DNA of 63,236 bases from Erysipelotrichaceae bacterium (GTDB taxonomy: Bacteria > Bacillota_I > Bacilli_A > RFN20 > CAG-826): positions 1 to 63,236 of the forward strand of contig JALFFX010000005.1 in NCBI GenBank assembly GCA_022777645.1, given 5' to 3'. The notes under the pieces were generated by a model. That model saw only the letters and a list, made by a program, of their open reading frames with translations, ran no database searches and was not told where the DNA came from. The translations under genes and the position numbers were made by a program. This document shows, in pieces, positions 1 to 63,236 of the stretch. Numbering within the stretch: the first letter of the stretch is position 1; each line of letters starts with the position of its first letter.

Positions 1-237
1 AGACCTAGTGCAGATTTAAGAAATAGATATAAAGAAATAAGTGAACTATGTAAAACTACTGGCCAACCAGTTTATATAACAGTTAATGGCAGAGAAGATA
101 CCGCGCTTATTGATTCGCATGTTTTAGATGAACTTTATCAAACAATCAAATTGATGCAAGCAATAAACCAAGGAATAGCAGACGTTAATTCCGGAAGAGT
201 TATGTCCTTAGAAGACGCAAAAAAGAAATTAATATGA
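1..237 (+). CDS. Phd/YefM-family antitoxin, 5'-truncated by the window edge
   Basis: Frame 1 reads RPSADLRNRYKEISELCKTTGQPVYITVNGREDTALID..., which is typical of Phd/YefM. The TGA stop at 235-237 overlaps the ATG at 234 of the next gene (ATGA junction). Confidence 0.6.
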   Translation, partial: RPSADLRNRYKEISELCKTTGQPVYITVNGREDTALIDSHVLDELYQTIKLMQAINQGIADVNSGRVMSLEDAKKKLI

Positions 238-1070
238 CATATAAAATCATCATCACCAGTAGTGCTTTTTCTGATCTTGAAAGCATCAAACTTTTTATTG
301 CTAAAGATAATTTAGAAATTGCTAAAAAATACATCCTTAAAATATTTGATAGATTTGAACAATTAGAAACTTTCCCTTATAGTGGACTTAAAATAGCTAA
401 TTCTATTTTTGACTACGCGAAGGCATATTGCTTAATATGTGCTAATCATGTAGCAATATATCAAGTTAACGAACATACAAAATGTGTTTATATCTTAAGA
501 GTTTTATCTCATTATCAAGATTGGGAAAATATCGTTAACAAAGACATTCTTTGTAATAAACAAATCATTATTGAAAACGATAGATTGCAAATTGTCAGAA
601 TGAATCAATCAATGTACTGCGATATTTATAAAAATTCGCAAGATGATAACAATCGTAAATTTGCTCCCGATGAAGTATTTAATTCATTAGAAGAAACAAG
701 TGATGTAGTTAACCAAATTATCAATTCTTATGATAGTAAGGACGGACCATTTGTCTACACAGTTATAAGAAAGAAAGATAACATTAATCTTGGTTATGTC
801 CAATTAGTGAAAATAGAAGAAGGATGGGAAATTGGTTATCACATTGCTATGATTTATAACGGCAATGGATACGCCACTGAAGCTGTTAATCTATTTTTGG
901 ATCATATCAAAAACAATACGAATCTTAAACAAATAATCGGTATCGCTTTAGCATCTAATAAAGCCAGCAGAAGAGTGTTGGAGAAATGTGGATTTGAATT
1001 GATATATGAAGGTGCTGGAATATATCAAGGAAGAAAAAGAAAAATCATTAAAGCAATTAAACATTTATGA
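234..1070 (+). CDS. ParE/RelE-like toxin domain fused in frame to a RimJ/RimL-type GNAT acetyltransferase
   Basis: N-terminal ~100 aa: IIITSSAFSDLESIKLFIAKDN...VAIYQVNEHTKCVYILRVLSHYQDW (ParE-like). C-terminal ~170 aa: ENDRLQIVR...GYHIAMIYNGNGYATEAV...SNKASRRVLEKCGFE (Acetyltransf_3-like). There is no stop between the two parts. Confidence 0.55.
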   Translation: MTYKIIITSSAFSDLESIKLFIAKDNLEIAKKYILKIFDRFEQLETFPYSGLKIANSIFDYAKAYCLICANHVAIYQVNEHTKCVYILRVLSHYQDWENIVNKDILCNKQIIIENDRLQIVRMNQSMYCDIYKNSQDDNNRKFAPDEVFNSLEETSDVVNQIINSYDSKDGPFVYTVIRKKDNINLGYVQLVKIEEGWEIGYHIAMIYNGNGYATEAVNLFLDHIKNNTNLKQIIGIALASNKASRRVLEKCGFELIYEGAGIYQGRKRKIIKAIKHL

Positions 1071-1071
1071 G

Positions 1072-1095
1072 CCGAGTATAACAACTCGGTTTTTT
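1072..1095 (+). terminator. Rho-independent terminator
   Basis: CCGAGT-ataaca-ACTCGG followed by TTTTTT, immediately after the stop at 1070. Confidence 0.7.
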
Positions 1096-1220
1096 GTTCC
1101 CAAATGATTTATCCAGCATAGATTAGGCCTCTTATGAGGTCTTTTCTTGTGCCTTGGTTTTTTAAGTGCAAGTTGCACTTTAAGATTGCACTTTAAAGCA
1201 TTTTATGTATAAAATTTTGC

Positions 1221-1418
1221 ACCGATGACGCTACTCATGTGGAGAGCGAAGTGGTTGAATCTGTTTATACTGTCTTAACATAATCGACATGTGAAAGTGA
1301 TGGCTTAGGAAAATATACTGCTACATTTACCAATAGCGCATTCACTGCTCAGACTCACGATGAAGTGATTGCTGGAGGTCATAATTTTGAATTTGATTCT
1401 TGCTTGTTTCTAATATAA
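1221..1418 (+). pseudogene. Remnant of a surface/lipoprotein gene (TCxxxG...GH-type repeat)
   Basis: A single frame reads TDDATHVESEVVESVYTVLT*STCESDGLGKYTATFTNSAFTAQTHDEVIAGGHNFEFDSC, with an internal TAA and no start or RBS. It resembles the H-x-W/TC..C segment of ORF 57029-58999. Confidence 0.3.
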
Positions 1419-1555
1419 GTTATCTGAAAACAATAATTTGTAGTTAGAATAATCGGTCTTTTTCATATCTAACTGTGACAAGTTGAAAGAAACCATTCGC
1501 GACATCTCTATTAATAGAAAGATAACCAATCTAATTAATAATTAAAATCCCATAT

Positions 1556-1589
1556 TTGGAATAGTGTCCTAGAAAACCAACATTTATCT
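1556..1589 (+). repeat. Copy 1 of a 34-bp exact long-range direct repeat (partner at 60761-60794)
   Basis: TTGGAATAGTGTCCTAGAAAACCAACATTTATCT is identical at both sites. Roughly 70 percent identity continues for about 24 nt downstream. Confidence 0.9.
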
Positions 1590-1631
1590 CTGAGATTTTC
1601 CTACGCAAGTTTTGATGTTTATATAATATGA

Positions 1632-4600
1632 TTACTCCTCATCAAAAAGGCTCATCTGAGTATAGGCTTCTTCTATATTCGGTAAATCTTTAACAACAAA
1701 TTCAAATAAGCTGATGATAGACTCATAATCTTTGACAGCACTGTTTGGAATACGAATTAGCTTAATTCCATATTGTTTACAGATGTATTCTTTTTGCCTA
1801 TCGAGTTGGGCGGTTCTTTTGCTACCAATGTGTTCGCCACCATCAATCTCAAAAACAACGATTGTGTGGTACTGGCGATTTAAAAAACCACCACTTACCT
1901 GGACAACAACATCGAATTCTTTTTTGCCCATTAATTTAAGATCATCTGTATTGATGGCTTTGATTGCTTCTTTTACAGGAACATTGCGTTCTACTCTAAA
2001 TTTGCTACCACGTCTATTGAAATATGGCTGAACGGTATCGAAGAAATCTTTTTCGTTTTTGGAGTCATTTGAAAAATCGTATGAAATCACAGCATCACTT
2101 TTAGGAACAATGATTTCACCATTCTTATATACATAATCAGACAAGACCTTAATGTCGTTGGTTTCTTCGCCACTTAATTTATCAATAGCTTCTTTATCAC
2201 CAACAAAAATAAACTTTTCTTTCGCTCTAGTAACACCAACGTTAATCAATTCATGATTGTTTTTAATCCAATCCATTGTCTTTTTACCAGTTCTTGGTGA
2301 AAGAGCGGCTGACATAATAATCACCGATTTCTCTGATCCTTGGAGCGTATGAATTGTTCCTGCTCTTACATTATTTACACCGTTTTTCATTAATAAATCG
2401 TTAACAAGAGCAGCTTGATTAACAAACGGGGTAATAATGCCTACATCTTCATATCCATTTTCTTTAATTATCTTTGCTATTTGAGCAGCTTCTTCACGAT
2501 AAGAATTTCTCGCTTCTGGGTTATATGTATTGTGGACATCGTAATAAACCAAGTCACCATTATTATCATTCAATAATTTTAATTGCTGCTCGTAGAATCG
2601 TTGATTTACGAAACTAGCAATCTTTCTTCCACATCTGTAGTGGTATCTAAGCAAAATATTTTTAGAGTTGTTGTCTTTGCGAAGCATTGTAGAAAGAATT
2701 GAGTTATGAACATAGTCATACTCCTCTCCAACACCATACTGATCCATCAACAATTCATTTACGTCTTGTTCTATGACTGTAACTGGCTGCAATTGATTTG
2801 TATCTCCAACTAAGAGCAAGTCTGTGCCTCTAACAATAGGAATTAGTGAAGTAGCAGTATTGCATTGGCCAGATTCGTCCATAATAACCAAGTCGAATTG
2901 TGGCTTTGGAGAGCCAAGCTTTTCACAAGATAAATTAGTGCAAATAACCAATGGAAAAATTGCTAAAAGCCTTCTTAGATTAGTGTCATTCCTCAAATAT
3001 TTATTGAATTGTCTGACCCCTTCTTCTAAATCATCAATAGCAATAATATCTCTTAGTTCTTTATACGTATCATTCGACAATCTTTTAAATCTCAATAAAG
3101 AAGAATAATAAACATAGTTTTGGAAGTTTTTGTCTTCCGATGCAGAAATAGCATATTTAAGGACATCTTCATCTTTAATGACTCTGGCGTTATTAAGCTT
3201 AGCTTGATATGCACCAATTTGATCATCAAGCTTGCCATTAATTTGTCCGATTGTTGTTAATTTTCTTATCTTTTGAAGAGTTTCTATTCTTTCTTTCAAA
3301 TCAACTTGTGATTCGTATTCCATAAGTAAGTTTTTTAACTCTTTAAAGCCAGATAGAGACCTGTTTTTACTTGCTTCAGTTAATTCTTCTTGAACTCTTG
3401 ATTTCTCGTGTCTTGAGACGAAATTCATTATTTCTCTTAACTTTCTTATGGTTTCTTGCGTTTCAATGTTATTGCCCAATCTAATCATTGGGAAAATAAT
3501 TTTTTCAGTCTCTGTTGAGAATGGCCTTTTAATAGAAAGAGATCCATCCATCTTCTTAAAGATATCATTTACAGGATGATTATTATTTGAGCACACTAAA
3601 ACGGTTTTATCGTTTGCGTAAGCAGATAAAAGAACATTGAAAATTGTTTCTGTTTTTCCTGTTCCTGGTGGTCCTTTAACATAAGTCACATGATTGACCA
3701 TTGAATTGTAAACTACCCTCATTTGGTCAATGTTGATTTTGTTTCTATTAAAAACAACAAGATTTACTTCTTTTGATGTTCCGCTTCTGCTCTTATTCCT
3801 TCCAAAGAAAGCCTTAAGTGGTATTGATAATTTGCCTTCTTGGTCCATTTCATGAATAGCTTCAAAAGCTTGATCAACGCCACGTTGAGAATCTCTCATC
3901 AGGAAAAATATGGTTGGACGTGTGTTTGATTTTTCGCCATTATGGAAATTTTCTTCAATATGTTTTTTATATTCTTCCTCATTTTTATCGTAAGTGGAAC
4001 AAAACTCATCCGCATCCATGTCTAAATACATTCCTAATGACACTTTCTTCCCGTCGATTAAGAATGATTTGTTAATAGATGATTTATCAGACATCTTGAG
4101 CGTTTTATTTTTGAAATTTAGTGTAAGCGTTCTATAAGCAACAACATATTGTTTGTTGTTTATGTCGATTGAAAACTTATTTATTGCTAATGTTTGATAA
4201 CGATTAATGATTTCAGCTTCATATTTTGTCTTTTTAAAAATCTTATCTAGAAGTGTATTGAATTGTTTGTCATCGAGTTCATATTTTCCTTTTTCAGAAA
4301 GAGTGTGAATATCAATTCCATCTACCATCACTATTTCTTTTAAGAAAGGATCGTTGTCCATGCGATAGCAATCAGAAAGATATCTTAAGATATTGTTATC
4401 AAAATTTACTACGTCAAGAAAATCTCCGATACTTTTATCTGTAGTAACCTTTGTTAATAATTCTTTGGATGTATCATAGTAGCTTTGCTCTAAAACAGAA
4501 GCAGATTTTATACCGTTTAGATAAATAAAGGTATCTGATTTATCTTTTATTACCTCAGTGCTTTTGAACGGATTAAAAATATCACAATAGATTCTGCCCT

Positions 4601-4730
4601 TTTCAATATCTATATCTTTAATTCCGATGTAATAGTCAGTCGTTTCTTCCTTTTTGTTTACATACGAAATATCCAACCATTTGTTGTGAATAATTGCCTG
4701 ATATATCGAGTTCTTGATTGATAATTTCAT
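1632..4730 (-). CDS. WYL-like N-terminus + SF1 (Upf1/DNA2-like, AAA_11/AAA_12) helicase + C-terminal PD-(D/E)xK (DUF2726/Vsr-like) nuclease
   Basis: Walker A VKGPPGTGKTE, Walker B VIMDESGQ, motif VI NVGVTRAKEKFIFVGD. C-terminus: FDVVVQV...VFEIDGGEH...LDRQKEYICKQYGIKLIRI. N-terminus: WLDISYVNKKEETTDYYIGIKDIDIEKGRIYCDIF (WYL-like). The ATG at 4730 is preferred over the upstream TTG at 4748. Confidence 0.75.
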   Translation of the reverse strand: MKLSIKNSIYQAIIHNKWLDISYVNKKEETTDYYIGIKDIDIEKGRIYCDIFNPFKSTEVIKDKSDTFIYLNGIKSASVLEQSYYDTSKELLTKVTTDKSIGDFLDVVNFDNNILRYLSDCYRMDNDPFLKEIVMVDGIDIHTLSEKGKYELDDKQFNTLLDKIFKKTKYEAEIINRYQTLAINKFSIDINNKQYVVAYRTLTLNFKNKTLKMSDKSSINKSFLIDGKKVSLGMYLDMDADEFCSTYDKNEEEYKKHIEENFHNGEKSNTRPTIFFLMRDSQRGVDQAFEAIHEMDQEGKLSIPLKAFFGRNKSRSGTSKEVNLVVFNRNKINIDQMRVVYNSMVNHVTYVKGPPGTGKTETIFNVLLSAYANDKTVLVCSNNNHPVNDIFKKMDGSLSIKRPFSTETEKIIFPMIRLGNNIETQETIRKLREIMNFVSRHEKSRVQEELTEASKNRSLSGFKELKNLLMEYESQVDLKERIETLQKIRKLTTIGQINGKLDDQIGAYQAKLNNARVIKDEDVLKYAISASEDKNFQNYVYYSSLLRFKRLSNDTYKELRDIIAIDDLEEGVRQFNKYLRNDTNLRRLLAIFPLVICTNLSCEKLGSPKPQFDLVIMDESGQCNTATSLIPIVRGTDLLLVGDTNQLQPVTVIEQDVNELLMDQYGVGEEYDYVHNSILSTMLRKDNNSKNILLRYHYRCGRKIASFVNQRFYEQQLKLLNDNNGDLVYYDVHNTYNPEARNSYREEAAQIAKIIKENGYEDVGIITPFVNQAALVNDLLMKNGVNNVRAGTIHTLQGSEKSVIIMSAALSPRTGKKTMDWIKNNHELINVGVTRAKEKFIFVGDKEAIDKLSGEETNDIKVLSDYVYKNGEIIVPKSDAVISYDFSNDSKNEKDFFDTVQPYFNRRGSKFRVERNVPVKEAIKAINTDDLKLMGKKEFDVVVQVSGGFLNRQYHTIVVFEIDGGEHIGSKRTAQLDRQKEYICKQYGIKLIRIPNSAVKDYESIISLFEFVVKDLPNIEEAYTQMSLFDEE

Positions 4731-4925
4731 GGATGTTGTCCTATGCAATCTCTTTAGATTTAATTAAATCGAGAATTGTGTTCAATAATGAAACTGGATA
4801 AATAATAACATCGTATTCTCTGCCACTTCCATCCAAGGATATGTAAATCCTAACTAAAGTTTACTATACCATAATTGCTTTTTCTTATCTATTTGTAGTT
4901 AAGAAGGATAAATTATTGTGAGAGT

Positions 4926-4971
4926 AAAAAGACCACAAATTCCTTTTGTATTAAGGAAATGTGGCCTTTTT
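4926..4971 (-). terminator. Strong, bidirectional-looking hairpin terminator after the dual-HEPN gene
   Basis: AAAAAGACCACAAATTCCTT-loop-AAGGAAATGTGGCCTTTTT sits 3 nt from the stop at 4974-4976. Confidence 0.7.
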
Positions 4972-4973
4972 AC

Positions 4974-6695
4974 TTACTTAGATAATTCTATTTCTATTAT
5001 TAACCCGCAATCTTTTTCGCTAATAATTACATATCCGAAACATGAACAGAAGAAAACTAATCTTTCACGGCTTTTTGTGTTGTCATAAAAATATAAGCAG
5101 TCATCGGTATCCGGCAAATGAACTTGAATGACTCTGATGCTTTGAATCTCGAAATTAGTAATCTCATTGAACATTGTCACATCGAAGAACGAATTCTTGA
5201 TATAAGCATTTTTCTTTGCTAATTCTTTTTTATCGTATTTCGGATAATCATCAATTACTTTATCCGTGTAATTAATGGCGATTTTATATTTTATTTTAAG
5301 AATCTTATTAATTAAGAATTCGCGTTTATACTCTTTGAAATTATTAAAAACATCTTTTTGATTACGTTCTAAAAAGTCAGAAAGTGATTTGATTGTTTTA
5401 ACAATATATTCCAAAGTAAACTGTCTTACCTCATCTCTATAAATAAGGTAATCATTTAAGACATAACCATGAGCACAAAAGTTCCTCAAATAAATGACTT
5501 CATTTAATATCTCATCTGGTGTATTGATATAGCTTAAGGCTTTAGCTAATGATGTGTAATCAGAACCTCTATTAATTTTTCTTGTTCTATAGATGAAATT
5601 TTCTGTAGCAAGTAATAATCGCGATAGACCATCCGTCATTAAAGATGACATGATTCTAAAGTCAGACGCTTTGTCTTTAAACATCAAAAGAGCAAGATTT
5701 TTATCAGCGTAAAATTTTGGTCTATTTATTTTTGAAATTATTTCGAATCTATCATTAATTACGGAAGCTGATTCCTTATTAAAAACGGTAATACCTGATT
5801 CATATAAGTAATCAACTAATCCAAAAGGCGGCAACAAATTTGCTAATCTTATGAATTCTTTCTCATCCTCAATCTTTAGAACATAATCATCTTTGTAATA
5901 AGTTCGCGTTAATGATCCTTTTTGAATAATCAATCTCTTGCCATCTAATGTACAATCAACCTTAAAAGTTGGATAAGTTTCTCTGCCTATTGAAATAGAA
6001 TACTTTGTTCCATCAATTGAAGCCTTATCAAAGAGTTCGCCCATTAAAGATGTAGCAATATCACTACCTCTCTTTTTACGTATTTCAATTTCTAAGTTTG
6101 TGTGACTGATTTCATTAACAAATCTTTGACCATCATCTAGCTCATATTTTCCGTTGCTAATAACGCCAATTAAATAGTCATCTTTATTTAAAGTTGCAAT
6201 AGATTGACTTCTTAAAAAACTTAAAACGATAAAAAGCACCCCGGCAACGGTAACCTTATCATCAACTAAGTATTTAATAGATCCGTGAAAATGTTTTTGA
6301 TTTTGTAAGAAAGAAAAATCCGACTCTAAGAAGGATGTATCTTCTTTGCTAATAAAAACATGAGCGTTAATGTTTCTTAATGAAGTTAAATAATAACTCA
6401 ATTTTTCAATATCAACAGAATCACCATTATTAAACATAGTCAAGCAAGCATTTGGATACATTTCTTTTAATTTGTTTTCGTCAACAGAGACCATCGATAA
6501 ATCACAGCCAAAGGTACCTCTTATTGTTCTTTCAATATCAATAATTCCGCTTAAGATATTTGCTTTAAGATGGCTGAAATACGACCTGTCAACAAATTGA
6601 ATTTTGGCTTTATAGAAATCTTGTGCGGTCATGTTTAAGAGTTCTATTACATCGTTAATGTTACTATTGTTTCTGGTTCCAATTTTAAATGCCAT
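4974..6695 (-). CDS. Dual-HEPN protein (two RNxxAH motifs), putative RNase effector
   Basis: R107-NINA-H112 is encoded at 6360-6377 and R404-NFCA-H409 at 5469-5486; I verified both by reverse-complementing the DNA. Strong RBS AAGGAGAA lies 6 nt upstream of the ATG. Confidence 0.6.
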   Translation of the reverse strand: MAFKIGTRNNSNINDVIELLNMTAQDFYKAKIQFVDRSYFSHLKANILSGIIDIERTIRGTFGCDLSMVSVDENKLKEMYPNACLTMFNNGDSVDIEKLSYYLTSLRNINAHVFISKEDTSFLESDFSFLQNQKHFHGSIKYLVDDKVTVAGVLFIVLSFLRSQSIATLNKDDYLIGVISNGKYELDDGQRFVNEISHTNLEIEIRKKRGSDIATSLMGELFDKASIDGTKYSISIGRETYPTFKVDCTLDGKRLIIQKGSLTRTYYKDDYVLKIEDEKEFIRLANLLPPFGLVDYLYESGITVFNKESASVINDRFEIISKINRPKFYADKNLALLMFKDKASDFRIMSSLMTDGLSRLLLATENFIYRTRKINRGSDYTSLAKALSYINTPDEILNEVIYLRNFCAHGYVLNDYLIYRDEVRQFTLEYIVKTIKSLSDFLERNQKDVFNNFKEYKREFLINKILKIKYKIAINYTDKVIDDYPKYDKKELAKKNAYIKNSFFDVTMFNEITNFEIQSIRVIQVHLPDTDDCLYFYDNTKSRERLVFFCSCFGYVIISEKDCGLIIEIELSK

Positions 6696-6831
6696 ATGAT
6701 TTTCTCCTTAATCTAGTAATACAAATGAAGAGTTTATTTTCTTTATTCTTTCTGCTGGTTTCTTATCGACACCAATATTATATAATGAAAATAGATAGCA
6801 AAACGTTTTTGTCCCAAAAAGAGTAACAAAT

Positions 6832-7605
6832 TTATTTAAATGATATTTCTTCATATCCCAAATCTTTAGAAACACATACATGGTCACCATAGATCGGAAC
6901 TAGTTTATCGACTTTAATTAAATCTTTAGCAGGCCCTTCATCACATACAACACCATTATGAATAAGCACAACATTCGCATTTAAGAATAGTGCGTGATTA
7001 GGATTATGTGTGGAAAGAATAATTGTTTTATTTTCTTCTTTAGAAATATCTTTTAGAAGAGATAAGACTAGATTTTGATTCTTCATATCGAGAGCGGATG
7101 TTGGCTCGTCTAGAAGTATTACTGGTGTTTTTTGGATTAAAGCACACGCTATTAAGACTATTTGAAGTTCGCCACCACTTATCTCACCTAGATTCTTATC
7201 TAATAAATGAGTGATATGGAGTTTTTCGGCTGTAGCTTCAACTAGTTCCATTTCTTCTTTGCCAGGATGCTCATAGAATGCGAGCGTGTTTGTAGTTCCG
7301 TAAGATAAATATTGCCTAACAGGAACATCGTTAGTGACATTAGCTTGTTGAGGCACATATGAGAATGTTTTTGCTCTTTCTCTAATCTTCATCTTTTGGA
7401 GGTCAAAGAGGCCATATTCAATAATTCCTTCTAAAGGTTTTTCTAATCCAGCAAGTAGCTTAATTAATGTTGTTTTGCCACAGCCATTTAAGCCGAGCAA
7501 AACATTAACAGAACCTTCTTTGATGTTGAGGTTTATTGAATTTAACACTGGTTTTGCAGCTTTTTTATCATATTTAAAAGATAAATTAGATGTCTTTATG
7601 CTCAT
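6832..7605 (-). CDS. ABC transporter ATP-binding protein (FepC/BtuD-like)
   Basis: Walker A GLNGCGKTT, signature ISGGELQ, Walker B ILLDEPTSALD. Confidence 0.85.
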   Translation of the reverse strand: MSIKTSNLSFKYDKKAAKPVLNSINLNIKEGSVNVLLGLNGCGKTTLIKLLAGLEKPLEGIIEYGLFDLQKMKIRERAKTFSYVPQQANVTNDVPVRQYLSYGTTNTLAFYEHPGKEEMELVEATAEKLHITHLLDKNLGEISGGELQIVLIACALIQKTPVILLDEPTSALDMKNQNLVLSLLKDISKEENKTIILSTHNPNHALFLNANVVLIHNGVVCDEGPAKDLIKVDKLVPIYGDHVCVSKDLGYEEISFK

Positions 7606-8611
7606 TTAACTTACTCCTTTTAACAATTAAAATTACTACAAATATAAGCGTACCAATTAAGCCTGTCACCGCACTTAATGGAATCTCTGAATCAGTAAAT
7701 GTTCTAGAAAGTATATCGACTAAAATCGTAAATGTTCCACCGAAAGTAATGCATAAAGGTATTGTTCTTTTAGCGTCTCTTCCAGCTAGCAAACGTACGA
7801 TATGTGGAATAACTAAACCGATCCAAGATATGGTTCCGCAGAAGCATACAGATATAGCTGTAAGAACAGTTGATAAAACAATAATTAAACCACGATAAAA
7901 GTTATAGTTAATGCCTTTTGTTTGAGCTTCTGCTTTTCCTTGATTAACTAAATTAATTGGATGGGAAATAAGAAGCAAAACAATAACGCAAACAACTACC
8001 ACTCCCATGAGGATGTAATTGCGATTCATATCAGCGCTTTCGAATGAGCCCATCAACCAATATGTAATACTAGCGAGTGTTGTAATATCGGACGAAAAGT
8101 ATTTGATCATCGATAAGATTGCGGACATGAATCCACCAACTATAATGCCAGACAAGAGCAAAATAGTTGATGAACCATTTCTAAATAGTTTCGATATCAA
8201 CACTGTTGCAAAAACAGTTAATAAACCTATAACAAATGCAAATACACTAATTAATGCAGATGACAATCCAAGAACAATAGCAAGTGCTGCACCTACTGAC
8301 GCTCCAGTACTAACACCTAATAAATCAGGCGATACCAATTTGTTTCTAAATGTTTCTTGGTAAAGTAAACCAGATAACGACAAGCCGATTCCAACAAATG
8401 CGGCCATTATCGTTCTAGGAAATCTAAGGTTAGTAATAATACTTCTTTGTGTATCTAATGATGAATCATCAGTAAAGACAGCCTTGAAGAAATCTCCAAT
8501 TCCGATTTTGTATCTGCCAAGCATTAATGCAAGAGCAAATATAATAGCAAATACGGCTATAGAGATAATAAATGATATTATTGTTCTTCTTTTTAATACT
8601 TTCTCATTCAT
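7586..8611 (-). CDS. FecCD-family ABC permease
   Basis: Polytopic membrane protein with an RFPRTIMAAFVGIGLSLSGLLYQ-type FecCD signature. Its start overlaps the upstream stop (TAATG). Confidence 0.85.
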   Translation of the reverse strand: MNEKVLKRRTIISFIISIAVFAIIFALALMLGRYKIGIGDFFKAVFTDDSSLDTQRSIITNLRFPRTIMAAFVGIGLSLSGLLYQETFRNKLVSPDLLGVSTGASVGAALAIVLGLSSALISVFAFVIGLLTVFATVLISKLFRNGSSTILLLSGIIVGGFMSAILSMIKYFSSDITTLASITYWLMGSFESADMNRNYILMGVVVVCVIVLLLISHPINLVNQGKAEAQTKGINYNFYRGLIIVLSTVLTAISVCFCGTISWIGLVIPHIVRLLAGRDAKRTIPLCITFGGTFTILVDILSRTFTDSEIPLSAVTGLIGTLIFVVILIVKRSKLNEHKDI

Positions 8612-9675
8612 TAATATAACGAGCCACCTTGTGGATTAAGTCCATTGAGCATATAAGAAACTTGATCATCAGTTAAGTCAGTTCCAAAATACTCTTTAAT
8701 GGTTGTTTTAACCATGTTTGAAATATCATATGAGAAATACTCAGGGTAAATCTTGTTAGCTTGGTCATAGAAGAATATTGGTGTCATAGCGGATAATTGT
8801 TCAAAAGCAGTAAATCCGATTGGGATGTTATAGACTTTATTGTTTTTAACCGCATCTAAATTAGTATATGGCTCTTCTGTTTTGAGGGCGTTGATGTTTT
8901 TGTTTTGATATTGACCACCACATACAAAGATATCTGGATTTTGAGCTACGATTTCTTCTTGAGAAGGTTTGTTTGTTGTTAAGGATGCGCCGATAAAATC
9001 AAATCCTAAAGATCTATATGCATATTCAGTGAAAGATCCTTGGTTGTCAGTATAACCAACACCTTTATCTTTATCTCCACGGACATAAAATACTTTCTTT
9101 TTGGTTATATCGTGCTTAGCTAGCTCAGTAGTTACCTCACTAATTGCGGTTGTGACTTTGTTTTCCCAAACTGCTGCTTTTGCTTTGATATCATCACCAT
9201 CCCAAATCTTAGTGACTAATTGAGATAAAAATGTGACGTAATTGTCAAATGTTGGATTTCCATACAAGGAAACACATAAAGCAGGCACACCGTGTGCATT
9301 TAAATCATCAGCAATGTACTTTTCAGGAGCAAATACTAAATCTACTCCTCTTGATAAGAAGAGCTCACTGCTATTTTGATACTCATATACATAATGATTT
9401 TTACTTTCTGGATAAATCAGTGGTACCCAATCATTATTTAATGTGCCTTTGTAAGCTCCATCAATTTTGTCTCCTAGACCATACGCTACTAATAAGTCAT
9501 ATGTTGTTCTAGAGACGCAAGCTACCTTTTTAGGGTTCTTGTTGATGGTTATGGTTGTGCCGACCATATCGGTTACAGATATTGTTTCTTGAGTTTCACC
9601 CTTATTGGAGCAACCTGTAATAACTCCAAGAGAAGTGACTGCCACTAAAAATGGCAAAAATTTACTTTTTAACAT
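8611..9675 (-). CDS. ABC substrate-binding lipoprotein (PF01497-like; siderophore, heme or B12 class)
   Basis: Lipobox LGVITGCS, followed by KKVACVSRTTYDLLVAYGLGDKIDG, typical of class III binding proteins. Confidence 0.75.
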   Translation of the reverse strand: MLKSKFLPFLVAVTSLGVITGCSNKGETQETISVTDMVGTTITINKNPKKVACVSRTTYDLLVAYGLGDKIDGAYKGTLNNDWVPLIYPESKNHYVYEYQNSSELFLSRGVDLVFAPEKYIADDLNAHGVPALCVSLYGNPTFDNYVTFLSQLVTKIWDGDDIKAKAAVWENKVTTAISEVTTELAKHDITKKKVFYVRGDKDKGVGYTDNQGSFTEYAYRSLGFDFIGASLTTNKPSQEEIVAQNPDIFVCGGQYQNKNINALKTEEPYTNLDAVKNNKVYNIPIGFTAFEQLSAMTPIFFYDQANKIYPEYFSYDISNMVKTTIKEYFGTDLTDDQVSYMLNGLNPQGGSLY

Positions 9676-9697
9676 ATAAAAAGGTCCTTTTCCTGGA

Positions 9698-9781
9698 GAT
9701 TAATAGTCAATAACCAGTCAGGCCGACAGATACGTTAACAAGACAAATAACGTATCAAATCGTTTTATAAGACTATTAATC
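9698..9781 (-). promoter_or_regulatory. Structured 5' leader of the ABC importer operon (nested hairpins)
   Basis: Outer 11-bp stem GATTAATAGTC (9698-9708 pairs with 9771-9781). Inner 9-bp stem GATACGTTA (9729-9737 pairs with 9748-9756). The outer arm abuts the RBS region at 9685-9694. Confidence 0.35.
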
Positions 9782-9855
9782 AACCAATTATATTTTAACA
9801 TATCTCGATTAAAGGCACCCACCCTAATATCAATTAGGGCAGGCACCAAATATAT

Positions 9856-11202
9856 TTAAATTGTGGCTTTAGGTTGTGTTGATACAGCAGCAACGCCATT
9901 GAATGAATTGAGAATCATTTCTACTTCACGCTTAGAAAGTCTCTCTTTTTGCTTTAGCTCTTTATAGATGGCATCAACAAGCGATTTGTTCTCAGAAATC
10001 AATGCTTTAGCTTTTTCAAATGCTTCAGTTAATAAATCGCATTCAAGTTCTTCAATCTTTTCAAGTCTTGTTTCTGAAGTTGGGAAAGATTCGTGGGAAA
10101 ATCTTCCAATTTGAGCGTTCGGTAATAATTTATCAAAGCCAAACGCACCAACATTAACTAGTTGAGAAATGTATTCTCTGGCTTTTCCGATATCATCGCT
10201 AGAACCGCTGGTTACGTCACCACACATAACTTGTTCACCAGCTAAACCACCAAGCATTGTTATTAATTTCTTTTTCAGTGTATCTCTTGTTACAGGCTCA
10301 AATTTAATGATCTCTTTATCATAATAAACATGACCCATAACTCTTCCGAATCTTTCGGTTGAGATAGAACCAACAATGCCACTTTGCTTATATTCTGCAA
10401 TAAAATGACCAATTTCATGATAGCAAGTCATATCACTTGGACCATTTCTGCTCTTCTTTTTGATATCTTGAAACATTACGACAGGGATATTTCTTTCAAA
10501 ATCAGCAAGTGTAATATTTTCAATACCTTGAGAAACACAATCAATAATTGTTTCGTTGATTAGTGTTTTAATATCAGCGCCAGAAAAGTTTGCGGTTTTA
10601 AGTGCCAGCTGATGAGCGTCAATATTGCTTAAGCGTTCGTTTCTTGAAAGATAGAGTTTAATTATTTCTTCTCTATCAATCGTATCAGGCATTTCAACTG
10701 TGATTCTTTTGTCCATTCGCCCACTTCTAATCAAAGCAGGAGGGAGCATTGGACGGTAATTTGTGGTGGCAATGACTAAAATGCCATCACTAGATGAGAT
10801 TCCATCAATTTCTGTTAATAGAATCTTTGTTGTTTTTCTTGAGTAGTCAGATCTGAAATCGGATGTCATGACTAATTCATCAAATTCGTCAATAAATACA
10901 ATTGATGGAGCGTTTTCTCTAGCTTTTGTGAATAACGCTTTAATAGATTTGATGGTTTCGGATTCGGTTTCGCCTTCGTTACTCTCGAATTCAAAGAACG
11001 GGACATTACTTTCGTTAGCTATAGCTTTAGCAAGCATAGTTTTACCCACACCGGGATTGCCGGAAAGGATTAAGCCTTTTGGAATATAGGCACCAATCTT
11101 TTCATACTTTTCGTGATTCTTTAAAACCTCGATTATTTTCTTTGCTTCGGCCTTTTCTTCTTCATAGCCAGCGATATCTTTTAAATAGATTTTATCGGTC
11201 AT
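9856..11202 (-). CDS. Soluble FtsH-like AAA+ ATPase fused to an M41 zinc metalloprotease (no transmembrane segment)
   Basis: Walker A GNPGVGKTMLAK, Walker B IVFIDEFDEL, SRH TTNYRPMLPPALIRSGRMDKRI, zinc site HEIGH, and GSSDDIGKAREY matching the FtsH G-x-x-ND-I-x-x-AT region. The protein starts directly at the AAA module. Confidence 0.75.
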   Translation of the reverse strand: MTDKIYLKDIAGYEEEKAEAKKIIEVLKNHEKYEKIGAYIPKGLILSGNPGVGKTMLAKAIANESNVPFFEFESNEGETESETIKSIKALFTKARENAPSIVFIDEFDELVMTSDFRSDYSRKTTKILLTEIDGISSSDGILVIATTNYRPMLPPALIRSGRMDKRITVEMPDTIDREEIIKLYLSRNERLSNIDAHQLALKTANFSGADIKTLINETIIDCVSQGIENITLADFERNIPVVMFQDIKKKSRNGPSDMTCYHEIGHFIAEYKQSGIVGSISTERFGRVMGHVYYDKEIIKFEPVTRDTLKKKLITMLGGLAGEQVMCGDVTSGSSDDIGKAREYISQLVNVGAFGFDKLLPNAQIGRFSHESFPTSETRLEKIEELECDLLTEAFEKAKALISENKSLVDAIYKELKQKERLSKREVEMILNSFNGVAAVSTQPKATI

Positions 11203-11321
11203 ATAGACCCCCTTTCATATTTGTAAATCTATCGAAAAAGCCATCATATCCCCGCTAAATTGCAGAAATTAGATGGCAAAACACAATTATTCGTTTTGTT
11301 ATTTTGCTCTCTTCTTTTTAA

Positions 11322-12118
11322 TTAAATCAAAGGCAAAATAGATGTTTGAAGGTCTTCAGGAAGATAGGGCATCACTTTATCTTCATCATAATAAGTTAGT
11401 CCATAATATGCTTCCGCTATTGAACCAGTAATTGCAGCTTGAGTATCACTATCAGCCCCTAAAGAGATGGCTTTTCTAATAGCGTCTTCAAAGCTTGTTG
11501 ATTCAATGAAAGCACATATGGCTTGTGGAACGCTTCCTTGGCATGTTACCCAGTTACCAAGTTCGTCAAGACCATATCCACTCGCTTTAAGCTTTGCGAT
11601 AGACATATCTGCAAGATCAGGGTAATAAGAGATCATTTTAGATTTGATTTCTTCTTTTGATTCACCAGTTCTTGCCATGAATATTGCCACGGCTATTGCT
11701 TCAGCGCCTTTTATGCTTCTGGATGATTGTGTGTAATCTCAGTAGTCAATTTACTCAATTCAATTGTTTCCTCTAAGGTATCACACACCCATCCAACCGG
11801 AGATATTCTCATAGCAGACCCATTTCCATAATTACTTAATGGAGTTGGAACACTGTATTTGAATAACTAGGCATAAAACATTTTTTCCCAACCAAAATTA
11901 GGATGTTTATGAGTTATATCCTTCATGTTTCTGATTAGGGTATTTTTATAATTATCTCTGTTGTTTCTTGTTACCACTAAGGTTAAAGCCACAGCAAGAG
12001 TCATCAATGTATCTTCTGCAAAATGGCAGGATGGATGAAACATCGGGAAGTCATATTCGTTGAACCCAGATAATTCAAACCTGGATCCAACGATAGCACC
12101 ATATATTGCGCCCAGCAT
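11322..12118 (-). pseudogene. ADP-ribosylglycohydrolase (ARH) family gene, disrupted
   Basis: N-terminus MLGAIYGAIVGSRFE..., middle GNGSAMRISPVGW, C-terminus SDTQAAITGSIAEAYYG. An in-frame TAG lies at 11867-11869 and a +1 frame change lies near 11690-11720. Confidence 0.7.
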
Positions 12119-13104
12119 TATTTCTTCTCACACATATCTACAAATTCTTGATATGTAATGATTTTGCCAGCGTATGGGTATCTTAACCCATTAGCTAGTT
12201 GCTCTTTATTCTTTTCATCTAAGACGACAAGGAAGTCGGAACCGTTAATTCTGTCATAAGCAACAAAACCATTTTCTTCAATGAGCCTAATGAGATTCTT
12301 GAGTTCTTCGTGATTCTCTTTCATTTCGCCACTAACGGTCACAAATTTGCCAATTGAGTTCGCGTCTTCAAGCAATGGTTCGTGTTTACGATATAATTCG
12401 CCCCATAATACTTGTCCTTCATCTCTTTTGGCTTTGTTCTTGCGACCTTGTTCTCTAGCCTTTCGTCTTTCTTTTCTTAGTGGTTCATCAGCTTTATATC
12501 GTTCCCAATACTCTAAAGCCATTATTTTTGATTTTGGACACGCTTCAATCATGTCATTAACTGAGAACTCTAAGTCTTTCAACATAGCAGCAAAGACAAG
12601 CATAGTCTTATATGCATCATCAACAGCTCTATGATCTTTTAGTTCGTTTCTAATATGTTCAGGAACCAATTCAAGGAAAGCTTTTTCTAAAGATGTAAAC
12701 TTACTGTTCTTTCTTGAGAATTCAGGTAGCATCTTTTGAATGTCATAAACTACATAATCAAATGGTTTAAGTTTATAAATAGGGCGGTTGCAATCTTTGA
12801 TAATGAATCTAATATCGTTTTCTACACCATGACCAAAGATTAATAAATCTGGTTGAGTCATGAGGAACTTGATATTGTCATAAGCATCATCAAAAGCGGG
12901 ATGTTTGTAATACTCTTCATATGGATATGTAAGTATTAGGTCCTTCTGCCCTGTTCTTCCAGTCAAATTAAATTTGCACTCAGGGTTAATAAGTGTGTTT
13001 GTTTTCTTTATGATTCTAAACTGTTCATCACAAAGGACAAATCCGAACTCACAAATAGCTTTATTGCCATCTGCACATTCGATATCGAAAAATAAGTATC
13101 GCAT
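12118..13104 (-). CDS. DEDDh (DnaQ-like) 3'-5' exonuclease with a BRCT-like C-terminal domain
   Basis: ExoI FFDIECA, ExoII FGHGVENDIRF, ExoIII HRAVDDAYKT. C-terminus: VTVSGEMKENHEELKNLIRLIEENGFVAYDRINGSDFLVVLDE...AGKIITYQEF. Its stop overlaps the ARH start (TAATG). Confidence 0.7.
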   Translation of the reverse strand: MRYLFFDIECADGNKAICEFGFVLCDEQFRIIKKTNTLINPECKFNLTGRTGQKDLILTYPYEEYYKHPAFDDAYDNIKFLMTQPDLLIFGHGVENDIRFIIKDCNRPIYKLKPFDYVVYDIQKMLPEFSRKNSKFTSLEKAFLELVPEHIRNELKDHRAVDDAYKTMLVFAAMLKDLEFSVNDMIEACPKSKIMALEYWERYKADEPLRKERRKAREQGRKNKAKRDEGQVLWGELYRKHEPLLEDANSIGKFVTVSGEMKENHEELKNLIRLIEENGFVAYDRINGSDFLVVLDEKNKEQLANGLRYPYAGKIITYQEFVDMCEKK

Positions 13105-13251
13105 AAATATACCTCTCTTTCTTGCGGGATACAGATATACTCGTAGTTAGCGAGAAATATCCTATAGGAAGTTTTGTTCATATTTTATATAGGAATATAA
13201 AATTTAAAGACTAGTTTACCGTAAGTTTTTTGATGTTTTTAAGAAAACGAT

Positions 13252-16050
13252 TTAGTCTTTTCTATTATAGTTATATTTATTAAATAAGGTATACTGCGCT
13301 CTTTCGCCAGGTGCGGTTTTTCTTAAAGTTGGCAAAGCTCTAACATCGTCATTAAATAGTGATTTAAGAGTATAGCCCAACTTGTCTGAGAAATTACTAA
13401 TGATGTAAAGGAAAATGAAACTTTTTGAATAGCCATCATCTCTTTTTTCTAGCGCTTTAATAATTAATTTTGCTTTTTCCGGAGTATTTATTTTTCGTTT
13501 GAGTTCTATGTACGCTTTTTTGATTGCATTATTAAAATTCATTTTCTTCAATTCAAAATCATTATTCCTACTTTGATCTCTGATCTTGGTCACTGCTTCA
13601 TTAGTTGCATCCAATATTTCAATTGCCTCTCTAACTTGCGCGTAAACAGGCCCAGAAATATTTTTTGTATCAAGCCCTTCACAAATTAGGTCAAAGAATG
13701 GAATTGTTTTTGTTCTAATATCACTGTCAAATTTATTTCTACTTACGGCATCCCATAAGTAATCCATTGCCGTTTTAAACTCTCGCTCTTTATTACTTTC
13801 TTCTTTGATTTTACTGATCTTTGGCTTATGGCCATTCTTTTTAGTTACAACAGTAAAGAATAACGGCTTTGTTTTTAGGAGCCCATTTACCTTAGCGTAT
13901 TTTCTTAATCTGTTATATTCTGTTGTTGTATTGAATGGAAATGAGCGTTTGGCGCTATCAATTTCTGCACCAGATAAAACCGATAAAATAGCTATTTGAT
14001 TATATAACTCTTTGTAAGCTTTATTTTTTCCATTACCGAATTTATTCCATAAGTGGCTATTTAACAATTGAGACAAATTAACTATCTTTCCAACATTATT
14101 GTTAGCAATCTCGTTATCGATCGTATAAAGATTCAAAATTAAGTTAGTTTTCTCATCATGACATTTGAAATCTTTTAAAGGTTTTTTCTGCGAACCAAAA
14201 CCAGTAAAAGGAACAGGGAATAAACTATAATTCTTTTCGGCAGCAGCAACAAGGATATCGTTATCTGTTAAGAGCATTGAATCTGAGTCATAATCACACC
14301 CACTTAACCTCTGCTGAATATTGTTGTTAATAGCGTCAACTACCACTATTTGCTTGGTAAGATTGAAATACTGATTAATTTCTTTTAATTCTTTATTCTC
14401 AACCAATAAGACATTACCCATTGTTGTATGAGGCGCTCTGGAACCAACAAGCTTCTTTCCATTTTCAAAGAACGAACAACATATTTCTCCATCTTTCAAC
14501 AAAGAGGACGGACAGTTAGGATCAAAGCTTTTAATAATATATTTTAAATATTCATAAGGATTTCCAAACAAAGTTGCATATGTTCCATTAACAAGGACTT
14601 TTCCGTTATAAAGTTTTAAAAGTAAGCTATCAACTACACTACTGAAAACGCGTTTTTTAAACAAATCTGTGTGTCTAACTCTTCCATCAATTTTTATTAG
14701 TTCAAGACACACTTTGTTCTTAAAAGAATAGCTCGAGTAATTAAGTAGTTCTTTTTCAGCATTAATATCATTGGTATCCTTTGAATCATCGCTGTAGTCG
14801 TCATATTGATTCCCTGTGTCTTCACCCTCTAAATAAAAGCGAATAAACTCAGGCGTGTTTTTAATATCTCTAATGAGTTTAATATATTCAAAATAAAGAT
14901 GAACAAAGTTGCTTACATTATTTTGCTTTAGCTGAAGTGAATTAAGTAGTTGATAAGTTGTTTCCACCATTTCGCCATCAAAAAATCTGGTAGGCTTGTC
15001 TGTTTTAACAACGCCGAATTTTGTTTCATCTGTGTTGATTTCGTCACACCATCTCTTAATATTTTCTTTAGAAAAACCGCCGTCACACATCTTTAGATAT
15101 TTGAGGCACGATTCACTAGCCACCAAGACAATATCATCTATAGATTTTGCAAATGTAACGCCATTCAATTGATCAAGACTAGTTATGTTGTTGTCTTTAA
15201 ACCATTTTTTTAGATTTGTGTTAAAGGCGCAGCACTTAAAGAAACGACTTCTTAGCAGCATCATTCCTTTCTTTTGCTTTTTTATTTTTCTAAAAACACT
15301 TTCATCAAGTAGCCCTTCGCCATCAAAAATATTGTTCTCGACATCACATATAGATTCTTCGGCATTGAGTCCACTCTTTTTGTCGTGATAAACCCTAACA
15401 ACGTTTTGGTTCTTTAGAGTTACCTTCACGTCTTTAACAAACAAAATATTGTATGGATTTAAGTCTAATGTGGTAATGACACTACTTAACGATAAAGCTC
15501 TGTAAGCTTCATACGATGTTAAATCTTTAAAACACAAGTCTTTAAATTCATCCAATCCAGCTCTTGACCATTTGGTCATCATAGGAGAAAGATCTTTTTT
15601 AATGAATAAGCAACTTCCGCCTTTAGCAGCTCCGCTTGAACGTTTATATCTAACATACTTTTTTCCATTCAAGACAAAACCATTTAGGTATAGATACTTT
15701 CTAATATCTTGAATAGGTATCTTTGTTTCAAACTTCTTGGTTGGAATAACCTGTTCTTTCTTCTTATTTACATAAAGGGGGTATTTAAATGAGACGTTGA
15801 CAAAAACATCAGAGTAATACTCTTCCCCTAACTTTTTGAGCGTTAGTTCCTTTTTGCTTTCTAAATAATATAAATCTAGGTTAGGCGGCACAATGTCTGA
15901 ATACTTGTCGTTAAATTCATCCTTGCCATTCTTGATTTCTATTGGCTTATTGTAGATTGATGAGTAATAAAGGTCTGCAGCTTCTATTTCAATAAATCTA
16001 ATATTATCCATATAGATAAGTTTATCATTTATGGGCTTAAAACTCGTCAT
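13252..16050 (-). CDS. Eukaryotic-type RdRP / YonO-like two-barrel (DPBB) polymerase homolog
   Basis: Ordered motifs: RSSGAAKGGSCLF (aa 137-149), FDGEGLL (242-248), LLRSRFFKCCAF (265-276), GSRAPHTTMGNVLLV (536-550), SGCDYDSDSMLL (583-594). DYDSD is encoded at 14281-14295 and was verified on the DNA. Confidence 0.55.
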   Translation of the reverse strand: MTSFKPINDKLIYMDNIRFIEIEAADLYYSSIYNKPIEIKNGKDEFNDKYSDIVPPNLDLYYLESKKELTLKKLGEEYYSDVFVNVSFKYPLYVNKKKEQVIPTKKFETKIPIQDIRKYLYLNGFVLNGKKYVRYKRSSGAAKGGSCLFIKKDLSPMMTKWSRAGLDEFKDLCFKDLTSYEAYRALSLSSVITTLDLNPYNILFVKDVKVTLKNQNVVRVYHDKKSGLNAEESICDVENNIFDGEGLLDESVFRKIKKQKKGMMLLRSRFFKCCAFNTNLKKWFKDNNITSLDQLNGVTFAKSIDDIVLVASESCLKYLKMCDGGFSKENIKRWCDEINTDETKFGVVKTDKPTRFFDGEMVETTYQLLNSLQLKQNNVSNFVHLYFEYIKLIRDIKNTPEFIRFYLEGEDTGNQYDDYSDDSKDTNDINAEKELLNYSSYSFKNKVCLELIKIDGRVRHTDLFKKRVFSSVVDSLLLKLYNGKVLVNGTYATLFGNPYEYLKYIIKSFDPNCPSSLLKDGEICCSFFENGKKLVGSRAPHTTMGNVLLVENKELKEINQYFNLTKQIVVVDAINNNIQQRLSGCDYDSDSMLLTDNDILVAAAEKNYSLFPVPFTGFGSQKKPLKDFKCHDEKTNLILNLYTIDNEIANNNVGKIVNLSQLLNSHLWNKFGNGKNKAYKELYNQIAILSVLSGAEIDSAKRSFPFNTTTEYNRLRKYAKVNGLLKTKPLFFTVVTKKNGHKPKISKIKEESNKEREFKTAMDYLWDAVSRNKFDSDIRTKTIPFFDLICEGLDTKNISGPVYAQVREAIEILDATNEAVTKIRDQSRNNDFELKKMNFNNAIKKAYIELKRKINTPEKAKLIIKALEKRDDGYSKSFIFLYIISNFSDKLGYTLKSLFNDDVRALPTLRKTAPGERAQYTLFNKYNYNRKD

Positions 16051-16123
16051 ATTTATTAGAGTATCGTTTTTCTTACTGCTTATGTTGTTTTGTCCCCATA
16101 TTGGTTACAAAAAAATCTACCGA

Positions 16124-16327
16124 TTACTCGATAGAAATTCTTGTAATGTCGAGAAGCTTGCAAATCTTGAAGAATGTGTCAATGTCTGTACCGCGATTTA
16201 GAATTCTGGAAACGGTCTTACGACTTGCGCCTAACTTCTTGCCGAAATTAGTTTGATTCTTATATTTGTCTTTGATTCGACATTTAATTTCTTCCATCAC
16301 TTTAGCGGAAGAGAAGCAATCATTCAT
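16124..16327 (-). CDS. Small Xre/Cro-type HTH protein
   Basis: NQTNFGKKLGASRKTVSRILNRGTDIDTFFKICKLLDI. Strong RBS GGAGGAGGAAAG. Confidence 0.65.
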   Translation of the reverse strand: MNDCFSSAKVMEEIKCRIKDKYKNQTNFGKKLGASRKTVSRILNRGTDIDTFFKICKLLDITRISIE

Positions 16328-16380
16328 AAATCTTTCCTCCTCCGTAAAACTGAGGTTAGATTAATGATTGCTCAACTATT

Positions 16381-17346
16381 TTATATCAAATCAAAATAAT
16401 TGTCTTTTAAAATTCTCAATAGCGATTCGTCAGAGTTCCACCAAGACTCACCAGGTTCTTCGTCATAAACCAATTTGCAGAACTCTTTTGAAAACTCTAG
16501 CAGATTATTTAGGATGTCATCTACAAACGTTGGACCTATCTTAAGCCAATGTCCTGCATACATGCCATTTTCGTATGGTTTGCCTGCTTCTTTTTTTGAA
16601 TAAACATGCTGTGCCAAAAAAGCCTTTAAGTTCGCATCTTTTTCTCTAGAATTACACGCAATGGATAAATATGATTTCACAGTATTGTGTTTTAAGAAGT
16701 TATCAATTTTGTTCAATAAATCAAAGTACTTGAAATGTTGAAGTTGAAAAAGCGGATTCGTTTCAGCACTTGTGGCGCCAGTCTTTGCTTGAACATAGTC
16801 ACAAAATGATCCAAACGTAAAATCATAGTTGTTTGGATAGCCACGGTCTTTTATAACAACAAGAAGAGCACGGAAGTACTCGGCAAATATTTTTTGAATA
16901 TACTGAAGGTGAATGCTTTTAATTACTTCATCGTATTTATTCTCTCTTCTTAAGCTTTCCCTTAAAGCTTCAAATTCAATTTCTTCCATATCTTCTCCAG
17001 GTGAAGAGGAAAACATTAACTGACTAGTTCTGGATTGATCATAAACTTGTCTTGGGGTTGTCAAACCCTTAATAGCATCTTTGTATTCTGTGTTCCAATC
17101 TTTAGCCAATATATTAAGTTGCGTTCTTAACAGATTGATTGCCCATTCACTTTCGCTTTTATGTTTTGGAACAAAATAATGGGTGTTTCTCGGCATTGAA
17201 AACATTGCTTCAGGAAAAGACCCATCACAATGGAGTTTCTTTAATCTTTTGGTGTCAATATGATATCTTCCATCTTTTAAATGGAAACCATAATAGGTGT
17301 AGTCACTTGGACTATATTTAGAATAGTCGAATAATTCTTTAGCCAT
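16381..17346 (-). CDS. Hypothetical protein (no recognisable domain)
   Basis: Long ORF. I prefer the ATG at 17346 (MAKELFDYSKY) because AAAGAGG lies 7 nt upstream. Confidence 0.5.
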   Translation of the reverse strand: MAKELFDYSKYSPSDYTYYGFHLKDGRYHIDTKRLKKLHCDGSFPEAMFSMPRNTHYFVPKHKSESEWAINLLRTQLNILAKDWNTEYKDAIKGLTTPRQVYDQSRTSQLMFSSSPGEDMEEIEFEALRESLRRENKYDEVIKSIHLQYIQKIFAEYFRALLVVIKDRGYPNNYDFTFGSFCDYVQAKTGATSAETNPLFQLQHFKYFDLLNKIDNFLKHNTVKSYLSIACNSREKDANLKAFLAQHVYSKKEAGKPYENGMYAGHWLKIGPTFVDDILNNLLEFSKEFCKLVYDEEPGESWWNSDESLLRILKDNYFDLI

Positions 17347-17664
17347 ACATAAACCTCTTTCATCCTTACTTTGTCTACTTATGCTATATGCAGCACACCA
17401 CTCCTTGAACACGTCAACATAGGCGTCGCAATGGAAACAACTTAATATCCTTGCTCCTGCTGCGAATTTATACTATCACATCATCTAATCAACTCCAACT
17501 TTTGTCCCCAAAAATGTCCCAAGGATAAGCAAAAAAGAAAACCATAACACTAAGTGTTATTTATCCACAACCTTCCTCAATGGTGGTAGTAATGAATGGA
17601 TAATTTAATTTGAAAATCTAATGAAATAATAAAAACTAAAACGTCGTTTTTTACTATCGTTAAA

Positions 17665-18324
17665 TTATATGATAATCCTATAGCCTATTCCGATTTCAGT
17701 ATGGATATAATTATGATTATTTATGCATAATTTTCGTCGTAAATTCAAAATGAAAACGCGAAGAGATTGATATTCATCAAGCGAATCATAACCCCAAACT
17801 TCTTTTTGAATATATTTATGTGTTAACACCCTTTCTTTGTTATTTATAAACAAAGACAACATCTTAAATTCCAATGGCGTAAGATGGATTTCAACATCAT
17901 CTACAAATACTTGGTGTAATGCAAAGTTTACTTTTAAACCTTTGCTTTCAAAAACCTCTTTATTAGCGATATTGTTTCTTCTTAAACAGCCTCTGATTCT
18001 CGCTAACAATTCCTCGCTCATAAAAGGCTTTGTTAAATAATCGTTCGCGTCTAAATCAAGAGCTTTGACTTTATCATCTTCTGCATCGCGAGCAGAAATA
18101 ACAATAATTGGTGTCTGATCAATTTTTCTAATTTGTTTTATCACTTCTAAACCATCTACATCAGGAAGACCTAAATCCAAAAGAATTAATTCAGGTTTAT
18201 CGCTTAAAAAAATAGATAATCCGGTAAGACCATTGCTTGCAACTTTAACTTTGTAATCGTGTGTTTTTAATGTTAACTCTAATAATTTTGCAATTGATTT
18301 ATCATCCTCGATTATCAGTATCAT
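17665..18324 (-). CDS. OmpR/PhoB-family response regulator (KdpE-like)
   Basis: Receiver domain ILIIEDDKSIA...LLDLGLPDVDG...KP, plus a winged-helix C-terminus ending GIGYRI. RBS AAGAGGTG precedes the ATG at 18324. Confidence 0.85.
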   Translation of the reverse strand: MILIIEDDKSIAKLLELTLKTHDYKVKVASNGLTGLSIFLSDKPELILLDLGLPDVDGLEVIKQIRKIDQTPIIVISARDAEDDKVKALDLDANDYLTKPFMSEELLARIRGCLRRNNIANKEVFESKGLKVNFALHQVFVDDVEIHLTPLEFKMLSLFINNKERVLTHKYIQKEVWGYDSLDEYQSLRVFILNLRRKLCINNHNYIHTEIGIGYRIII

Positions 18325-19834
18325 CGTGTTCACCTCTTTTCAATGGAATTCTAAATTTAAATGATGCGCCACCAATATCGTTATTCATAGCTTCGATAAA
18401 TCCGTTATGTATTTCGACGATTGATTTGCATATTATCAGGCCTAAGCCATTTGATCTATAAGCATCTTTCTTTTGAAGAAGTCTTTTATCTTCTTTGAAT
18501 AAATCTTTGATTTTATCAACAGGTATTCCGCCTCCATTATCGCTTATTTCTGCTAACAAATTGTCATTGTTAATGTTAAAGATAACACTAATCGTGCTGC
18601 CAGGTGCAGTGTATTTAATGCCGTTGCTTATTAAGTTAATAAATAATTGGATCATCAGTTGTGCGTTACAATATATCAAAGTTGTTTCATCAACTGTTGG
18701 GTAAATAATTTTCTGGCTAAATTTTTGTTTTGAAAAATATTCTTCAACATTTTGCATAATATCTGCTAAAGATTCATATTCTTTGTTTATTGATTGTCTA
18801 TCAGATATTTTTGACATATTTAATAAATTGTTAACAAAAGAATACAAAGATACCGATTCGTTATAAATATCATCGAGAAGCTCTTTTGTTTCTGTTGCCG
18901 AAATATTATCGAGATTTTCTTTTAAAAACAATGAGCCAGATTGAATTGAAGTCAAAGGTGTTTTTAAATCGTGCGACAAACTCCTTAAAAGCGTTGATTT
19001 AAAATGCTCTCTCTCACTTTTGTGTTCACTTTTTTCTTGTTCTTGGATTGCACGTTCTCTTTCTAAGACGACAGCCGCTTCTGTCGATATACTTTTGATA
19101 AAATTAAATTCAGAATCACTAAAAGAATTTTTGATTAATCTAATAAATATATAACCAAATTTTACCGATTTTGATCTTATCGGAAATACTAAAAAATTAT
19201 TTGATGAGTATACTGGTTGGTTATAACCGACAATTGTAAATTGATTAACAGAAAAATCGCATGCTTCCATTTCCTCATTGCTGAGTGAAGTTATATTGCC
19301 ATACGTCTTATTTAAGAACAGATTTTTCAATAAAAATTTATTTTTGATGTTTTCTTCTAAACATGCGGTAATGCAATTATATATTTCATCTTCATCGTGG
19401 CAATTAAGAAATTTTTTTGATAAATCAAACAATATATTTATTCTCTTTTCGTTTTCTTGTGATTGTTTTACTTCTTTTTGAAGTTGAATAACAATGCTAC
19501 CAAATATGATGGCAATGATAATGAAGAATCCAAATGAAATATAATAATTTAAATCATCCATTACAAAAGAGTATTGGGGTTCAGTTAAAAAGAAATTAAA
19601 CGCCAAACACAGAAAAGCACATGAAATAATACTATAGATGATCGATTTTGTTTCAATTGTAATTATTAACACCGCCAAAATGAAAAGAATAAAGATGTTT
19701 TCATCGTGTATATAGCTTCGATTTAACACGAGCATCAATCCAATCGCTAAACCGTTTATTAATAGCGTAATAAGGATATTGAACAATAAAGTGTTTCTTT
19801 TAAATAATTTTCGTTTTTGCATAAGGATAATCAC
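18302..19834 (-). CDS. Sensor histidine kinase, KdpD C-terminal type (membrane + HisKA + HATPase_c), lacking the KdpD N-terminal domain
   Basis: Four N-terminal TM helices, H-box SHDLKTPLTSI, G-box NGLGLIICKSIVEIHNG. The start may instead be the ATG at 19822. Confidence 0.8.
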   Translation of the reverse strand: MIILMQKRKLFKRNTLLFNILITLLINGLAIGLMLVLNRSYIHDENIFILFILAVLIITIETKSIIYSIISCAFLCLAFNFFLTEPQYSFVMDDLNYYISFGFFIIIAIIFGSIVIQLQKEVKQSQENEKRINILFDLSKKFLNCHDEDEIYNCITACLEENIKNKFLLKNLFLNKTYGNITSLSNEEMEACDFSVNQFTIVGYNQPVYSSNNFLVFPIRSKSVKFGYIFIRLIKNSFSDSEFNFIKSISTEAAVVLERERAIQEQEKSEHKSEREHFKSTLLRSLSHDLKTPLTSIQSGSLFLKENLDNISATETKELLDDIYNESVSLYSFVNNLLNMSKISDRQSINKEYESLADIMQNVEEYFSKQKFSQKIIYPTVDETTLIYCNAQLMIQLFINLISNGIKYTAPGSTISVIFNINNDNLLAEISDNGGGIPVDKIKDLFKEDKRLLQKKDAYRSNGLGLIICKSIVEIHNGFIEAMNNDIGGASFKFRIPLKRGEHDDTDNRG

Positions 19835-19835
19835 T

Positions 19836-21287
19836 TCACTTTCTAGAAGTTAAATTAATTATAGTATATATAACTGCGAATATTTCTAACCTTCCTAAAT
19901 ACATACCAACAATTGCTGTCCAAAGAATGACATTGCTTGAATACATTGTAATTAAACCACAAGATAGTCCCACTGTTGATAGGCAACTAGCAAATTCAAA
20001 CATTGACTCTTCCATAGAATATCCAAATGAAGAGAATATTAAAGATCCTATTAAAAATAATAAAAGATAGGTGAAAACAAATGCATAATTAGCGGAAAGC
20101 TTGCTGTCGTCTAAATATATTATTTGTTCATCTTTTCTGAGCAATGAATGGTGGATTATTTTTCTATTTTTGAATGATCTAGTAATATAATCACCTATAC
20201 CTTTTAGACAAGTGATAATTCTAAATTGTTTTATGCCTCCAGCAGTAGAGCCCATTTCTCCACCAATCAGCATGAACATTATCATAATGCCAATAAAGAA
20301 ATGGGGAAGAATAGATATTGAACTAATGTTTTGGAAGCCAGTTGTAGTAAGAGCACTTACCAATTGAAAAATAACAACCATAACGTTATTGTTATCACAT
20401 TCAAAGTTGGTTCCATAAAATATGGAAATTGAGATTATGCTAAACAAAATGATTATTATGAATGAAAAAATTGTTTCGCAATGAAAAAAGACGGCTTTAA
20501 ATTTTCTTTTTAGTAAAAATATGTGTATTACAAAATTTGTGCCACCGAGCAGCATTAACAAAATCGATACTATTTCAATACCAAGTGAATGGAATTCATA
20601 AATATTTCCAGCTTTGGTTGAAAAACCACCAGTGGATAAGGCAGCAATTGAATGATTAAAAGCATCAAATAAATCCATGCCACAGCATAAATACAATATT
20701 GTGCCTAAAACAATATAGCCGAAATATAAGGCGAAAATTAAACGACTAGATTTGATGAAATTTGGCAATAATTTGTCATTGTGTCCTTCTGCTTCATAAA
20801 TATTTAATCGCAATTTATCGCTGATGGCTGAAGTGACTATTAAAACAAAACCAACCCCGCCGACGAAAAGAGTTAACGATCGATAAAACAAGAAAATTTT
20901 AGGACAAGAAGCAACATCAATTACCGATAATCCTGTTGTTGTATAACCACTTGTTACCTCAAATATTGCTCTAGTAAAGCTTATTTTACCGGTTAATAAA
21001 AACGGAAACGATGAAACAAATATTAAAATAATCCAAATTAAAACAACTAATACCACATCCTGGTGATTTTCTAAATTGACAGGTTTCTTCTTTTTAAAAA
21101 AGAAGTTGATAAGGTATCCAAGAAAAATTGTAATAATACCAGGAATTAAAAAACAATATGCATAATTTATCTCATTATGATAAAAAATAAGCATCAATAA
21201 AGGAAGCAAAATAATAAAACCGATCGCAATTAAAAACAATCCGATGTAATAAATGATTAGTTTATATCCACTTATTTGGTTATTCAT
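19836..21287 (-). CDS. TrkH/KtrB-family K+ transporter
   Basis: Polytopic membrane protein with repeated TTTGF/STGGF/TTTGL selectivity-filter-like motifs. Confidence 0.8.
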   Translation of the reverse strand: MNNQISGYKLIIYYIGLFLIAIGFIILLPLLMLIFYHNEINYAYCFLIPGIITIFLGYLINFFFKKKKPVNLENHQDVVLVVLIWIILIFVSSFPFLLTGKISFTRAIFEVTSGYTTTGLSVIDVASCPKIFLFYRSLTLFVGGVGFVLIVTSAISDKLRLNIYEAEGHNDKLLPNFIKSSRLIFALYFGYIVLGTILYLCCGMDLFDAFNHSIAALSTGGFSTKAGNIYEFHSLGIEIVSILLMLLGGTNFVIHIFLLKRKFKAVFFHCETIFSFIIIILFSIISISIFYGTNFECDNNNVMVVIFQLVSALTTTGFQNISSISILPHFFIGIMIMFMLIGGEMGSTAGGIKQFRIITCLKGIGDYITRSFKNRKIIHHSLLRKDEQIIYLDDSKLSANYAFVFTYLLLFLIGSLIFSSFGYSMEESMFEFASCLSTVGLSCGLITMYSSNVILWTAIVGMYLGRLEIFAVIYTIINLTSRK

Positions 21288-21952
21288 TTACCTATTTTCC
21301 TTGTAAATAAAGAAGCAATCGCGTCTTTATGTTCGCTGGCAACCATAATAAAAACTTTATCCCCGGATAATAATGTTGTGTCGCCTCGAGGGATGATCAC
21401 ATTGGGTTTTCGATAGATTGCACTTACATTAAATTCCTTATCAATAGCAATATCTTTTAATCTTTTATTGCAAACAAAATAATCATCTTTTATTAGCAAT
21501 TCAAATATCGTTACAATGTTATCTTCGAATGATAAAGTTTTTACGATTGATTCAATATTTGATTCGTTTTTAATTGTTTCACCCAATAAATAAGTTGATG
21601 ATATTGTCGAATCAATTCCCAATGCTTTAAATAAACTGACGATATTTGGATTTTTTACAATCGCGATCGTTCGTTTGACATGAAATCTTTGTTTTGCCAA
21701 TTTGCATGATATGTAGTTTGTTACATCACTATTGGATAAGGCGATGAATAAATCGAAATTGTCTATTTGGGCTATTTTTAAATCATAATCATTGGTAGAG
21801 TCGCCAAAAATAATATCGATGCCATTCTTTTTGCTTAATTCATTACTGATATTTAAATCATCGTTGATAACCACAATCTTGTTCTTGTGATTTTTATACA
21901 TTTTTATAATGTAATCGGCTTCTTCATGCCCATTTGATATTGCTACTCTCAT
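21284..21952 (-). CDS. TrkA/KtrA-like RCK protein (degenerate N-lobe + TrkA-C)
   Basis: Size and TrkA-C-like C-terminus, and operon position. The Rossmann glycine motif is degenerate (VAISNGHE). Confidence 0.6.
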   Translation of the reverse strand: MRVAISNGHEEADYIIKMYKNHKNKIVVINDDLNISNELSKKNGIDIIFGDSTNDYDLKIAQIDNFDLFIALSNSDVTNYISCKLAKQRFHVKRTIAIVKNPNIVSLFKALGIDSTISSTYLLGETIKNESNIESIVKTLSFEDNIVTIFELLIKDDYFVCNKRLKDIAIDKEFNVSAIYRKPNVIIPRGDTTLLSGDKVFIMVASEHKDAIASLFTRKIGK

Positions 21953-21953
21953 A

Positions 21954-22367
21954 TCAATTTTTCTCCTGTATCTTTAAAGAATCAAAATATTTTATTGAAA
22001 GCAAAAACGGGCAAATCGAATGAATGTTTTCACTTGTGATTAGTTTTTCTTTATTACTGTCATATAAGCGAATATATATATCTTTTATCCTGAACATATA
22101 ATTGCACATATCAGCGATAAAAATATTTTTATTATCATCACCAGTGACAACAATTAACATTGATAGATTATCCAAATTAAAATTATCAAGAGCGGAAGGA
22201 TTTGTGAAATCAGCAACTCTTGTAAAACCGCTGAAATCCTGAATTTTATTAAAGACTTCATTTGATAAATCAACAATGGTGACATTAAAACCTTCTTTTG
22301 ATAGATTATTGGCGATTTGACACCCAAGTTTTCCAGCCCCAATTACATAGACATTTTTCGTCATCAT
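21954..22367 (-). CDS. TrkA-N (NAD-binding RCK) domain protein
   Basis: VYVIGAGKLGCQIANNL Rossmann motif. RBS GAAGGTGA precedes the ATG at 22367. Confidence 0.7.
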   Translation of the reverse strand: MMTKNVYVIGAGKLGCQIANNLSKEGFNVTIVDLSNEVFNKIQDFSGFTRVADFTNPSALDNFNLDNLSMLIVVTGDDNKNIFIADMCNYMFRIKDIYIRLYDSNKEKLITSENIHSICPFLLSIKYFDSLKIQEKN

Positions 22368-22563
22368 CGTCACCTTCTTTATATTCACCAAGTATTTCTA
22401 TAGTTTTTATAAAGAACAATGAAATATATTGGAGGCTTTTGATTAAGGGATTATAAATAACCAAAAAGTTTTTTTCTTCTTTAATATATGCCCCTGTCAT
22501 TGAAGCCCATCCATAATTAGAATTGAGAGTAATTTTAATTTTTTTATGTTCAAAATCTTTCAT
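22306..22563 (-). CDS. Small hypothetical protein (overlaps the trkA-N start by 62 nt)
   Basis: Good RBS GAGGTGA 7 nt upstream of the ATG. No recognisable domain. Confidence 0.3.
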   Translation of the reverse strand: MKDFEHKKIKITLNSNYGWASMTGAYIKEEKNFLVIYNPLIKSLQYISLFFIKTIEILGEYKEGDDDDEKCLCNWGWKTWVSNRQ

Positions 22564-22599
22564 CTTTAATCACCTCGATTACAATGTTAATTATTTTGG

Positions 22600-22651
22600 T
22601 GTTAAGAAAACATTGTTCATTTAAAATAAAGTTGTTAAGAATTTGTTAAGA
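22600..22651. promoter_or_regulatory. Three phased TGTTAAGA direct repeats in the divergent trk / fba intergenic region
   Basis: TGTTAAGA occurs at 22600-22607, 22633-22640 and 22644-22651, with spacings of 33 and 11 bp. Confidence 0.35.
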
Positions 22652-22774
22652 TTTTTTAATCTATACATATAATTTGATGGATAAAACAAAAAGAAAACAA
22701 TAATTTTATAAAAAAACTATTATTTTTTCATAAAAGTAATAAAATATGTGTGTATTAAAAATAAGGAGACAATT

Positions 22775-23752
22775 ATGCCATTAGTTAATACTAAAGAATT
22801 ATTCAAAAAAGCATATGAAGGCGGATATGCTATTGGTGCATTTAACTGCAACAACATGGAAATCGTCCAAGCTATTACCGAAGCTGCTAAAGAATGCAAC
22901 TCACCAGTTATTCTTCAAGTAAGCGCCGGTGCTAGAAAATACGCCAAAGCATGTTATTTAAAACACATGGTAGAAGCTGCTGTTGAAGATACAAATCTTC
23001 CAATCGTTCTTCACCTTGATCACGGTGCAGACTTTGAAATTTGTAAAGATTGTATCGATGGTGGATTCACTTCAGTTATGATTGATGCTTCAAGCAAATC
23101 ATTCGAAGAAAACATCGCTATTACAAAGAAAGTTGTCGATTATGCTCACGCTCATGTGCCATATGTCACAGTTGAAGCTGAACTTGGTACATTAGCAGGT
23201 ATCGAAGACGATGTAAAAGTTGAACATGGTGCTGAATCTTATACCAATCCAGATCAAGTCGAAGAATTTGTTAAAAGAACAGGTGTTGATAGCTTAGCTA
23301 TTGCTATCGGTACATCTCATGGTGCTTACAAATTTAAACCAGAACAATGCACAAGAAATGCAGACGGAGTTTTAGTACCACCTCCACTTCGCTTTGATAT
23401 TTTAGAAGAAGTTTCACGTCGTTTACCAGGCTTCCCAATCGTCTTACACGGTTCAAGCTCTGTTAACCAAGAGTACGTTAAAATCATCAATGAACACGGT
23501 GGCAAATTAAACGATGCAGTTGGTGTTCCAGAAGATCAACTTCGCAAAGCCGCTTCATTAGCAGTTTGCAAAATCAACATTGACAGCGACCTTCGTCTTG
23601 CCATGACTGCTGGAATTCGTGAACATTTCGATAATCACCCAGATCATTTCGATCCACGTCAATACGTTGGTGATGGAAGAAAATATGTCAAGCAATTAGT
23701 CGAACACAAGATCAGAGATGTCTTAGGTTCAGCTGACACACTTGATAAATAA
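22775..23752 (+). CDS. fba: Class II fructose-1,6-bisphosphate aldolase
   Basis: MPLVNTKELFKKAYEGGYAIGAFNCNN...LHLDHG...IAIGTSHGAYK. RBS AAGGAG. Confidence 0.9.
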   Translation: MPLVNTKELFKKAYEGGYAIGAFNCNNMEIVQAITEAAKECNSPVILQVSAGARKYAKACYLKHMVEAAVEDTNLPIVLHLDHGADFEICKDCIDGGFTSVMIDASSKSFEENIAITKKVVDYAHAHVPYVTVEAELGTLAGIEDDVKVEHGAESYTNPDQVEEFVKRTGVDSLAIAIGTSHGAYKFKPEQCTRNADGVLVPPPLRFDILEEVSRRLPGFPIVLHGSSSVNQEYVKIINEHGGKLNDAVGVPEDQLRKAASLAVCKINIDSDLRLAMTAGIREHFDNHPDHFDPRQYVGDGRKYVKQLVEHKIRDVLGSADTLDK

Positions 23753-23769
23753 TTAATCCTCTCTAAAAA

Positions 23770-23796
23770 ATGCTTCGATCAACTCGGAGCATTTTT
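23770..23796. terminator. Bidirectional terminator between convergent fba and the GT2 gene
   Basis: ATGCTTCGA-tcaac-TCGGAGCAT, flanked by A-run and T-run. Confidence 0.65.
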
Positions 23797-24730
23797 ATTT
23801 ACTAGCATATTCACTTATTAATTTTGAATAAGCCTTATTCGTTGGCTTAATTGGATTTTCTTTTTCTATTTGTTTTAATTGTTTGAAGGCAAAAGATTTA
23901 AATTCTTTATATTCTTCTTTTTCATAGCCATCTTTCACAATGAATAAATCGCCAAGAAGCAATAATTTGCGATGTAACTTTCGAGAATTAAAGATTTTTA
24001 GTAATTCTGGTTTTTCTTGTTGAATGATATATTTTTCTAAAGCATAAATATTTAATAATGTCGGCACGCGCGTAGGATTGGTTTTGCTTGTTGCTGATTC
24101 ATATCTTTTATCATAAATATACATTGGCTTTGTTGTACTCACCAATTTATTAGCGCGCATAAATATTTGAATATTTGTTAAGACATCTTCTCTTATGATG
24201 TTTTTATTTGCGATAAAGATATCTTCATTAAATAATTCTTTTTTATAAATCTTATTCCACATAAAACCATGCATAAATGTATCATTAAGCAATGCTTTGA
24301 CCATTTGTTTATTGTTATATGTTTTTTTCGTGGCAAAGATATTCTTTTCTTTTTTGTTCGTGCGTAAATAATAATAATTACCAACACCGATATCAGCATC
24401 ATTATCTTTGATGAGATTAATCATTGTCTCTATTGCATCATTTGTGTAGCAATCATCAGCGTCGATAAACATTAAATATTTGCCTTGCGCACTTTTGATG
24501 CCTTTATCGCGCGCTTTAGCGATGTGTCTATCACTCACATTATAAATAAATATATTGTTATATTTTTTAGCAAATTCATCGATTATTTTGTTTGTGTTAT
24601 CTGTGGATGGATCACACACCAAAATAACTTCATATTCATATTTTGTTTTATTATCAAAAATTGATTGAAGGCAATGTTTAATCGAACGGGAATTATTAAA
24701 CACAGGGATAATAATTGATAAGTCGCACAT
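23795..24730 (-). CDS. Family 2 glycosyltransferase
   Basis: LSIIIPVFNN...ILVCDPSTD...MFIDADD. Confidence 0.8.
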   Translation of the reverse strand: MCDLSIIIPVFNNSRSIKHCLQSIFDNKTKYEYEVILVCDPSTDNTNKIIDEFAKKYNNIFIYNVSDRHIAKARDKGIKSAQGKYLMFIDADDCYTNDAIETMINLIKDNDADIGVGNYYYLRTNKKEKNIFATKKTYNNKQMVKALLNDTFMHGFMWNKIYKKELFNEDIFIANKNIIREDVLTNIQIFMRANKLVSTTKPMYIYDKRYESATSKTNPTRVPTLLNIYALEKYIIQQEKPELLKIFNSRKLHRKLLLLGDLFIVKDGYEKEEYKEFKSFAFKQLKQIEKENPIKPTNKAYSKLISEYASK

Positions 24731-24836
24731 AATTTAAAATCATTATATATTAGATTTTTCACATGTAAATAAGATTATTTTATAAATTAACTTATAAAAT
24801 CTTTGATTTAATGTATAATAACGGCAGGTGAAAACT

Positions 24837-25679
24837 ATGAAAAAAATAAATTTATTAATTGCTTGTTCCTTCTCTTTGCTTCTTGCTGGTTGTAATAATG
24901 AAGTTGATGTAAATAAACGAAGTGCATATACAGAAGAAGAAAAAACATTAATGGTAGAAAAATTAAATGGGAATATCATTCCATTTTATTATGTCAAAGA
25001 TATGCGTGTCACAAGTGCGTATTATGATACATATGGTTGTATAACTGTTGAAGCTCCTCTTGGCACGAAAGAAGATTTATATAATTACGAAACAGTGCTT
25101 ATCAGTGAAGATTTCACAAAATCTTTCGGTGTTGGTGATTATGAAAAAGATTTAAACAAAGGGCAATATTATCTCAACCTTAAAGGTGGTAGATTTGTTG
25201 TTGAATTTTCACTTACTCAAACTGGAAGTTGGGCAGTTGATGGCTTTTATCAACAATCTCTTAAAAATTATACAGTTCCAAACATTTCAACATATGACGG
25301 TCTTGTCGAAGCAGCCGCTTTACCATTTATGGATGAATATGGTGTTGCTCCAACTCTTCCTGAAGAGATTACTTTCACTCCACAATCTTATCGTTTAGTC
25401 GATTATCGATATAATCTTATCATTACCAATGGCAATGATATTGGACATCCTGCTGTTCTTTTAGGCTTTATTGGTGCCACAACAGAAAACAAAGATGCTT
25501 TGATTAATAGTTTTGTAAGCGTTGGATATACTGAAAAAGTTGTAGATGATGTTACTTTCTATGAATCAAATGCATCCAGTGCTCACGCTTTTGGCGCATC
25601 ATTTAATTATTTTGAAGCTGATGTTGATGATCAAGGAAATGTTACTTCTCCATCAATGGTTGTCGTGTTAATTGTTTAA
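24837..25679 (+). CDS. Lipoprotein, function unknown
   Basis: Signal peptide and lipobox MKKINLLIACSFSLLLAGCNN. RBS AGGTGA. Confidence 0.65.
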   Translation: MKKINLLIACSFSLLLAGCNNEVDVNKRSAYTEEEKTLMVEKLNGNIIPFYYVKDMRVTSAYYDTYGCITVEAPLGTKEDLYNYETVLISEDFTKSFGVGDYEKDLNKGQYYLNLKGGRFVVEFSLTQTGSWAVDGFYQQSLKNYTVPNISTYDGLVEAAALPFMDEYGVAPTLPEEITFTPQSYRLVDYRYNLIITNGNDIGHPAVLLGFIGATTENKDALINSFVSVGYTEKVVDDVTFYESNASSAHAFGASFNYFEADVDDQGNVTSPSMVVVLIV

Positions 25680-25682
25680 TCT

Positions 25683-26915
25683 ATGAAGCCTCTCGCTGAT
25701 TTATTAAGACCAAATAAGCTTGAAGATGTGGTCGGGCAAAAACATTTGCTCAACGAACATTCTTCATTTTATAAAATCATCAAATCTAATAAGATTCCAA
25801 ATATGCTTTTTTATGGTCCTCCAGGTGTCGGAAAAACAACTGTGGCTAACATCATTGCTAATTCAAGCAAGATGAAATTATTTAAGCTCAATGGGACAAG
25901 TGCCACAATTGAAGATATTAAAGCAATTATTGCTGAAAAAGATAATTTGTTGAACACAAACGGAATATTGCTATATCTTGATGAAATTCAATATTTGAAC
26001 AAAAAGCAGCAACAATCACTTCTCGAATTCATTGAAAATGGTGATATCACTTTAATCGCATCAACAACTGAAAATCCATTCTTTTATGTGTATCCTGCTA
26101 TTCTAAGTCGCGTTAATGTTTTTGAATTTAAAGCGATTCCAGTTGATGAAATTAAAATCGCCTTAAAGCGCATTATTGATAATTCATATCTTACAATCGA
26201 TGATGAATCACTTTCAAAATTAGCCACTCTTGCTAATGGTGATATGCGCAAAGCAATTAATAATTTGGAATTGCTACTTTCTTCATTAAATGAAGAAAGT
26301 ACTATTTCGATGAAAGACATTGATAATCTTTCAATCAAAACTAATTTATCTTATGACCGTGGTGAAGATAAACATTTTGATAATCTATCAGCGTTTATGA
26401 AATCGCTTCGTGGTTCTGATCCTGATGCGGCGATATATTATTTAGCAAAACTTCTTGAAGGTGGAGACATTCTTGCTGCCAGCCGAAGACTTCTTTGTTC
26501 GGTAAATGAAGATGTCGGCCTAGCTTATCCTCAATTAATTCCAATTGTCAAAGCTTGCGTTGACAGTGCCCTTCAACTTGGCATGCCTGAGGCACGTCTT
26601 CCATTATCAAACGCCACAATTTTAATTGCCACTGCCCCAAAATCAAATTCTTCATATCTTGCATTTGCAAAAGCTCATGAAGATATTGAAAAAGGCAAAG
26701 GAATAAATGTTCCACGCGCAGTTCAAAATACCCATTGTGATGGTGAAGATGCTTTAATCAAAGGACAAAATTATAAATATCCTCATGATTATCCACATCA
26801 TTATGTAAAACAACAATATCTTCCAGATGATTTAAAAAATCAAAAATATTACATTCCACAAGACAATAAATTTGAAAAAGGTCTAGAAGCTTATTGGAAA
26901 GATATTAAAAAATAA
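25683..26915 (+). CDS. rarA: Replication-associated recombination protein A (MgsA/RarA AAA+ ATPase)
   Basis: LADLLRPNKLEDVVGQKHLL...FYGPPGVGKTT...LYLDEIQ, plus a MgsA C-terminal domain. Confidence 0.85.
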   Translation: MKPLADLLRPNKLEDVVGQKHLLNEHSSFYKIIKSNKIPNMLFYGPPGVGKTTVANIIANSSKMKLFKLNGTSATIEDIKAIIAEKDNLLNTNGILLYLDEIQYLNKKQQQSLLEFIENGDITLIASTTENPFFYVYPAILSRVNVFEFKAIPVDEIKIALKRIIDNSYLTIDDESLSKLATLANGDMRKAINNLELLLSSLNEESTISMKDIDNLSIKTNLSYDRGEDKHFDNLSAFMKSLRGSDPDAAIYYLAKLLEGGDILAASRRLLCSVNEDVGLAYPQLIPIVKACVDSALQLGMPEARLPLSNATILIATAPKSNSSYLAFAKAHEDIEKGKGINVPRAVQNTHCDGEDALIKGQNYKYPHDYPHHYVKQQYLPDDLKNQKYYIPQDNKFEKGLEAYWKDIKK

Positions 26916-28034
26916 TTAAAAATTAATAGCAATTACTGAAATAAGAGATTCGTCTTCAGTCCCTCCAGCGTGATGGGCTCTGAATTTGAATCTTTTTTTC
27001 TTTGATTTTTCATTTGGATATTCAAGGGATATTTCCCCATTTGCAATAGCGATAAAATCACCTAAAAATTCCAAAGAATTATCAACGTCTTTTGTATCGC
27101 CAAATATTCCTTTATCAAGCGCTTCTTCTTTGGTGAATAAAGAATAATATTCTCCATAATATTTGTTAAATAGTTCCTTAAACAAATCTTGTTTTCCTTT
27201 TTTAACAAATAAATTCATTGTGCGCTTTTCAATGCTTGGTGAACGAATTAATAAAGAAGATAAATCCTCGTGTTCTTTTAGCGACATAAATGTGGTGTCA
27301 ATCATGCCATGATCTGCGATGACGATAACACCAACATCTTTATTCTTTTTGGCGTATTTTTTAATTAAATGTTGAATGTGTTTGATATTGAAATGAACAC
27401 GGAAATTTTTCGTTCCATATTTATGCATTAAACCATCAGGGTTAACCCAATAACTATAAATAAATTTTTGATTTTCTTTTTTGATTTCATCAAAAGAATA
27501 TTTAACAAATTTATTTAATGTTTTGACTTTCGGATTATTATCAACAGGATAACCCATGATTATTTTGGCGCATTCTTGATTATTATTTTTGTTGATAAGC
27601 GAAGCAATATCTTCATAATTTTTAAGAGAGCGCATAACATTTTCGCCAGCTAGTTTTTCACCAGTGTCATCATCAACATTTGGGAAAACGTTAATATTCT
27701 TATCTAAATCTTTAAAATAAAGTGTCCAGCCAAGCCAACCAGTTTCTATTGGATATTTTGCGCTTAAAAAACCAGTTGTCGACGCCACAGTTGTAGGAGG
27801 AGTTGTGGAAGTGATATCTTTGACGATATGTCTTCTAAAAAATGATTTTTCATTTAAATGTTTTTCTAAGATTGCTTTTCCCATTCCATCAAAAAGAAAG
27901 ACAATAATTTTCTCTTTATTTTTGATTAAATCATCAATCTCTTTAATCGTGGAATGAAAAGGATTAACATTGAATCTTTTAAGAATTGAATTTGATAAAT
28001 TCACAATTGAATTATTATAGTCTGCAATTTTCAT
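26916..28034 (-). CDS. Alkaline-phosphatase-superfamily (phosphodiesterase / nucleotide pyrophosphatase-like) protein
   Basis: FLFDGMG...TTPPTTVASTTGF...VIADHGM. Confidence 0.6.
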   Translation of the reverse strand: MKIADYNNSIVNLSNSILKRFNVNPFHSTIKEIDDLIKNKEKIIVFLFDGMGKAILEKHLNEKSFFRRHIVKDITSTTPPTTVASTTGFLSAKYPIETGWLGWTLYFKDLDKNINVFPNVDDDTGEKLAGENVMRSLKNYEDIASLINKNNNQECAKIIMGYPVDNNPKVKTLNKFVKYSFDEIKKENQKFIYSYWVNPDGLMHKYGTKNFRVHFNIKHIQHLIKKYAKKNKDVGVIVIADHGMIDTTFMSLKEHEDLSSLLIRSPSIEKRTMNLFVKKGKQDLFKELFNKYYGEYYSLFTKEEALDKGIFGDTKDVDNSLEFLGDFIAIANGEISLEYPNEKSKKKRFKFRAHHAGGTEDESLISVIAINF

Positions 28035-28071
28035 GCTTTCATTTTAGCAAATTTATGCTGATAATTAACAT

Positions 28072-28995
28072 ATGAAAAAAAGAAAAATTATTCTCGATTG
28101 TGATCCAGGTCATGATGACGCGGTTGCGATTTTATTAGCATCTTCTTATGAAGAAATTGATTTATGCGCTTTAACGATTGAAAGCGGAAATCAAGCGTTA
28201 GAAAAAACAAGTCGCAATGCTTTAAATCTTGTTCAATATTTATCGCTTGATGTTCCAGTTGCAAAAGGTGAAGCAAAACCAATGGTTAGAGATGCTCAAA
28301 TATGTCCTGAAATTCATGGTGAAAGTGGTCTTGATGGTTATGAATTTCCTCCGCTTTATAAAAAATGTGTAAAGCAAGACGCGGTGACATTATTAAAAGA
28401 AATGTTAACTAAAGATGAATACACAATCGTGGCAACAGGACCACTCACTAATATTGGTGTTTTATTAAAGAAATATCCAGAAGTTAAAAACAATATTACT
28501 GAGATTGTATTAATGGGTGGCTCTATTGGTTTTGGCAATGTTACTCCTGCTGCCGAATTTAATATATTTTGTGATCCTGAAGCCGCGGATATTGTCTTTA
28601 CATCTGGCATTAAAGTCACAATGATTGGTCTTGATGTTACAAGAAAAATATTGATTACAAATAAAATAAACGAAGAGATTAAAAATATAAATAATAAAGT
28701 GAGTGCTCTATTTTATCCTCTTATGAAAGTATTTATCGAAAACCAAAAGAAAGTATTTGGTTTTGATGGCGCCCCACTCCATGATCCTGCCACAATTGTC
28801 TATCTTGTTAAACCAGAAATATTTAAGACTAAATTTATGAATGTTACAATCGATGTCTCAAAAGGACCATCATATGGCAGAACAAACTGTGATCAATTTG
28901 ATTATTTGAAATTAAAAAAGAATGCTTTTGTTGTATTAGATGTTGATGTCGATGCCTATTTTGAAGAAATCAAAAATTGTATAAAAAAGTACTAA
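28072..28995 (+). CDS. Inosine/uridine-preferring nucleoside hydrolase
   Basis: N-terminal ILDCDPGHDDAVAILLA signature. Confidence 0.85.
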   Translation: MKKRKIILDCDPGHDDAVAILLASSYEEIDLCALTIESGNQALEKTSRNALNLVQYLSLDVPVAKGEAKPMVRDAQICPEIHGESGLDGYEFPPLYKKCVKQDAVTLLKEMLTKDEYTIVATGPLTNIGVLLKKYPEVKNNITEIVLMGGSIGFGNVTPAAEFNIFCDPEAADIVFTSGIKVTMIGLDVTRKILITNKINEEIKNINNKVSALFYPLMKVFIENQKKVFGFDGAPLHDPATIVYLVKPEIFKTKFMNVTIDVSKGPSYGRTNCDQFDYLKLKKNAFVVLDVDVDAYFEEIKNCIKKY

Positions 28996-28999
28996 AAAA

Positions 29000-29020
29000 G
29001 CTGCCTCGCGGCAGCCTTTT
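29000..29020. terminator. Bidirectional terminator
   Basis: GCTGCC-tcgc-GGCAGC, flanked by AAAAAA and TTTT. Confidence 0.7.
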
Positions 29021-29037
29021 AAGTAATTTATGGTTCT

Positions 29038-29691
29038 TTATGCTTTACGAATATAGGAAGCTACTTGCCAAATGAATGTTTGTAAAAATTCAAAATAGTT
29101 TGCGATATCTGCATCGACAGGTGTTGCAACTACATTATATTCTTTTGTGCTTTCGTTATATGTATAATAAGTCTTTGTTGAATCAACAGTTTTGTCAGTT
29201 GTTTTGTAAAAATCTGGTTCATCCCATGCTAAATGTTCAACTACAATATTGTCTAAAGTTTGAATTGTAACATGACAAGCTGTTCCGTCAGATAATTCAT
29301 CTTCAATGTTATTAAATGATGGGTGTGTTGTAAATCCTTCGAGTCCACAGAATTCTGGATCTAAAATTGTAGCCGATGTATATTCACTTGATGATTCGAG
29401 AACGGCAAGGGTGAAATACATATCTTCTTGTTCTTTATAAGTATTATTTGGCACAGCTGCACCATAGAACATTTCAGCATATGCTTCAATAATTGTGAGT
29501 GGGCAATAAACGCCTACTTCTTCGCTTTCAACATCTCCACATTCACAAACGTATTGTGTCTTTGCTGGTGTGTCTTTTGTGGCAGCAACTTTCACTTCTT
29601 TGTAGTCGTGAACATGTTCTGGTGTTTTGTTACAACCTGTTAATGCAGTTGCTAATAATCCTAATGCAAGGACTCCTGTTAATTTTTTCAT
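29038..29691 (-). CDS. Lipoprotein, function unknown
   Basis: MKKLTGVLALGLLATALTGCNK. RBS GGAGG. Confidence 0.65.
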   Translation of the reverse strand: MKKLTGVLALGLLATALTGCNKTPEHVHDYKEVKVAATKDTPAKTQYVCECGDVESEEVGVYCPLTIIEAYAEMFYGAAVPNNTYKEQEDMYFTLAVLESSSEYTSATILDPEFCGLEGFTTHPSFNNIEDELSDGTACHVTIQTLDNIVVEHLAWDEPDFYKTTDKTVDSTKTYYTYNESTKEYNVVATPVDADIANYFEFLQTFIWQVASYIRKA

Positions 29692-29861
29692 GATAATTCC
29701 TCCATAAATGAATCGCAATTTCGTTAAATCTATAGAGTAGACATCTTATAGTTTCTCAAAATTGTTATTACAAGTTTATATAAAAGATAAATGTTTTTCA
29801 AGTAAATAAATACATGACACAGCAAGAAAAGTTGTCATGTTGTAATTTTATAATTAATTTA

Positions 29862-30794
29862 TTAAATTTTCTTTAGATGAGTGGTGTATGTGATAATACT
29901 TCCACATAACACTGTTATAAACATCCCCATAGCGGTATCGCTTAAAAAATGAGCACCTGCTAACATTCTTGAAAACATAGCCACAAGAGTGTAAGCAATA
30001 CCAACATAAAATAAAATTGTGCTCATTTTGCTATATTCATCATTATTTTTATTTAATTTTGTTATATATGGCAAAACAAATATCAATGTTGCAGCATATG
30101 TTGAATGACCACTTGGGAATGATTTGAAATTATCGCTCACTTCTTCTTTAAATGCTCTAAAAGCATCTATTTGCCAAAATGGGTGGAATAATTCAGATGG
30201 ATTTTCAAATCCAAAAATATAACGTGGACGTGGTCTTCCGCATAAATACTTTAATCCTGTTGTGCAAATTGCAATAGCAAGGCAAATAAGAACAAGAATT
30301 AAACCGACTTTAAAGATTGCTTCTTTTGTGGCAGTAATCTTTTTGGAAAATAAACCGACATATAAAACTGCTAAGGTGAAAGCGATGGTAAACACGATAC
30401 CTAAAATTATTAATAATGGGCTAGAATAATCATCGCTTTTTGGATCGAATTGTGATGTGGTTGGGAATTTGGAGATGTCCATCCATGTATCATAGATAAA
30501 ATAAGCGCCGACAATAATTGCAAGTACGGCTATGATAATAAAAATGACTTTTTTAACTTTAGATTGTTCTTTAATCATTGATCTAATTAATAAAGAACCA
30601 CCAAAAATCAAAGCAAAGCATACTGGAAGTTCGCAAACACCAGACATGATGATACCAAAAATATTTGGATTTGAAGGATTATATATTGCGCTTGATATTT
30701 GAAAATCAAATAACGCTCCAAGAATAAGCAATATTCCAGCAATGGCTAAGCCAATAATCATATCTCGCAGTTTGATTGGGGTTTTATAATTCAT
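29862..30794 (-). CDS. PAP2-family membrane phosphatase
   Basis: KYLCGRPRPRY, PSGHS, SRMLAGAHFLSD. Confidence 0.8.
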   Translation of the reverse strand: MNYKTPIKLRDMIIGLAIAGILLILGALFDFQISSAIYNPSNPNIFGIIMSGVCELPVCFALIFGGSLLIRSMIKEQSKVKKVIFIIIAVLAIIVGAYFIYDTWMDISKFPTTSQFDPKSDDYSSPLLIILGIVFTIAFTLAVLYVGLFSKKITATKEAIFKVGLILVLICLAIAICTTGLKYLCGRPRPRYIFGFENPSELFHPFWQIDAFRAFKEEVSDNFKSFPSGHSTYAATLIFVLPYITKLNKNNDEYSKMSTILFYVGIAYTLVAMFSRMLAGAHFLSDTAMGMFITVLCGSIITYTTHLKKI

Positions 30795-30804
30795 TATTTT
30801 GCTC

Positions 30805-31374
30805 CTATTTATATGTTAATAACCTGACATTTGTTAATAACAAGTTCATAATTATTTTAACATTATCTTCAATAGTGCCAATATCATAAATAATCCAATT
30901 GCGAATAATTCCATATATTCCCTGGACCATGTATTCAAGGGCTATTTTATTTTTAACATTATCAACTAAATTATTTGCGATTTTATCGCGAATTGTTTGG
31001 ACAACACTGTTCATATATCCATATAAATTTTGATCGGTTAACACCAATCGATACAAATCGATATCATGATCAATCAATTCAAAGACTTGCTTAAAAATCA
31101 TTTCAAGTCTTCTTTTTGTAGGTTTGACTTTTTTGAATACCTCATCGCTTATTTTCTCTAATCTTTTAGCGAAGGTTTTATCTAATATTTGGGCAATGAT
31201 GTCTTCTTTTGCGCCATAACGAAGATACACCGTATTTCGATTGACATTAGCCCTTTTTGCAATATCTACTAAATGGACATTTTCGAATCCTTTGAGTTCG
31301 ACTAATTCAAGAAAAGCATTTTCAATTTTTCTTTCTGTTTCAATTTTTCTTTCGTTTTGTTTCATTATAGGCAT
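30805..31374 (-). CDS. TetR-family transcriptional regulator
   Basis: HTH segment VHLVDIAKRANVNRNTVYLRYGAKEDI. Confidence 0.8.
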   Translation of the reverse strand: MPIMKQNERKIETERKIENAFLELVELKGFENVHLVDIAKRANVNRNTVYLRYGAKEDIIAQILDKTFAKRLEKISDEVFKKVKPTKRRLEMIFKQVFELIDHDIDLYRLVLTDQNLYGYMNSVVQTIRDKIANNLVDNVKNKIALEYMVQGIYGIIRNWIIYDIGTIEDNVKIIMNLLLTNVRLLTYK

Positions 31375-31419
31375 TTTATCATATTTGCCTTTTAATAAGC
31401 AAATGTCTAATAATGACCA

Positions 31420-31448
31420 TTGTTAATTTTTATTTATAAAGGTATAGT
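31420..31448 (+). promoter_or_regulatory. Sigma-A-type promoter for degV
   Basis: TTGTTA, 17-nt spacer, TATAGT, about 30 nt upstream of the ATG at 31478. Confidence 0.4.
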
Positions 31449-31477
31449 GAAAATGTTCGAAGAAAGGAAATTTGATT

Positions 31478-32389
31478 ATGAACAAATTTGCTATTGTTGG
31501 TGATTCAACTTGTGATTTACCTGCTGAATTGCGTCAAAAATACGACATTGATTACGCCCGTATGATGGTCGCTTGGACTGATAAAGATAAAAAATTCCAT
31601 GAAATGTATGCTGATCTTGATTGGAAAGAAATTAGTCCAAAACAATATTATGATATTATGCGCGATGGCATTCGCATTATTACTGCCCAAGTAACTGAAC
31701 AAGAATTCGATTCTGTTTTCAAAAGCCATTTAGAAAAAGGTGAAGACTTATTATATGTTGCTTGTTCTTCTGGTTTATCAGCGTCTGTAAAACTTGCTCA
31801 AAGACTTGCAAAAGAAAAATATTCAAAAGAATTCCCAGAAAGAAAAATTGTTATCGTTGATTCTCTTATTTCTTGTATGGGTCAAGGTTCAATGCTTATT
31901 CGTGCCTCAATGCTTAGAAGCGAAGGCAAAACTATCGAAGAAACTGCAAGCGAACTTGAGAGTACAAAATTATGTTACAACCAACTTGCGACTGTTGAAT
32001 CTTTAGAATATTTAAAACGTGCTGGAAGAGTAAAAGCATCCACTGCCTTTTTTGGCAATATTTTTGGTGTTAAGCCTATTCTTGTTTCTGACCGCGTTGG
32101 CATGAACCACGCAGTTGAGAAAGCTAAAGGTCGTAGAAATTCACTTATTCGTCTTTCCCAAATGGTTAAAGAAACAGTGGAAAAACCTGAACTTCAAACT
32201 TGTTATATTTTGCACGCAGATGCTAAACAAGAAGATATCGACTTGTTGGTATCAAAAATAAAAGAAGCTGTTCCAACCTTTAAAGAATACAAAGTATTAC
32301 CACTTGGACCAATTATTGGTGCTTCTACCGGTCCAGGTACATTTGGCGTATATTATTATGGTAAAGAAGTATTAGTTGAGGCTGAATAA
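31478..32389 (+). CDS. DegV-family fatty-acid-binding protein
   Basis: FAIVGDSTCDLP and overall DegV-like sequence. Confidence 0.85.
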   Translation: MNKFAIVGDSTCDLPAELRQKYDIDYARMMVAWTDKDKKFHEMYADLDWKEISPKQYYDIMRDGIRIITAQVTEQEFDSVFKSHLEKGEDLLYVACSSGLSASVKLAQRLAKEKYSKEFPERKIVIVDSLISCMGQGSMLIRASMLRSEGKTIEETASELESTKLCYNQLATVESLEYLKRAGRVKASTAFFGNIFGVKPILVSDRVGMNHAVEKAKGRRNSLIRLSQMVKETVEKPELQTCYILHADAKQEDIDLLVSKIKEAVPTFKEYKVLPLGPIIGASTGPGTFGVYYYGKEVLVEAE

Positions 32390-32390
32390 T

Positions 32391-34067
32391 ATGATATTGA
32401 AAAAACTTAATGGCAAACAATTCACCGAATTGATTACCAATGGTGCCCTTAACTTAAGAGCAAACTACGAAGAAGTTGATAATTTGAATGTATTTCCTGT
32501 CCCAGATGGAGATACTGGTACGAATATGTGTCGTACGATTGAGGGCGGTGTTAACGCTATTTCAAAACTAGATACTGAATCAATTGGTGAAGTTGCAAAA
32601 GAATTATCCAAAGGCACATTAATGTCTGCTCGTGGTAATTCTGGTGTCATTCTTTCCCAAATATTTAGAGGAATTTGCAAAGGTTTACTCGACAAAGAAA
32701 CCGTTGATGCTACCCAATTAGCAGAAGCTTATAAATTAGGTGTTAAGCAAGCCTATAATAGTGTCGTTACTCCTGTTGAAGGAACGATTCTTACAGTTTT
32801 TAGAGAAGCAACTGAATATGCTTGCAAAAATATTAAAAAAACATCCACTATTAATGAATTTTATGAACTTCATTTAAAGCAAGCTTTAAAAACATTGAAG
32901 AACACCAAAGAATTATTACCAGTTTTAAAAGAAGCTGATGTTATCGATTCAGGTGGCTGTGGTTATGTCTATATTGTTAAAGGTATTGTCAAATTCCTTG
33001 ATGGTGAAAAAATAGAAGCAACTTTATCTCAAGAAAACGAAAAAGAGGGAAGCGCTCCTGCTATGGATTTTTCTGCTTTTGGGGCGGATGATATTTTAAA
33101 ATTTGGCTATTGCACCGAATTTATTCTTCGCCTTCAAAATAGCAAAGTTGATGTCAAAAATTTCGATGTTCAAACAATTATTGATGTTTTAAATGATGAA
33201 GAAATATCTGGTGATTCAATTGTTGTCTTAAAAGATGAGGATGTTGTTAAAGTTCATGTTCATACAAAACAACCTGGTATTGTTTTAACAAAGATGCGTG
33301 AATATGGTGAATTCTTAACGATTAAGATTGAAAATATGTCTTTGCAACACAATGAAACAATGAGTGAAGAAGAACGTGAAACTAAAAAGAAACGCGAGCA
33401 TAAAAAATACGCTCTTGTGGCAGTGGCCCAAGGCAAAGGCATCATCGAACAATTTAAAGCGTTCGGTGTTGATGTCATTGTCAGTGGCAATCAAACCATG
33501 AATCCAAGCACTGAAGATTTTATCAAAGCATTCAATGAACTCGATGCCGAAAATATTATTGTTTTCCCAAATAATAAAAACATTATCATGGCTGCAGAAC
33601 AAGCTAAGAAATTATATAAAGGCGCAAAAGTTGTAGTCATTCCATGCGTTAGCATTCCTCAATGTTATAGCGCACTTACAATGCTCGACTTTAGCAGCGA
33701 TGATTTGCAAATCATTGTTGGCAATTTCAAAGAAGCAATTCATAATGTTGTTTCTGCCGAGATTACAACTGCGATTAGATCTACAAAAGTACAAGGTATT
33801 AATATTATCAAGGGTCAACACATTGGTATTATCAATGGAAAAATGGCTCTTGCTACATCATATAAAAATAGAGTTGTTGTTGATCTTCTTAAGAAGATTC
33901 CTGATATCGAAGAAAAAGAAGTTCTCACTCTCATATATGGTGATGGAATAACCGAAGAAGAAAAAATCAAAAACGTTGAAGCTGTCCAAAAGAAATTCCC
34001 ATTCCTTGAGATTGGCGCAATTGATGGTGGACAAAACGTTTACAAATATTTGATTGCAGTCGAATAA
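32391..34067 (+). CDS. DAK2-domain protein (YloV-like)
   Basis: VFPVPDGDTGTNM...ARGNSGVILSQ. Confidence 0.85.
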   Translation: MILKKLNGKQFTELITNGALNLRANYEEVDNLNVFPVPDGDTGTNMCRTIEGGVNAISKLDTESIGEVAKELSKGTLMSARGNSGVILSQIFRGICKGLLDKETVDATQLAEAYKLGVKQAYNSVVTPVEGTILTVFREATEYACKNIKKTSTINEFYELHLKQALKTLKNTKELLPVLKEADVIDSGGCGYVYIVKGIVKFLDGEKIEATLSQENEKEGSAPAMDFSAFGADDILKFGYCTEFILRLQNSKVDVKNFDVQTIIDVLNDEEISGDSIVVLKDEDVVKVHVHTKQPGIVLTKMREYGEFLTIKIENMSLQHNETMSEEERETKKKREHKKYALVAVAQGKGIIEQFKAFGVDVIVSGNQTMNPSTEDFIKAFNELDAENIIVFPNNKNIIMAAEQAKKLYKGAKVVVIPCVSIPQCYSALTMLDFSSDDLQIIVGNFKEAIHNVVSAEITTAIRSTKVQGINIIKGQHIGIINGKMALATSYKNRVVVDLLKKIPDIEEKEVLTLIYGDGITEEEKIKNVEAVQKKFPFLEIGAIDGGQNVYKYLIAVE

Positions 34068-34072
34068 CATTT

Positions 34073-34097
34073 AGAGCCTTTAATTAGGCTCTTTTTT
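34073..34097 (+). terminator. Rho-independent terminator
   Basis: AGAGCCT-ttaatt-AGGCTCT followed by TTTTT. Confidence 0.75.
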
Positions 34098-34199
34098 AAT
34101 CCAGCATATTATTTGTTTATTGATAATCATTATAACTTTATCTTTGATATAGTTTTGTTGTCGTGGACTTTGATATGAAAATAATTGATAATTATAGAT

Positions 34200-35801
34200 A
34201 TGAAAAAGATTATTATTCCTCTTTTGATGACAATATTGTTGTCATCTTGTTCAACAATGGCTTCTCCAAGTGATGATGGCTCTACTTCAACATCGTCTAC
34301 TTCAACATCTTCGTCTTCATCGACTAGTGAAGAACATAGTGATGGTATTTTAGATTTTTATTCTATCAATGATTATCACGGACGAATTGAAGAGGACTTA
34401 GGTAAAAATGAAGCCGGTATTTCGCGTTTTGCATCATATTTGCATAGCAAAGAAAACGAGAATAAAAACGGTACAGTATTTGTTAACGCAGGTGATTTAT
34501 GGCAAGACACTTATTCATCTTCTAAAAACAAAGGCGAACTTTTAACAAAAGCAATGGCGGAATTAAGATGTGAAGCGATGGCACTTGGTAATCACGAATT
34601 CGACTGGGGAATCGAAAATATCAAGCACAATAAACAAGTCGCAGAAACGCAAGTGGCTAATCATACATTTTCTTTGTTAGGAGCAAATATTTATAATTAC
34701 GAAAACGGGAGCGTTACTACGCAAGCAAGTGATATCGCTTCTCCATATAAAATTATTTATCGCAAGGGATATAAAATCGGTTTGATTGGGGCAATTGGGA
34801 AAAATCAAATCACATCAATTACTTCTACAAACTGGGAAAATTTAACATTTTTAGATCATGTTGATGTTGTTAAAAATGTTAGCGATGAACTTCGCACAAA
34901 AGAAAATTGTGATGTTGTCATTTTATTGTTCCATGGTCCTTTTAATAATGTTGATGCAACCTCTCTTTCAAGCGTATCCCCTGTCAGTGGAAAACATTAT
35001 GTTGATGCTGGTTTTTTAGGCCATTCTCATGCTTATGAAAATCAATCCGTCGATAATGTTCCATGGATTCAATCGTATCATCACGGCGTCGCTCTTGGCC
35101 ATATTCGACTTAAGATTGACGAAAACAAGAATGTCAGTTGTACAATACAGAATGAAACTGAAGGAGCAAATATCATTCCAACATATGATGAAGACGTTAA
35201 TATTAAAAATTTAGTATCTACTTATCTAACAAATGATTTTGTTGCTCAAAAAGAAAGTGTTGTTGCTAATTTAGTTAACTTTTCTAAAACATCAATTGGT
35301 AAAGAGGTGGGCTATATGAGTGCTTATTCTACTTCCTGGCTTATCGATGAATTAAGAAAAACTAATACTAAAATACCTCAAATTGATATTGTGATTAACA
35401 ACGGAAATAGAGATACGATAAAACTTAACGGCAACACGTTGACTACCGAAAATGTTTTTAATCTCATTCCATTTACCAATAAAACAATTATCGCTAGAGT
35501 CAAAGGTCAAGATATTATTAATGAATGTGTGAATTATTCTAATCCTTATTATTTACCAGGAGAATCCGCTTTAGCGATTGATTCTAATAGTTATTACAAC
35601 ATCGCTTGCATTGATTATTTGTTATATCATAAAAACACATCTCGAAATTACAATTATTTTCCATCCTTTGATGGAAATCCAATATATGTGGTCGAAGATT
35701 ATCCTTGCGATATTATGATTGATTATCTTAACAATCACGGCAACAGTTTTAATATGTCTATCTTAAACACCACTCCATTTACCGGTTTAAGCGCAGCGTA
35801 G
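34200..35801 (+). CDS. Lipoprotein: bifunctional metallophosphatase / 5'-nucleotidase
   Basis: Lipobox LLSSCS, Ser/Thr-rich linker, NDYHGR, AGDLWQ, GNHEFDWG, GHSH. Confidence 0.8.
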   Translation: MKKIIIPLLMTILLSSCSTMASPSDDGSTSTSSTSTSSSSSTSEEHSDGILDFYSINDYHGRIEEDLGKNEAGISRFASYLHSKENENKNGTVFVNAGDLWQDTYSSSKNKGELLTKAMAELRCEAMALGNHEFDWGIENIKHNKQVAETQVANHTFSLLGANIYNYENGSVTTQASDIASPYKIIYRKGYKIGLIGAIGKNQITSITSTNWENLTFLDHVDVVKNVSDELRTKENCDVVILLFHGPFNNVDATSLSSVSPVSGKHYVDAGFLGHSHAYENQSVDNVPWIQSYHHGVALGHIRLKIDENKNVSCTIQNETEGANIIPTYDEDVNIKNLVSTYLTNDFVAQKESVVANLVNFSKTSIGKEVGYMSAYSTSWLIDELRKTNTKIPQIDIVINNGNRDTIKLNGNTLTTENVFNLIPFTNKTIIARVKGQDIINECVNYSNPYYLPGESALAIDSNSYYNIACIDYLLYHKNTSRNYNYFPSFDGNPIYVVEDYPCDIMIDYLNNHGNSFNMSILNTTPFTGLSAA

Positions 35802-35815
35802 AAAGGGCAACAAAT

Positions 35816-36745
35816 ATGAAAGATTTTAAAGATTTAAGAATTGTTGATAATTTTTATCAAACATCATCATTTTTCCCAATGCCACTTACTCTTATTGGCA
35901 CTCTTGATGAAAATGGAAACCAAACTAGTTTTGGCGCCTACTCTTTAATATTTCCATATTATATTGCTGGCAAAGAATTTTATGCGATGGTTCTTGAATG
36001 CCGTAATACATCCAATACAGCAAAAGGTTTATTAAGACATAAGAAATGCACGATTAATTTTTTGCCGATGAAAAATGGATATTTTGAAGAGCATGTCCGT
36101 CTTGGTTTTCCTGGTGATACTCCAGAAGAAAAAATGAAGGATTTCAAATTCCATTTAGAAGATGGGAAAAGCAAAGAAGATGACCCACAAGGTAATTATC
36201 CAAAAATTATCAGTGAAGCTTATCAAGTATTTGAATGCACATGGGTTGATGAATTAGATAATGCAACTAATGATAAAGTCTTGGAAGAATATGAAGGACC
36301 ATATCATAATTTCAACGGTATTACTTCAAAATTTGGTGCTCATTTCATTTTGAAAATTGATCATATTTTATTAAAAGAAAAATACTACGATGCGTTAATA
36401 AATGGTGTTAATCGCCATAATTTCTGTCCTCTTCCGACAAACTGGGGATATCGCGATAGTAAAGACTTTTGGTGTTCATCATATCGCAAACCAAAAGCGG
36501 TGGGCATTCCAAATCGTGAAGTTGATTTGACATCGCTCCGCTATGTGGCAAATCGCGCTGATAACGAAATTAAATTTAGCGATGATGCATTATTAAAGCT
36601 CGTCAAAGTTCCTCGACCATTTTTAAAATTAGTATTAAAAGGTTGTGTTGATTGGGCAAAACAAAATAATTGCAAATTAATAACAAAAGTTGAAATGGAT
36701 ATTATTAATGACAAACGCAACAAAGAAAAGAAACAAAGAAAATAA
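35816..36745 (+). CDS. Flavin-reductase-like (split-barrel) domain protein, tentative
   Basis: The N-terminal FFPMPLTLIGTLDENGNQTSFGAYS pattern resembles flavin reductase-like domains. Confidence 0.35.
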   Translation: MKDFKDLRIVDNFYQTSSFFPMPLTLIGTLDENGNQTSFGAYSLIFPYYIAGKEFYAMVLECRNTSNTAKGLLRHKKCTINFLPMKNGYFEEHVRLGFPGDTPEEKMKDFKFHLEDGKSKEDDPQGNYPKIISEAYQVFECTWVDELDNATNDKVLEEYEGPYHNFNGITSKFGAHFILKIDHILLKEKYYDALINGVNRHNFCPLPTNWGYRDSKDFWCSSYRKPKAVGIPNREVDLTSLRYVANRADNEIKFSDDALLKLVKVPRPFLKLVLKGCVDWAKQNNCKLITKVEMDIINDKRNKEKKQRK

Positions 36746-37538
36746 ACTTAATGTACTAATTACTGGCGCAAGCAATGGAATAGGCAAAGAAGTTGCTGAT
36801 ATATTTTTAGCAAATAATCATTTTGTTATTGGCCTTGATATTGTTGAAGGAGAAAACAAAGAAAACCTTGTTTCTTTTAAAGTCGATATTTGTGACAAAA
36901 ATCTATTAAATAATGTAAAACAATATTTAATAAATAATAATATTAAGCTCGATTTAATTATTAACATTGCTGGCATTCACTCAATGGCGTCTTTAGTCGA
37001 AACTAATTTTGATGTCATTAAAAGATTGATTGATATTGATCTTATTGGCACGATGAATGTAAATCATACTTTCCATCAATTTTTAAAAGAAAACGGCAAG
37101 GTCATTATTTTAACAAGCGAAGTCGCATCATTTGATCCGATGCCGTTTAATGGATTATATAATATCGCCAAATCGGCATTAGAAGTTTATGCTCAAGCTT
37201 TAAGGCAAGAACTTAATTTATTAAATCAACAAGTAGTCACTTTTCAACCAGGTTCTATAAAAACTAAATTAAGTGATGGCTCTTTAGACGCTACTAAAAG
37301 ATTTGCAGACGAAACAATTTTATATAAAAAACAAGCCCATAAATTTTATGGCATAGTTAAGAAATTTATTGGTAAGTCATATCAACCAGAAAAACTGGCG
37401 AAGAAAATTTATAAAGTCTGTCTTAAAAGAAGATGTAGATATACATATAAAACCCATCGAAGTGCTGGATTGGTGTTATTAAACATGCTTCCAAAAAGAA
37501 TGCAATGTTTCATCATTAAAAGATTATTAAAACCTTGA
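36708..37538 (+). CDS. Short-chain dehydrogenase/reductase
   Basis: VLITGASNGIGKE and YNIAKSAL (YxxxK). Confidence 0.8.
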   Translation: MTNATKKRNKENKLNVLITGASNGIGKEVADIFLANNHFVIGLDIVEGENKENLVSFKVDICDKNLLNNVKQYLINNNIKLDLIINIAGIHSMASLVETNFDVIKRLIDIDLIGTMNVNHTFHQFLKENGKVIILTSEVASFDPMPFNGLYNIAKSALEVYAQALRQELNLLNQQVVTFQPGSIKTKLSDGSLDATKRFADETILYKKQAHKFYGIVKKFIGKSYQPEKLAKKIYKVCLKRRCRYTYKTHRSAGLVLLNMLPKRMQCFIIKRLLKP

Positions 37539-37550
37539 TATAATTTTGCT

Positions 37551-38903
37551 ATGTTAAATTACAAGCCATTTATTGGAGAATGCATCGATATTTCATTTGA
37601 AGGCAAAGGTGTTGTTAAAACACTCTTTGGCACTTGTTTTGTTGATGGTCTTTTTATTGGCGAAAAAGCGGAAATAAAAATTGAATATAAAAAAGCTGGT
37701 TCTTTCTTCGGTAGAGTAGTGAGATTAATCAATAAATCACCAAATAGAATTCAACCAAGATGTGGTGTTTGCACTGCCTGTGGTGGTTGTCAATTTCAAC
37801 AATTAAATTATCCTGCTCAACTCGATTATAAAACCAATAAAGTTATCGATGCATTTCGAAGACATAAAGTTTTATATAACGATATTTTGAGATGTATTGG
37901 TATGGATGATCCTTACAATTATCGCAATAAGATACAAGTGCCAATTGCAAGAGATCCTCATGGTCATATCGTTACTGGTTTTTATCGAAGTGGCACTCAT
38001 AAGATTATTCCGATTGATGAATGTCATATCGAAGATAAACGCGCTTCACATATCGTTAATGAATTTAAAAGACTTATCAAAGATTTTCGCCTTGAACCAT
38101 ATAATGAAGACAATCGAAGTGGCATATTCCGTCATATATTAATCCGCACTAGTTATCATTATGATGAAATTATGGTGACTCTTGTCACAAATGTTTTTGA
38201 ATTTAAAGGCAAAAATAATTTTATTAAAGAATTTGTCAAGCGCTGTCCTAATATAAAAACAATCGTGCAAAATATCAATCCAAGAGACACGAATGTGATA
38301 TTGGGTGAAAAAGAAAAGATTTTATATGGAAACGGAGTTATTAAAGACTCAATATTAGGAGTTGATTTTCTCATTTCCTCAAAATCATTTTTCCAAGTCA
38401 ATCCTATCCAAGTTGAAAAATTATATTCTTTAGCTATTGAAAACTCCGAAATCACAAAAGATGAAGATGTTTTTGATGCCTATTGCGGTATCGGAACAAT
38501 ATCATTGATTGCTTCTAAGAAAGTAAAATCAGTTATCGGTGTTGAAATTGTAAAAGAAGCCATTAAAGACGCAAAAAATAATGCGAAGATAAATAATATT
38601 AATAACGCCACATTTGTATGTGATGATGCTTCTAATGTCTTAACAGAATATGCGAATGAACATCGTCATTTTGACTGTGTATTTATCGATCCACCACGAA
38701 AAGGAGTGGATGAAAAATTTATTAATGCTTTAAAAACCGTAAAACCAAAAAAAGTTGTTTATATTTCGTGTGAACCTGAGACATTGGCAAGAGATTTATC
38801 ATTACTACAGGATGAATATGAAATAAAATACGTTCAGCCTGTTGATATGTTCCCGTTCACATTTCATGTTGAATCTGTTGTTTCACTTGAGTTAAAGGCG
38901 TAA
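37551..38903 (+). CDS. rlmD: 23S rRNA (uracil-5-)-methyltransferase, RumA/RlmD family
   Basis: TRAM N-terminus, Fe-S cysteines CGVCTACGGCQFQ, SAM motif DAYCGIGT, DPPRKG, catalytic YISCEP. Confidence 0.85.
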   Translation: MLNYKPFIGECIDISFEGKGVVKTLFGTCFVDGLFIGEKAEIKIEYKKAGSFFGRVVRLINKSPNRIQPRCGVCTACGGCQFQQLNYPAQLDYKTNKVIDAFRRHKVLYNDILRCIGMDDPYNYRNKIQVPIARDPHGHIVTGFYRSGTHKIIPIDECHIEDKRASHIVNEFKRLIKDFRLEPYNEDNRSGIFRHILIRTSYHYDEIMVTLVTNVFEFKGKNNFIKEFVKRCPNIKTIVQNINPRDTNVILGEKEKILYGNGVIKDSILGVDFLISSKSFFQVNPIQVEKLYSLAIENSEITKDEDVFDAYCGIGTISLIASKKVKSVIGVEIVKEAIKDAKNNAKINNINNATFVCDDASNVLTEYANEHRHFDCVFIDPPRKGVDEKFINALKTVKPKKVVYISCEPETLARDLSLLQDEYEIKYVQPVDMFPFTFHVESVVSLELKA

Positions 38904-39352
38904 AAAATACTAAAGTACAAAAAAATACCCCCATAACTTGTGTAATTATCTAAACTCAATTATTCAAACTTAGACAATAATTTCTATTCAATAATTAACA
39001 TAGAAAACTTACACACAAACATATAACAAAACCATAAATCTAACATTAAAAAACAAAATAAAATCTAATTAATTTTTATATCTTTTTTGTCTGGGCAATC
39101 TGCGAACGATGAGCGAGTTAAAACCGCCAGATAGTGGTGGGAGCATGTCACATAAATCCTGTTGAAAGTTTAAATAAAAATGTTAAAACGTACCTGAAAG
39201 TTTTGACATAATTTTAAAAAGTTTAAGGAGAAAAACAACATGATTAGATGAGATGAATACCTAGTAAAATTAAAAGAATCGTATGCCTAAAAGCTTTCCA
39301 TCCTACCGTTAAAATATAGTTCATGTTATCCTCCACACTAGGAGGATTTTTC

Positions 39353-39845
39353 ATGCAATGTAGGACATATTCTGCTGAATACAAGATGTCTATGATAAAC
39401 GAATATTTATCAAGAGATATTTCAATTCGCACATTGTCAAGATGGATGTCTTTCAGGCATACAATCAGAGAAGCATTAGCGTATGGTGATGAGCTTCTTA
39501 AAGCAGATCTAATGTCTGCTCTTAAAAAGAGAGCTGTTGGATATATGTCTACAACAAAGACTAGACTCATGCAGAGGGAAGGCGGAAGAGAGCGTTAAAA
39601 GAACCAAGAGGATGAGAAAGAATTTCCACCTGATGTTGATGCTATTAAATATATTCTTACAATAAAATTTGGTAGAGAATTCCATCCTAAGAAAGAAGAG
39701 TTAGCAATCATGAAAAAAAGCAGAGCCGGTTGTTTGGACGGATGTTAATGATGACGAACTTACTGAGGCTACTAAAATAATTAGAGAAGATCGTTACGAT
39801 AAAATTAAGCAGAGAACCAAAGAAATTAAAAGCAACAAGCAGTAA
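39353..39845 (+). pseudogene. Phage terminase small-subunit-like gene, decayed
   Basis: Good RBS GGAGG, then MQCRTYSAEYK...ISIRTLSRW...ALKKRAVGY. An in-frame TAA lies at 39596-39598. The same frame continues ...FPPDVDAIKYIL..., and a frame change follows before the ...DRYDKIKQRTKEIKSNKQ end. Confidence 0.5.
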
Positions 39846-39872
39846 TAATACTTATATTATAAAATAATATAT

Positions 39873-39897
39873 GCCCACCCCATGTGGGCTTTTCTTT
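39873..39897 (+). terminator. Rho-independent terminator
   Basis: GCCCAC-cccat-GTGGGC followed by TTTTCTTT. Confidence 0.7.
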
Positions 39898-40063
39898 ATA
39901 AATGTTTACAATATTGCTGGCCCAACCTCAAAAATACGGAAGGCTAGATTTTTAGCACTTTGAAATAAATTTTGAAAATATTAAAACAGCATTCGTTTCT
40001 TTGTCTTTTTATAGAAGAAAAGTGAACATAATGGTAAAATAATGTGCGATTGGGGTAGGGAAT

Positions 40064-41671
40064 ATGGCGAAGAAAGACTCAGGGGTTCTAAACCTAGATA
40101 ATATTTTATTTAATTGTAGAGACATCTTAAGAGCAGCGCGTAACTCTGGTTCATTTTTTGAAAAAAGAGACATGATGCTTACTTTGATTTTCTTAAGGTT
40201 TATCGGTGAAAAATATGATGATGGTATTGAAAAATTAAGAAGTCAATTAATTGAGCAAGGATTAGATCCTGATAATGAAGACATTAGAAAAGCATTCTTT
40301 GATGACGCTACTTTTACTGATGGCACATACAATCTTCCACCCGAAGCTAGATGGTCAACAATAATAAATACTCCTGCTCCTGAATTAAATGTAGCATTAG
40401 ATACAGCGTTACAGAGTATTTCTATGAATTCAAAGCAACTTAAAGGTTGTTTTATTGAAGGAACATTTACTACAAGAAATTTAGCAGCGAATGACATTAA
40501 AAAAATTGTTGATGAAGTTAACAAAATTAGTCACAAAGCTTTTGGAGAAGAAAAAGACCTAATAGGCCACGTCTATGAGTATTTCTTGAAGGAGTTTGCT
40601 GTGAACGCCACAAAAGAAGAGGGCGAATTCTATACTCCTCATGATGTTGTTAAATTAATTGCGACATTAGTAGAGCCATTCGATGGAACTTTATATGATC
40701 CAGCTTGTGGGTCTGGTGGTATGTTTATTCAAAGCGCAGATTTAGTAAAATCAAAGCAAGGAAATTTGAATAGTATAAATGTATATGGACAAGAAAAGGA
40801 ACCAGCTACATATCGTTTAGCCAAAATGAATTTGGCTTTAAGAGGCATAAGTCATAACCTTGGTGAAATGGCTGATTCGTCTTTTACCAATGATCAGCAC
40901 AAGGGTTTGATTTTTGATTATATAATGGCTAATCCTCCATTTAATTTAAAAAGTTGGTATGATGATAATTTAAAAAATGATGAACGATGGCAGGACTATG
41001 TTACTCCACCCGAGAGTAATGCTAACTATGCTTGGATATTACATATGCTTTATCACTTAAAACCATCTAATGGTGTTGCTGGGTTTTTATTGGCTAACGG
41101 AGCGTTAAATGATAGTGACACGATAGAAATTAGAAGAAAACTCATTGAAAACGATAAAGTAGAAGCAATTATTGTTTTACCTAGAGAATTATTTATTACA
41201 ACAGATATAAGTGTCACCTTATGGATTTTGAATCAAAATAAAAAAGGCGGATTATATCATGGCAGAGAGCAGAGAAATCGTGAACATGAAATTTTGTTTA
41301 TGGATTTGAGAACTTGGATTGATAATCCAGTAAAAAATGAAGCAAAAAAGAAATTTTTATTATCTGAAACACAAATACAAAAAGCCGCAGACATATATCA
41401 TAATTGGCAGAGCGTTAAAACAGATGGAAAAAATTATGAAATTCCTGAACTCTATAAGTCTGTTTCTATTAATGAAATCAGAGAGAAAAATTATACCCTC
41501 ATTCCTAGCAAATATATAAAGTTTGTAGATCATGACTTAGAAATTGATTACGAATTTGAAATGAAAAGAATACAAAAAGAATTTTCTGATATCTTATCGG
41601 CTGAAAAAGATTCACAAAGAATGCTAGAAGAAGCATTTAAAGGAATTGGCTATGAAATTAAAAAAAATTAA
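40064..41671 (+). CDS. hsdM: Type I R-M N6-adenine DNA methyltransferase subunit
   Basis: N-terminal HsdM_N-like region, motif I YDPACGSGGM, motif IV MANPPFN. Confidence 0.9.
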   Translation: MAKKDSGVLNLDNILFNCRDILRAARNSGSFFEKRDMMLTLIFLRFIGEKYDDGIEKLRSQLIEQGLDPDNEDIRKAFFDDATFTDGTYNLPPEARWSTIINTPAPELNVALDTALQSISMNSKQLKGCFIEGTFTTRNLAANDIKKIVDEVNKISHKAFGEEKDLIGHVYEYFLKEFAVNATKEEGEFYTPHDVVKLIATLVEPFDGTLYDPACGSGGMFIQSADLVKSKQGNLNSINVYGQEKEPATYRLAKMNLALRGISHNLGEMADSSFTNDQHKGLIFDYIMANPPFNLKSWYDDNLKNDERWQDYVTPPESNANYAWILHMLYHLKPSNGVAGFLLANGALNDSDTIEIRRKLIENDKVEAIIVLPRELFITTDISVTLWILNQNKKGGLYHGREQRNREHEILFMDLRTWIDNPVKNEAKKKFLLSETQIQKAADIYHNWQSVKTDGKNYEIPELYKSVSINEIREKNYTLIPSKYIKFVDHDLEIDYEFEMKRIQKEFSDILSAEKDSQRMLEEAFKGIGYEIKKN

Positions 41672-42764
41672 ACTCGGAGATTATATTAGACAAGTAAATG
41701 TTAGGAATTCTGATAACGCAGTAAAAAACGTTAAAGGGGTTAGCGTATATAAGACGTTCAGAGATCCGACATCGAAAGTAAATAAAGAAGAACTTAAAGG
41801 ATACAAAGTAGTTGATTGCAATCAGTTTTCATCTGTACCAACTACACACAATGAAAAGTGTTTTGCTTTTGCTTTTAATGATACTGGTAAAAAAATTGTC
41901 GTGACTTCTATTAATTATGTTTTTGAAGTTGTTGATAAGAATTTATTAAATCCAATTTGGCTAAAAATGTATTTTTCATCAAAGGAATTTGACAGATATG
42001 CTAGATTTAATTCATGGGGTTCTGCACGTGAAGTATTTTCGTGGGATGAAATTTGTAGTGTTGAAATAGATTTACCGGATATAGTAATTCAGAACAAATA
42101 TGTTGAACTTTATTCTGCTATTACAAAAAATTTAGAAAATTATTGTCGCGGTTTAGATGATTTAAAATTAGTTTGCGATGCTTTTATCGAAAATTTGCGA
42201 AGAAATTATAAGTGCGAAAAAATTGGATCTTTCATTAAAGAAGAAACATCTAGAAATAAAAATCTTTTAGTAACAAACGTTCAGGGTGTCAATAGCAGTA
42301 GTTCATTTTGCGAAACAAAAGCTGATACAAACGGATTAGATTTTAGTAATTATAAAGTTGTTAAGAAGGACCAGTTTGCATACAATCCTTCTAGAATTAA
42401 TTTAGGATCTATTGCTTTATACGATAAAAGCGATGATTGTATTATTTCTCCAATGTATGTTGTTTTTTCAGTATTAGATCAATCAAAATTATTACCAGAA
42501 TACCTGATGCTTTGGTTGCTTAGAGATGAGTTTTTACGAAGCACGCTTTTTTATGCGGTTGGCTCGGTTAGAGATACTTTTGATTTCGATTTAATGAAGG
42601 AAGTAGAAATTCCAATACCTGATGTTGAAATTCAAAAATCAATCGTAAACATTTTTAGAGTTTTTAATGAGAGAAAAAATATTAAAATGACATTGGAAGA
42701 AAAAATAAAAGATATTTGTCCGATACTTATTCGATGTTCTGTCGAAGAAGGCAGGAGGTCTTGA
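41652..42764 (+). CDS. hsdS: Type I R-M specificity subunit
   Basis: Two TRD-like halves with conserved spacer helices. Overlaps hsdM by 20 nt and ends 2 nt before hsdR. Confidence 0.8.
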   Translation: MKLKKIKLGDYIRQVNVRNSDNAVKNVKGVSVYKTFRDPTSKVNKEELKGYKVVDCNQFSSVPTTHNEKCFAFAFNDTGKKIVVTSINYVFEVVDKNLLNPIWLKMYFSSKEFDRYARFNSWGSAREVFSWDEICSVEIDLPDIVIQNKYVELYSAITKNLENYCRGLDDLKLVCDAFIENLRRNYKCEKIGSFIKEETSRNKNLLVTNVQGVNSSSSFCETKADTNGLDFSNYKVVKKDQFAYNPSRINLGSIALYDKSDDCIISPMYVVFSVLDQSKLLPEYLMLWLLRDEFLRSTLFYAVGSVRDTFDFDLMKEVEIPIPDVEIQKSIVNIFRVFNERKNIKMTLEEKIKDICPILIRCSVEEGRRS

Positions 42765-42766
42765 TT

Positions 42767-45700
42767 ATGGCAAAGCTAACTGAATTTAATGGTCATTTTT
42801 GTGAATTTGAATATGAGTATGCTTTTATAAGTTTTCTTGAAAATGAAGGCTGGACATATTTGTCGGGCACTTCTATTGACAGAACTACCAAAAGAGAAGT
42901 TCTTCATAAAGAAGATCTAATCTCTTTTTTACGAAAAGAAAACAACGATTTAAAAGAATCAGAAATCAACTCAATTGTTAATAAAATAGGTTTAGCTGGT
43001 GCTGATACAGATTTCGCTACGTTGCATATGGTTTATGGGTGGCTAGTAAATGGAATTCAGTTTAAACCTGAGGGAAAACTTGCAAGAATGGTTAAACTAA
43101 TAGATTTTGACTGCCCTGAAAACAACCATTTTAAAGTCGTTAATCAATTAGCAGTTGAATATATAAATAATGGTAAGGTTGAAAATAGAAGACCTGATGT
43201 TCTTTTATATATAAACGGTATACCTTTATGTTGCATTGAATTAAAGAATCCTGCAGATGCTTCTGCCAAAATTATTGATGCTTGGGAGCAAATAACAATT
43301 AGATATTGGAGAGACATCCCCCATCTATTACATTATTGTCCTCTGGCCTGTATTTCAGATGGAGTCAAAACAAGATTAGGAACCGTTAAAACTCCTTATG
43401 AACATTTCTATGCTTGGCGTAAGGTAAATAATGAAGATAAGTTATCTACCATTCCTTTTGAAGAAACTAAAAATATGATTAAAGGCGTTTATTCACCTTC
43501 TAGATTCTTGGAAATTTTTAGAGATTATATTTATTTTCAAGATACAAATTATGATAACGAAGAATTAGAAATTGTTTGCCGTTATCCTCAGTTCTTTGCT
43601 GCAAGATTATTGAAAGAAAGCATCTCCAAATCAATAAAAGAAAAAACTGGTAAGGGTGGCACATATTTTGGTGCTACCGGTTGTGGCAAAACTTTTACTA
43701 TGGCTTTTTTAGCGAGACAATTAGCTCTTCGTTGCACCGATGTTCCTGAGATTGGATCACCAACTATTGTTATGATTGTTGATAGAGATGAATTACAATC
43801 TCAAGGCGCAAAATTATTTACTAAGAGCAAAGAATTTCTTAATTTGGGCGAAGTTTCTATTGTTAAGAGTAGAAACCACTTAAGACAAGAATTAGGGGCC
43901 AGACAAAGTGGTGGTTTCTATATTTGCACTATACAAAAATTCTGTGATAGAGAAGATGACAAAATCGGTTTAATTAATGATAGACAAAACATAATTTGTT
44001 TTTCTGATGAAGCACATAGAACTCAAATTGAAAGATCTAAAAAACTTCAATTTAGTGAAGATGCTGATAAAAACATGGTTGCAATGGTATCCAAACCATA
44101 TGCCAAAGTTCTTAAAGAAGCTTTCCCTAATGCTACTTTTGTCGGCTTCACAGGAACACCAATTGCTGAAACATATCAGACTTTTGGTGCCGAAATTGAT
44201 AGATATACAATGGACCAAGCTGTTGCTGATGGATTAACGGTTTCTATTAAATATCATCCGCGTATCGCTAAGGTTTTGCTTGATAAAGAAAAAGTTAAAT
44301 TAATCGAAGAATATTATAAAAAGTGTGCAGATGAAGGCGCTACTAAAGAAGACATTGAAGCCAGTAAAAAAGCAATGAGCTCAATGGAAGTTATTTTAGG
44401 TGAGCCACAAAGATTAGAAAGATTGGCAACCGATATTCATGATCACTATGTTGAGTCATGTGAAAAAGATCCTAACAGGATTCAAAAAGCAATGATTGTC
44501 TGTTCTAGTAGACCTATTGCTTTTGCTTTATTAGAAAAATTTAGAAGTAAATATCCTGAATGGTTTGTAGAAAAGAAAGTGCCAGACGGAACTGAAATTT
44601 CTAAAAAAGAGTTAAATAAATTAAAAGCAATGCCGTTTATGGCTATGGTTGCCAGCGTTGGGAAGAACGATCCTGAGAAGATGTATAACTATTTAGGCGG
44701 TGCTGCAAACGATACTCGCTGTAGCGATCTTGATGCTGCATTTAAACAAGAAAAGTCTAATTTTAGGATCGTTATTGTTGTTGATATGTGGATCACAGGT
44801 TTTGACGTTCCAACATTGACATATATGTATAACGATAAACCACTACAAAAACATCAATTAATTCAAACAATTAGCCGTGTAAATAGAAAGTATCCAGGAA
44901 AAGAATATGGAATGGTTATTGATTATATTGGTATTAGACATAACATGAGGACTGCGCTTAAGACATATGGTGGAGATTCTACAATTGCTCCAACAGATGA
45001 CGATGTCCAGCAAGCTAAAAACGCATTTAAGGATGAATTAGAAATTCTTAAACGTTTATTTAAAGATTATGACTTGGAGCCTTTCTTAGATCCTAATTGC
45101 AATCCAGCCACTAGATATGAATTATTGGCAAAGGCTGCAGAGTTTGTATTTGAATCAACAGAGCAGCTAAAATCTGAAGCTAAAAATAAGGACGGCTCGC
45201 AAACAGTATCATTCAAAACTTACTTTTTGCGTACCGTAAGACGTTTAAGAGCTGCTTATGATATTTGCCAACCTTCTGGTGAGCTTTCTGAAAAAGACTC
45301 CGCATTAGCGCAATGCATGATGGCTATTGCCGGATTTGTCCGCAAGATGAGTGGCACCGGTAATATCGATCCTGAAACAATGAACAAAAATGTTCAAACA
45401 ATGGTGGAAGAAGCTCTTAAATATAGTAAGGTTGAAAGTATATTAGATAATGGCGAAGAGGAAGATATCTTTAGCCCAGAGTTCTTTGAGAAATTATCTG
45501 ATATTAAAATGCCTGCAACCAAGCTAGAAATATTGGTTAAACTTCTTAAAAAGAAAATTAAAGAATATCTAAAAGTTAATCAAGTTGCCGCTAAGAAATT
45601 TGAAGAAATGCTAGAAGCAACAATTAAAGAGTACCATGAGAGACGTAAGCATTTGTCTCAAGAAGAGGCTGGAGAAGCCCAAGAAAAAGCTTCTGAAGAT

Positions 45701-46096
45701 ATTATTAAGAATGCAACTGAACAGGCCCTTAATATTTTAAAAGGACTACAAGAAAGCAAAGAAAGTTTCAGAAAGCTAGGGTTAACTTTTGAAGAAAAAG
45801 CTTTCTACGATATTTTGGTCTCATTAAGAGACCAATATAACTTTGTTTTTGGTACTGATAAAACTGTTGATGGAATCGTTATTAATGATAAATGCAAAGA
45901 GTTAGCCAAAAAGGTAAAAGAAATCATTGATACTAAATCTTCTTTTGCAGATTGGCTAAATAACCAAAATGTTCGCAATCAATTAAAGCTCGATATAAAG
46001 ATTTGCTTAGTAAAAAATGGGTACCCTCCACAATATAGTCCAGAAGTTTTTAGCAAGGTTATGGAACAAGTTGAAAATTTTGAAGAAAACAATTAA
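42767..46096 (+). CDS. hsdR: Type I R-M restriction endonuclease/helicase subunit
   Basis: N-terminal PD-(D/E)xK region (RPDVLLYINGIPLCCIELK), GATGCGKTFT, FSDEAHRTQ, and C-terminal helical domains. RBS GGAGG. Confidence 0.9.
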   Translation: MAKLTEFNGHFCEFEYEYAFISFLENEGWTYLSGTSIDRTTKREVLHKEDLISFLRKENNDLKESEINSIVNKIGLAGADTDFATLHMVYGWLVNGIQFKPEGKLARMVKLIDFDCPENNHFKVVNQLAVEYINNGKVENRRPDVLLYINGIPLCCIELKNPADASAKIIDAWEQITIRYWRDIPHLLHYCPLACISDGVKTRLGTVKTPYEHFYAWRKVNNEDKLSTIPFEETKNMIKGVYSPSRFLEIFRDYIYFQDTNYDNEELEIVCRYPQFFAARLLKESISKSIKEKTGKGGTYFGATGCGKTFTMAFLARQLALRCTDVPEIGSPTIVMIVDRDELQSQGAKLFTKSKEFLNLGEVSIVKSRNHLRQELGARQSGGFYICTIQKFCDREDDKIGLINDRQNIICFSDEAHRTQIERSKKLQFSEDADKNMVAMVSKPYAKVLKEAFPNATFVGFTGTPIAETYQTFGAEIDRYTMDQAVADGLTVSIKYHPRIAKVLLDKEKVKLIEEYYKKCADEGATKEDIEASKKAMSSMEVILGEPQRLERLATDIHDHYVESCEKDPNRIQKAMIVCSSRPIAFALLEKFRSKYPEWFVEKKVPDGTEISKKELNKLKAMPFMAMVASVGKNDPEKMYNYLGGAANDTRCSDLDAAFKQEKSNFRIVIVVDMWITGFDVPTLTYMYNDKPLQKHQLIQTISRVNRKYPGKEYGMVIDYIGIRHNMRTALKTYGGDSTIAPTDDDVQQAKNAFKDELEILKRLFKDYDLEPFLDPNCNPATRYELLAKAAEFVFESTEQLKSEAKNKDGSQTVSFKTYFLRTVRRLRAAYDICQPSGELSEKDSALAQCMMAIAGFVRKMSGTGNIDPETMNKNVQTMVEEALKYSKVESILDNGEEEDIFSPEFFEKLSDIKMPATKLEILVKLLKKKIKEYLKVNQVAAKKFEEMLEATIKEYHERRKHLSQEEAGEAQEKASEDIIKNATEQALNILKGLQESKESFRKLGLTFEEKAFYDILVSLRDQYNFVFGTDKTVDGIVINDKCKELAKKVKEIIDTKSSFADWLNNQNVRNQLKLDIKICLVKNGYPPQYSPEVFSKVMEQVENFEENN

Positions 46097-46102
46097 TTTT
46101 TC

Positions 46103-47014
46103 ATGAATGAAGAAGGCTTAAAAGTCTGCAATGAACTAGCAGATGCTCTAAACAAAAAAGATAAAGATAGAATTTTCAAAGCAAAATACGATTTTCTTTA
46201 TTTCGGAAGTAGTATTTTAGATGTTGTTATTAATTATTTGGTGCTATGTGAAAACAAAATTGATATTGAATTTGGTAGCAAAATAATCAAAAAAGGAAGT
46301 AAGTTATATCGAATAAGACGGTTTTCAGATAGAACGGATTTTGACGATCCAAATGAATGGAAATACCCTCCATCGATGCCTGAAAATAGAGCAAACAAAG
46401 AAGGGGAACCAGCTTTATATTTAGGAACAACCGAGAATGTGTGTCTTTTAGAAACCCATATTAAAAAAGACGAGAAATATGTGCTTGGTGAATATGAAGT
46501 AATTGAAGATATTAAAGTTGGTGGCTTTTTGGCCTGTGAAGATATTAATTATGTATATTCATATTTATCAGGCGTCATACTAAATGCGTTTTTAATAGCT
46601 CCTTCTAGAAATGAGAAAAATACAAAAATATTTGAATATCTAGATAATATTTATGGTGATATCCAACTGTCTGATTTAACCATCAAAATTGCAAAGGATA
46701 TTGATTTGCCATTAAAGTTTGGCGTTTTGAATAAAAAAGATCTTTATTACAAAACAACAAACAAATTAATTAGTAAGATAAAAGAAAAATATCCAGAGGG
46801 TTTAAGCTATAGTTCATGTTACATTCCTATGTCTACAATTTATATTGAATGCTCTGATAGCAATCTTGTTTTATATGAAGCCGGAATGGAAAAAGTAAAA
46901 TTTGTTAAATCTATAATAAAGAATAATACAACCAAGTTTACTGATTTAGATTTTTACAAAATTCTAATAGAAACGAAGAATAAAAATTTTGAGAAAAAAG
47001 ATGAAAATATATAA
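46103..47014 (+). CDS. RES-domain protein (putative NAD+-targeting toxin)
   Basis: LYRIRR ... ENRANKEGEPALYLGTTENVCLLE ... GLSYSS...NLVLYE matches the R-E-S signature order. Starts 6 nt after the hsdR stop. Confidence 0.6.
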   Translation: MNEEGLKVCNELADALNKKDKDRIFKAKYDFLYFGSSILDVVINYLVLCENKIDIEFGSKIIKKGSKLYRIRRFSDRTDFDDPNEWKYPPSMPENRANKEGEPALYLGTTENVCLLETHIKKDEKYVLGEYEVIEDIKVGGFLACEDINYVYSYLSGVILNAFLIAPSRNEKNTKIFEYLDNIYGDIQLSDLTIKIAKDIDLPLKFGVLNKKDLYYKTTNKLISKIKEKYPEGLSYSSCYIPMSTIYIECSDSNLVLYEAGMEKVKFVKSIIKNNTTKFTDLDFYKILIETKNKNFEKKDENI

Positions 47015-47951
47015 ATATTCAAATTTAGAATCTGCAAGAAAGATCATTGAACAAGAAAGAGTTCTTTTAAACTCGCCTTATAACTTCAAAGATATTGCAG
47101 ATTCATTAATTAGCATTTCTAAAAAAGCAGAAAGAAAAACTATAAAGTTAATTGAGAATTATGGAATGTTTAAGTTTCTCTATGATTTTGTTTATTCTTT
47201 AGATCTGACTAGACCATTCAAAGGTAAAGGACTAATTAAATGGATAAGATGGGAAATATCTATTTATTTAAAAACTCTTTCTTTAGAAAAGGTTTATAGC
47301 CCGATGAAGTTTTTGGATTTTATATATTGGTTATTAAAAAAGAAACTTCCTAAGATAGAAGAAATAACTAAAGATGCTGAATATTTATATTCACACAAAA
47401 CTATTCCAAACATAGTTGCGTTGAGAAAGAAGGCGCGAATTTCTTGCTTCAGCAAAACGTCAGACAATTTATATTGTTGGAACGAACACGCTAACGGTCA
47501 TAATGGTGTTTGTATTGAATTTGAAGAAGACAGAAAATTCTTTAAGGAAGTTGAATATATAAAGAAAAACGAAGAAATGGATATTTACAATTCAACTGCC
47601 AAAATACTCGCATATAATGTTTTAAATCAAGAATTAACATATCAAGAAAAAGAATTTGCAGATACTATGTTAAGACCATTTTTTGTAAAAAATATCTCAT
47701 ATAAACCAGAGGATGAAATTAGATGCCTTTTATCAGATAAAGAATCAGAGAAGATTGGTTATGAAATCGAAGGCGACAAAACATTTTTAAAGATGAAGAT
47801 TTCTAGAGTTTTCATTGGCTGCAGGATTCCAAACAGCAACGAGCTTCTAGAGTTTCTTAGATTGTGTGAGAAAAAGAATATTCCAATTAGTTATGTTAAT
47901 TTCGATGCAACAAATAAACGCATAGTTCCTGTAACAATTAATGCTGAATAG
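47001..47951 (+). CDS. DUF2971-family protein
   Basis: ARISCFSKTSDNLYCWNEHANGHNGVCIEFE is the DUF2971 hallmark. Its ATG overlaps the RES gene by 14 nt. Confidence 0.6.
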   Translation: MKIYKYSNLESARKIIEQERVLLNSPYNFKDIADSLISISKKAERKTIKLIENYGMFKFLYDFVYSLDLTRPFKGKGLIKWIRWEISIYLKTLSLEKVYSPMKFLDFIYWLLKKKLPKIEEITKDAEYLYSHKTIPNIVALRKKARISCFSKTSDNLYCWNEHANGHNGVCIEFEEDRKFFKEVEYIKKNEEMDIYNSTAKILAYNVLNQELTYQEKEFADTMLRPFFVKNISYKPEDEIRCLLSDKESEKIGYEIEGDKTFLKMKISRVFIGCRIPNSNELLEFLRLCEKKNIPISYVNFDATNKRIVPVTINAE

Positions 47952-48259
47952 AATGAGATTGTCTACGAAGTGATTTTCTTTTGTCACTAAACATAGCAGG
48001 TACAATCATTAACACGTGCTTAACGTACACGTAGCACCAGCCACAAGATAAGGGGTTATAAAATTCCTTAAAAAGGTAACATGTAGTTAACGAAATGTCT
48101 ATTGAAACTGACAAAAAAGCATAAACGTTTTGTAACGATATAATCGACAAAAGCCTCAGCAGTGATAAAAATGTCGATTTTACCTTTTAAACTTTTTAAT
48201 AATGTGTGTATAATAGACTTGACAAAAATCTCAGTACTGAGAGAAACGGCAGGTCTATC

Positions 48260-49588
48260 ATGTTTAAAAGAGATAAATATTTAAATCAATTAATTCGTAG
48301 TAGAGATAATCACCAAGTCAAAGTAATTACAGGAATACGTCGTGCTGGAAAATCGTATTTGATTAACAAAATCTTTTTCGATTGGTTGGTAGAGAACGGT
48401 GTTGATGTCACACATATTATTAAGTTTTCCTTTGATTCTGAAATAGATATTCGAAAACTTGATTCATACTTGCCAACCGAATCAACAATTGTGCGAGTCG
48501 TTGAAGGCCAAAATATAATCAACAATCGAAAATTCATGCTTTTTATTGACGACAAAACTAAAGATGAAGGTAACTATATTTTATTATTGGATGAAATTCA
48601 AAATTTAGATGATTTCGTTAGAGTACTAAATGGTTATCTTTATTTGAATAGATTTGATATTTATGTTACAGGAAGTAATTCCCGCTTTTTATCTAGCCAG
48701 GTTGATACAGAATTCAGTGGTAGAGGTAACAGAATCCATTTATTGCCGCTTTCTTTTTCGGAATATTTAACGGGCACCGATTTGTATAAGCGAGATGCCT
48801 TAGATGAATACATTCGTTATGGAGGGATTCCTCTTGTTGAGCTTCAATCCAACGATGAGGAAAAGGCTAAAATGGCAATTAGTATTTACAAAGAAACTTA
48901 TTTAAAGGATATAAAGAACCGCCATCCTCAAGTTGAAGAGAATAATCTTCACACAACACTTGAAGTAATTGCTTCTATGATTTCAACACCAATTAATCCA
49001 ACAAAAATAGAAAACACTTTTAAAAGTGCCTTTAGTATAAAACTATCCAACAATGTGATAGGTAATTATATCAACTGGTTCGAAGAAGCATATTTGTTAA
49101 ATAAAGCTTTGCGATATAACGTTAAAGGCAGACATTATATAGGTACGCCATATAAAGTTTATTTTGAAGACGTTGGAATAAGAAACGCAGCATTGAACTT
49201 TCGAGAAGTTGATGAAACCGATATAATCGAAAACATTGTTTATAATGAACTTAGATATCGTGGTTTCAATGTCGATGTCGGCATTGTAACAATTAAAAAG
49301 AAAACGGATCGAAAAGATAAAAATGGTAAATGGATATATGCAGATGTGGATACCGAATGTGACTTTGTTGCTAATAAGGGAGATAAAACATATTACGTTC
49401 AAGTTGCTTTAACGATAGACACTCTAGAAAAGAAAGATCAAGAATATGAATCTCTTAGAAATATTCCGGATTCTTTTAAAAAGGTAATTATTGTAAAAAA
49501 TGAAGGACTTCACTATCGAACTCGTGAGGGCTTCTTGAGATTAAGTCTATTAGATTTTTTGACAAACATTGATTCATTAGATTGGTGA
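48260..49588 (+). CDS. AAA_14 / DUF4143 ATPase
   Basis: VITGIRRAGKSYL Walker A, LLLDEIQ Walker B, DUF4143-like C-terminal half. Confidence 0.7.
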   Translation: MFKRDKYLNQLIRSRDNHQVKVITGIRRAGKSYLINKIFFDWLVENGVDVTHIIKFSFDSEIDIRKLDSYLPTESTIVRVVEGQNIINNRKFMLFIDDKTKDEGNYILLLDEIQNLDDFVRVLNGYLYLNRFDIYVTGSNSRFLSSQVDTEFSGRGNRIHLLPLSFSEYLTGTDLYKRDALDEYIRYGGIPLVELQSNDEEKAKMAISIYKETYLKDIKNRHPQVEENNLHTTLEVIASMISTPINPTKIENTFKSAFSIKLSNNVIGNYINWFEEAYLLNKALRYNVKGRHYIGTPYKVYFEDVGIRNAALNFREVDETDIIENIVYNELRYRGFNVDVGIVTIKKKTDRKDKNGKWIYADVDTECDFVANKGDKTYYVQVALTIDTLEKKDQEYESLRNIPDSFKKVIIVKNEGLHYRTREGFLRLSLLDFLTNIDSLDW

Positions 49589-49726
49589 TGGATATTTTTT
49601 AATCACCTGAAATGGCTATACATATTTGATTTTGTACGCGTTGAAACCATAATAGGACTATATCGAAAATAAAAGATAATGTTTAATATAATAGACATTA
49701 ACTTAACTTTCTTGTAAACTATAGGT

Positions 49727-50170
49727 GTGGAAAGCAAATTTGAAATTGGTCAAAAAGTTAAAAACAAAAGATTAGAACTTAATTTGAGAATGGATGATGT
49801 TGCTAAAGAAGTTGGAATCACTAGATCCACTCTGTGGGCTATTGAAAACGGAAGTGGCAATTATACAATCGACAACCTTCTTAAATTAGTAAGTTTTTTG
49901 AACATGTCTATTGATATTAGTAGTCAAACACAAGGAACTAGAAAAAGAGCCACTCGAACAAATAGTGTCCTAGACAAAAAGATAAATAGATTCATAGTTA
50001 TGTGTGTTGAACAATATGCCTCTAGCGTTAATCGAAGTAGTGCAACCATTTATAACGAACTTAATAAAGCTGGCATTATCAAAGAATTAAAGGATGATTA
50101 TGAGGATATGCATGGCATGTCCACATATTCGATAAATGAATATATAAGTAGAAGATTAATTCACAAGTAG
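49727..50170 (+). CDS. XRE-family HTH fused to a DUF3791-like domain
   Basis: IGQKVKNKRLELNLRMDDVAKEVGITRSTLWAIENG, then FIVMCVEQYASSVNRSSATIYNELNKAGIIKELKDDYEDMHGMS. Starts at a GTG. Confidence 0.6.
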   Translation: MESKFEIGQKVKNKRLELNLRMDDVAKEVGITRSTLWAIENGSGNYTIDNLLKLVSFLNMSIDISSQTQGTRKRATRTNSVLDKKINRFIVMCVEQYASSVNRSSATIYNELNKAGIIKELKDDYEDMHGMSTYSINEYISRRLIHK

Positions 50171-50231
50171 CTTTTTGTAGTGAAGACTCTTTGGAACTAA
50201 TAAGTTTTATTAATAGTTATGAGGTCAAATA

Positions 50232-50951
50232 ATGAAACATGTTCTTTCTAAAACAATACTTATATCTCAGACCATTGAACTAATAGCGAAAAAATATAAG
50301 CTGAGCATTGAAGAATCTCGAAACAGATTTTATCAGTCAGACGTAATTGAAATGTTGGATGATGATGATACAGGCCTTTATGGTGAATCGGCGTTATATC
50401 TTTTATCTCTTTATGAGAATTATTTTAAAAATAAATGCATTGAAACAGAGAGGCTTTTACTCAGAAAGATAAGGATTGAAGATGCCAAACCAATGTTTGA
50501 CAATTGGGCAAGTGATCCTGAAGTTACTAAATATTTAACTTGGAATCCTCACGAGAATATAGAAGTGACTAAAATGATTATTAACCGTTGGCTTGAAGAA
50601 GAAAAAGATCCGAAAACCATTAGATTTGTTATTACTTTAAAAGATAGTGGCGAACCCATTGGTTCTATTGATGTAGTTAACTATATTGATGGCAATCCCG
50701 AGATTGGATATTGTTTATCAAAAAAGTATTGGAATCAAGGTTTGATGACTGAAGCATGTAAAGCTTTTACTAAATATCTTTTTAATAAAGGTTTTAATAA
50801 AGTGTTAATCAAAGCACTAGTGGAAAATATCAGTAGCAATCGAGTAATTGAAAAATGTGGATTTAAATTCACCCACCAAGAACATCTTGAACATCTATCA
50901 TCTTTTAAACCCAATCCAACAACACTCAATTGTTACGAATTAATTAAATAA
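50232..50951 (+). CDS. DUF3791-like N-terminal module fused to a RimJ/RimL-type GNAT acetyltransferase
   Basis: LISQTIELIAKKYKLSIEESRNRFYQSDVIEMLDDDDTGLYGESALYL, then ETERLLLRKIRIEDAKPMFDNWASDPEVTKYL...GYCLSKKYWNQGLMTEA...SNRVIEKCGF. Confidence 0.55.
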   Translation: MKHVLSKTILISQTIELIAKKYKLSIEESRNRFYQSDVIEMLDDDDTGLYGESALYLLSLYENYFKNKCIETERLLLRKIRIEDAKPMFDNWASDPEVTKYLTWNPHENIEVTKMIINRWLEEEKDPKTIRFVITLKDSGEPIGSIDVVNYIDGNPEIGYCLSKKYWNQGLMTEACKAFTKYLFNKGFNKVLIKALVENISSNRVIEKCGFKFTHQEHLEHLSSFKPNPTTLNCYELIK

Positions 50952-51093
50952 TCATACATCATCTTTGTTGCAGTGAAGATACATATTGAAACTCCTTGGA
51001 TTTAAAGAACAAGACAACAATCTCATCTGGTATAATAAGGAAAAATGCTCAAACTATTGGTCATTGAAAAAAGGATTAGGTTTTTTTCTAAAT

Positions 51094-51756
51094 ATGATAT
51101 ACATAACAGGTGATACACATGGAGATATTGATTATGAGAAACTTCTCATTTTAAAAGAGAAGAATCTTTCTTATGATGATTTTCTAATTATATGCGGTGA
51201 TGCTGGAATATGTTGGTCGCCTCAAGTGTTTCAACATTTCTTAAACTTATATAACGACATTGGGTGCACAATCATTTTTGTTGATGGGAATCATGAAAAT
51301 TTTGAAATGCTGAACGATATGCCTTTGGTGGAATATAAATGTGCGTTAATGCATCAAATCGATAAACATATTTTCCATGTATTACGTGGCGAAATAATGA
51401 TATTAAGCGGTAAAACCTTTTTATGTATTGGCGGTGCTGTTTCTATCGACAAAATGTATAGGACTCCTTATGTTTCTTGGTGGCCTGAGGAAGAGATAAC
51501 GTACCACGACATTGATAATGCGTTAAATAATTTAGAGAAGATTAATAACAAAGTTGATTATGTTATAACTCATTGTTGTGATACGAAAACCGTTTTAAAA
51601 GAATTTGGCTTCAGAAGGGATGTTTGCACAGACCAATTGATGTTTATAGACAAAGTTGTGGATTATAAACATTTGTTTTTTGGTCATTACCATTTTGATA
51701 GAAACATATCAGATAAAAAGACTTGTTTATACAATAATGTCATAGAAATGCTATAA
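51094..51756 (+). CDS. Calcineurin-like metallophosphoesterase
   Basis: ITGDTHGD, ICGDAG, VDGNHENF, GHYH. The ATG at 51094 is preferred over the upstream TTG at 50986. Confidence 0.7.
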   Translation: MIYITGDTHGDIDYEKLLILKEKNLSYDDFLIICGDAGICWSPQVFQHFLNLYNDIGCTIIFVDGNHENFEMLNDMPLVEYKCALMHQIDKHIFHVLRGEIMILSGKTFLCIGGAVSIDKMYRTPYVSWWPEEEITYHDIDNALNNLEKINNKVDYVITHCCDTKTVLKEFGFRRDVCTDQLMFIDKVVDYKHLFFGHYHFDRNISDKKTCLYNNVIEML

Positions 51757-51892
51757 CAAAAAATCGTTTCGTTGGCTTGCATTAGATAAAACTGAACATG
51801 TATGACTGTCCAATATCATCGTTTGTTGCATATAATAAGGCATTAATATCAAGAAGAATAGGTGATAGCAATCTGCATTTCGCTATTGGTTT

Positions 51893-51961
51893 TGCCAAAC
51901 TTGCCGTTATTTTTATGCCAAACTTGCGGTTAAATATGCGCCAAACTTGCGGTTTTGTTTA
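51893..51961 (+). repeat. 3 x 23-bp tandem direct repeats (iteron-like), core GCCAAACTTGCGGTT
   Basis: Core starts at 51894, 51917 and 51940, an exact 23-bp period. Confidence 0.85.
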
Positions 51962-52307
51962 ATCTAAACCCTTGGTTTAATCTTAAAAAATTATGACATT
52001 ATCAAGATTGATAGAGAAACCAATGCCGTCATTTTATTTGCAGATGGTTCTAGGGCGTTAGTTGAAGTAAAACCAAGTGATAGCAGGTTGCTATTATCTA
52101 TTTTTGTATAATAATCGGAAATGGAAAAGCAGACTAAAAAACAGATTAAAAAGCAGACCAAAAATAAAACTTAAAGTTCTTTTTTCACTTCATTTTTGGC
52201 GCTAATTTCGTCGATATTTGCTATATTTTTAAGGTTTTATTTTTCCAAATAACTTTTATTAAGACATTTAATAATGTAAAATAATTTCAATAGGAGTTTA
52301 AGTGCTT

Positions 52308-53948
52308 ATGAAAAAAATACACAGTTTGATTTTTTTGTGTTTATGCGCGTGTGTCTTTAGCGCATGCACAAATAAATCTAATATTTCTAACACCGGTGAA
52401 CCGCCTACTGGTGGTGAAACTGGAAACGTTGGAAACGAGGATAATGCCGATCACTATATAACGGGTGTTAAGGTCTTATCTTGGCCAACGAAACATGAAT
52501 ATTTGCCTGGTGAAAAAATTGATTTAAATGGCTTAACATTAGAAGTAACTTGGGAAGACGGTTATATTGAAACCGTAGATCATAAACATGTTTCTTGTAA
52601 TATGAGTACGTATGTCGAAGGTACTACTGAACTTATATTAACTTACGCTGGTTTTGATTTCCATTTTGTTTTATCCGGAGATATTGATGTAGACGGAATC
52701 CAAGTTGTTAAGAAATCATATCGTTCCACTTATATAGTAGGAGAATGTTTTAATCCTACTGGTTTAGAAGTTAGATATCACAAAGATGGAGTTCCTTTTG
52801 GAAGTAATATTGAATTTGATTATTCTCCAAAGACACCTTTAACAATTAATGATAATAAGATTGTTATTAAAGTTGGACAATATACAGTTGATTATCCAAT
52901 TGAAGTTTCTAATGGTGTTTCAGTTGAAACTGAAGATGCTAACGAAATTGTTGGTGGAGAAATTGCTAGAACTGGTATGGTTGCAGGATATGCATCTGGT
53001 TCAGCCATGACAAGAAATTTTGGTGAAGGAGATACAATGAAATTCCTCATCACCGCAAATGAAGATGTAACAAGCAATATTTATATTGTTGGTGCCTCTG
53101 CTTGCGTTTCTCAATATGTTAATGGTGTACCACTTGTTACAGAAGACATGCAATTAAATAGACTTTTAACCTTAAAAGTAAATAATCAAGAAATCGAAGT
53201 CGGAGATGAAGCTATATTTAAAGGCGAAACTTTCGAAACAGCAGATTATAAAAACCTCGCAAACTGGACAAATGTTTATTTAAATAAAGTTAATTTAGTT
53301 AAAGGAGATAATGAAATTGTATTTACATTCAAAGCCTCGCCTTATGTAAATGCGGATGAAGGTAAGACAACTGCCTCTCCTTTCTATGACAAAATGATGT
53401 TCTCAGGAGATGGTATTTCACATAATACTGGAAGTATAGAAACACCTGATGTACCAGATGTACCAGATGTACCTGATGTACCAGTACTTCCTGAATTAAC
53501 AGCCACAACAAAAATTGAAGCTGAAAATATGGAAATATCAGGTATTGTTAAGGCTGGAAATCAAAGCTTACACCCTAGCTATGCAAATAGTGGAGTTGCA
53601 AATAATTTTTCTAACCAAGCATTCGTTAAAAACTTTAATACAGATGGTTACTTAAAATACACATGTAAAGTTAATAATGATACATCAATTAACCTCAACT
53701 TAGCAGGTTCGCCTGTTAACACAAATACCGCAGTTGATTTAAAGAATATTTTTGATTTATACATCAATGATCAAAAAGTCACTATTAACGGAGATGCAAC
53801 ATATGCTACTTCTTCAACTGCATGGCTTGTTAGAGAAGGTGATTTCGGCACTTATAATGTATCTAAAGGAACTCTAGAAATTAAATTTAAAGTAAAAAGT
53901 GCTTACAACGAATCTATATTCGTAGACTATTTACTTATTGAGATTTAA
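52308..53948 (+). CDS. Lipoprotein with two Big_3-like Ig domains and two CBM6/35-like modules
   Basis: Lipobox VFSACTN. Ig-like segment KHEYLPGEKIDLNGLTLEVTWEDG. CBM-like segments VETEDAN...ASGSAM and IEAENMEISG. (PDV)4 linker. Confidence 0.65.
   Translation: MKKIHSLIFLCLCACVFSACTNKSNISNTGEPPTGGETGNVGNEDNADHYITGVKVLSWPTKHEYLPGEKIDLNGLTLEVTWEDGYIETVDHKHVSCNMSTYVEGTTELILTYAGFDFHFVLSGDIDVDGIQVVKKSYRSTYIVGECFNPTGLEVRYHKDGVPFGSNIEFDYSPKTPLTINDNKIVIKVGQYTVDYPIEVSNGVSVETEDANEIVGGEIARTGMVAGYASGSAMTRNFGEGDTMKFLITANEDVTSNIYIVGASACVSQYVNGVPLVTEDMQLNRLLTLKVNNQEIEVGDEAIFKGETFETADYKNLANWTNVYLNKVNLVKGDNEIVFTFKASPYVNADEGKTTASPFYDKMMFSGDGISHNTGSIETPDVPDVPDVPDVPVLPELTATTKIEAENMEISGIVKAGNQSLHPSYANSGVANNFSNQAFVKNFNTDGYLKYTCKVNNDTSINLNLAGSPVNTNTAVDLKNIFDLYINDQKVTINGDATYATSSTAWLVREGDFGTYNVSKGTLEIKFKVKSAYNESIFVDYLLIEI
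52905..53948 (+). repeat. About 1-kb direct repeat, copy 1 (paralogous with 57983-58999)
   Basis: High nucleotide identity, including an identical run ACAAGCAATATTTATATTGTTGGTGCCTCTGCTTGCGTTTCTCAATATGTTAATGGTGT in both copies. Confidence 0.85.
53445..53480 (+). repeat. In-frame 9-bp x 4 tandem repeat encoding (PDV)4
   Basis: CCTGATGTA CCAGATGTA CCAGATGTA CCTGATGTA. The paralog has a single PDEPV at the equivalent place. Confidence 0.9.
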
Positions 53949-53963
53949 GGAGGATAAATAATA

Positions 53964-56900
53964 ATGAAAAAGAAAACAGTATTAAAAATTATATTTACGC
54001 CTTTCTTCGCAATTTTACTTGCAGCTTTAGCGGTAGGTAATGGAGTTGCATTATATTATTTTGATACAATTACTGAATTCTTCCATGGTTCTTCAACAGT
54101 ATTTGAAGGAGAAAAAGTCGAACAAGCTTTAGAAAACGGAGATAAACTAAACGTTCAAATCGAAGAAGAAGGTATCGTTATGTTTAGAAACGAAGACATG
54201 AATAGACATAATGAATACACAAGCGTTGTTAATAACGCTCTTCCTATGACAAGTGAAGAATTAGAAAAAGTTAATGTCTTTGGCTGGTCTGCCACCGATA
54301 GAGGTTGGGTTGCTGGAAGTGATGGCTCTTGTAACGCAAATAACGGCACCAATAAAAATAAATATGACAGTATTCTTGACGCTTTTGATAACGCTAAAAT
54401 CGGCGATGAGGAAAAACCTATTTTGTACAATCAAGAACTCATTGATATGTATGAAGAATTTAGAGTCGGAAGAGCGGAAAGAAGAGGTTTAACAGGACAC
54501 GACCAATTCTTTATGCTCATCGAACCAAATCGCGCTAGTTATGATGCGATCGGTTTAAACAATCAAACATTATTACAAAACGCAATTGATTTTAGCGATG
54601 TAGCGATTGTTGTTATTTCTAGATTAGGTGGGGAAAATAACGATTTACCTTATTTCCAACTTAAAAATACAACAGGTAAATATACTGACTCTGATACATT
54701 ACCAAGAGATGACACAAGAACTTATCTTGATTTATCAACTGAAGAAGAAGATATGTTAAGAATGGTTAGAGATAACTTTAGAAAAGTTATTGTAATCTAT
54801 AATGGTTGCAACAATATGAATCTTGAATACCTAGAAAGATTTGACGTCGATGCTTGCTTAAGTGTTAACGGTACAGGTCAATCTGGTGTTGATGCAATTC
54901 CTAAAATTTTATCTGGTGAAGTTAATCCATCAGGTAAATCAGTTCAAATTCAACCATATGATTTAACTACAGATCCTACATATTTAAATTGTGGTAAAAG
55001 AACGAGAGCTGCTAATACAGCAGTGTACGCTGAAAACATTTATGTTGGTTATAAATACTATGAAACCGCAGATGTTGAAGGTGTATTCGACAATGTAGAT
55101 AATGAATTTGGCAAAGGCTATGAAGGTATTATTCAATATCCATTCGGATATGGTTTATCCTATACAACATTTGATTGGGATATTGTTGAATGCTCACCAG
55201 CGCCTTCATCAAAAATTACCGAAGACACTCAAATAAGTGTTAAGGTTGATGTTACAAATACTGGTAATGTATCTGGTAAAGATATTGTTGAACTATATGT
55301 AACCCCTCCTTATTACGACAAAGAAATCGAAAAAGCACACGTCAATTTAATGGCGTTTGCTAAAACAAGCGAATTAAAACCAGGTCAAACAGAAAGACTT
55401 ACTTTAACTTTTGATGCCTATGATATGGCAAGTTATGACTGTTATGATTCAAACCATAATAGATATTATGGATATGAACTTGATAGAGGTACTTATGAAG
55501 TTAAATTAATGAGAGACTCTCACACTCTTGTTTCAAGTGATAGTGTTATTAAATACTCTGTTGATAAAACAATTAAATTTAGAGAAGATCCTGTTACTGG
55601 AAATAAAGTTGAAAACAGATTTACAAACTATACTCTTGTGAAAAAACAAGATGATGGTTCATTTACTTCTAAAGTTATTAAAGCATACGCAAATTGTGCT
55701 TTAGATGGTAGTGATTCTACAAAAAACCCAATTACTTATTTATCAAGAACTAATTTTGTAGAAACATTCCCAAATAAAACTTATGGCGCTATGTCGGGTG
55801 ATGCTGTTACTAACGCTTATTCATATGTTCCTGATGTTCAAACAGACGGAAATCCAGTAATCACTGGTGTTGAAGCTAATTTAAGATTAGTAACAAAAGA
55901 AGATGGCTCTTATTTCAGTAAAACTGAATTACAATCTGGTTTAAAAAACGCTAAAGTAAACGAAGAACTCATGTTGAAATTAGGCGCTGATTATGATGAT
56001 CCTACTTGGGATACATTATTAAACCAAATGAGTAAAGATGAGATTAATACTCTTGTTTGTGATGGCAATTATTACAATAGAGAAGTTGCATCAATTGGAA
56101 AACCTAAATTATTAGACTCTGACGGCCCAAGTGGACTAAATAGACACGTCGCAGGTATTGGCACAGGTGATAAATCAAATTGGACAATGTATTCTATGCC
56201 TGCTGTTATTGCTCAAAGCTGGAATGTTCATTTATCTTATAGCTTTGGTTTATCTGTTGGTGCTGAATCTCTTGCCACAGGTAATAATGGATGGTATGCA
56301 CCTGGTGCAAATATGATGCGTTCTCCTTTCTGTGGAAGAAATAGTGAATATTATTCTGAAGACTCTGTCTTATCAGGTTATATGGCCTCAGAAAGTTGCA
56401 GAGGCGCTATCGCTAACGGCATGAATGTTTATTTAAAGCATTTCGCATTAAATGAAACTGAAAGCGGTAGAATTAACTTACCAACTTGGTGTACAGAACA
56501 AACACTAAGAGAAATATATTTAAGACCATATGAAATCGCTGTTAAAAAAGGCGGATGCAATGGCTTTATGACATCATTAAATAGGATTGGTAATGTTCCT
56601 GCAAGTCACTGCAAAGCACTTGTTACTGATATTGCAAGAGATGAATGGGGATTTAGAGGATCTGTTGTTACTGATTCCTATATTGGATCTAAAGATATAC
56701 CTTCAACAGCGGTTAAAGCGGGTGTTAACTTAATGCTTGGTGTTGCTACTTCACATAATGTTACTAATGATGAAACAACACTTTATTACGCACGTTTAAG
56801 CTGTAAAAATATTATCTATGCATGGGCTAGATCATGGTATACATCAAAGACACATGATCATAGCCAAGATATTATTTCTAGCGATGTTGGTGTCTTTGTC

Positions 56901-57029
56901 CAAGGTGAAAAACCAACACCATATTGGTGGTATGGAGTTATCGCTTTAGATGGAGCTATGGCAGTAACCGCAGGTGTATCATTATTCTTTATTTGGAAAA
57001 AGAAAAAAATCAAAGGAGGAATTAAATAA
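53964..57029 (+). CDS. Family 3 glycoside hydrolase with permuted domain order and TM helices at both ends
   Basis: GH3 C-domain and Fn3-like region first (VVISRLGGENNDLPY; GYGLSYTTFDW; VTNTGNVSGKDIVELYV), then the GH3 N-domain (DGPSGLN; KHFALNETE; GFRGSVVTDS). Hydrophobic helices at aa ~8-33 and ~985-1010. Confidence 0.75.
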   Translation: MKKKTVLKIIFTPFFAILLAALAVGNGVALYYFDTITEFFHGSSTVFEGEKVEQALENGDKLNVQIEEEGIVMFRNEDMNRHNEYTSVVNNALPMTSEELEKVNVFGWSATDRGWVAGSDGSCNANNGTNKNKYDSILDAFDNAKIGDEEKPILYNQELIDMYEEFRVGRAERRGLTGHDQFFMLIEPNRASYDAIGLNNQTLLQNAIDFSDVAIVVISRLGGENNDLPYFQLKNTTGKYTDSDTLPRDDTRTYLDLSTEEEDMLRMVRDNFRKVIVIYNGCNNMNLEYLERFDVDACLSVNGTGQSGVDAIPKILSGEVNPSGKSVQIQPYDLTTDPTYLNCGKRTRAANTAVYAENIYVGYKYYETADVEGVFDNVDNEFGKGYEGIIQYPFGYGLSYTTFDWDIVECSPAPSSKITEDTQISVKVDVTNTGNVSGKDIVELYVTPPYYDKEIEKAHVNLMAFAKTSELKPGQTERLTLTFDAYDMASYDCYDSNHNRYYGYELDRGTYEVKLMRDSHTLVSSDSVIKYSVDKTIKFREDPVTGNKVENRFTNYTLVKKQDDGSFTSKVIKAYANCALDGSDSTKNPITYLSRTNFVETFPNKTYGAMSGDAVTNAYSYVPDVQTDGNPVITGVEANLRLVTKEDGSYFSKTELQSGLKNAKVNEELMLKLGADYDDPTWDTLLNQMSKDEINTLVCDGNYYNREVASIGKPKLLDSDGPSGLNRHVAGIGTGDKSNWTMYSMPAVIAQSWNVHLSYSFGLSVGAESLATGNNGWYAPGANMMRSPFCGRNSEYYSEDSVLSGYMASESCRGAIANGMNVYLKHFALNETESGRINLPTWCTEQTLREIYLRPYEIAVKKGGCNGFMTSLNRIGNVPASHCKALVTDIARDEWGFRGSVVTDSYIGSKDIPSTAVKAGVNLMLGVATSHNVTNDETTLYYARLSCKNIIYAWARSWYTSKTHDHSQDIISSDVGVFVQGEKPTPYWWYGVIALDGAMAVTAGVSLFFIWKKKKIKGGIK

Positions 57030-58999
57030 TGGTTAGTAAGAAAACTTCCGCTTTACTTATTGGTATTTTGCCAGCGGTGATGGTTGTAGCATCTTTGACT
57101 CATAATCACTCATTTTTAAAAACCGTTGCGAGTGGAGAAATTTACACTCGCAATCTCATATTAAATGACACTAATACTCCTACAATTAGTGAAGGGAACG
57201 CTATTTTAAATACTAGAGCTCATAATGCCGATATTACTGTTATTTATAATAATGTTAAAGACACCATTAGTGATGGAGCACATATTGATTTAAATAAAAA
57301 TGGTTATTTTTATAAAACAGCAGCTTCAAATGAGTTAACTAGTGTCAACGCTACATTCATAGGAAGTTTAGCCATATATACAGGTGGTTCATTAGATGAT
57401 TTAACATTTAAATACAATTTAATTTCTGGTGAAAATACATCTATTATTGGTAACTATTTCAAAGTAGTTGCTGAAGAAGAAACAGTTGTTAATAGTGTTA
57501 CATTTGGTTATGGCTGTCTAACACCAATTACCATTAGTCCACACGTATATGCTGAACAATATTCTCATGATGAAACTCATCACTGGAAAGAATGTGTGGC
57601 TCACGCAAATTGTATTTCTAAAATTGAATATGAAGCCCATGATCACTCAGCAGAACTAATCACAAAACCAGAATATCAAATTCCTGGTTCGGAAAGATTA
57701 ACTTGCTCTATTTGTAGTGAAACTCATGTAAGCGAAATACCTGCTCTTACATATAACGGTATTGGTGTTTATAACCCTGCTGCAAGAAGCGAATATATAG
57801 TAGGAGAGTCTTTCTCCGCTAATGGCTTAGCAATTAGAAAAGCAGAAAATGGTGTCTTGCAAGGTGAAAATGTTGAATTTACATATACTCCTACTGGAGC
57901 ATTAACTTTAGATGATCATGAAATCTTAGTTAAATACACTAATGAATATGGTGATGAATACACCACAACAATTGATATTAGTGTTTCTAACGGTGTTTCA
58001 ATCGAAACTGAAGATGCTAATACAATTACAGGTGGAGAAATTGCTACAACTGGCATGGTTGCAGGATATGCATCAGGTAAAGCTATGACAAGAAATTTTG
58101 GTGAGGGAGGTACAATGAAATTCTTCATCACCGCAAATGAAAATGTAACAAGCAATATTTATATTGTTGGTGCCTCTGCTTGCGTTTCTCAATATGTTAA
58201 TGGTGTGCCATTTGTTACAGAAGATATGCAATTAAATAAACTCCTCACTTTACAAGTTAACGGCGAAGAAATCGCAATCAGCGATGATGCAGTTTTTGAA
58301 GGTAAAAGATTTGAAACAGCAGACTATAAAAATCTCGCAAACTGGACAAATGTTTATTTAAATAAAATAAATTTAGTTAAAGGCGATAATGAAATTTTAT
58401 TTACATTCAAAGCTTCACCTTATGTAAATGCAGATGAAGGTAAGACAACCGCCTCTCCTTTTTATGATAAGATGATGCTTACTGGTGAAGGTATTTCACA
58501 TAATACTGAATATATAGAAGCACCTGATGAACCAGTACTTCCTGAATTAACAGCCACAACAAAAATTGAAGCTGAAAATATGGAAATATCGGGTGCTACT
58601 AAGGCTGGAAATCAAAGCTTGCACCCTGGCTATGCAAATAGTGGAGTTGCAAGTAATTACTCTAACCAAGCATTCGTTAAAAACTTTAATGCAGGCGGTT
58701 ACTTAAAATACACATGTAAAGTTAGTACAGATACATCTATTAGCCTCAATTTAGCGGGTTCCCCAACAAGCACTAATACAGCCGTTGATCTTAAAAATAT
58801 ATTTAAATTGTTTATCAATGGTGAAGAAGTTTCAATTAATGGAGATGCAACATATGTTGCTTCTTCAACTACATGGCTTGTTAGAGATGGTGATTTCGGA
58901 ACCTATGATGTAACTGCTGGAACACTTGAAATTGAATTTAAAGTCATATCAACAACAGAATCAATCTTCGTTGATTACCTTGATATTTCGATTCTTTAA
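57029..58999 (+). CDS. Membrane-anchored paralog of 52308-53948 (Ig-like + two CBM-like modules)
   Basis: N-terminal anchor ALLIGILPAVMVVASL. The C-terminal ~340 aa are near-identical to the first paralog. TAATG overlap with the GH3 stop. Confidence 0.65.
   Translation: MVSKKTSALLIGILPAVMVVASLTHNHSFLKTVASGEIYTRNLILNDTNTPTISEGNAILNTRAHNADITVIYNNVKDTISDGAHIDLNKNGYFYKTAASNELTSVNATFIGSLAIYTGGSLDDLTFKYNLISGENTSIIGNYFKVVAEEETVVNSVTFGYGCLTPITISPHVYAEQYSHDETHHWKECVAHANCISKIEYEAHDHSAELITKPEYQIPGSERLTCSICSETHVSEIPALTYNGIGVYNPAARSEYIVGESFSANGLAIRKAENGVLQGENVEFTYTPTGALTLDDHEILVKYTNEYGDEYTTTIDISVSNGVSIETEDANTITGGEIATTGMVAGYASGKAMTRNFGEGGTMKFFITANENVTSNIYIVGASACVSQYVNGVPFVTEDMQLNKLLTLQVNGEEIAISDDAVFEGKRFETADYKNLANWTNVYLNKINLVKGDNEILFTFKASPYVNADEGKTTASPFYDKMMLTGEGISHNTEYIEAPDEPVLPELTATTKIEAENMEISGATKAGNQSLHPGYANSGVASNYSNQAFVKNFNAGGYLKYTCKVSTDTSISLNLAGSPTSTNTAVDLKNIFKLFINGEEVSINGDATYVASSTTWLVRDGDFGTYDVTAGTLEIEFKVISTTESIFVDYLDISIL
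57983..58999 (+). repeat. About 1-kb direct repeat, copy 2
   Basis: See 52905-53948. Confidence 0.85.
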
Positions 59000-59087
59000 A
59001 ATCTAAGGAGATGTACCAAGTGCGGTACATCACCTGCAGTTTATCTAAATTTAAATAATGTAATTTTCTAACGCAAAAAAATCAATA

Positions 59088-59115
59088 GATCTACCGAACT
59101 GGTGGGTCTTTTTTT
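59088..59115 (+). terminator. Rho-independent terminator
   Basis: GATCTACC-gaact-GGTGGGTC (two G-U pairs) followed by TTTTTTT. Confidence 0.65.
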
Positions 59116-59298
59116 AGTTCTTCTCGACAATTAAGTAAAAAAATATATTAATTCTTGATAAAAGCAACATATCTTCTTATTTTTAGCGATGCGTTATTTT
59201 TTTCAATTTTAATGTATAAAGTTGCTTGGAATTTTTCCAAAAACAGAAAAAATCTATGAGGACCTTACTTGAAATATTATAATTTTGGATTTGTTCTT

Positions 59299-59390
59299 TT
59301 CCATTTCTGGGATTTAATTAGTGCCAAAAATGGGATTTAATTTATGCCAAAAATGGGATTTAATTAGTGCCAAAAATGGGATTTTATATT
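59299..59390 (+). repeat. About 3.6 x 23-bp tandem direct repeats (iteron-like), core GCCAAAAATGGGATT
   Basis: Core starts at 59323, 59346 and 59369 (exact 23-bp period), plus a partial unit at 59308-59321. Confidence 0.85.
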
Positions 59391-59981
59391 TTTTATTTGG
59401 ATTTCTGCTAAAGCAGAAGTGGATAAAAGTAATTCTTTTGGACAATTTATTCTTATTAGGAAGCGTCGCCGATAAAATATTAGTTGATGGTAAAGAAGAT
59501 AAAAGCTGACACACTGGAACTAGTAGAATCGTTAAAATCAAGAAGAACAGGTAATGGCAGTATGTTATCACTTAGAAGAAAAACAAAGCAAAATCATGTT
59601 CTCTTAATGACCATTTAACTAGTGTGTAGCAAAAATATTAAAAATGTTTCACACGCATTAGGTTAATTGTGGTGCCAGCAGAATAAGTTAAAGAATATAA
59701 AAAAGTCCTAGTATCATATTATGAAGTTGATCAAAGAAACATCATCGCCGCATTTAGAGACCATCCTTATAGGATATTAAGTGATAAAACTTTTAATTAT
59801 CAAAACTGAATTATTTAAATGATAAAGCAATATAATTTTTACCAATTTGTAGTGCGGACAAAAAAACTTGGCCTAAAGTAGTAAGGACAAGATATGCGCA
59901 AATTATTTCAAAATTCCAACAAAGTAAACTCTAATATTATCTCTTGCAAACGCACATTAAAAAATGTAAAATAAGGTGCAA

Positions 59982-60593
59982 ATGGAAGAAAGTACTAATT
60001 ATTCTCTACTTGAAAAAATCTTTAAAGCCAATGGTGGATATATCACTCGTGAAGATGTTAATAACGCTAATATATCATCATGGTTTCTTTCTGATTTTGT
60101 TAAAAGGAACAACCTTAGTAAGATTGCTCCCGGCTTTTACGCCGATGATAATTATATTATCGATAATTATTACATCATTCAAAGAAGATATCCTAAATAT
60201 ATCTTTTCAGGACTAAGTGCTCTTTATCTACTTGGGCTTACTGATAAAATACCAACTGACATAGAAGTAAGTTCACCACAAAATTATCATCCTTCTAGGA
60301 ACAAAATCGATTTGCTTATTATTCATAAACTATCAAACAAAAAAGTTTATGAACTAGGTATTAAAGAAGTCAAAACGATGTTTGGTAATATTGTTAAAAC
60401 TTATGACGAAGAAAGAACGATATGCGATGTTATTAAATATCGCGATAAATATGATGTGGAAACATTTATTAAGGCAATTAAGTTTTATGTTAGAACCACC
60501 AACAAACAAACTAAGCTTTTTGAATATGCTAGAGAACTAGGTATCGAAAAGAAAGTATATGAAGTAATTGAGATAGTGGCAAATGCATATTAA
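59982..60593 (+). CDS. AbiEi-family type IV antitoxin / transcriptional regulator
   Basis: LLEKIFKANGGYITREDV...LSKIAPGFY, and typical size. Confidence 0.65.
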   Translation: MEESTNYSLLEKIFKANGGYITREDVNNANISSWFLSDFVKRNNLSKIAPGFYADDNYIIDNYYIIQRRYPKYIFSGLSALYLLGLTDKIPTDIEVSSPQNYHPSRNKIDLLIIHKLSNKKVYELGIKEVKTMFGNIVKTYDEERTICDVIKYRDKYDVETFIKAIKFYVRTTNKQTKLFEYARELGIEKKVYEVIEIVANAY

Positions 60594-60777
60594 TAAAGAA
60601 TCACTAAAAGCAAGAGCGAATAATCTTTCTAATAAGTTAGGAATATCTCAAAATATTGTTTATGATAGATTCTTTTTCGATGCATTTTTAGCTAGGCTAT
60701 CAATTTCTCCATATAAAAATAAATTTGTGCTTAAGGACGCTTTCTATTTATCAAACGTTCTTGGAATAGTGTCCTAG
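60583..60777 (+). pseudogene. AbiEii (DUF1814 nucleotidyltransferase) toxin gene, truncated to 64 codons
   Basis: The N-terminus LKARANNLSNKLGISQNIVYDRFFFDAFLARLSISPYKNKFVLK matches AbiEii starts. The frame ends 14 nt after entering the 34-bp repeat at 60761. Confidence 0.6.
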
Positions 60778-60794
60778 AAAACCAACATTTATCT
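60761..60794 (+). repeat. Copy 2 of the 34-bp exact long-range direct repeat
   Basis: Identical to 1556-1589. Confidence 0.9.
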
Positions 60795-60843
60795 ACGATA
60801 TTTCCTACAAAACTATTCTTTTTAATTCAAACATAACTTTTTT

Positions 60844-60923
60844 GGATTTTGTGATTTTCCACCTAATTTATATACAGAATTTTGTGATTTTTATTCTTAA
60901 ATTATGAGGAATTTTGTGATTCT
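60844..60923 (+). repeat. Three direct repeats GrATTTTGTGATTyT with 32-33 bp spacing
   Basis: Copies at 60844-60858, 60877-60891 and 60909-60923. Confidence 0.8.
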
Positions 60924-61090
60924 ATGTAATCGCAATATCATCGTAATGGAGTATTTAAGAAGAAAAAAGATGCATTCTTGGATGAATGGTTCAATAGCAA
61001 TAATAAGAAACCGTTTGAGCATATTATTTAAAAATAATAATTAATCTTGCTAATATAAATATAAGGATACTATTTTGGAGATTAAACAAT

Positions 61091-62752
61091 ATGAGCCAAG
61101 CAAGAAAAACTGTCATTATTGGTGGTGTTGCAGCTGGTGCGAGCTGTGCAGCAAGATTACGTCGACTTGATAATAAAAGAAAAATCATTATTTTAGAACG
61201 TGGTGAATACATCTCATACGCAAACTGTGGACTTCCGTATCATATTGGAGATGTCATTCAAAATAGAGGTGCATTGTTATTGATGACTCCAGAGATGATG
61301 TGGAGCCGTTTTCGAATTGAAGTTAGAACTAAAAACGAAGTAATCAATATTAATAGAGAAAAGAAAACAGTTTTGGTCAAAGACTTAAATAAAAATGAAA
61401 CATATGAAGAATCATATGATGATTTAGTCATCGCAACTGGTTCATCACCATTAAGACCTGCAATTCCTGGTATTGATAGTGATAAGATCCACACTGTATG
61501 GACAGTCCCTGATACTGATGAAATAAAACATTTGATGCAAAAGGAAGGCGTTAATCATATCGCTGTTATCGGTGGTGGTTTTATCGGACTAGAAATGGCC
61601 GATAATTTAATACACGCTGGTAAAGAAGTTACATTAATTGAAGCTCTTAACCAAGTGATGGCACCACTTGATTATGAAATGGCGCAAATCCTACATCAAA
61701 ATATTAAAAGTCATGGTGTAAACCTAATTCTCAATGACGGTGTTAACTCTTTTATAGAAGAAGATAACAAAATCAAAATCGAACTCAAAAGTGGCAAAAA
61801 AGTTAATGTCGATTTAGTGATATTAGCAATTGGCGTTAGACCTAATAGCAAACTTGCAAAAGAAGCAGGTTTAAAGCTCAATGAACGCGGTGGGATTATC
61901 GTTGATGACCATATGAGAACAGAAGATCCATCAATTTATGCAGTAGGTGATGTTATTGAAGTAGAAGATTTTGTCTTTAAAGGTCGCGCGATGGTGCCAC
62001 TTGCAGGACCCGCGAATAAACAAGGAAGAATTCTCGCTGATGTTTTAGTAGGAAGAAATTCAACTTACAAAGGAACTCAAGGTTCATCTATCGCTAAAGT
62101 CTTTGATTTAACTGTCGCTTCAACTGGTGTTAATGAAAAGACGCTTATTAAAAATAATATGAAAAAAGGCGTGGATTATGAGAGTTTAATCATTAGACAA
62201 AACTCACATGCTGGATATTATCCAGGAGCCACTCCAATGTTTATCAAATTAATTTTCTCACTAAAAAATGAAAAGATATTAGGTGCTCAAATAGTAGGTA
62301 TTGATGGTGTAGATAAACGAATCGACACCATTGGAGTAGCGATGAGACTAGGCGCTAAAGCAAGAAACTTGAAAGATTTAGAATTAGCCTACGCTCCTCC
62401 ATATTCATCAGCAAAAGATCCAGTTAATATGGCAGGATTTGTCGCTGAAAATATTCTTACCGGTTTAGTTAAACAAGCACCTTATGATGTCGTAAATAAA
62501 GATCCTAATGCTTTCTTATTAGATGTTAGAGAACCAAAAGAAGTGTTAATGTATGCAATTCCAAAGGCGAAGAATATTCCTTTAGGAGAACTTAGAGATA
62601 GACTATCTGAACTTAATAAAGAAGATAGAATCATTGTTTTCTGCGCGATTGGTGTAAGAGCATATACAGCAGCGCGTATTCTTATGCAAAACGGATTTAA
62701 GAATGTCGAAATCTATCCTGGTGGCGTAGCATTCTATAAAATTAATTTCTAA
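61091..62752 (+). CDS. cdr: CoA-disulfide / persulfide reductase with a C-terminal rhodanese domain
   Basis: VIIGGVAAGASCA, redox Cys in YANCGLPY, second Rossmann VIGGGFIGLE, rhodanese loop VFCAIGVRA. Confidence 0.85.
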   Translation: MSQARKTVIIGGVAAGASCAARLRRLDNKRKIIILERGEYISYANCGLPYHIGDVIQNRGALLLMTPEMMWSRFRIEVRTKNEVININREKKTVLVKDLNKNETYEESYDDLVIATGSSPLRPAIPGIDSDKIHTVWTVPDTDEIKHLMQKEGVNHIAVIGGGFIGLEMADNLIHAGKEVTLIEALNQVMAPLDYEMAQILHQNIKSHGVNLILNDGVNSFIEEDNKIKIELKSGKKVNVDLVILAIGVRPNSKLAKEAGLKLNERGGIIVDDHMRTEDPSIYAVGDVIEVEDFVFKGRAMVPLAGPANKQGRILADVLVGRNSTYKGTQGSSIAKVFDLTVASTGVNEKTLIKNNMKKGVDYESLIIRQNSHAGYYPGATPMFIKLIFSLKNEKILGAQIVGIDGVDKRIDTIGVAMRLGAKARNLKDLELAYAPPYSSAKDPVNMAGFVAENILTGLVKQAPYDVVNKDPNAFLLDVREPKEVLMYAIPKAKNIPLGELRDRLSELNKEDRIIVFCAIGVRAYTAARILMQNGFKNVEIYPGGVAFYKINF

Positions 62753-62776
62753 GAACTATATTATAGTGTTTATGTA

Positions 62777-62809
62777 AAAGTGGATATTGGTAAAAACTAT
62801 CCACTTTTT
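62777..62809. terminator. Terminator hairpin after cdr
   Basis: AAAAGTGGATA, 10-nt loop, TATCCACTTTT (11-bp perfect stem) running into a T-run. Confidence 0.7.
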
Positions 62810-63044
62810 AATATAATTGTGAAACATTTTTTAATCGCTTTGCAAATATTAATTACCGCAATAAAAACGGAAGGAATGTGTGCCAAAAATAAATAAAACA
62901 GTATATTAGGGTATACCAATATAACAAAAACAAGTACACGAATTGATTGTGGAAAGAGTGATATATCTTGACATCGAATTATATTAAAAGAATACATATA
63001 AAATTAATCTAGCAGTAAAGAAAAAAGTTGGTAATTAAATCTTG

Positions 63045-63145
63045 TGATATAATGGTTTTGTCAAACAAAGGATGTTGAAGTAGTTACTGAATCTTTGTTT
63101 GACGACACCTGTTCGGTAGCTACTTCAACATATAGGTGTCTTTTT
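63045..63145 (+). promoter_or_regulatory. Extended -10 promoter (TGaTATAAT at 63045-63053) plus an ~85-nt leader with three interleaved perfect stems
   Basis: Stem A: 63060-63070 pairs with 63093-63103 (11 bp). Stem B: 63072-63083 pairs with 63120-63131 (12 bp). Stem C: 63104-63110 pairs with 63134-63140 (7 bp, contains RBS AGGTG), followed by TTTTT and the ATG at 63146. Confidence 0.45.
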
Positions 63146-63236
63146 ATGTTGCAAGAAACTAATTTTCGTGATTTCGTCGAATCTTTATCTATTGATGAAC
63201 TATTAGATTTAGAAAGAGAAATTAGATATAGGAAAT
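63146..63236 (+). CDS. 5' end of an unidentified gene (runs off the window)
   Basis: MLQETNFRDFVESLSIDELLDLEREIRYRK. RBS AGGTG 7 nt upstream. Confidence 0.35.
   Translation, partial: MLQETNFRDFVESLSIDELLDLEREIRYRK

Follow-up and report, generated by a model that had tools for sequence, protein, structure and literature searches.

A rare family of predicted single-chain dual-HEPN RNases, found without CRISPR arrays and placed behind a methyltransferase gene in relatives

The window, meaning the whole 63,236-nt stretch of Erysipelotrichaceae bacterium DNA that was analysed, contains a minus-strand gene with two Rx4H motifs in one polypeptide. The gene is flanked by an ABC ATPase gene upstream and an SF1 helicase gene downstream. 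Its features are as follows (all on the minus strand).

4974-6695, minus strand: coding sequence of the dual-HEPN protein, 573 aa, from the ORF list and translation (ATG start; TAA stop at 4976-4974)
6360-6380, minus strand: first Rx4H motif LRNINAH, aa 106-112; R107 and H112 invariant in 95/95 sequences
5469-5489, minus strand: second Rx4H motif LRNFCAH, aa 403-409, followed by H-G-Y; R404 and H409 invariant in 95/95 sequences
6096-6590, minus strand: predicted HEPN1, about aa 36-200, all-alpha by DSSP of the AF2 model
5676-6095, minus strand: inter-HEPN insert, about aa 201-340, by DSSP a five-strand beta sheet (aa 226-275) and then short helices
5700-5732, minus strand: basic motif KxNxPKFYxDK (K322, K327, Y329, K332) at the end of the insert, invariant in the 27-homolog alignment
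5151-5675, minus strand: predicted HEPN2, about aa 341-515, by DSSP of the full-length and isolated-domain models
4977-5150, minus strand: C-terminal small alpha/beta domain, about aa 516-573, beta-beta-alpha-beta-beta by DSSP
6704-6709, minus strand: ribosome-binding site AAGGAG, read from the sequence, 8 nt before the ATG
6708-6764, minus strand: 57-nt 3' remnant of an LRR/Type III-like methyltransferase gene (18 codons, KKPAERIKKINSSFVLLD, and the stop), from DNA alignment
4923-4974, minus strand: intrinsic-terminator hairpin with U-run (fold -26.3 kcal/mol, z = -8.0; 0/200 shuffles as stable)

The 573-aa reading frame and the two motifs had been pointed out in an earlier note made from the letters alone. 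The ORF list and translation agree with the frame, and the motif positions given there are exact; the strand, which that note omitted, is minus, and a plus-strand reading of 4974-6695 was rejected because its translation is riddled with stops. The ribosome-binding site and terminator which the gene had been said to own were both recovered, the hairpin beginning with the final base of the stop codon. The 137-nt gap upstream yielded no consensus promoter, and transcription is probably by read-through from the upstream ABC-transporter genes.

Searches of the full protein against Pfam, NCBIfam, PADLOC and PHROGs gave no match, distant relatives also being searched, and none of the PADLOC 2.0 families was matched by the window protein or by 10 distant relatives. 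When PDB sequences were searched with the protein, with the profile of the family and with those of the two domains, only RmlC epimerase came up, and it was discarded as a spurious match in which the R and H are absent. Homologs of about 570 aa formed 32 clusters, and the gene was present in 11 of 185,579 species representatives, a rare and patchy distribution. Its dN/dS against close relatives was 0.12-0.14, indicating purifying selection. The gene is chromosomal, and no copies were found in phage, plasmid and IMG/VR collections.

Given the composition of this protein, the expectation for RNxxAH is 8.6e-4 per protein and the probability of two or more is 3.7e-7, so that chance is excluded as the source of the two motifs. 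R107, H112, R404 and H409 were the sole 100%-invariant columns in the 95-sequence superfamily alignment, which spans three size classes, and both motifs were unvaried across 27 homologs with identity as low as 32%. The description of a single chain with two RNxxAH motifs is well founded, all four R/H residues being retained in these 95 relatives. The arginine is followed by a polar residue in both motifs (R107-N-I-N-A-H112 and R404-N-F-C-A-H409). In the same alignment N110 was 85% and N405 98% conserved. E365 was 99% conserved, position 55 was acidic in nearly all sequences, and Y411 was kept in 52/62 core members. Two loose Rx4H matches, at aa 37 and 521, did not coincide with any conserved column in the family alignments.

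The AF2 monomer model (pLDDT 91.6, pTM 0.90; secondary structure by DSSP) was compact and confident, and each motif caps a helix in an all-alpha region. In HEPN1, the long first helix (aa 39-62) bears E55, R56 and R59, and helix 96-111 terminates in the motif; in HEPN2, a long helix carries E365, helix 394-408 ends in the motif, and a beta hairpin (aa 416-425) is followed by long helices. The unassigned insert of about 170 aa proposed earlier at aa 170-340 is present, but its extent is about aa 201-340 by DSSP. Relatives of about 460 aa lack it, and their motif spacing is about 170 aa versus 297 here. The KxNxPKFYxDK motif at the end of the insert, which may be involved in nucleic-acid binding, was kept in 62/62 core members and in 18-19/19 members of the ~630-aa branch and was missing from the ~460-aa branch. 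For the C-terminal domain, the local Foldseek matches to protein G B1 and to ubiquitin-like beta-grasp domains (prob ~0.4-0.5) were not significant; this domain is not shared by the ~630-aa branch, where profile matches stop near position 510. The family is represented by a minimal form of about 460 aa plus two larger size classes.

The N- and C-terminal domains aligned in register over 145 columns (hhalign prob 64%, P 6.6e-5), pairing E55 with E365, R107 with R404 and H112 with H409. An internal repeat search with 27 close sequences gave no duplication signal, which appeared only with the 95-sequence alignment. At the sequence level the two halves are detectably homologous, pointing to an internal duplication.

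Since each domain contains a complete R/H/acidic set, the two domains could also pair between chains (HEPN1 with HEPN1', HEPN2 with HEPN2'), giving a homodimer or oligomer with two or more sites. Most HEPN proteins dimerise in that way (PMC12165695; bioRxiv 10.64898/2026.02.22.705581), and dimerising HEPN toxins and the dodecameric DARNA provide precedent. However, both dyads are invariant together in 95/95 sequences, the minimal ~460-aa forms included, and the compact monomer model with its pTM of 0.90 would fit a site built within one chain. The outer helices of HEPN2 modelled in isolation were also less confident than in the full-length model, a weak sign suggesting intramolecular packing. 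Inter-chain pairing is considered unlikely.

None of the curated HEPN families was matched above threshold by the protein or its halves, and HEPN1 alone matched no Pfam HEPN family. When HEPN2 segments of 16 members were compared, 6 of the 16 matched the HepT-like family PF01934 (best E 1.2e-3; window copy 0.056) and 1 of the 16 matched Abi_2 (E 9e-3), all below the cut-offs; beyond HepT-like, no family recurred in more than two of the 16. HepT (DUF86) is thus the sole recurring Pfam family for HEPN2, and the window copy aligns to it across the Rx4H region. The HepT motif is Rx4HxY, and the second motif of the dual-HEPN protein likewise runs on as H-x-Y. Unlike this protein, HepT is small, single-domain and dimerising, and in HepT-MntA the MNT nucleotidyltransferase encoded next to it acts as its antitoxin; the adjacent genes that were scanned gave no MNT-type (NTP_transf_2) match. 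With AbiD/AbiF (Abi_2), the protein shares the RNxxAH-type motif and abortive infection as likely biology, whereas those proteins carry one HEPN per chain. The gathering score of PF07751 (Abi_2) was not reached and the full protein had no match to it, and the abiF-associated RNA RF03085 was not found near the gene in the Rfam search.

Cas13 supplies the most familiar examples of single chains with two HEPN domains. Like Cas13an and Cas13bt/X, the window protein has two R-N-x3-H HEPNs per chain, with a HEPN2 motif of the same flavour (LRNxxAHG). The earlier note had called the protein Cas13-like and had treated Cas13 effectors as much larger two-motif proteins. The layout of two HEPNs per chain stands, but homology does not, the hhalign probability against Cas13an being 7% at full length (HEPN2 27%, P 6.5e-4), so that the resemblance is one of analogy only; as for size, compact Cas13an proteins of 429-577 aa exist, and their proposed origin is the fusion of two related AbiD/F-like HEPN genes (PMC12165695). 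The 573-aa protein is similar in size to these, and its internal duplication parallels the HEPN fusion proposed for Cas13an. In the Cas13an profile alignment the motif order was co-linear with the dual-HEPN protein, and hmmsearch and blastp against Cas13an gave motif-level matches only. The full model had no significant Foldseek match in PDB or BFVD; the top two PDB entries, both Cas13bt3, had E values of 0.026 (prob 0.18, TM-score 0.15) and 0.047 and were not significant. The isolated HEPN2 model had no significant match in PDB either, with the HepT-type toxin 5yep_C at rank 35 (E 3.7). Foldseek is likewise reported not to link Cas13an to other Cas13s, and the null result for the dual-HEPN model is consistent with that missed link (PMC12165695).

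The lack of a repeat array reported earlier for both sides of the gene was confirmed and extended: neither the window nor any of seven homolog loci (L001, L004, L005, L007, L008, L009 and L010) gave a CRISPR-like array, and no Rfam RNA was found near the gene. This differs from Cas13an and Cas13bt/X, as the gene has neither a CRISPR array nor a guide locus in the window or these seven loci; also unlike them, it has its own inter-HEPN insert and C-terminal domain, and its ancestral operon partner is a methyltransferase. An RNA-guided nuclease resembling Cas13an, with its guide encoded elsewhere or supplied by a non-CRISPR RNA, would fit the length of 573 aa (Cas13an, 429-577 aa; PMC12165695), the co-linear motif order and the place of Cas13bt3 at the head of the Foldseek list. 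The missing arrays and Rfam RNAs argue against it, as do the non-significant similarity to Cas13an, downstream neighbour genes that vary by locus, and intergenic gaps of about 10 nt, which leave no room for an upstream guide gene. This explanation is regarded as extremely improbable.

Single chains with two HEPNs have already been described, namely compact Cas13 and a few non-CRISPR HEPN dimers (PMC12165695). The non-CRISPR intramolecular dimers include G7MBT4 from Clostridium (467 aa), A0A1Y6ANL6 from Bacillus (509 aa) and eukaryotic DUF4209 (PMC12165695; Yoon et al. 2024). The protein resembles the set of Yoon et al. 2024 in having two HEPNs in one chain, no CRISPR and no characterisation, and differs from it in motif variants and lengths; the ~400-aa portions of the two bacterial proteins (PMC12165695) showed no sequence similarity to it by hmmsearch or blastp. 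DARNA (PD-T7-3) was rejected as a relative, having one HEPN per chain and an unrelated architecture. On this evidence, the protein belongs to a new, rare family of predicted single-chain dual-HEPN RNases, whose role is probably that of a latent toxin or defence effector.

The earlier proposal to search homolog neighbourhoods for CRISPR arrays or conserved partners gave no array in the seven loci and one conserved partner, an LRR + Type III-like methyltransferase encoded directly upstream of the HEPN gene in seven distinct loci. The gap between the two genes was about 10 nt in five loci and 364 nt in L008, and the methyltransferase domain is similar to those of Type III Mod enzymes. Most close relatives have the HEPN gene at the end of a conserved operon; in fully sampled loci it closes a NrdG-NrdD-Tmk-methyltransferase operon, and the HTH-NrdG-NrdD-Tmk-methyltransferase order with the HEPN gene last was kept across 38-87% identity. 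In the ~630-aa branch, the HEPN gene directly follows a gene for a large methyltransferase/glycosyltransferase protein. The conserved upstream genes in most relatives look like nucleotide metabolism (NrdDG, thymidylate-kinase-like) and not defence.

In the window, DNA homology to L004 and L009 begins at 6757, inside the 57-nt remnant, and continues through the HEPN gene. With methyltransferase C-termini as tblastn queries, the remnant was matched at 72% identity over 18 aa, and the ribosome-binding site of the HEPN gene shares 2 nt with the stop codon of the methyltransferase gene that was lost, an arrangement identical to that in L004 and L009. No NrdDG-Tmk-methyltransferase genes were found elsewhere in the window. 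The window, L011 and L012 show remnants or breakpoints of the methyltransferase gene, and the HEPN gene is detached from the operon in these three and in L015. The methyltransferase has been lost at least three times, independently, with the HEPN gene left intact, indicating that any regulatory dependence on it is not obligatory. The view of the RNase as autonomous does not hold as a statement of ancestry, given the methyltransferase directly upstream in seven relatives' loci and the remnant here.

The tight linkage in seven distinct loci, the Type III Mod-like character of the methyltransferase and the position of the ~630-aa branch behind a methyltransferase/glycosyltransferase protein would also suit a modification-coupled pair, in which the methyltransferase marks self and the HEPN nuclease attacks what is unmarked, as a restriction-like arm. 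HEPN enzymes cut RNA and N6_N4 methylases act on DNA, a substrate mismatch for such a pair. In addition, the nuclease stayed intact and under selection after each of the at least three methyltransferase deletions, an event that would be lethal in a true restriction-modification pair; the Res-type helicase-nuclease is absent, and no Res gene adjoins the methyltransferase-HEPN pair in homolog loci. A pair of this kind is judged very unlikely.

In PrrC, which is encoded inside a Type I system, each chain combines an ABC-ATPase N-domain with a single HEPN. Like PrrC/RloC, the gene described here is a HEPN RNase gene embedded with DNA-modification genes, an arrangement that would suit a latent nuclease tied to a methyltransferase complex; unlike PrrC, its partner is one LRR + Type III-like methylase, which is losable. 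PrrC is regulated through protein interaction (bioRxiv 10.64898/2026.02.22.705581).

On the downstream side, the neighbour described earlier as a helicase-nuclease is an SF1 helicase (AAA_11/AAA_12), whose C-terminal DUF2726 match scored 23.6 against a Pfam cut-off of 24.7 bits. The helicase was rejected as a functional partner because, apart from the window, it adjoins the HEPN gene in just one relative, which is 95% identical. The window also has a Mokosh-like helicase and a ParE fusion. Among homolog loci, variable or defence-rich surroundings were seen, with Type III R-M in one, recombinases, Fic and a Type I S subunit in another, and DUF4238 with an ATPase in a further one.

The last place of the gene in the conserved HTH-NrdG-NrdD-Tmk-methyltransferase operon (38-87% identity), together with its chromosomal location and absence from the phage, plasmid and IMG/VR collections, could instead indicate a housekeeping or regulatory RNase of nucleotide metabolism, acting in nrd/tmk transcript turnover or stable RNA processing and not as a toxin or in defence. 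A gene found in just 11 of 185,579 species representatives, easily parted from the operon (window, L011, L012, L015) and with a variable downstream side that often holds defence or mobile-element genes, makes such a role doubtful.

The explanation favoured, with slightly better than even confidence, combines a composite-site RNase, a latent toxin or defence effector and an ancestral methyltransferase-operon partner; we infer the RNase activity, the intramolecular site, the latency, the defence role and the function of the partner. The protein is predicted to be a metal-independent endoribonuclease with two diverged homologous HEPN domains per chain. Each domain would contribute an R and an H (R107/H112 and R404/H409) and an acidic residue from its first helix (E55 and E365), and by analogy with Cas13 these residues may form one composite active site inside the monomer. 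The ~140-aa insert, with its basic KxNxPKFYxDK motif, and the small beta-grasp-like C-terminal domain may bind the substrate or trigger and hold the enzyme latent, and the most likely role would be stress- or phage-triggered cleavage of cellular RNA, as a toxin or defence effector. In the ancestral state, the HEPN gene was last and translationally adjacent in an operon ending with an LRR + Type III-like DNA methyltransferase. This partner may hold the nuclease in check or pass a signal to it, much as the EcoprrI restriction-modification proteins do with the PrrC anticodon nuclease. In the window, the methyltransferase gene and the preceding genes have been deleted, leaving an intact orphan still under selection.

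A common plan runs through two deep branches of the family: genes for an HTH regulator and a radical-SAM enzyme come with those for nucleotide or sugar-nucleotide enzymes and for a methyltransferase, and are followed by the dual-HEPN gene. The Bacilli version of the operon is NrdG-NrdD-Tmk-LRR/methyltransferase-HEPN, and in Clostridia and relatives it contains rSAM, a 1,615-aa methyltransferase/glycosyltransferase, HEPN and a SLOG-domain protein. A wider and distinctly improbable reading is that the dual-HEPN protein serves as RNA-cutting effector in a modification-coupled immune system not yet described, where it would sense the status of the modifying machinery or what that machinery makes. 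The family would then also represent an independent fusion of tandem HEPNs, in pre-CRISPR style, that ran parallel to Cas13's own origin.

How single-chain two-HEPN proteins arose bears on the origin of Cas13, and the present family is a compact, CRISPR-free tandem HEPN with a detectable internal duplication. With its minimal ~460-aa form and two larger ones, it could reveal what a tandem-HEPN RNase does before RNA guidance is acquired, or in its absence. If the protein is merely another latent HEPN toxin, the result would be a useful annotation of a dark protein family and no surprise. In uncultured Firmicutes of the gut and rumen, the family is repeatedly associated with methyltransferase and radical-SAM operons, which may reflect a coupling, so far undescribed, of nucleic-acid modification to an RNA-cutting effector; that the nuclease has several times outlived the loss of the methyltransferase makes this putative coupling more interesting.

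The gene encoding the dual-HEPN protein was located on the minus strand of the window, read from 6695 down to 4974; the interval 4974-6695 had been reported earlier with no strand given, and the plus-strand reading of it was rejected since stops occur throughout. The ORF starts with ATG, ends with TAA and encodes 573 amino acids. The ORF list and translation place LRNINAH at aa 106-112 and LRNFCAH at aa 403-409, exactly where the earlier note had them. From the protein's own composition, 8.6e-4 RNxxAH matches per protein are expected by chance, with P = 3.7e-7 for at least two. The strong RBS and the terminator that had also been claimed were found as AAGGAG, 8 nt ahead of the ATG, and as a U-run hairpin from the stop codon (-26.3 kcal/mol, z = -8.0). 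The anatomy of the protein, assigned by DSSP of the AF2 model except for the basic motif, is as follows.

Anatomy of the 573-aa dual-HEPN protein
N-terminus: short element
about aa 36-200: HEPN1
about aa 201-340: inter-HEPN insert, five-strand sheet and short helices
aa 322-332: invariant basic motif KxNxPKFYxDK, inside the insert
about aa 341-515: HEPN2, its motif followed by a beta hairpin
aa 516-573: C-terminal domain, beta-beta-alpha-beta-beta, with weak beta-grasp-like Foldseek matches

The 573-aa protein had no matches in Pfam, NCBIfam, PADLOC, PHROGs or PDB sequences. A word-indexed search with it returned 32 clusters, nearly all of about 570 aa, unnamed and metagenomic, and an exhaustive profile search found only 110 proteins among 1.84 billion representatives. 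These form three groups: a core (about 570 aa), a second group (about 590-650 aa) sharing positions 15-510, and a third (about 460 aa) in which the match falls into two stretches. Relatives occur in only 11 of 185,579 species representatives, all rumen and gut MAGs (Bacilli, Acholeplasmatales, Clostridia/Christensenellales and Gastranaerophilales), and no copies were found in the phage, plasmid and IMG/VR collections. The window itself is chromosomal and carries genes for a two-component system, Trk transport and an aldolase. A role as a housekeeping RNase is argued against because the gene is rare and mobile.

In the alignment of 95 sequences from all three groups, exactly four columns were 100% invariant, namely R107, H112, R404 and H409, while E365 (99%) and N405 (98%) were nearly so and position 55 was acidic in almost all sequences. 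The group of about 460 aa retains both R/H dyads and lacks the insert of about 130 aa between the motifs. In hhalign on the same alignment, aa 36-200 and aa 340-515 aligned over 145 columns (probability 64%, P 6.6e-5), pairing E55 with E365, R107 with R404 and H112 with H409, and this in-register match shows the two halves to be an old internal duplication. A 27-sequence alignment, too shallow for the purpose, gave no duplication signal. When 16 HEPN2 segments were scanned singly against Pfam, HepT-like HEPN RNase was the single recurrent family (6 of 16, best E 1.2e-3; window HEPN2, E 0.056, spanning the motif) and Abi_2 appeared once, all below the curated threshold; HEPN1 segments gave only noise.

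In the AF2 model (pLDDT 91.6, pTM 0.90), both motifs lie at helix ends within all-alpha regions. Foldseek with the full model returned nothing significant, the top two PDB entries being compact Cas13bt3 (E 0.026 and 0.047, prob 0.18, TM-score 0.15), and with the isolated HEPN2 model (pLDDT 85.5) a HepT-type toxin appeared only at rank 35. This is a weak negative, because Foldseek also fails to connect Cas13an with other Cas13s (Yoon et al., PMC12165695). Cas13an (429-577 aa), as well as a few single-chain HEPN dimers outside CRISPR, has already been published (PMC12165695), and therefore the dual-HEPN layout itself is not new; the family has no significant similarity to any of these, and has an insert, a C-terminal domain and operon partners of its own. 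As previously noted for the flanks, no CRISPR-like repeats were present in the 63-kb window, nor in 7 homolog loci, and no Rfam family matched near the gene; this absence of arrays and RNA loci argues against an RNA-guided nuclease.

In relatives encoding P0011, P0003, P0022, P0025 and P0004 (40-87% identity), the HEPN gene is the last gene of a conserved operon encoding an HTH regulator, a small protein, NrdG, NrdD, (a metallophosphoesterase), a thymidylate-kinase-like protein, an 806-aa methyltransferase and the dual-HEPN protein, with a methyltransferase-to-HEPN gap of about 10 nt. In the methyltransferase, BspA-type leucine-rich repeats precede a Type III Mod-like N6_N4 domain; its gene also lies directly upstream at loci L014 and L008. 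The NrdDG-Tmk-methyltransferase operon was looked for in the window and is absent, and only the last 18 codons and stop of the methyltransferase remain (6708-6764), DNA homology with loci L004 and L009 starting at 6757. In L011 (95% identical), homology breaks 29 nt before the start codon, and in L012 (72% identical) 42 codons of the methyltransferase persist in decayed form, interrupted by a stop. The methyltransferase has therefore been lost at least three times with the HEPN gene intact, and dN/dS between the two orphan HEPN copies is 0.13. The gene has an operon ancestry and tolerates loss of the methyltransferase, and the three losses argue against a dependence of the true restriction-modification kind.

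The window keeps an ABC transporter and only a methyltransferase stub, whereas L004 keeps the operon and its transporter gene has decayed, so that the two genomes look like reciprocal deletions from an ancestor with both, and the junction immediately before the HEPN start looks recombination-prone. At L004 948-1375, the window's periplasmic-binding-protein gene (window 9796-9407 and 8752-8702) survives only as decayed pieces; L004 has the same FtsH-like gene as the window. In L015 8530-20978 (an Acholeplasmatales MAG), the HEPN gene stands apart from the operon, between ATPase_2/DUF234 and DUF4238 genes, with the NrdG-NrdD-Tmk-methyltransferase operon 3.3 kb downstream.

Genes downstream of the HEPN gene vary by locus, being AddAB at one, Type III R-M at another, recombinases, Fic and a Type I S subunit at another, DUF4238 at another and an SF1 helicase in the window. 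The helicase reported beside the gene is indeed adjacent, an arrangement confined to the window and L011.

Other features of the window
234-1070, plus: 278-aa ORF, ParE toxin domain (aa 5-97) fused to GNAT acetyltransferase (aa 118-255), an unusual toxin fusion
1632-4748, minus: SF1 helicase (AAA_11/AAA_12), 1,038 aa, downstream of the HEPN gene
9856-16050, minus: run of odd genes upstream of the ABC transporter
51894-51981 and 59287-59384: three tandem 23-nt direct repeats each, intergenic-looking

The helicase gene starts separately, beyond the HEPN terminator. Its product shows strong PADLOC matches to MkoC and MkoA, the helicases of Mokosh, and has a DUF2726-like C-terminus (match just under the Pfam cut-off) at the position where Mokosh type II has a PLD nuclease. 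The 9856-16050 run begins with a 448-aa AAA+/M41 FtsH-like protease with PADLOC IetA matches, whose Pfam matches from residue 44 leave little space for the FtsH N-terminal membrane segment. It is followed by a 122-aa fragment that covers no more of ADP-ribosylglycohydrolase than its C-terminal end; the run also includes an RNase_T-type exonuclease, together with a 932-aa protein for which Pfam gave no match. The 23-nt repeats resemble iterons or operators and are not connected with the HEPN gene.

A branch of about 630 aa (L016-L019 and L022, about 4100-13900) lies in a different conserved operon, whose products are a radical-SAM protein, a 1,615-aa protein combining class I methyltransferase and GT2 glycosyltransferase domains, the dual-HEPN protein, a SLOG cluster 4 protein, a UDP-glucose-dehydrogenase-like protein and a 257-aa unknown, with overlapping starts at the dual-HEPN gene. 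L022 also has, upstream, a homolog of the HTH regulator from the Bacilli operon. In L010 (4901-7431), an unknown 366-aa gene has its stop inside the gene for a minimal 476-aa dual-HEPN relative (group of about 460 aa), which adjoins genes for a PLD-helicase-DUF3427 protein and for a Nudix hydrolase.

Pairing of HEPN domains between chains was considered; with two invariant dyads in one polypeptide, we infer instead a single-chain two-HEPN endoribonuclease, in which the dyads would form one composite site, and which would be held latent and act as a toxin or defence effector. The analogy of PrrC and EcoprrI suggests that the ancestral methyltransferase partner may restrain or inform this nuclease.

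Follow-up and report, generated by a model that had tools for sequence, protein, structure and literature searches.

A YonO/QDE-1-type RNA polymerase and a protease, often soluble and FtsH-like, travel together in a possible chromosomal conflict module

Introduction

The late genes of the Bacillus prophage SPbeta are transcribed by YonO, a DNA-dependent RNA polymerase with a single subunit (PMC5467207). RdRP-like polymerases of the same superfamily were also assigned to 'novel selfish elements' (Iyer & Aravind 2011) which, as summarized in PMC3417536, occupy bacterial chromosomes outside phages, have REase, URI endonuclease and RNase H partners in adjacent genes and were proposed to have a primase-like mobility role; protease, DEDDh and ADP-ribose hydrolase partners do not figure in that summary. 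ADP-ribose removal features both in host systems of the ARG-centred kind, which are predicted to undo ADP-ribosylation by viruses (Iyer et al. 2022, PMC9503650, section 3.8), and in orphan ADP-ribose hydrolases, which are known phage counter-defences (PMC11825919). The anti-phage system IetAS combines an FtsH-type AAA ATPase (IetA) with a subtilase (IetS).

Here we analysed a 63-kb stretch of DNA from an Erysipelotrichaceae gut bacterium (the window; 63,236 nucleotides), in which a polymerase of the YonO type shares a gene block with an FtsH-like protease. We tentatively read this cassette, with a probability of about 0.42, as one combination of a modular chromosomal locus, a conflict or defence module that would couple host-independent RNA synthesis to regulated proteolysis.

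Results

A sequence-only reading of the window had proposed a block of six minus-strand genes, and all six ORFs were located where it placed them, all intact except that of an ADP-ribosylglycohydrolase (ARH). The block is flanked on one side by TrkA/TrkH, a KdpD-like kinase and a response regulator and on the other by an importer with Peripla_BP_2, FecCD and ABC_tran Pfam families (6832..9675, minus strand). These flanks match the earlier description of a Kdp-like two-component system/Trk operon and an ABC importer, but insertion of the block between them could not be demonstrated: no empty site lacking the block was found. An importer of the same type adjoins the polymerase or the FtsH-like protease in lineages L084 (34%) and L175 (36%), lies upstream in L168 (76% identical), is kept at 87-91% identity in L327-330 and is represented in L169 by its ATPase component only. 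Because it recurs in this way, it may be part of the module rather than a neutral flank. Recombinase, relaxase, terminase and portal families built from related loci had 0 members across the 63-kb window, bearing out the view that no mobile-element genes are in view, and neither tRNA nor Rfam matches were found there. No PADLOC model fits the six genes as a system, in agreement with the claim that no named defence system matches.

The polymerase (932 aa; 13252..16050, minus strand) matched phrog_8308 (2e-83) and, second, phrog_4291 'RdRP' (6e-6), and its residues D586-x-D588-x-D590, R538-x-P540 and K349/D351/K352 do not vary among 27 homologues. Comparison with SPbeta YonO by hhalign (97.2%, E 4.8e-11, 531 columns) revealed homology across the two-barrel core including the DxDxD loop, at a sequence identity below BLAST detection. 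Searching the PDB by Foldseek with an AF2 model (pLDDT 85) returned RDR2 and QDE-1 as the best matches (E about 1e-15, TM 0.46-0.51, ~900 columns). The protein is therefore a bona fide two-barrel RdRP/YonO family member with an intact catalytic triad. Eukaryotic RdRPs also partner DEDDh exonucleases (QIP, ERI-1), but RDR2 and QDE-1 share only 11-13% sequence identity with the window polymerase and no Argonaute or Dicer is in view at the window locus; a tie to RNAi-like silencing would be an analogy only. Like YonO, the window polymerase is a single polypeptide of similar size with an exonuclease gene close by. In contrast to YonO, it belongs to a clade found outside prophages, where no structural, lysis or recombinase genes accompany it; a protease gene, not a set of late genes, comes next; and the exonuclease is of the DEDDh type, whereas the corresponding phage enzyme is a metallophosphoesterase (Metallophos_2 annotation, TR-TP1). 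No PADLOC model matches the polymerase, and its relatives elsewhere are clearly mobile-element genes, both of which we counted against the preferred reading.

The DEDDh 3'-5' exonuclease (328 aa; 12118..13104, minus strand; RNase_T 2.7e-9, PADLOC DEDDh 6.5e-10) retains intact motifs (D7/E9, D97, H158/D163), and its profile matched DnaQ, Cas2-DEDDh and the PolC exonuclease in the PDB. Its C-terminal domain of ~100 aa, previously called BRCT-like, is uncharacterised, with no Pfam or PDB match and a pLDDT of 40 in a single-sequence AF2 model. The reported 147-bp gap before the gene is real and contains the palindrome TCCTATAGGA at 13160-13169. The palindrome overlaps the 5' arm of a hairpin in the DEDDh leader (13133..13162, minus strand), for which RNAalifold on the window, L081, L084, L003 and L330 gave 10 pairs, 2 with compensatory changes; the palindrome itself is not conserved in L084, L003 or L330.

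The ARH pseudogene (11322..12118, minus strand; ADP_ribosyl_GH 1.4e-13 on the C-terminal piece) was said to be TAATG-coupled to the exonuclease and now decayed, and both halves of that statement stand. Its ATG overlaps the DEDDh stop in the sequence TAATG, predicting translational coupling of the two genes, and it carries an in-frame stop (TGG>TAG) where a conserved Trp is encoded (codon 84, 11867-11869) as well as a 1-nt deletion in the HPEGIKGA motif, near 11715. L081 has the same deletion plus a second frameshift, and in L084 that Trp codon reads TGA, an independent knockout. That ARH is dead in the window also counts against the preferred reading. ARH occurs at the polymerase loci of the window, L084, L083 and L004 and is absent from L003 and L327-L330, while Macro occurs in L086 and L003 and NADAR in L004, L003 and L166-168; ADP-ribose removers of three unrelated folds thus recur beside the polymerase. 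As in ARG-centred systems (PMC9503650), ARH occurs without a coupled ADP-ribosyltransferase, and loci related to the window pair ARH with a HAD phosphatase plus vWA, Macro or NADAR accessories. Those systems, however, carry regulators of the Nudix- or WYL-HTH type and lack a polymerase or AAA protease; in the window, ARH survives only as a pseudogene and no phosphatase is encoded.

The soluble FtsH-like AAA+/M41 metalloprotease (448 aa; 9856..11202, minus strand; Pfam AAA 1e-33, Peptidase_M41 1e-17) aligns over its full length with the cytosolic part of FtsH and keeps Walker A/B, the arginine fingers, HEIGH and the third zinc ligand. FtsH is membrane-anchored, whereas this protein has no transmembrane or periplasmic part and sits in variable islands. 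An acidic stretch (NEGETESET in the window) takes the place of the pore-loop-1 aromatic motif (FVEMFVGVG in E. coli FtsH) in all polymerase-linked homologues, suggesting that the enzyme probably does not thread substrates by the usual pore-loop mechanism. Some loci encode an extra AAA ATPase with an intact pore loop together with HslV-like subunits. The best PADLOC match was IetA (5e-30, over the AAA domain), and IetAS likewise places an FtsH-type ATPase and a protease in a defence island; the window, however, has no IetS subtilase, the M41 domain being fused to the ATPase instead, and IetAS has no polymerase or exonuclease.

At the far end of the block, an unknown protein, unk343 (16381..17412, minus strand; 343 aa if translation starts at GTG, 321 aa if it starts at the ATG at 17346), had no match in Pfam, PHROG, PADLOC or the PDB and evolves faster than its neighbours (dS 0.20 vs 0.02-0.05, window vs L081). 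The adjacent 67-aa Xre-type HTH protein (16124..16327, minus strand) matched HTH_3, HTH_26 and DUF739 weakly, below Pfam cut-offs, and the PHROG transcriptional regulator phrog_8 (7e-6). A homologue of unk343 precedes the polymerase in L003 (33%), and another, together with a small HTH (42% over 45 aa, E 1e-7), sits directly upstream of an FtsH-like protease in L337 (33%, E 5e-50); L168 has a further homologous HTH (42%). A terminator-like hairpin (16116-16135) follows the HTH gene, and since it separates this gene from the polymerase gene, the six genes probably do not form a single operon. This hairpin, too, was counted against the preferred reading.

We examined 10-kb flanks; the sample, which we counted against the preferred reading, comprised about 14 independent lineages, almost all of them assembled from metagenomes. 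In all 14 lineages with 2 kb or more of downstream sequence, the polymerase is followed within 2.3 kb by a peptidase gene, the kinds including FtsH-like (9), HslV-like (3) and F6 (HExxH; 5), with F6 as the sole peptidase in 3. These three kinds are mutually unrelated, the peptidase is on the polymerase strand in the 13 lineages in which tblastn placed it, and the link is retained at polymerase identities of 37-100%. The gene order is polymerase-DEDDh-ARH-FtsH-like in L084 (66% polymerase identity) and polymerase-DEDDh-FtsH-like in L003 (68%). DEDDh and the FtsH-like protease are also paired in L327-330 and, in reversed order, in L331, so that this pairing is kept at 50% protease identity and in opposite gene order. 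Conserved linkage within the proposed cassette was thus recovered in part: the polymerase recurs with DEDDh, ARH or FtsH-like genes and, in its clade, always has a peptidase downstream where the flank is long enough, but there is no fixed six-gene set, the full complement being seen only in the window's own species.

Look-ups starting from the protease revealed polymerase-less loci in four lineages (L327-330, L331, L337 and L326), in which it occurs with DEDDh, with the pair of HTH and unk343 homologues, or with an unrelated 533-aa protein. The last replaces the polymerase in the same frame in the sister lineage L327-330, where DEDDh, the FtsH-like protease and the ABC importer are kept at 86-91% identity. 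With the protease taking varying partners and persisting without the polymerase, the cassette is combinatorial, and the idea that it is built around the RdRP-like gene is not supported: within our overall reading, and just as tentatively, the hub would be the soluble, pore-loop-less FtsH-like protease, with the YonO/QDE-1-type polymerase as its commonest partner. The polymerase being dispensable for the rest of the module in these four lineages was itself counted against that reading.

The same combinatorial content, the swap for the 533-aa protein, the terminator-like site and the literature on RdRP-like genes in selfish elements (PMC3417536) could instead indicate a variable island of unrelated accessory genes without joint function, in which the polymerase, as a selfish, autonomous gene or an orphan, would lie by chance beside the DEDDh/FtsH-like pair. 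We consider this distinctly unlikely, as a chance origin is hard to reconcile with downstream peptidases of three unrelated families in 14/14 lineages, and it is further opposed by the recurrence of three unrelated ADP-ribose hydrolase folds, the TAATG overlap and the leader hairpin conserved in four lineages.

Relatives of the polymerase at 25-41% identity are found on 50-170 kb viral contigs with terminase and portal genes adjacent, and on mobilisable elements with a relaxase and a serine recombinase. The window could accordingly hold what is left of a 'takeover' module from a phage or mobilisable element, now domesticated or decaying and without its mobility genes, the polymerase being the element's own and the exonuclease, ADP-ribose hydrolase and protease its early or anti-defence genes. 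Consistent with such an origin, SPbeta and a cultured phage that infects an Erysipelotrichaceae host both carry an exonuclease gene a few genes downstream of a yonO-type gene, ARH is decaying, orphan ADP-ribose hydrolases figure as phage counter-defences in PMC11825919, and relatives' contigs end right at the island edge. We nevertheless judge it unlikely, though not far-fetched. Recombinase, relaxase, terminase and portal genes numbered 0 in 20 window-clade loci but are abundant in other clades, and none of the 12 window-clade loci flanked by 5 kb or more had a mobility or structural gene within 10 kb. Among about 70 viral loci, just 1 has the soluble FtsH-like protease, and the link to non-homologous peptidases spans 37-100% polymerase identity. 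The polymerase (dN/dS = 0.22), exonuclease (0.06-0.12) and protease (0.07-0.10) are under purifying selection, whereas ARH is decaying.

Window-clade polymerase loci are surrounded by housekeeping and defence-type genes. The latter, known or candidate defence genes, make the neighbourhood defence-island-like (DarT+Macro, TIR-LRR, NERD, DUF4238, AbiEii, RmuC, SLFN helicase, type I R-M and, in the window itself, a Mokosh-like helicase), and recA, addAB, glycoside hydrolases and SHMT, found in some lineages, also speak against a remnant. Integrase and transposase-type genes flank one polymerase-less locus (L331/L332), while the other loci examined had no mobile-element hallmark genes. Neighbours are highly variable, and some of the pattern could stem from the genes merely sharing a variable island, which we counted against the preferred reading.

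Small sigma70-like, sigma-region-4 or alpha-CTD-like proteins adjoin the polymerase in L012, L004 and L166, which also favours the transcription role given to the polymerase in the preferred reading. Together with the purifying selection and the chromosomal setting by recA or addAB in some lineages, they would suit a cellular auxiliary transcription system, of the sort that Forrest et al. speculated on for chromosomal YonO-like proteins (PMC5467207), in which the polymerase transcribes a specific stress regulon and the protease controls its activity or specificity factor. This appears very unlikely given a patchy distribution, a replaceable polymerase and defence-type neighbours, and no conserved target genes or promoter were identified.

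Discussion

For the conflict or defence module that we favour, we infer every functional step. The trigger would be an invader that disables or modifies the host transcription machinery, upon which the polymerase, like its phage relative YonO, would synthesise RNA without the host RNA polymerase, the product being transcripts of the module itself or copies of invader nucleic acid. The DEDDh exonuclease might trim the 3' ends of this RNA or of invader nucleic acid, YonO itself having no proofreading. The FtsH-like protease would act as a regulated effector or switch and could cleave a repressor (for example, the adjacent HTH protein) or a host or phage target. An intact ARH, Macro or NADAR protein would take off ADP-ribosylation imposed by the invader, a step lost in this genome. 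Because polymerase and protease co-travel in many related genomes, the locus looks like a hitherto undescribed conflict module rather than a fixed six-gene system.

A YonO/RdRP-like polymerase within the cassette

The six minus-strand open reading frames described in the sequence-only reading are all present in the window: unk343 (343 or 321 aa), HTH67 (67 aa), a polymerase (932 aa), an exonuclease (328 aa), an ADP-ribosylglycohydrolase (ARH) pseudogene and an FtsH-like protease (448 aa). In a family scan, HTH67 gave weak Xre-type HTH matches, while unk343 matched nothing either there or in PADLOC. The polymerase, without a Pfam match in the same scan, matched phrog_8308 (2e-83) and, weakly, phrog_4291, annotated 'RNA-dependent RNA polymerase' in PHROGs. 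A profile built from 27 polymerase sequences aligned to SPbeta YonO with hhalign (probability 97.2%, E 4.8e-11, 531 columns), pairing its DYDSD with the DNDGD of YonO. The D586-x-D588-x-D590 loop, R538/P540 and K349/D351/K352 were invariant in the alignment of these 27 homologues, and we infer that the non-Asp residues among them correspond to the published eight invariants.

Searching the PDB with the polymerase sequence profile was uninformative, returning noise only, and we therefore turned to structure prediction. The AF2 model (pLDDT 85.4, pTM 0.83) had plant RDR2 and fungal QDE-1 as its sole strong PDB matches (E ~1e-15, TM ~0.5), and all of the best 21 matches belonged to one or the other (E 2e-15 to 3e-11). 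The invariant DxDxD loop, the YonO profile alignment and the RDR2/QDE-1 matches therefore bear out the RdRP/YonO-like assignment: the 932-aa protein is a member of the YonO/RdRP-like two-barrel RNA polymerase family with a QDE-1/RDR-type fold. The SPbeta late genes are transcribed by YonO, a processive enzyme of the DNA-dependent kind that lacks proofreading, and DNA-dependent RNA synthesis has been demonstrated for YonO itself only (PMC5467207). The role of YonO-like polymerases on bacterial chromosomes is an acknowledged open question, on which Forrest et al. 2017 only speculate (PMC5467207).

Genomic contexts of the polymerase family

The family is large, with 1,385 matches at 90% clustering among the candidates scored; in cultured phages and plasmids, only a handful of distant polymerase relatives occur. 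We assembled 241 polymerase loci from species-representative genomes, IMG/VR and metagenomes, supplemented by single-protein look-ups, and clustered their open reading frames; the metagenome scan gave none with a single polymerase sequence and succeeded with a profile. Average-linkage clades of the polymerase split cleanly by genomic context. A phage clade of 71 loci carries terminase, portal and tyrosine integrase genes, two clades of 52 and 25 loci are mobilisable elements with a relaxase plus a serine recombinase or tyrosine integrase, and several smaller clades occur on viral contigs only. The arrangement of polymerase, HU/IHF-like protein, exonuclease and late genes is found in a cultured Thomasclavelia phage as well as in SPbeta.

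The window clade comprises 20 loci from approximately 13 lineages, in Erysipelotrichaceae and 'Bacilli' genomes assembled from rumen or gut metagenomes. Neither relaxase nor integrase genes were seen in these loci, and terminase, portal or recombinase genes, which the viral clades carry, were found in none of the 20. As a rival reading, the cassette could be what is left, now fixed, of a takeover module from a phage or mobilisable element; this would fit the contexts of the other clades, but given these 20 loci we regard it as fairly unlikely. Ordinary genes, GH28 and an esterase for example, are among the neighbours in the window clade, and those in a small sister clade (loci L012, L175 and L176) include recA and addAB. 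More broadly, addAB-type helicase–nuclease genes or recA adjoin the polymerase in three divergent lineages (L012 4300-9950, L167 8354-10771 and L175 2246-3226).

Peptidases accompany the polymerase

Within defence-type islands of the window's clade, an ATP-dependent or zinc peptidase invariably accompanies the polymerase, and ADP-ribose removers and a 3'-5' exonuclease often do. Counting independent lineages of the window and small sister clades with at least 2 kb of downstream sequence, a peptidase-type gene lies within 2.3 kb downstream of the polymerase in 14/14, and on the polymerase strand in the 13 lineages where it was located by tblastn. The peptidase is a soluble FtsH-like AAA/M41 protease in nine of the 14 lineages, and an HslV/proteasome-like subunit in three, including one with an AAA ATPase (L086) and one with an FtsH-like protease (L163). 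Five lineages carry F6, a protein of ~320 aa with an invariant HELGH motif and no Pfam match, which is the sole peptidase in three. When one function is filled by non-homologous proteins, this is a classical sign of functional coupling. Because unrelated peptidases swap beside the polymerase, functional coupling between the two is reasonably supported. A further rival reading, that of a cellular auxiliary transcription system, we consider very unlikely.

Enzymes that remove ADP-ribose, of three unrelated folds, also recur near the polymerase: ARH in the window, L084, L083 and L004; Macro in L086 and L003; and NADAR in L004, L003 and L166-168. F6 and a 154-aa NADAR protein form a conserved pair just downstream of the polymerase in four loci (L166 3616-5035, L167 6838-8281, L168 12882-14322 and L004 13780-15177). 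We considered F6 as a DarT in these pairs and rejected this, as it shows no similarity to DarT and has the invariant HELGH instead. Genes for SNF2 helicase, MoxR AAA and DUF2201/vWA proteins are found in L083, L163 and several Clostridia loci.

In more distant Clostridia loci, genes for an AAA ATPase and up to four ~190-aa subunit-like proteins come after the polymerase; one of the latter matches Pfam Proteasome (HslV-like), and the set looks like a proteasome-like machine. Such sets occur at L013 13003-19026 and in L022, L044 and L173, with the ATPase pore loop intact, and some loci add an FtsH-like protease, a Ser/Thr kinase and a vWA protein. Separately, sigma70-like (295 aa) or small sigma-region-4-like proteins adjoin the polymerase at L012 13246-14133, L166 5051-5560 and L004 13433-13714, one of them having a C-terminus that by eye resembles an alpha-CTD; these neighbours could be specificity factors of the polymerase.

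The FtsH-like protease is the hub of a modular locus

The window protease matches Pfam AAA (1e-33) and Peptidase_M41 (1e-17), with conserved HEIGH and SSDD motifs. It begins at the AAA domain, its residues 4-432 aligning with cytosolic FtsH constructs, and has no N-terminal membrane anchor, which agrees with its earlier description as a soluble AAA-M41 protease. Walker A and B, the arginine fingers, HEXXH and the third zinc ligand are kept in the polymerase-linked FtsH-like proteins. In pore-loop-1 (residues ~66-90 of the window protease), however, the aromatic-hydrophobic-Gly motif is replaced by acidic NEGETESET, and the motif is likewise missing from the other polymerase-linked FtsH-like proteins covering that region; companion AAA-only proteins of these loci retain a KW/F-G pore loop. 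The window protease thus shares the AAA and M41 domains of FtsH but lacks two of its hallmarks, the anchor and the pore loop.

Homologues of the protease seem to be co-located with polymerase matches on one contig in six cases. The protease is also found in four lineage groups in which the polymerase is absent. In the sister lineage L327-330 (protease 89% identical to that of the window), it occurs with HTH-722, p237, a 533-aa protein, the DEDDh exonuclease (86-88%) and the ABC importer (87-91%), ARH being absent; the upstream HTH-7xx and p237/p240 genes are the same as those preceding the polymerase in L003. In L326 (59%), the protease is directly preceded by a 542-aa protein homologous to the 533-aa one, and a u433-like gene is also among its neighbours. 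L331-334 (50%) carry DUF4238, an HTH protein, a 52-aa open reading frame and a DEDDh gene translationally coupled after the protease, adjoining a MazG-like gene, an SLFN-type helicase and a type I restriction–modification system. In L337 (60%), homologues of HTH67 (here HTH69; E 1e-7) and unk343 (E 5e-50) lie immediately upstream of the protease, no other gene intervening.

All six window genes thus recur with the protease somewhere, in differing combinations; the cassette is a single arrangement among those that a modular locus takes, with the FtsH-like protease as its hub. The co-occurrence anticipated from the sequence therefore stands as a recurrent association, with polymerase–peptidase linkage in all 14 lineages, while the idea of a fixed six-gene cassette does not. 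Mere co-location in a variable island would accord with these shifting combinations, but the exchange of unrelated peptidases beside the polymerase speaks against it, and we judge it rather improbable. A scan of viral contigs with an FtsH-like profile (Walker-B pattern) found the polymerase in 0/80 loci, a result uninformative on the pore-loop-less subfamily.

The 533/542-aa protein (L327 3257-4858, L330 1489-3090 and L326 8297-9925) has no Pfam or PADLOC match and, in the sister lineage, fills the polymerase position between the p237 gene and DEDDh. As a candidate diverged relative of the polymerase or of unk343, it showed no similarity to either by hhalign.

The DEDDh exonuclease and its leader hairpin

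The 328-aa protein matches RNase_T (2.7e-9), and among 39 homologues D7, E9, H158 and D163 are fully conserved and D97 almost so. Its Exo I-III motifs, with His in Exo III, mark it as a predicted DEDDh exonuclease, as first suggested, and its profile matches in the PDB are DnaQ and Cas2-DEDDh. The C-terminal tail, called BRCT-like in the sequence-only reading, had no Pfam or PDB match, and its single-sequence AF2 model reached a pLDDT of 40. Among the loci with a polymerase, the gene is present in the window, L084 (twice), L003 and L175/176.

Upstream of the exonuclease, the 147-bp gap and its TCCTATAGGA palindrome (13160-13169) are both real. The palindrome itself is not conserved; it overlaps the 5' arm of a hairpin that is (GGATAT..CTCG-loop-CGAG..ATATCT, window 13133-13162, minus strand), located 30-60 nt upstream of the DEDDh start. 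This hairpin has 10 pairs, two with compensatory changes, across the window, its close relative L081, L084, L003 and the polymerase-less L330; its possible roles include those of leader structure, operator and promoter element.

Decay of ARH and selection on the remaining genes

ARH, which matches ADP_ribosyl_GH in the family scan, overlaps the DEDDh stop through the TAATG coupling noted earlier and is indeed decayed, with an in-frame TAG and a 1-nt deletion. The frameshift is common to the window and L081; the window additionally has the TAG and L081 a second frameshift. A conserved Trp codon is TAG in the window (11867-11869) and TGA in L084 (~8880-8882) but still TGG in L081, and ARH is therefore hit independently in L084. 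We rejected a reassigned stop codon, since long adjacent genes read through with the standard code and this one codon differs among relatives. Being dead in the window's species, independently broken in L084 and missing from L003 and L327-330, ARH is optional.

When the window was compared with L081, L084 and L003, the polymerase had a dN/dS of 0.22, DEDDh of 0.06-0.12 and the protease of 0.07-0.10. Set against its L081 counterpart, unk343 (16381-17412) is much more divergent (dS 0.20, 90% amino acid identity) than its neighbours (dS 0.02-0.05, 97.5-100%), which suggests recombination or faster evolution.

Flanks and boundaries of the block

The flanks are as originally described, a Kdp-like two-component/Trk operon on one side and an ABC importer on the other. 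None of three looked-up relatives of the flanking kinase offered an empty site: past the response regulator, two of the contigs stop at once and the third shows no synteny, and a block boundary could therefore not be defined. The two metagenome contigs with the Trk and two-component operon (L242 and L245; kinase 99% and 66%; window 17665-19834) end within ~100 bp of the response regulator, and that both ends fall exactly at the upstream edge of the block suggests strain-level variability there. The block edges showed no convincing att-like direct repeats, and there was no tRNA or Rfam match.

The Peripla_BP_2/FecCD/ABC importer (window 6832-9675) adjoins the polymerase or protease in L084, L175, L168, L327-330 and, with its ATPase component only, L169, amounting to at least five lineages. 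It lies upstream in some lineages and downstream in others, with identities (34-91%) that do not track those of the polymerase, and could represent cargo, a conserved flank or a hotspot for insertion. Farther out, a 1,038-aa SF1 helicase (AAA_11/AAA_12, C-terminal DUF2726; window 1632-4748) matches the PADLOC Mokosh models MkoC (7e-50) and MkoA (4e-42). The adjoining 573-aa protein (window 4974-6695) has no family match; a homologue (E 3e-83) adjoins the polymerase in L169, together with an importer ATPase.

Comparison with named systems

That the cassette corresponds to no named defence system agrees with a PADLOC run, which returned no system. PADLOC-DB v2 matches in the cassette were limited to generic DEDDh, HTH and AAA (IetA, TRIP13) models, and the database has no model for the polymerase or unk343. 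The resemblance to IetAS is confined to the AAA domain of IetA, the S8 subtilase IetS being absent from the cassette. DarTG combines DarT with a Macro or NADAR antitoxin, whereas the window has no DarT; only L003 has a DarT and Macro pair, located 4 kb downstream of its polymerase. The ARG-centred systems of Iyer et al. 2022 have an intact ARG without an ART, a Nudix/WYL-HTH regulator and a phosphatase, whereas the window ARH is a pseudogene and the family scan found no Nudix, WYL or phosphatase there; L083 and L004 carry paired HAD and ARH genes, and L173 encodes a WYL protein. In the SPbeta-type phage late-transcription module, the polymerase sits amid structural or lysis genes, which the 20 window-clade loci lack. 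A literature search that did not cover Iyer & Aravind 2011 found no paper tying these polymerases to proteases, DEDDh, ADP-ribose hydrolases or defence. The association is real, recurrent and apparently undescribed, built from known families.

Proposed function and significance

We rate the locus as a defence-island-type module carrying a phage-type polymerase. Working from family membership, linkage, context and selection, we infer the activities and the direction of the conflict, and tentatively propose (probability roughly 0.4) a conflict or defence module combining host-independent RNA synthesis, 3'-end processing, regulated proteolysis and, where the ADP-ribose hydrolases are intact, ADP-ribose removal. 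The polymerase would supply RNA synthesis independent of the host enzyme and DEDDh would process 3' ends, while the pore-loop-less protease would serve as an effector or switch under regulation, with the adjacent HTH protein as a possible target. Intact ADP-ribose hydrolases would undo a modification imposed by the invader, a step that follows the logic of Iyer et al. 2022, who predict that orphan ARG systems reverse viral ADP-ribosylation (PMC9503650).

A bolder proposal, to which we assign a low probability, is a new class of immune system in gut Firmicutes whose nucleic-acid-synthesising arm would be the chromosomal QDE-1/YonO-type polymerases. The RNA that they produce, from nucleic acid of an invader or from damaged or single-stranded nucleic acid, would be processed by DEDDh and would license an AAA+ protease or proteasome-like effector. 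Eukaryotic RNAi pairs an RdRP with a DEDDh exonuclease. If true, this proposal would supply a prokaryotic counterpart, possibly a forerunner, of that pairing.

The locus and its relatives offer a testable lead on the role of chromosomal YonO-like polymerases. If the polymerase–peptidase coupling is not functional, the data chart the capture of a phage polymerase family into chromosomes. If it is functional, they would describe a conflict system equipped with an RNA polymerase of its own, a soluble FtsH variant that is unusual in lacking the canonical loop for substrate threading, and a possible bacterial parallel to the RdRP–exonuclease modules of eukaryotic RNA silencing.
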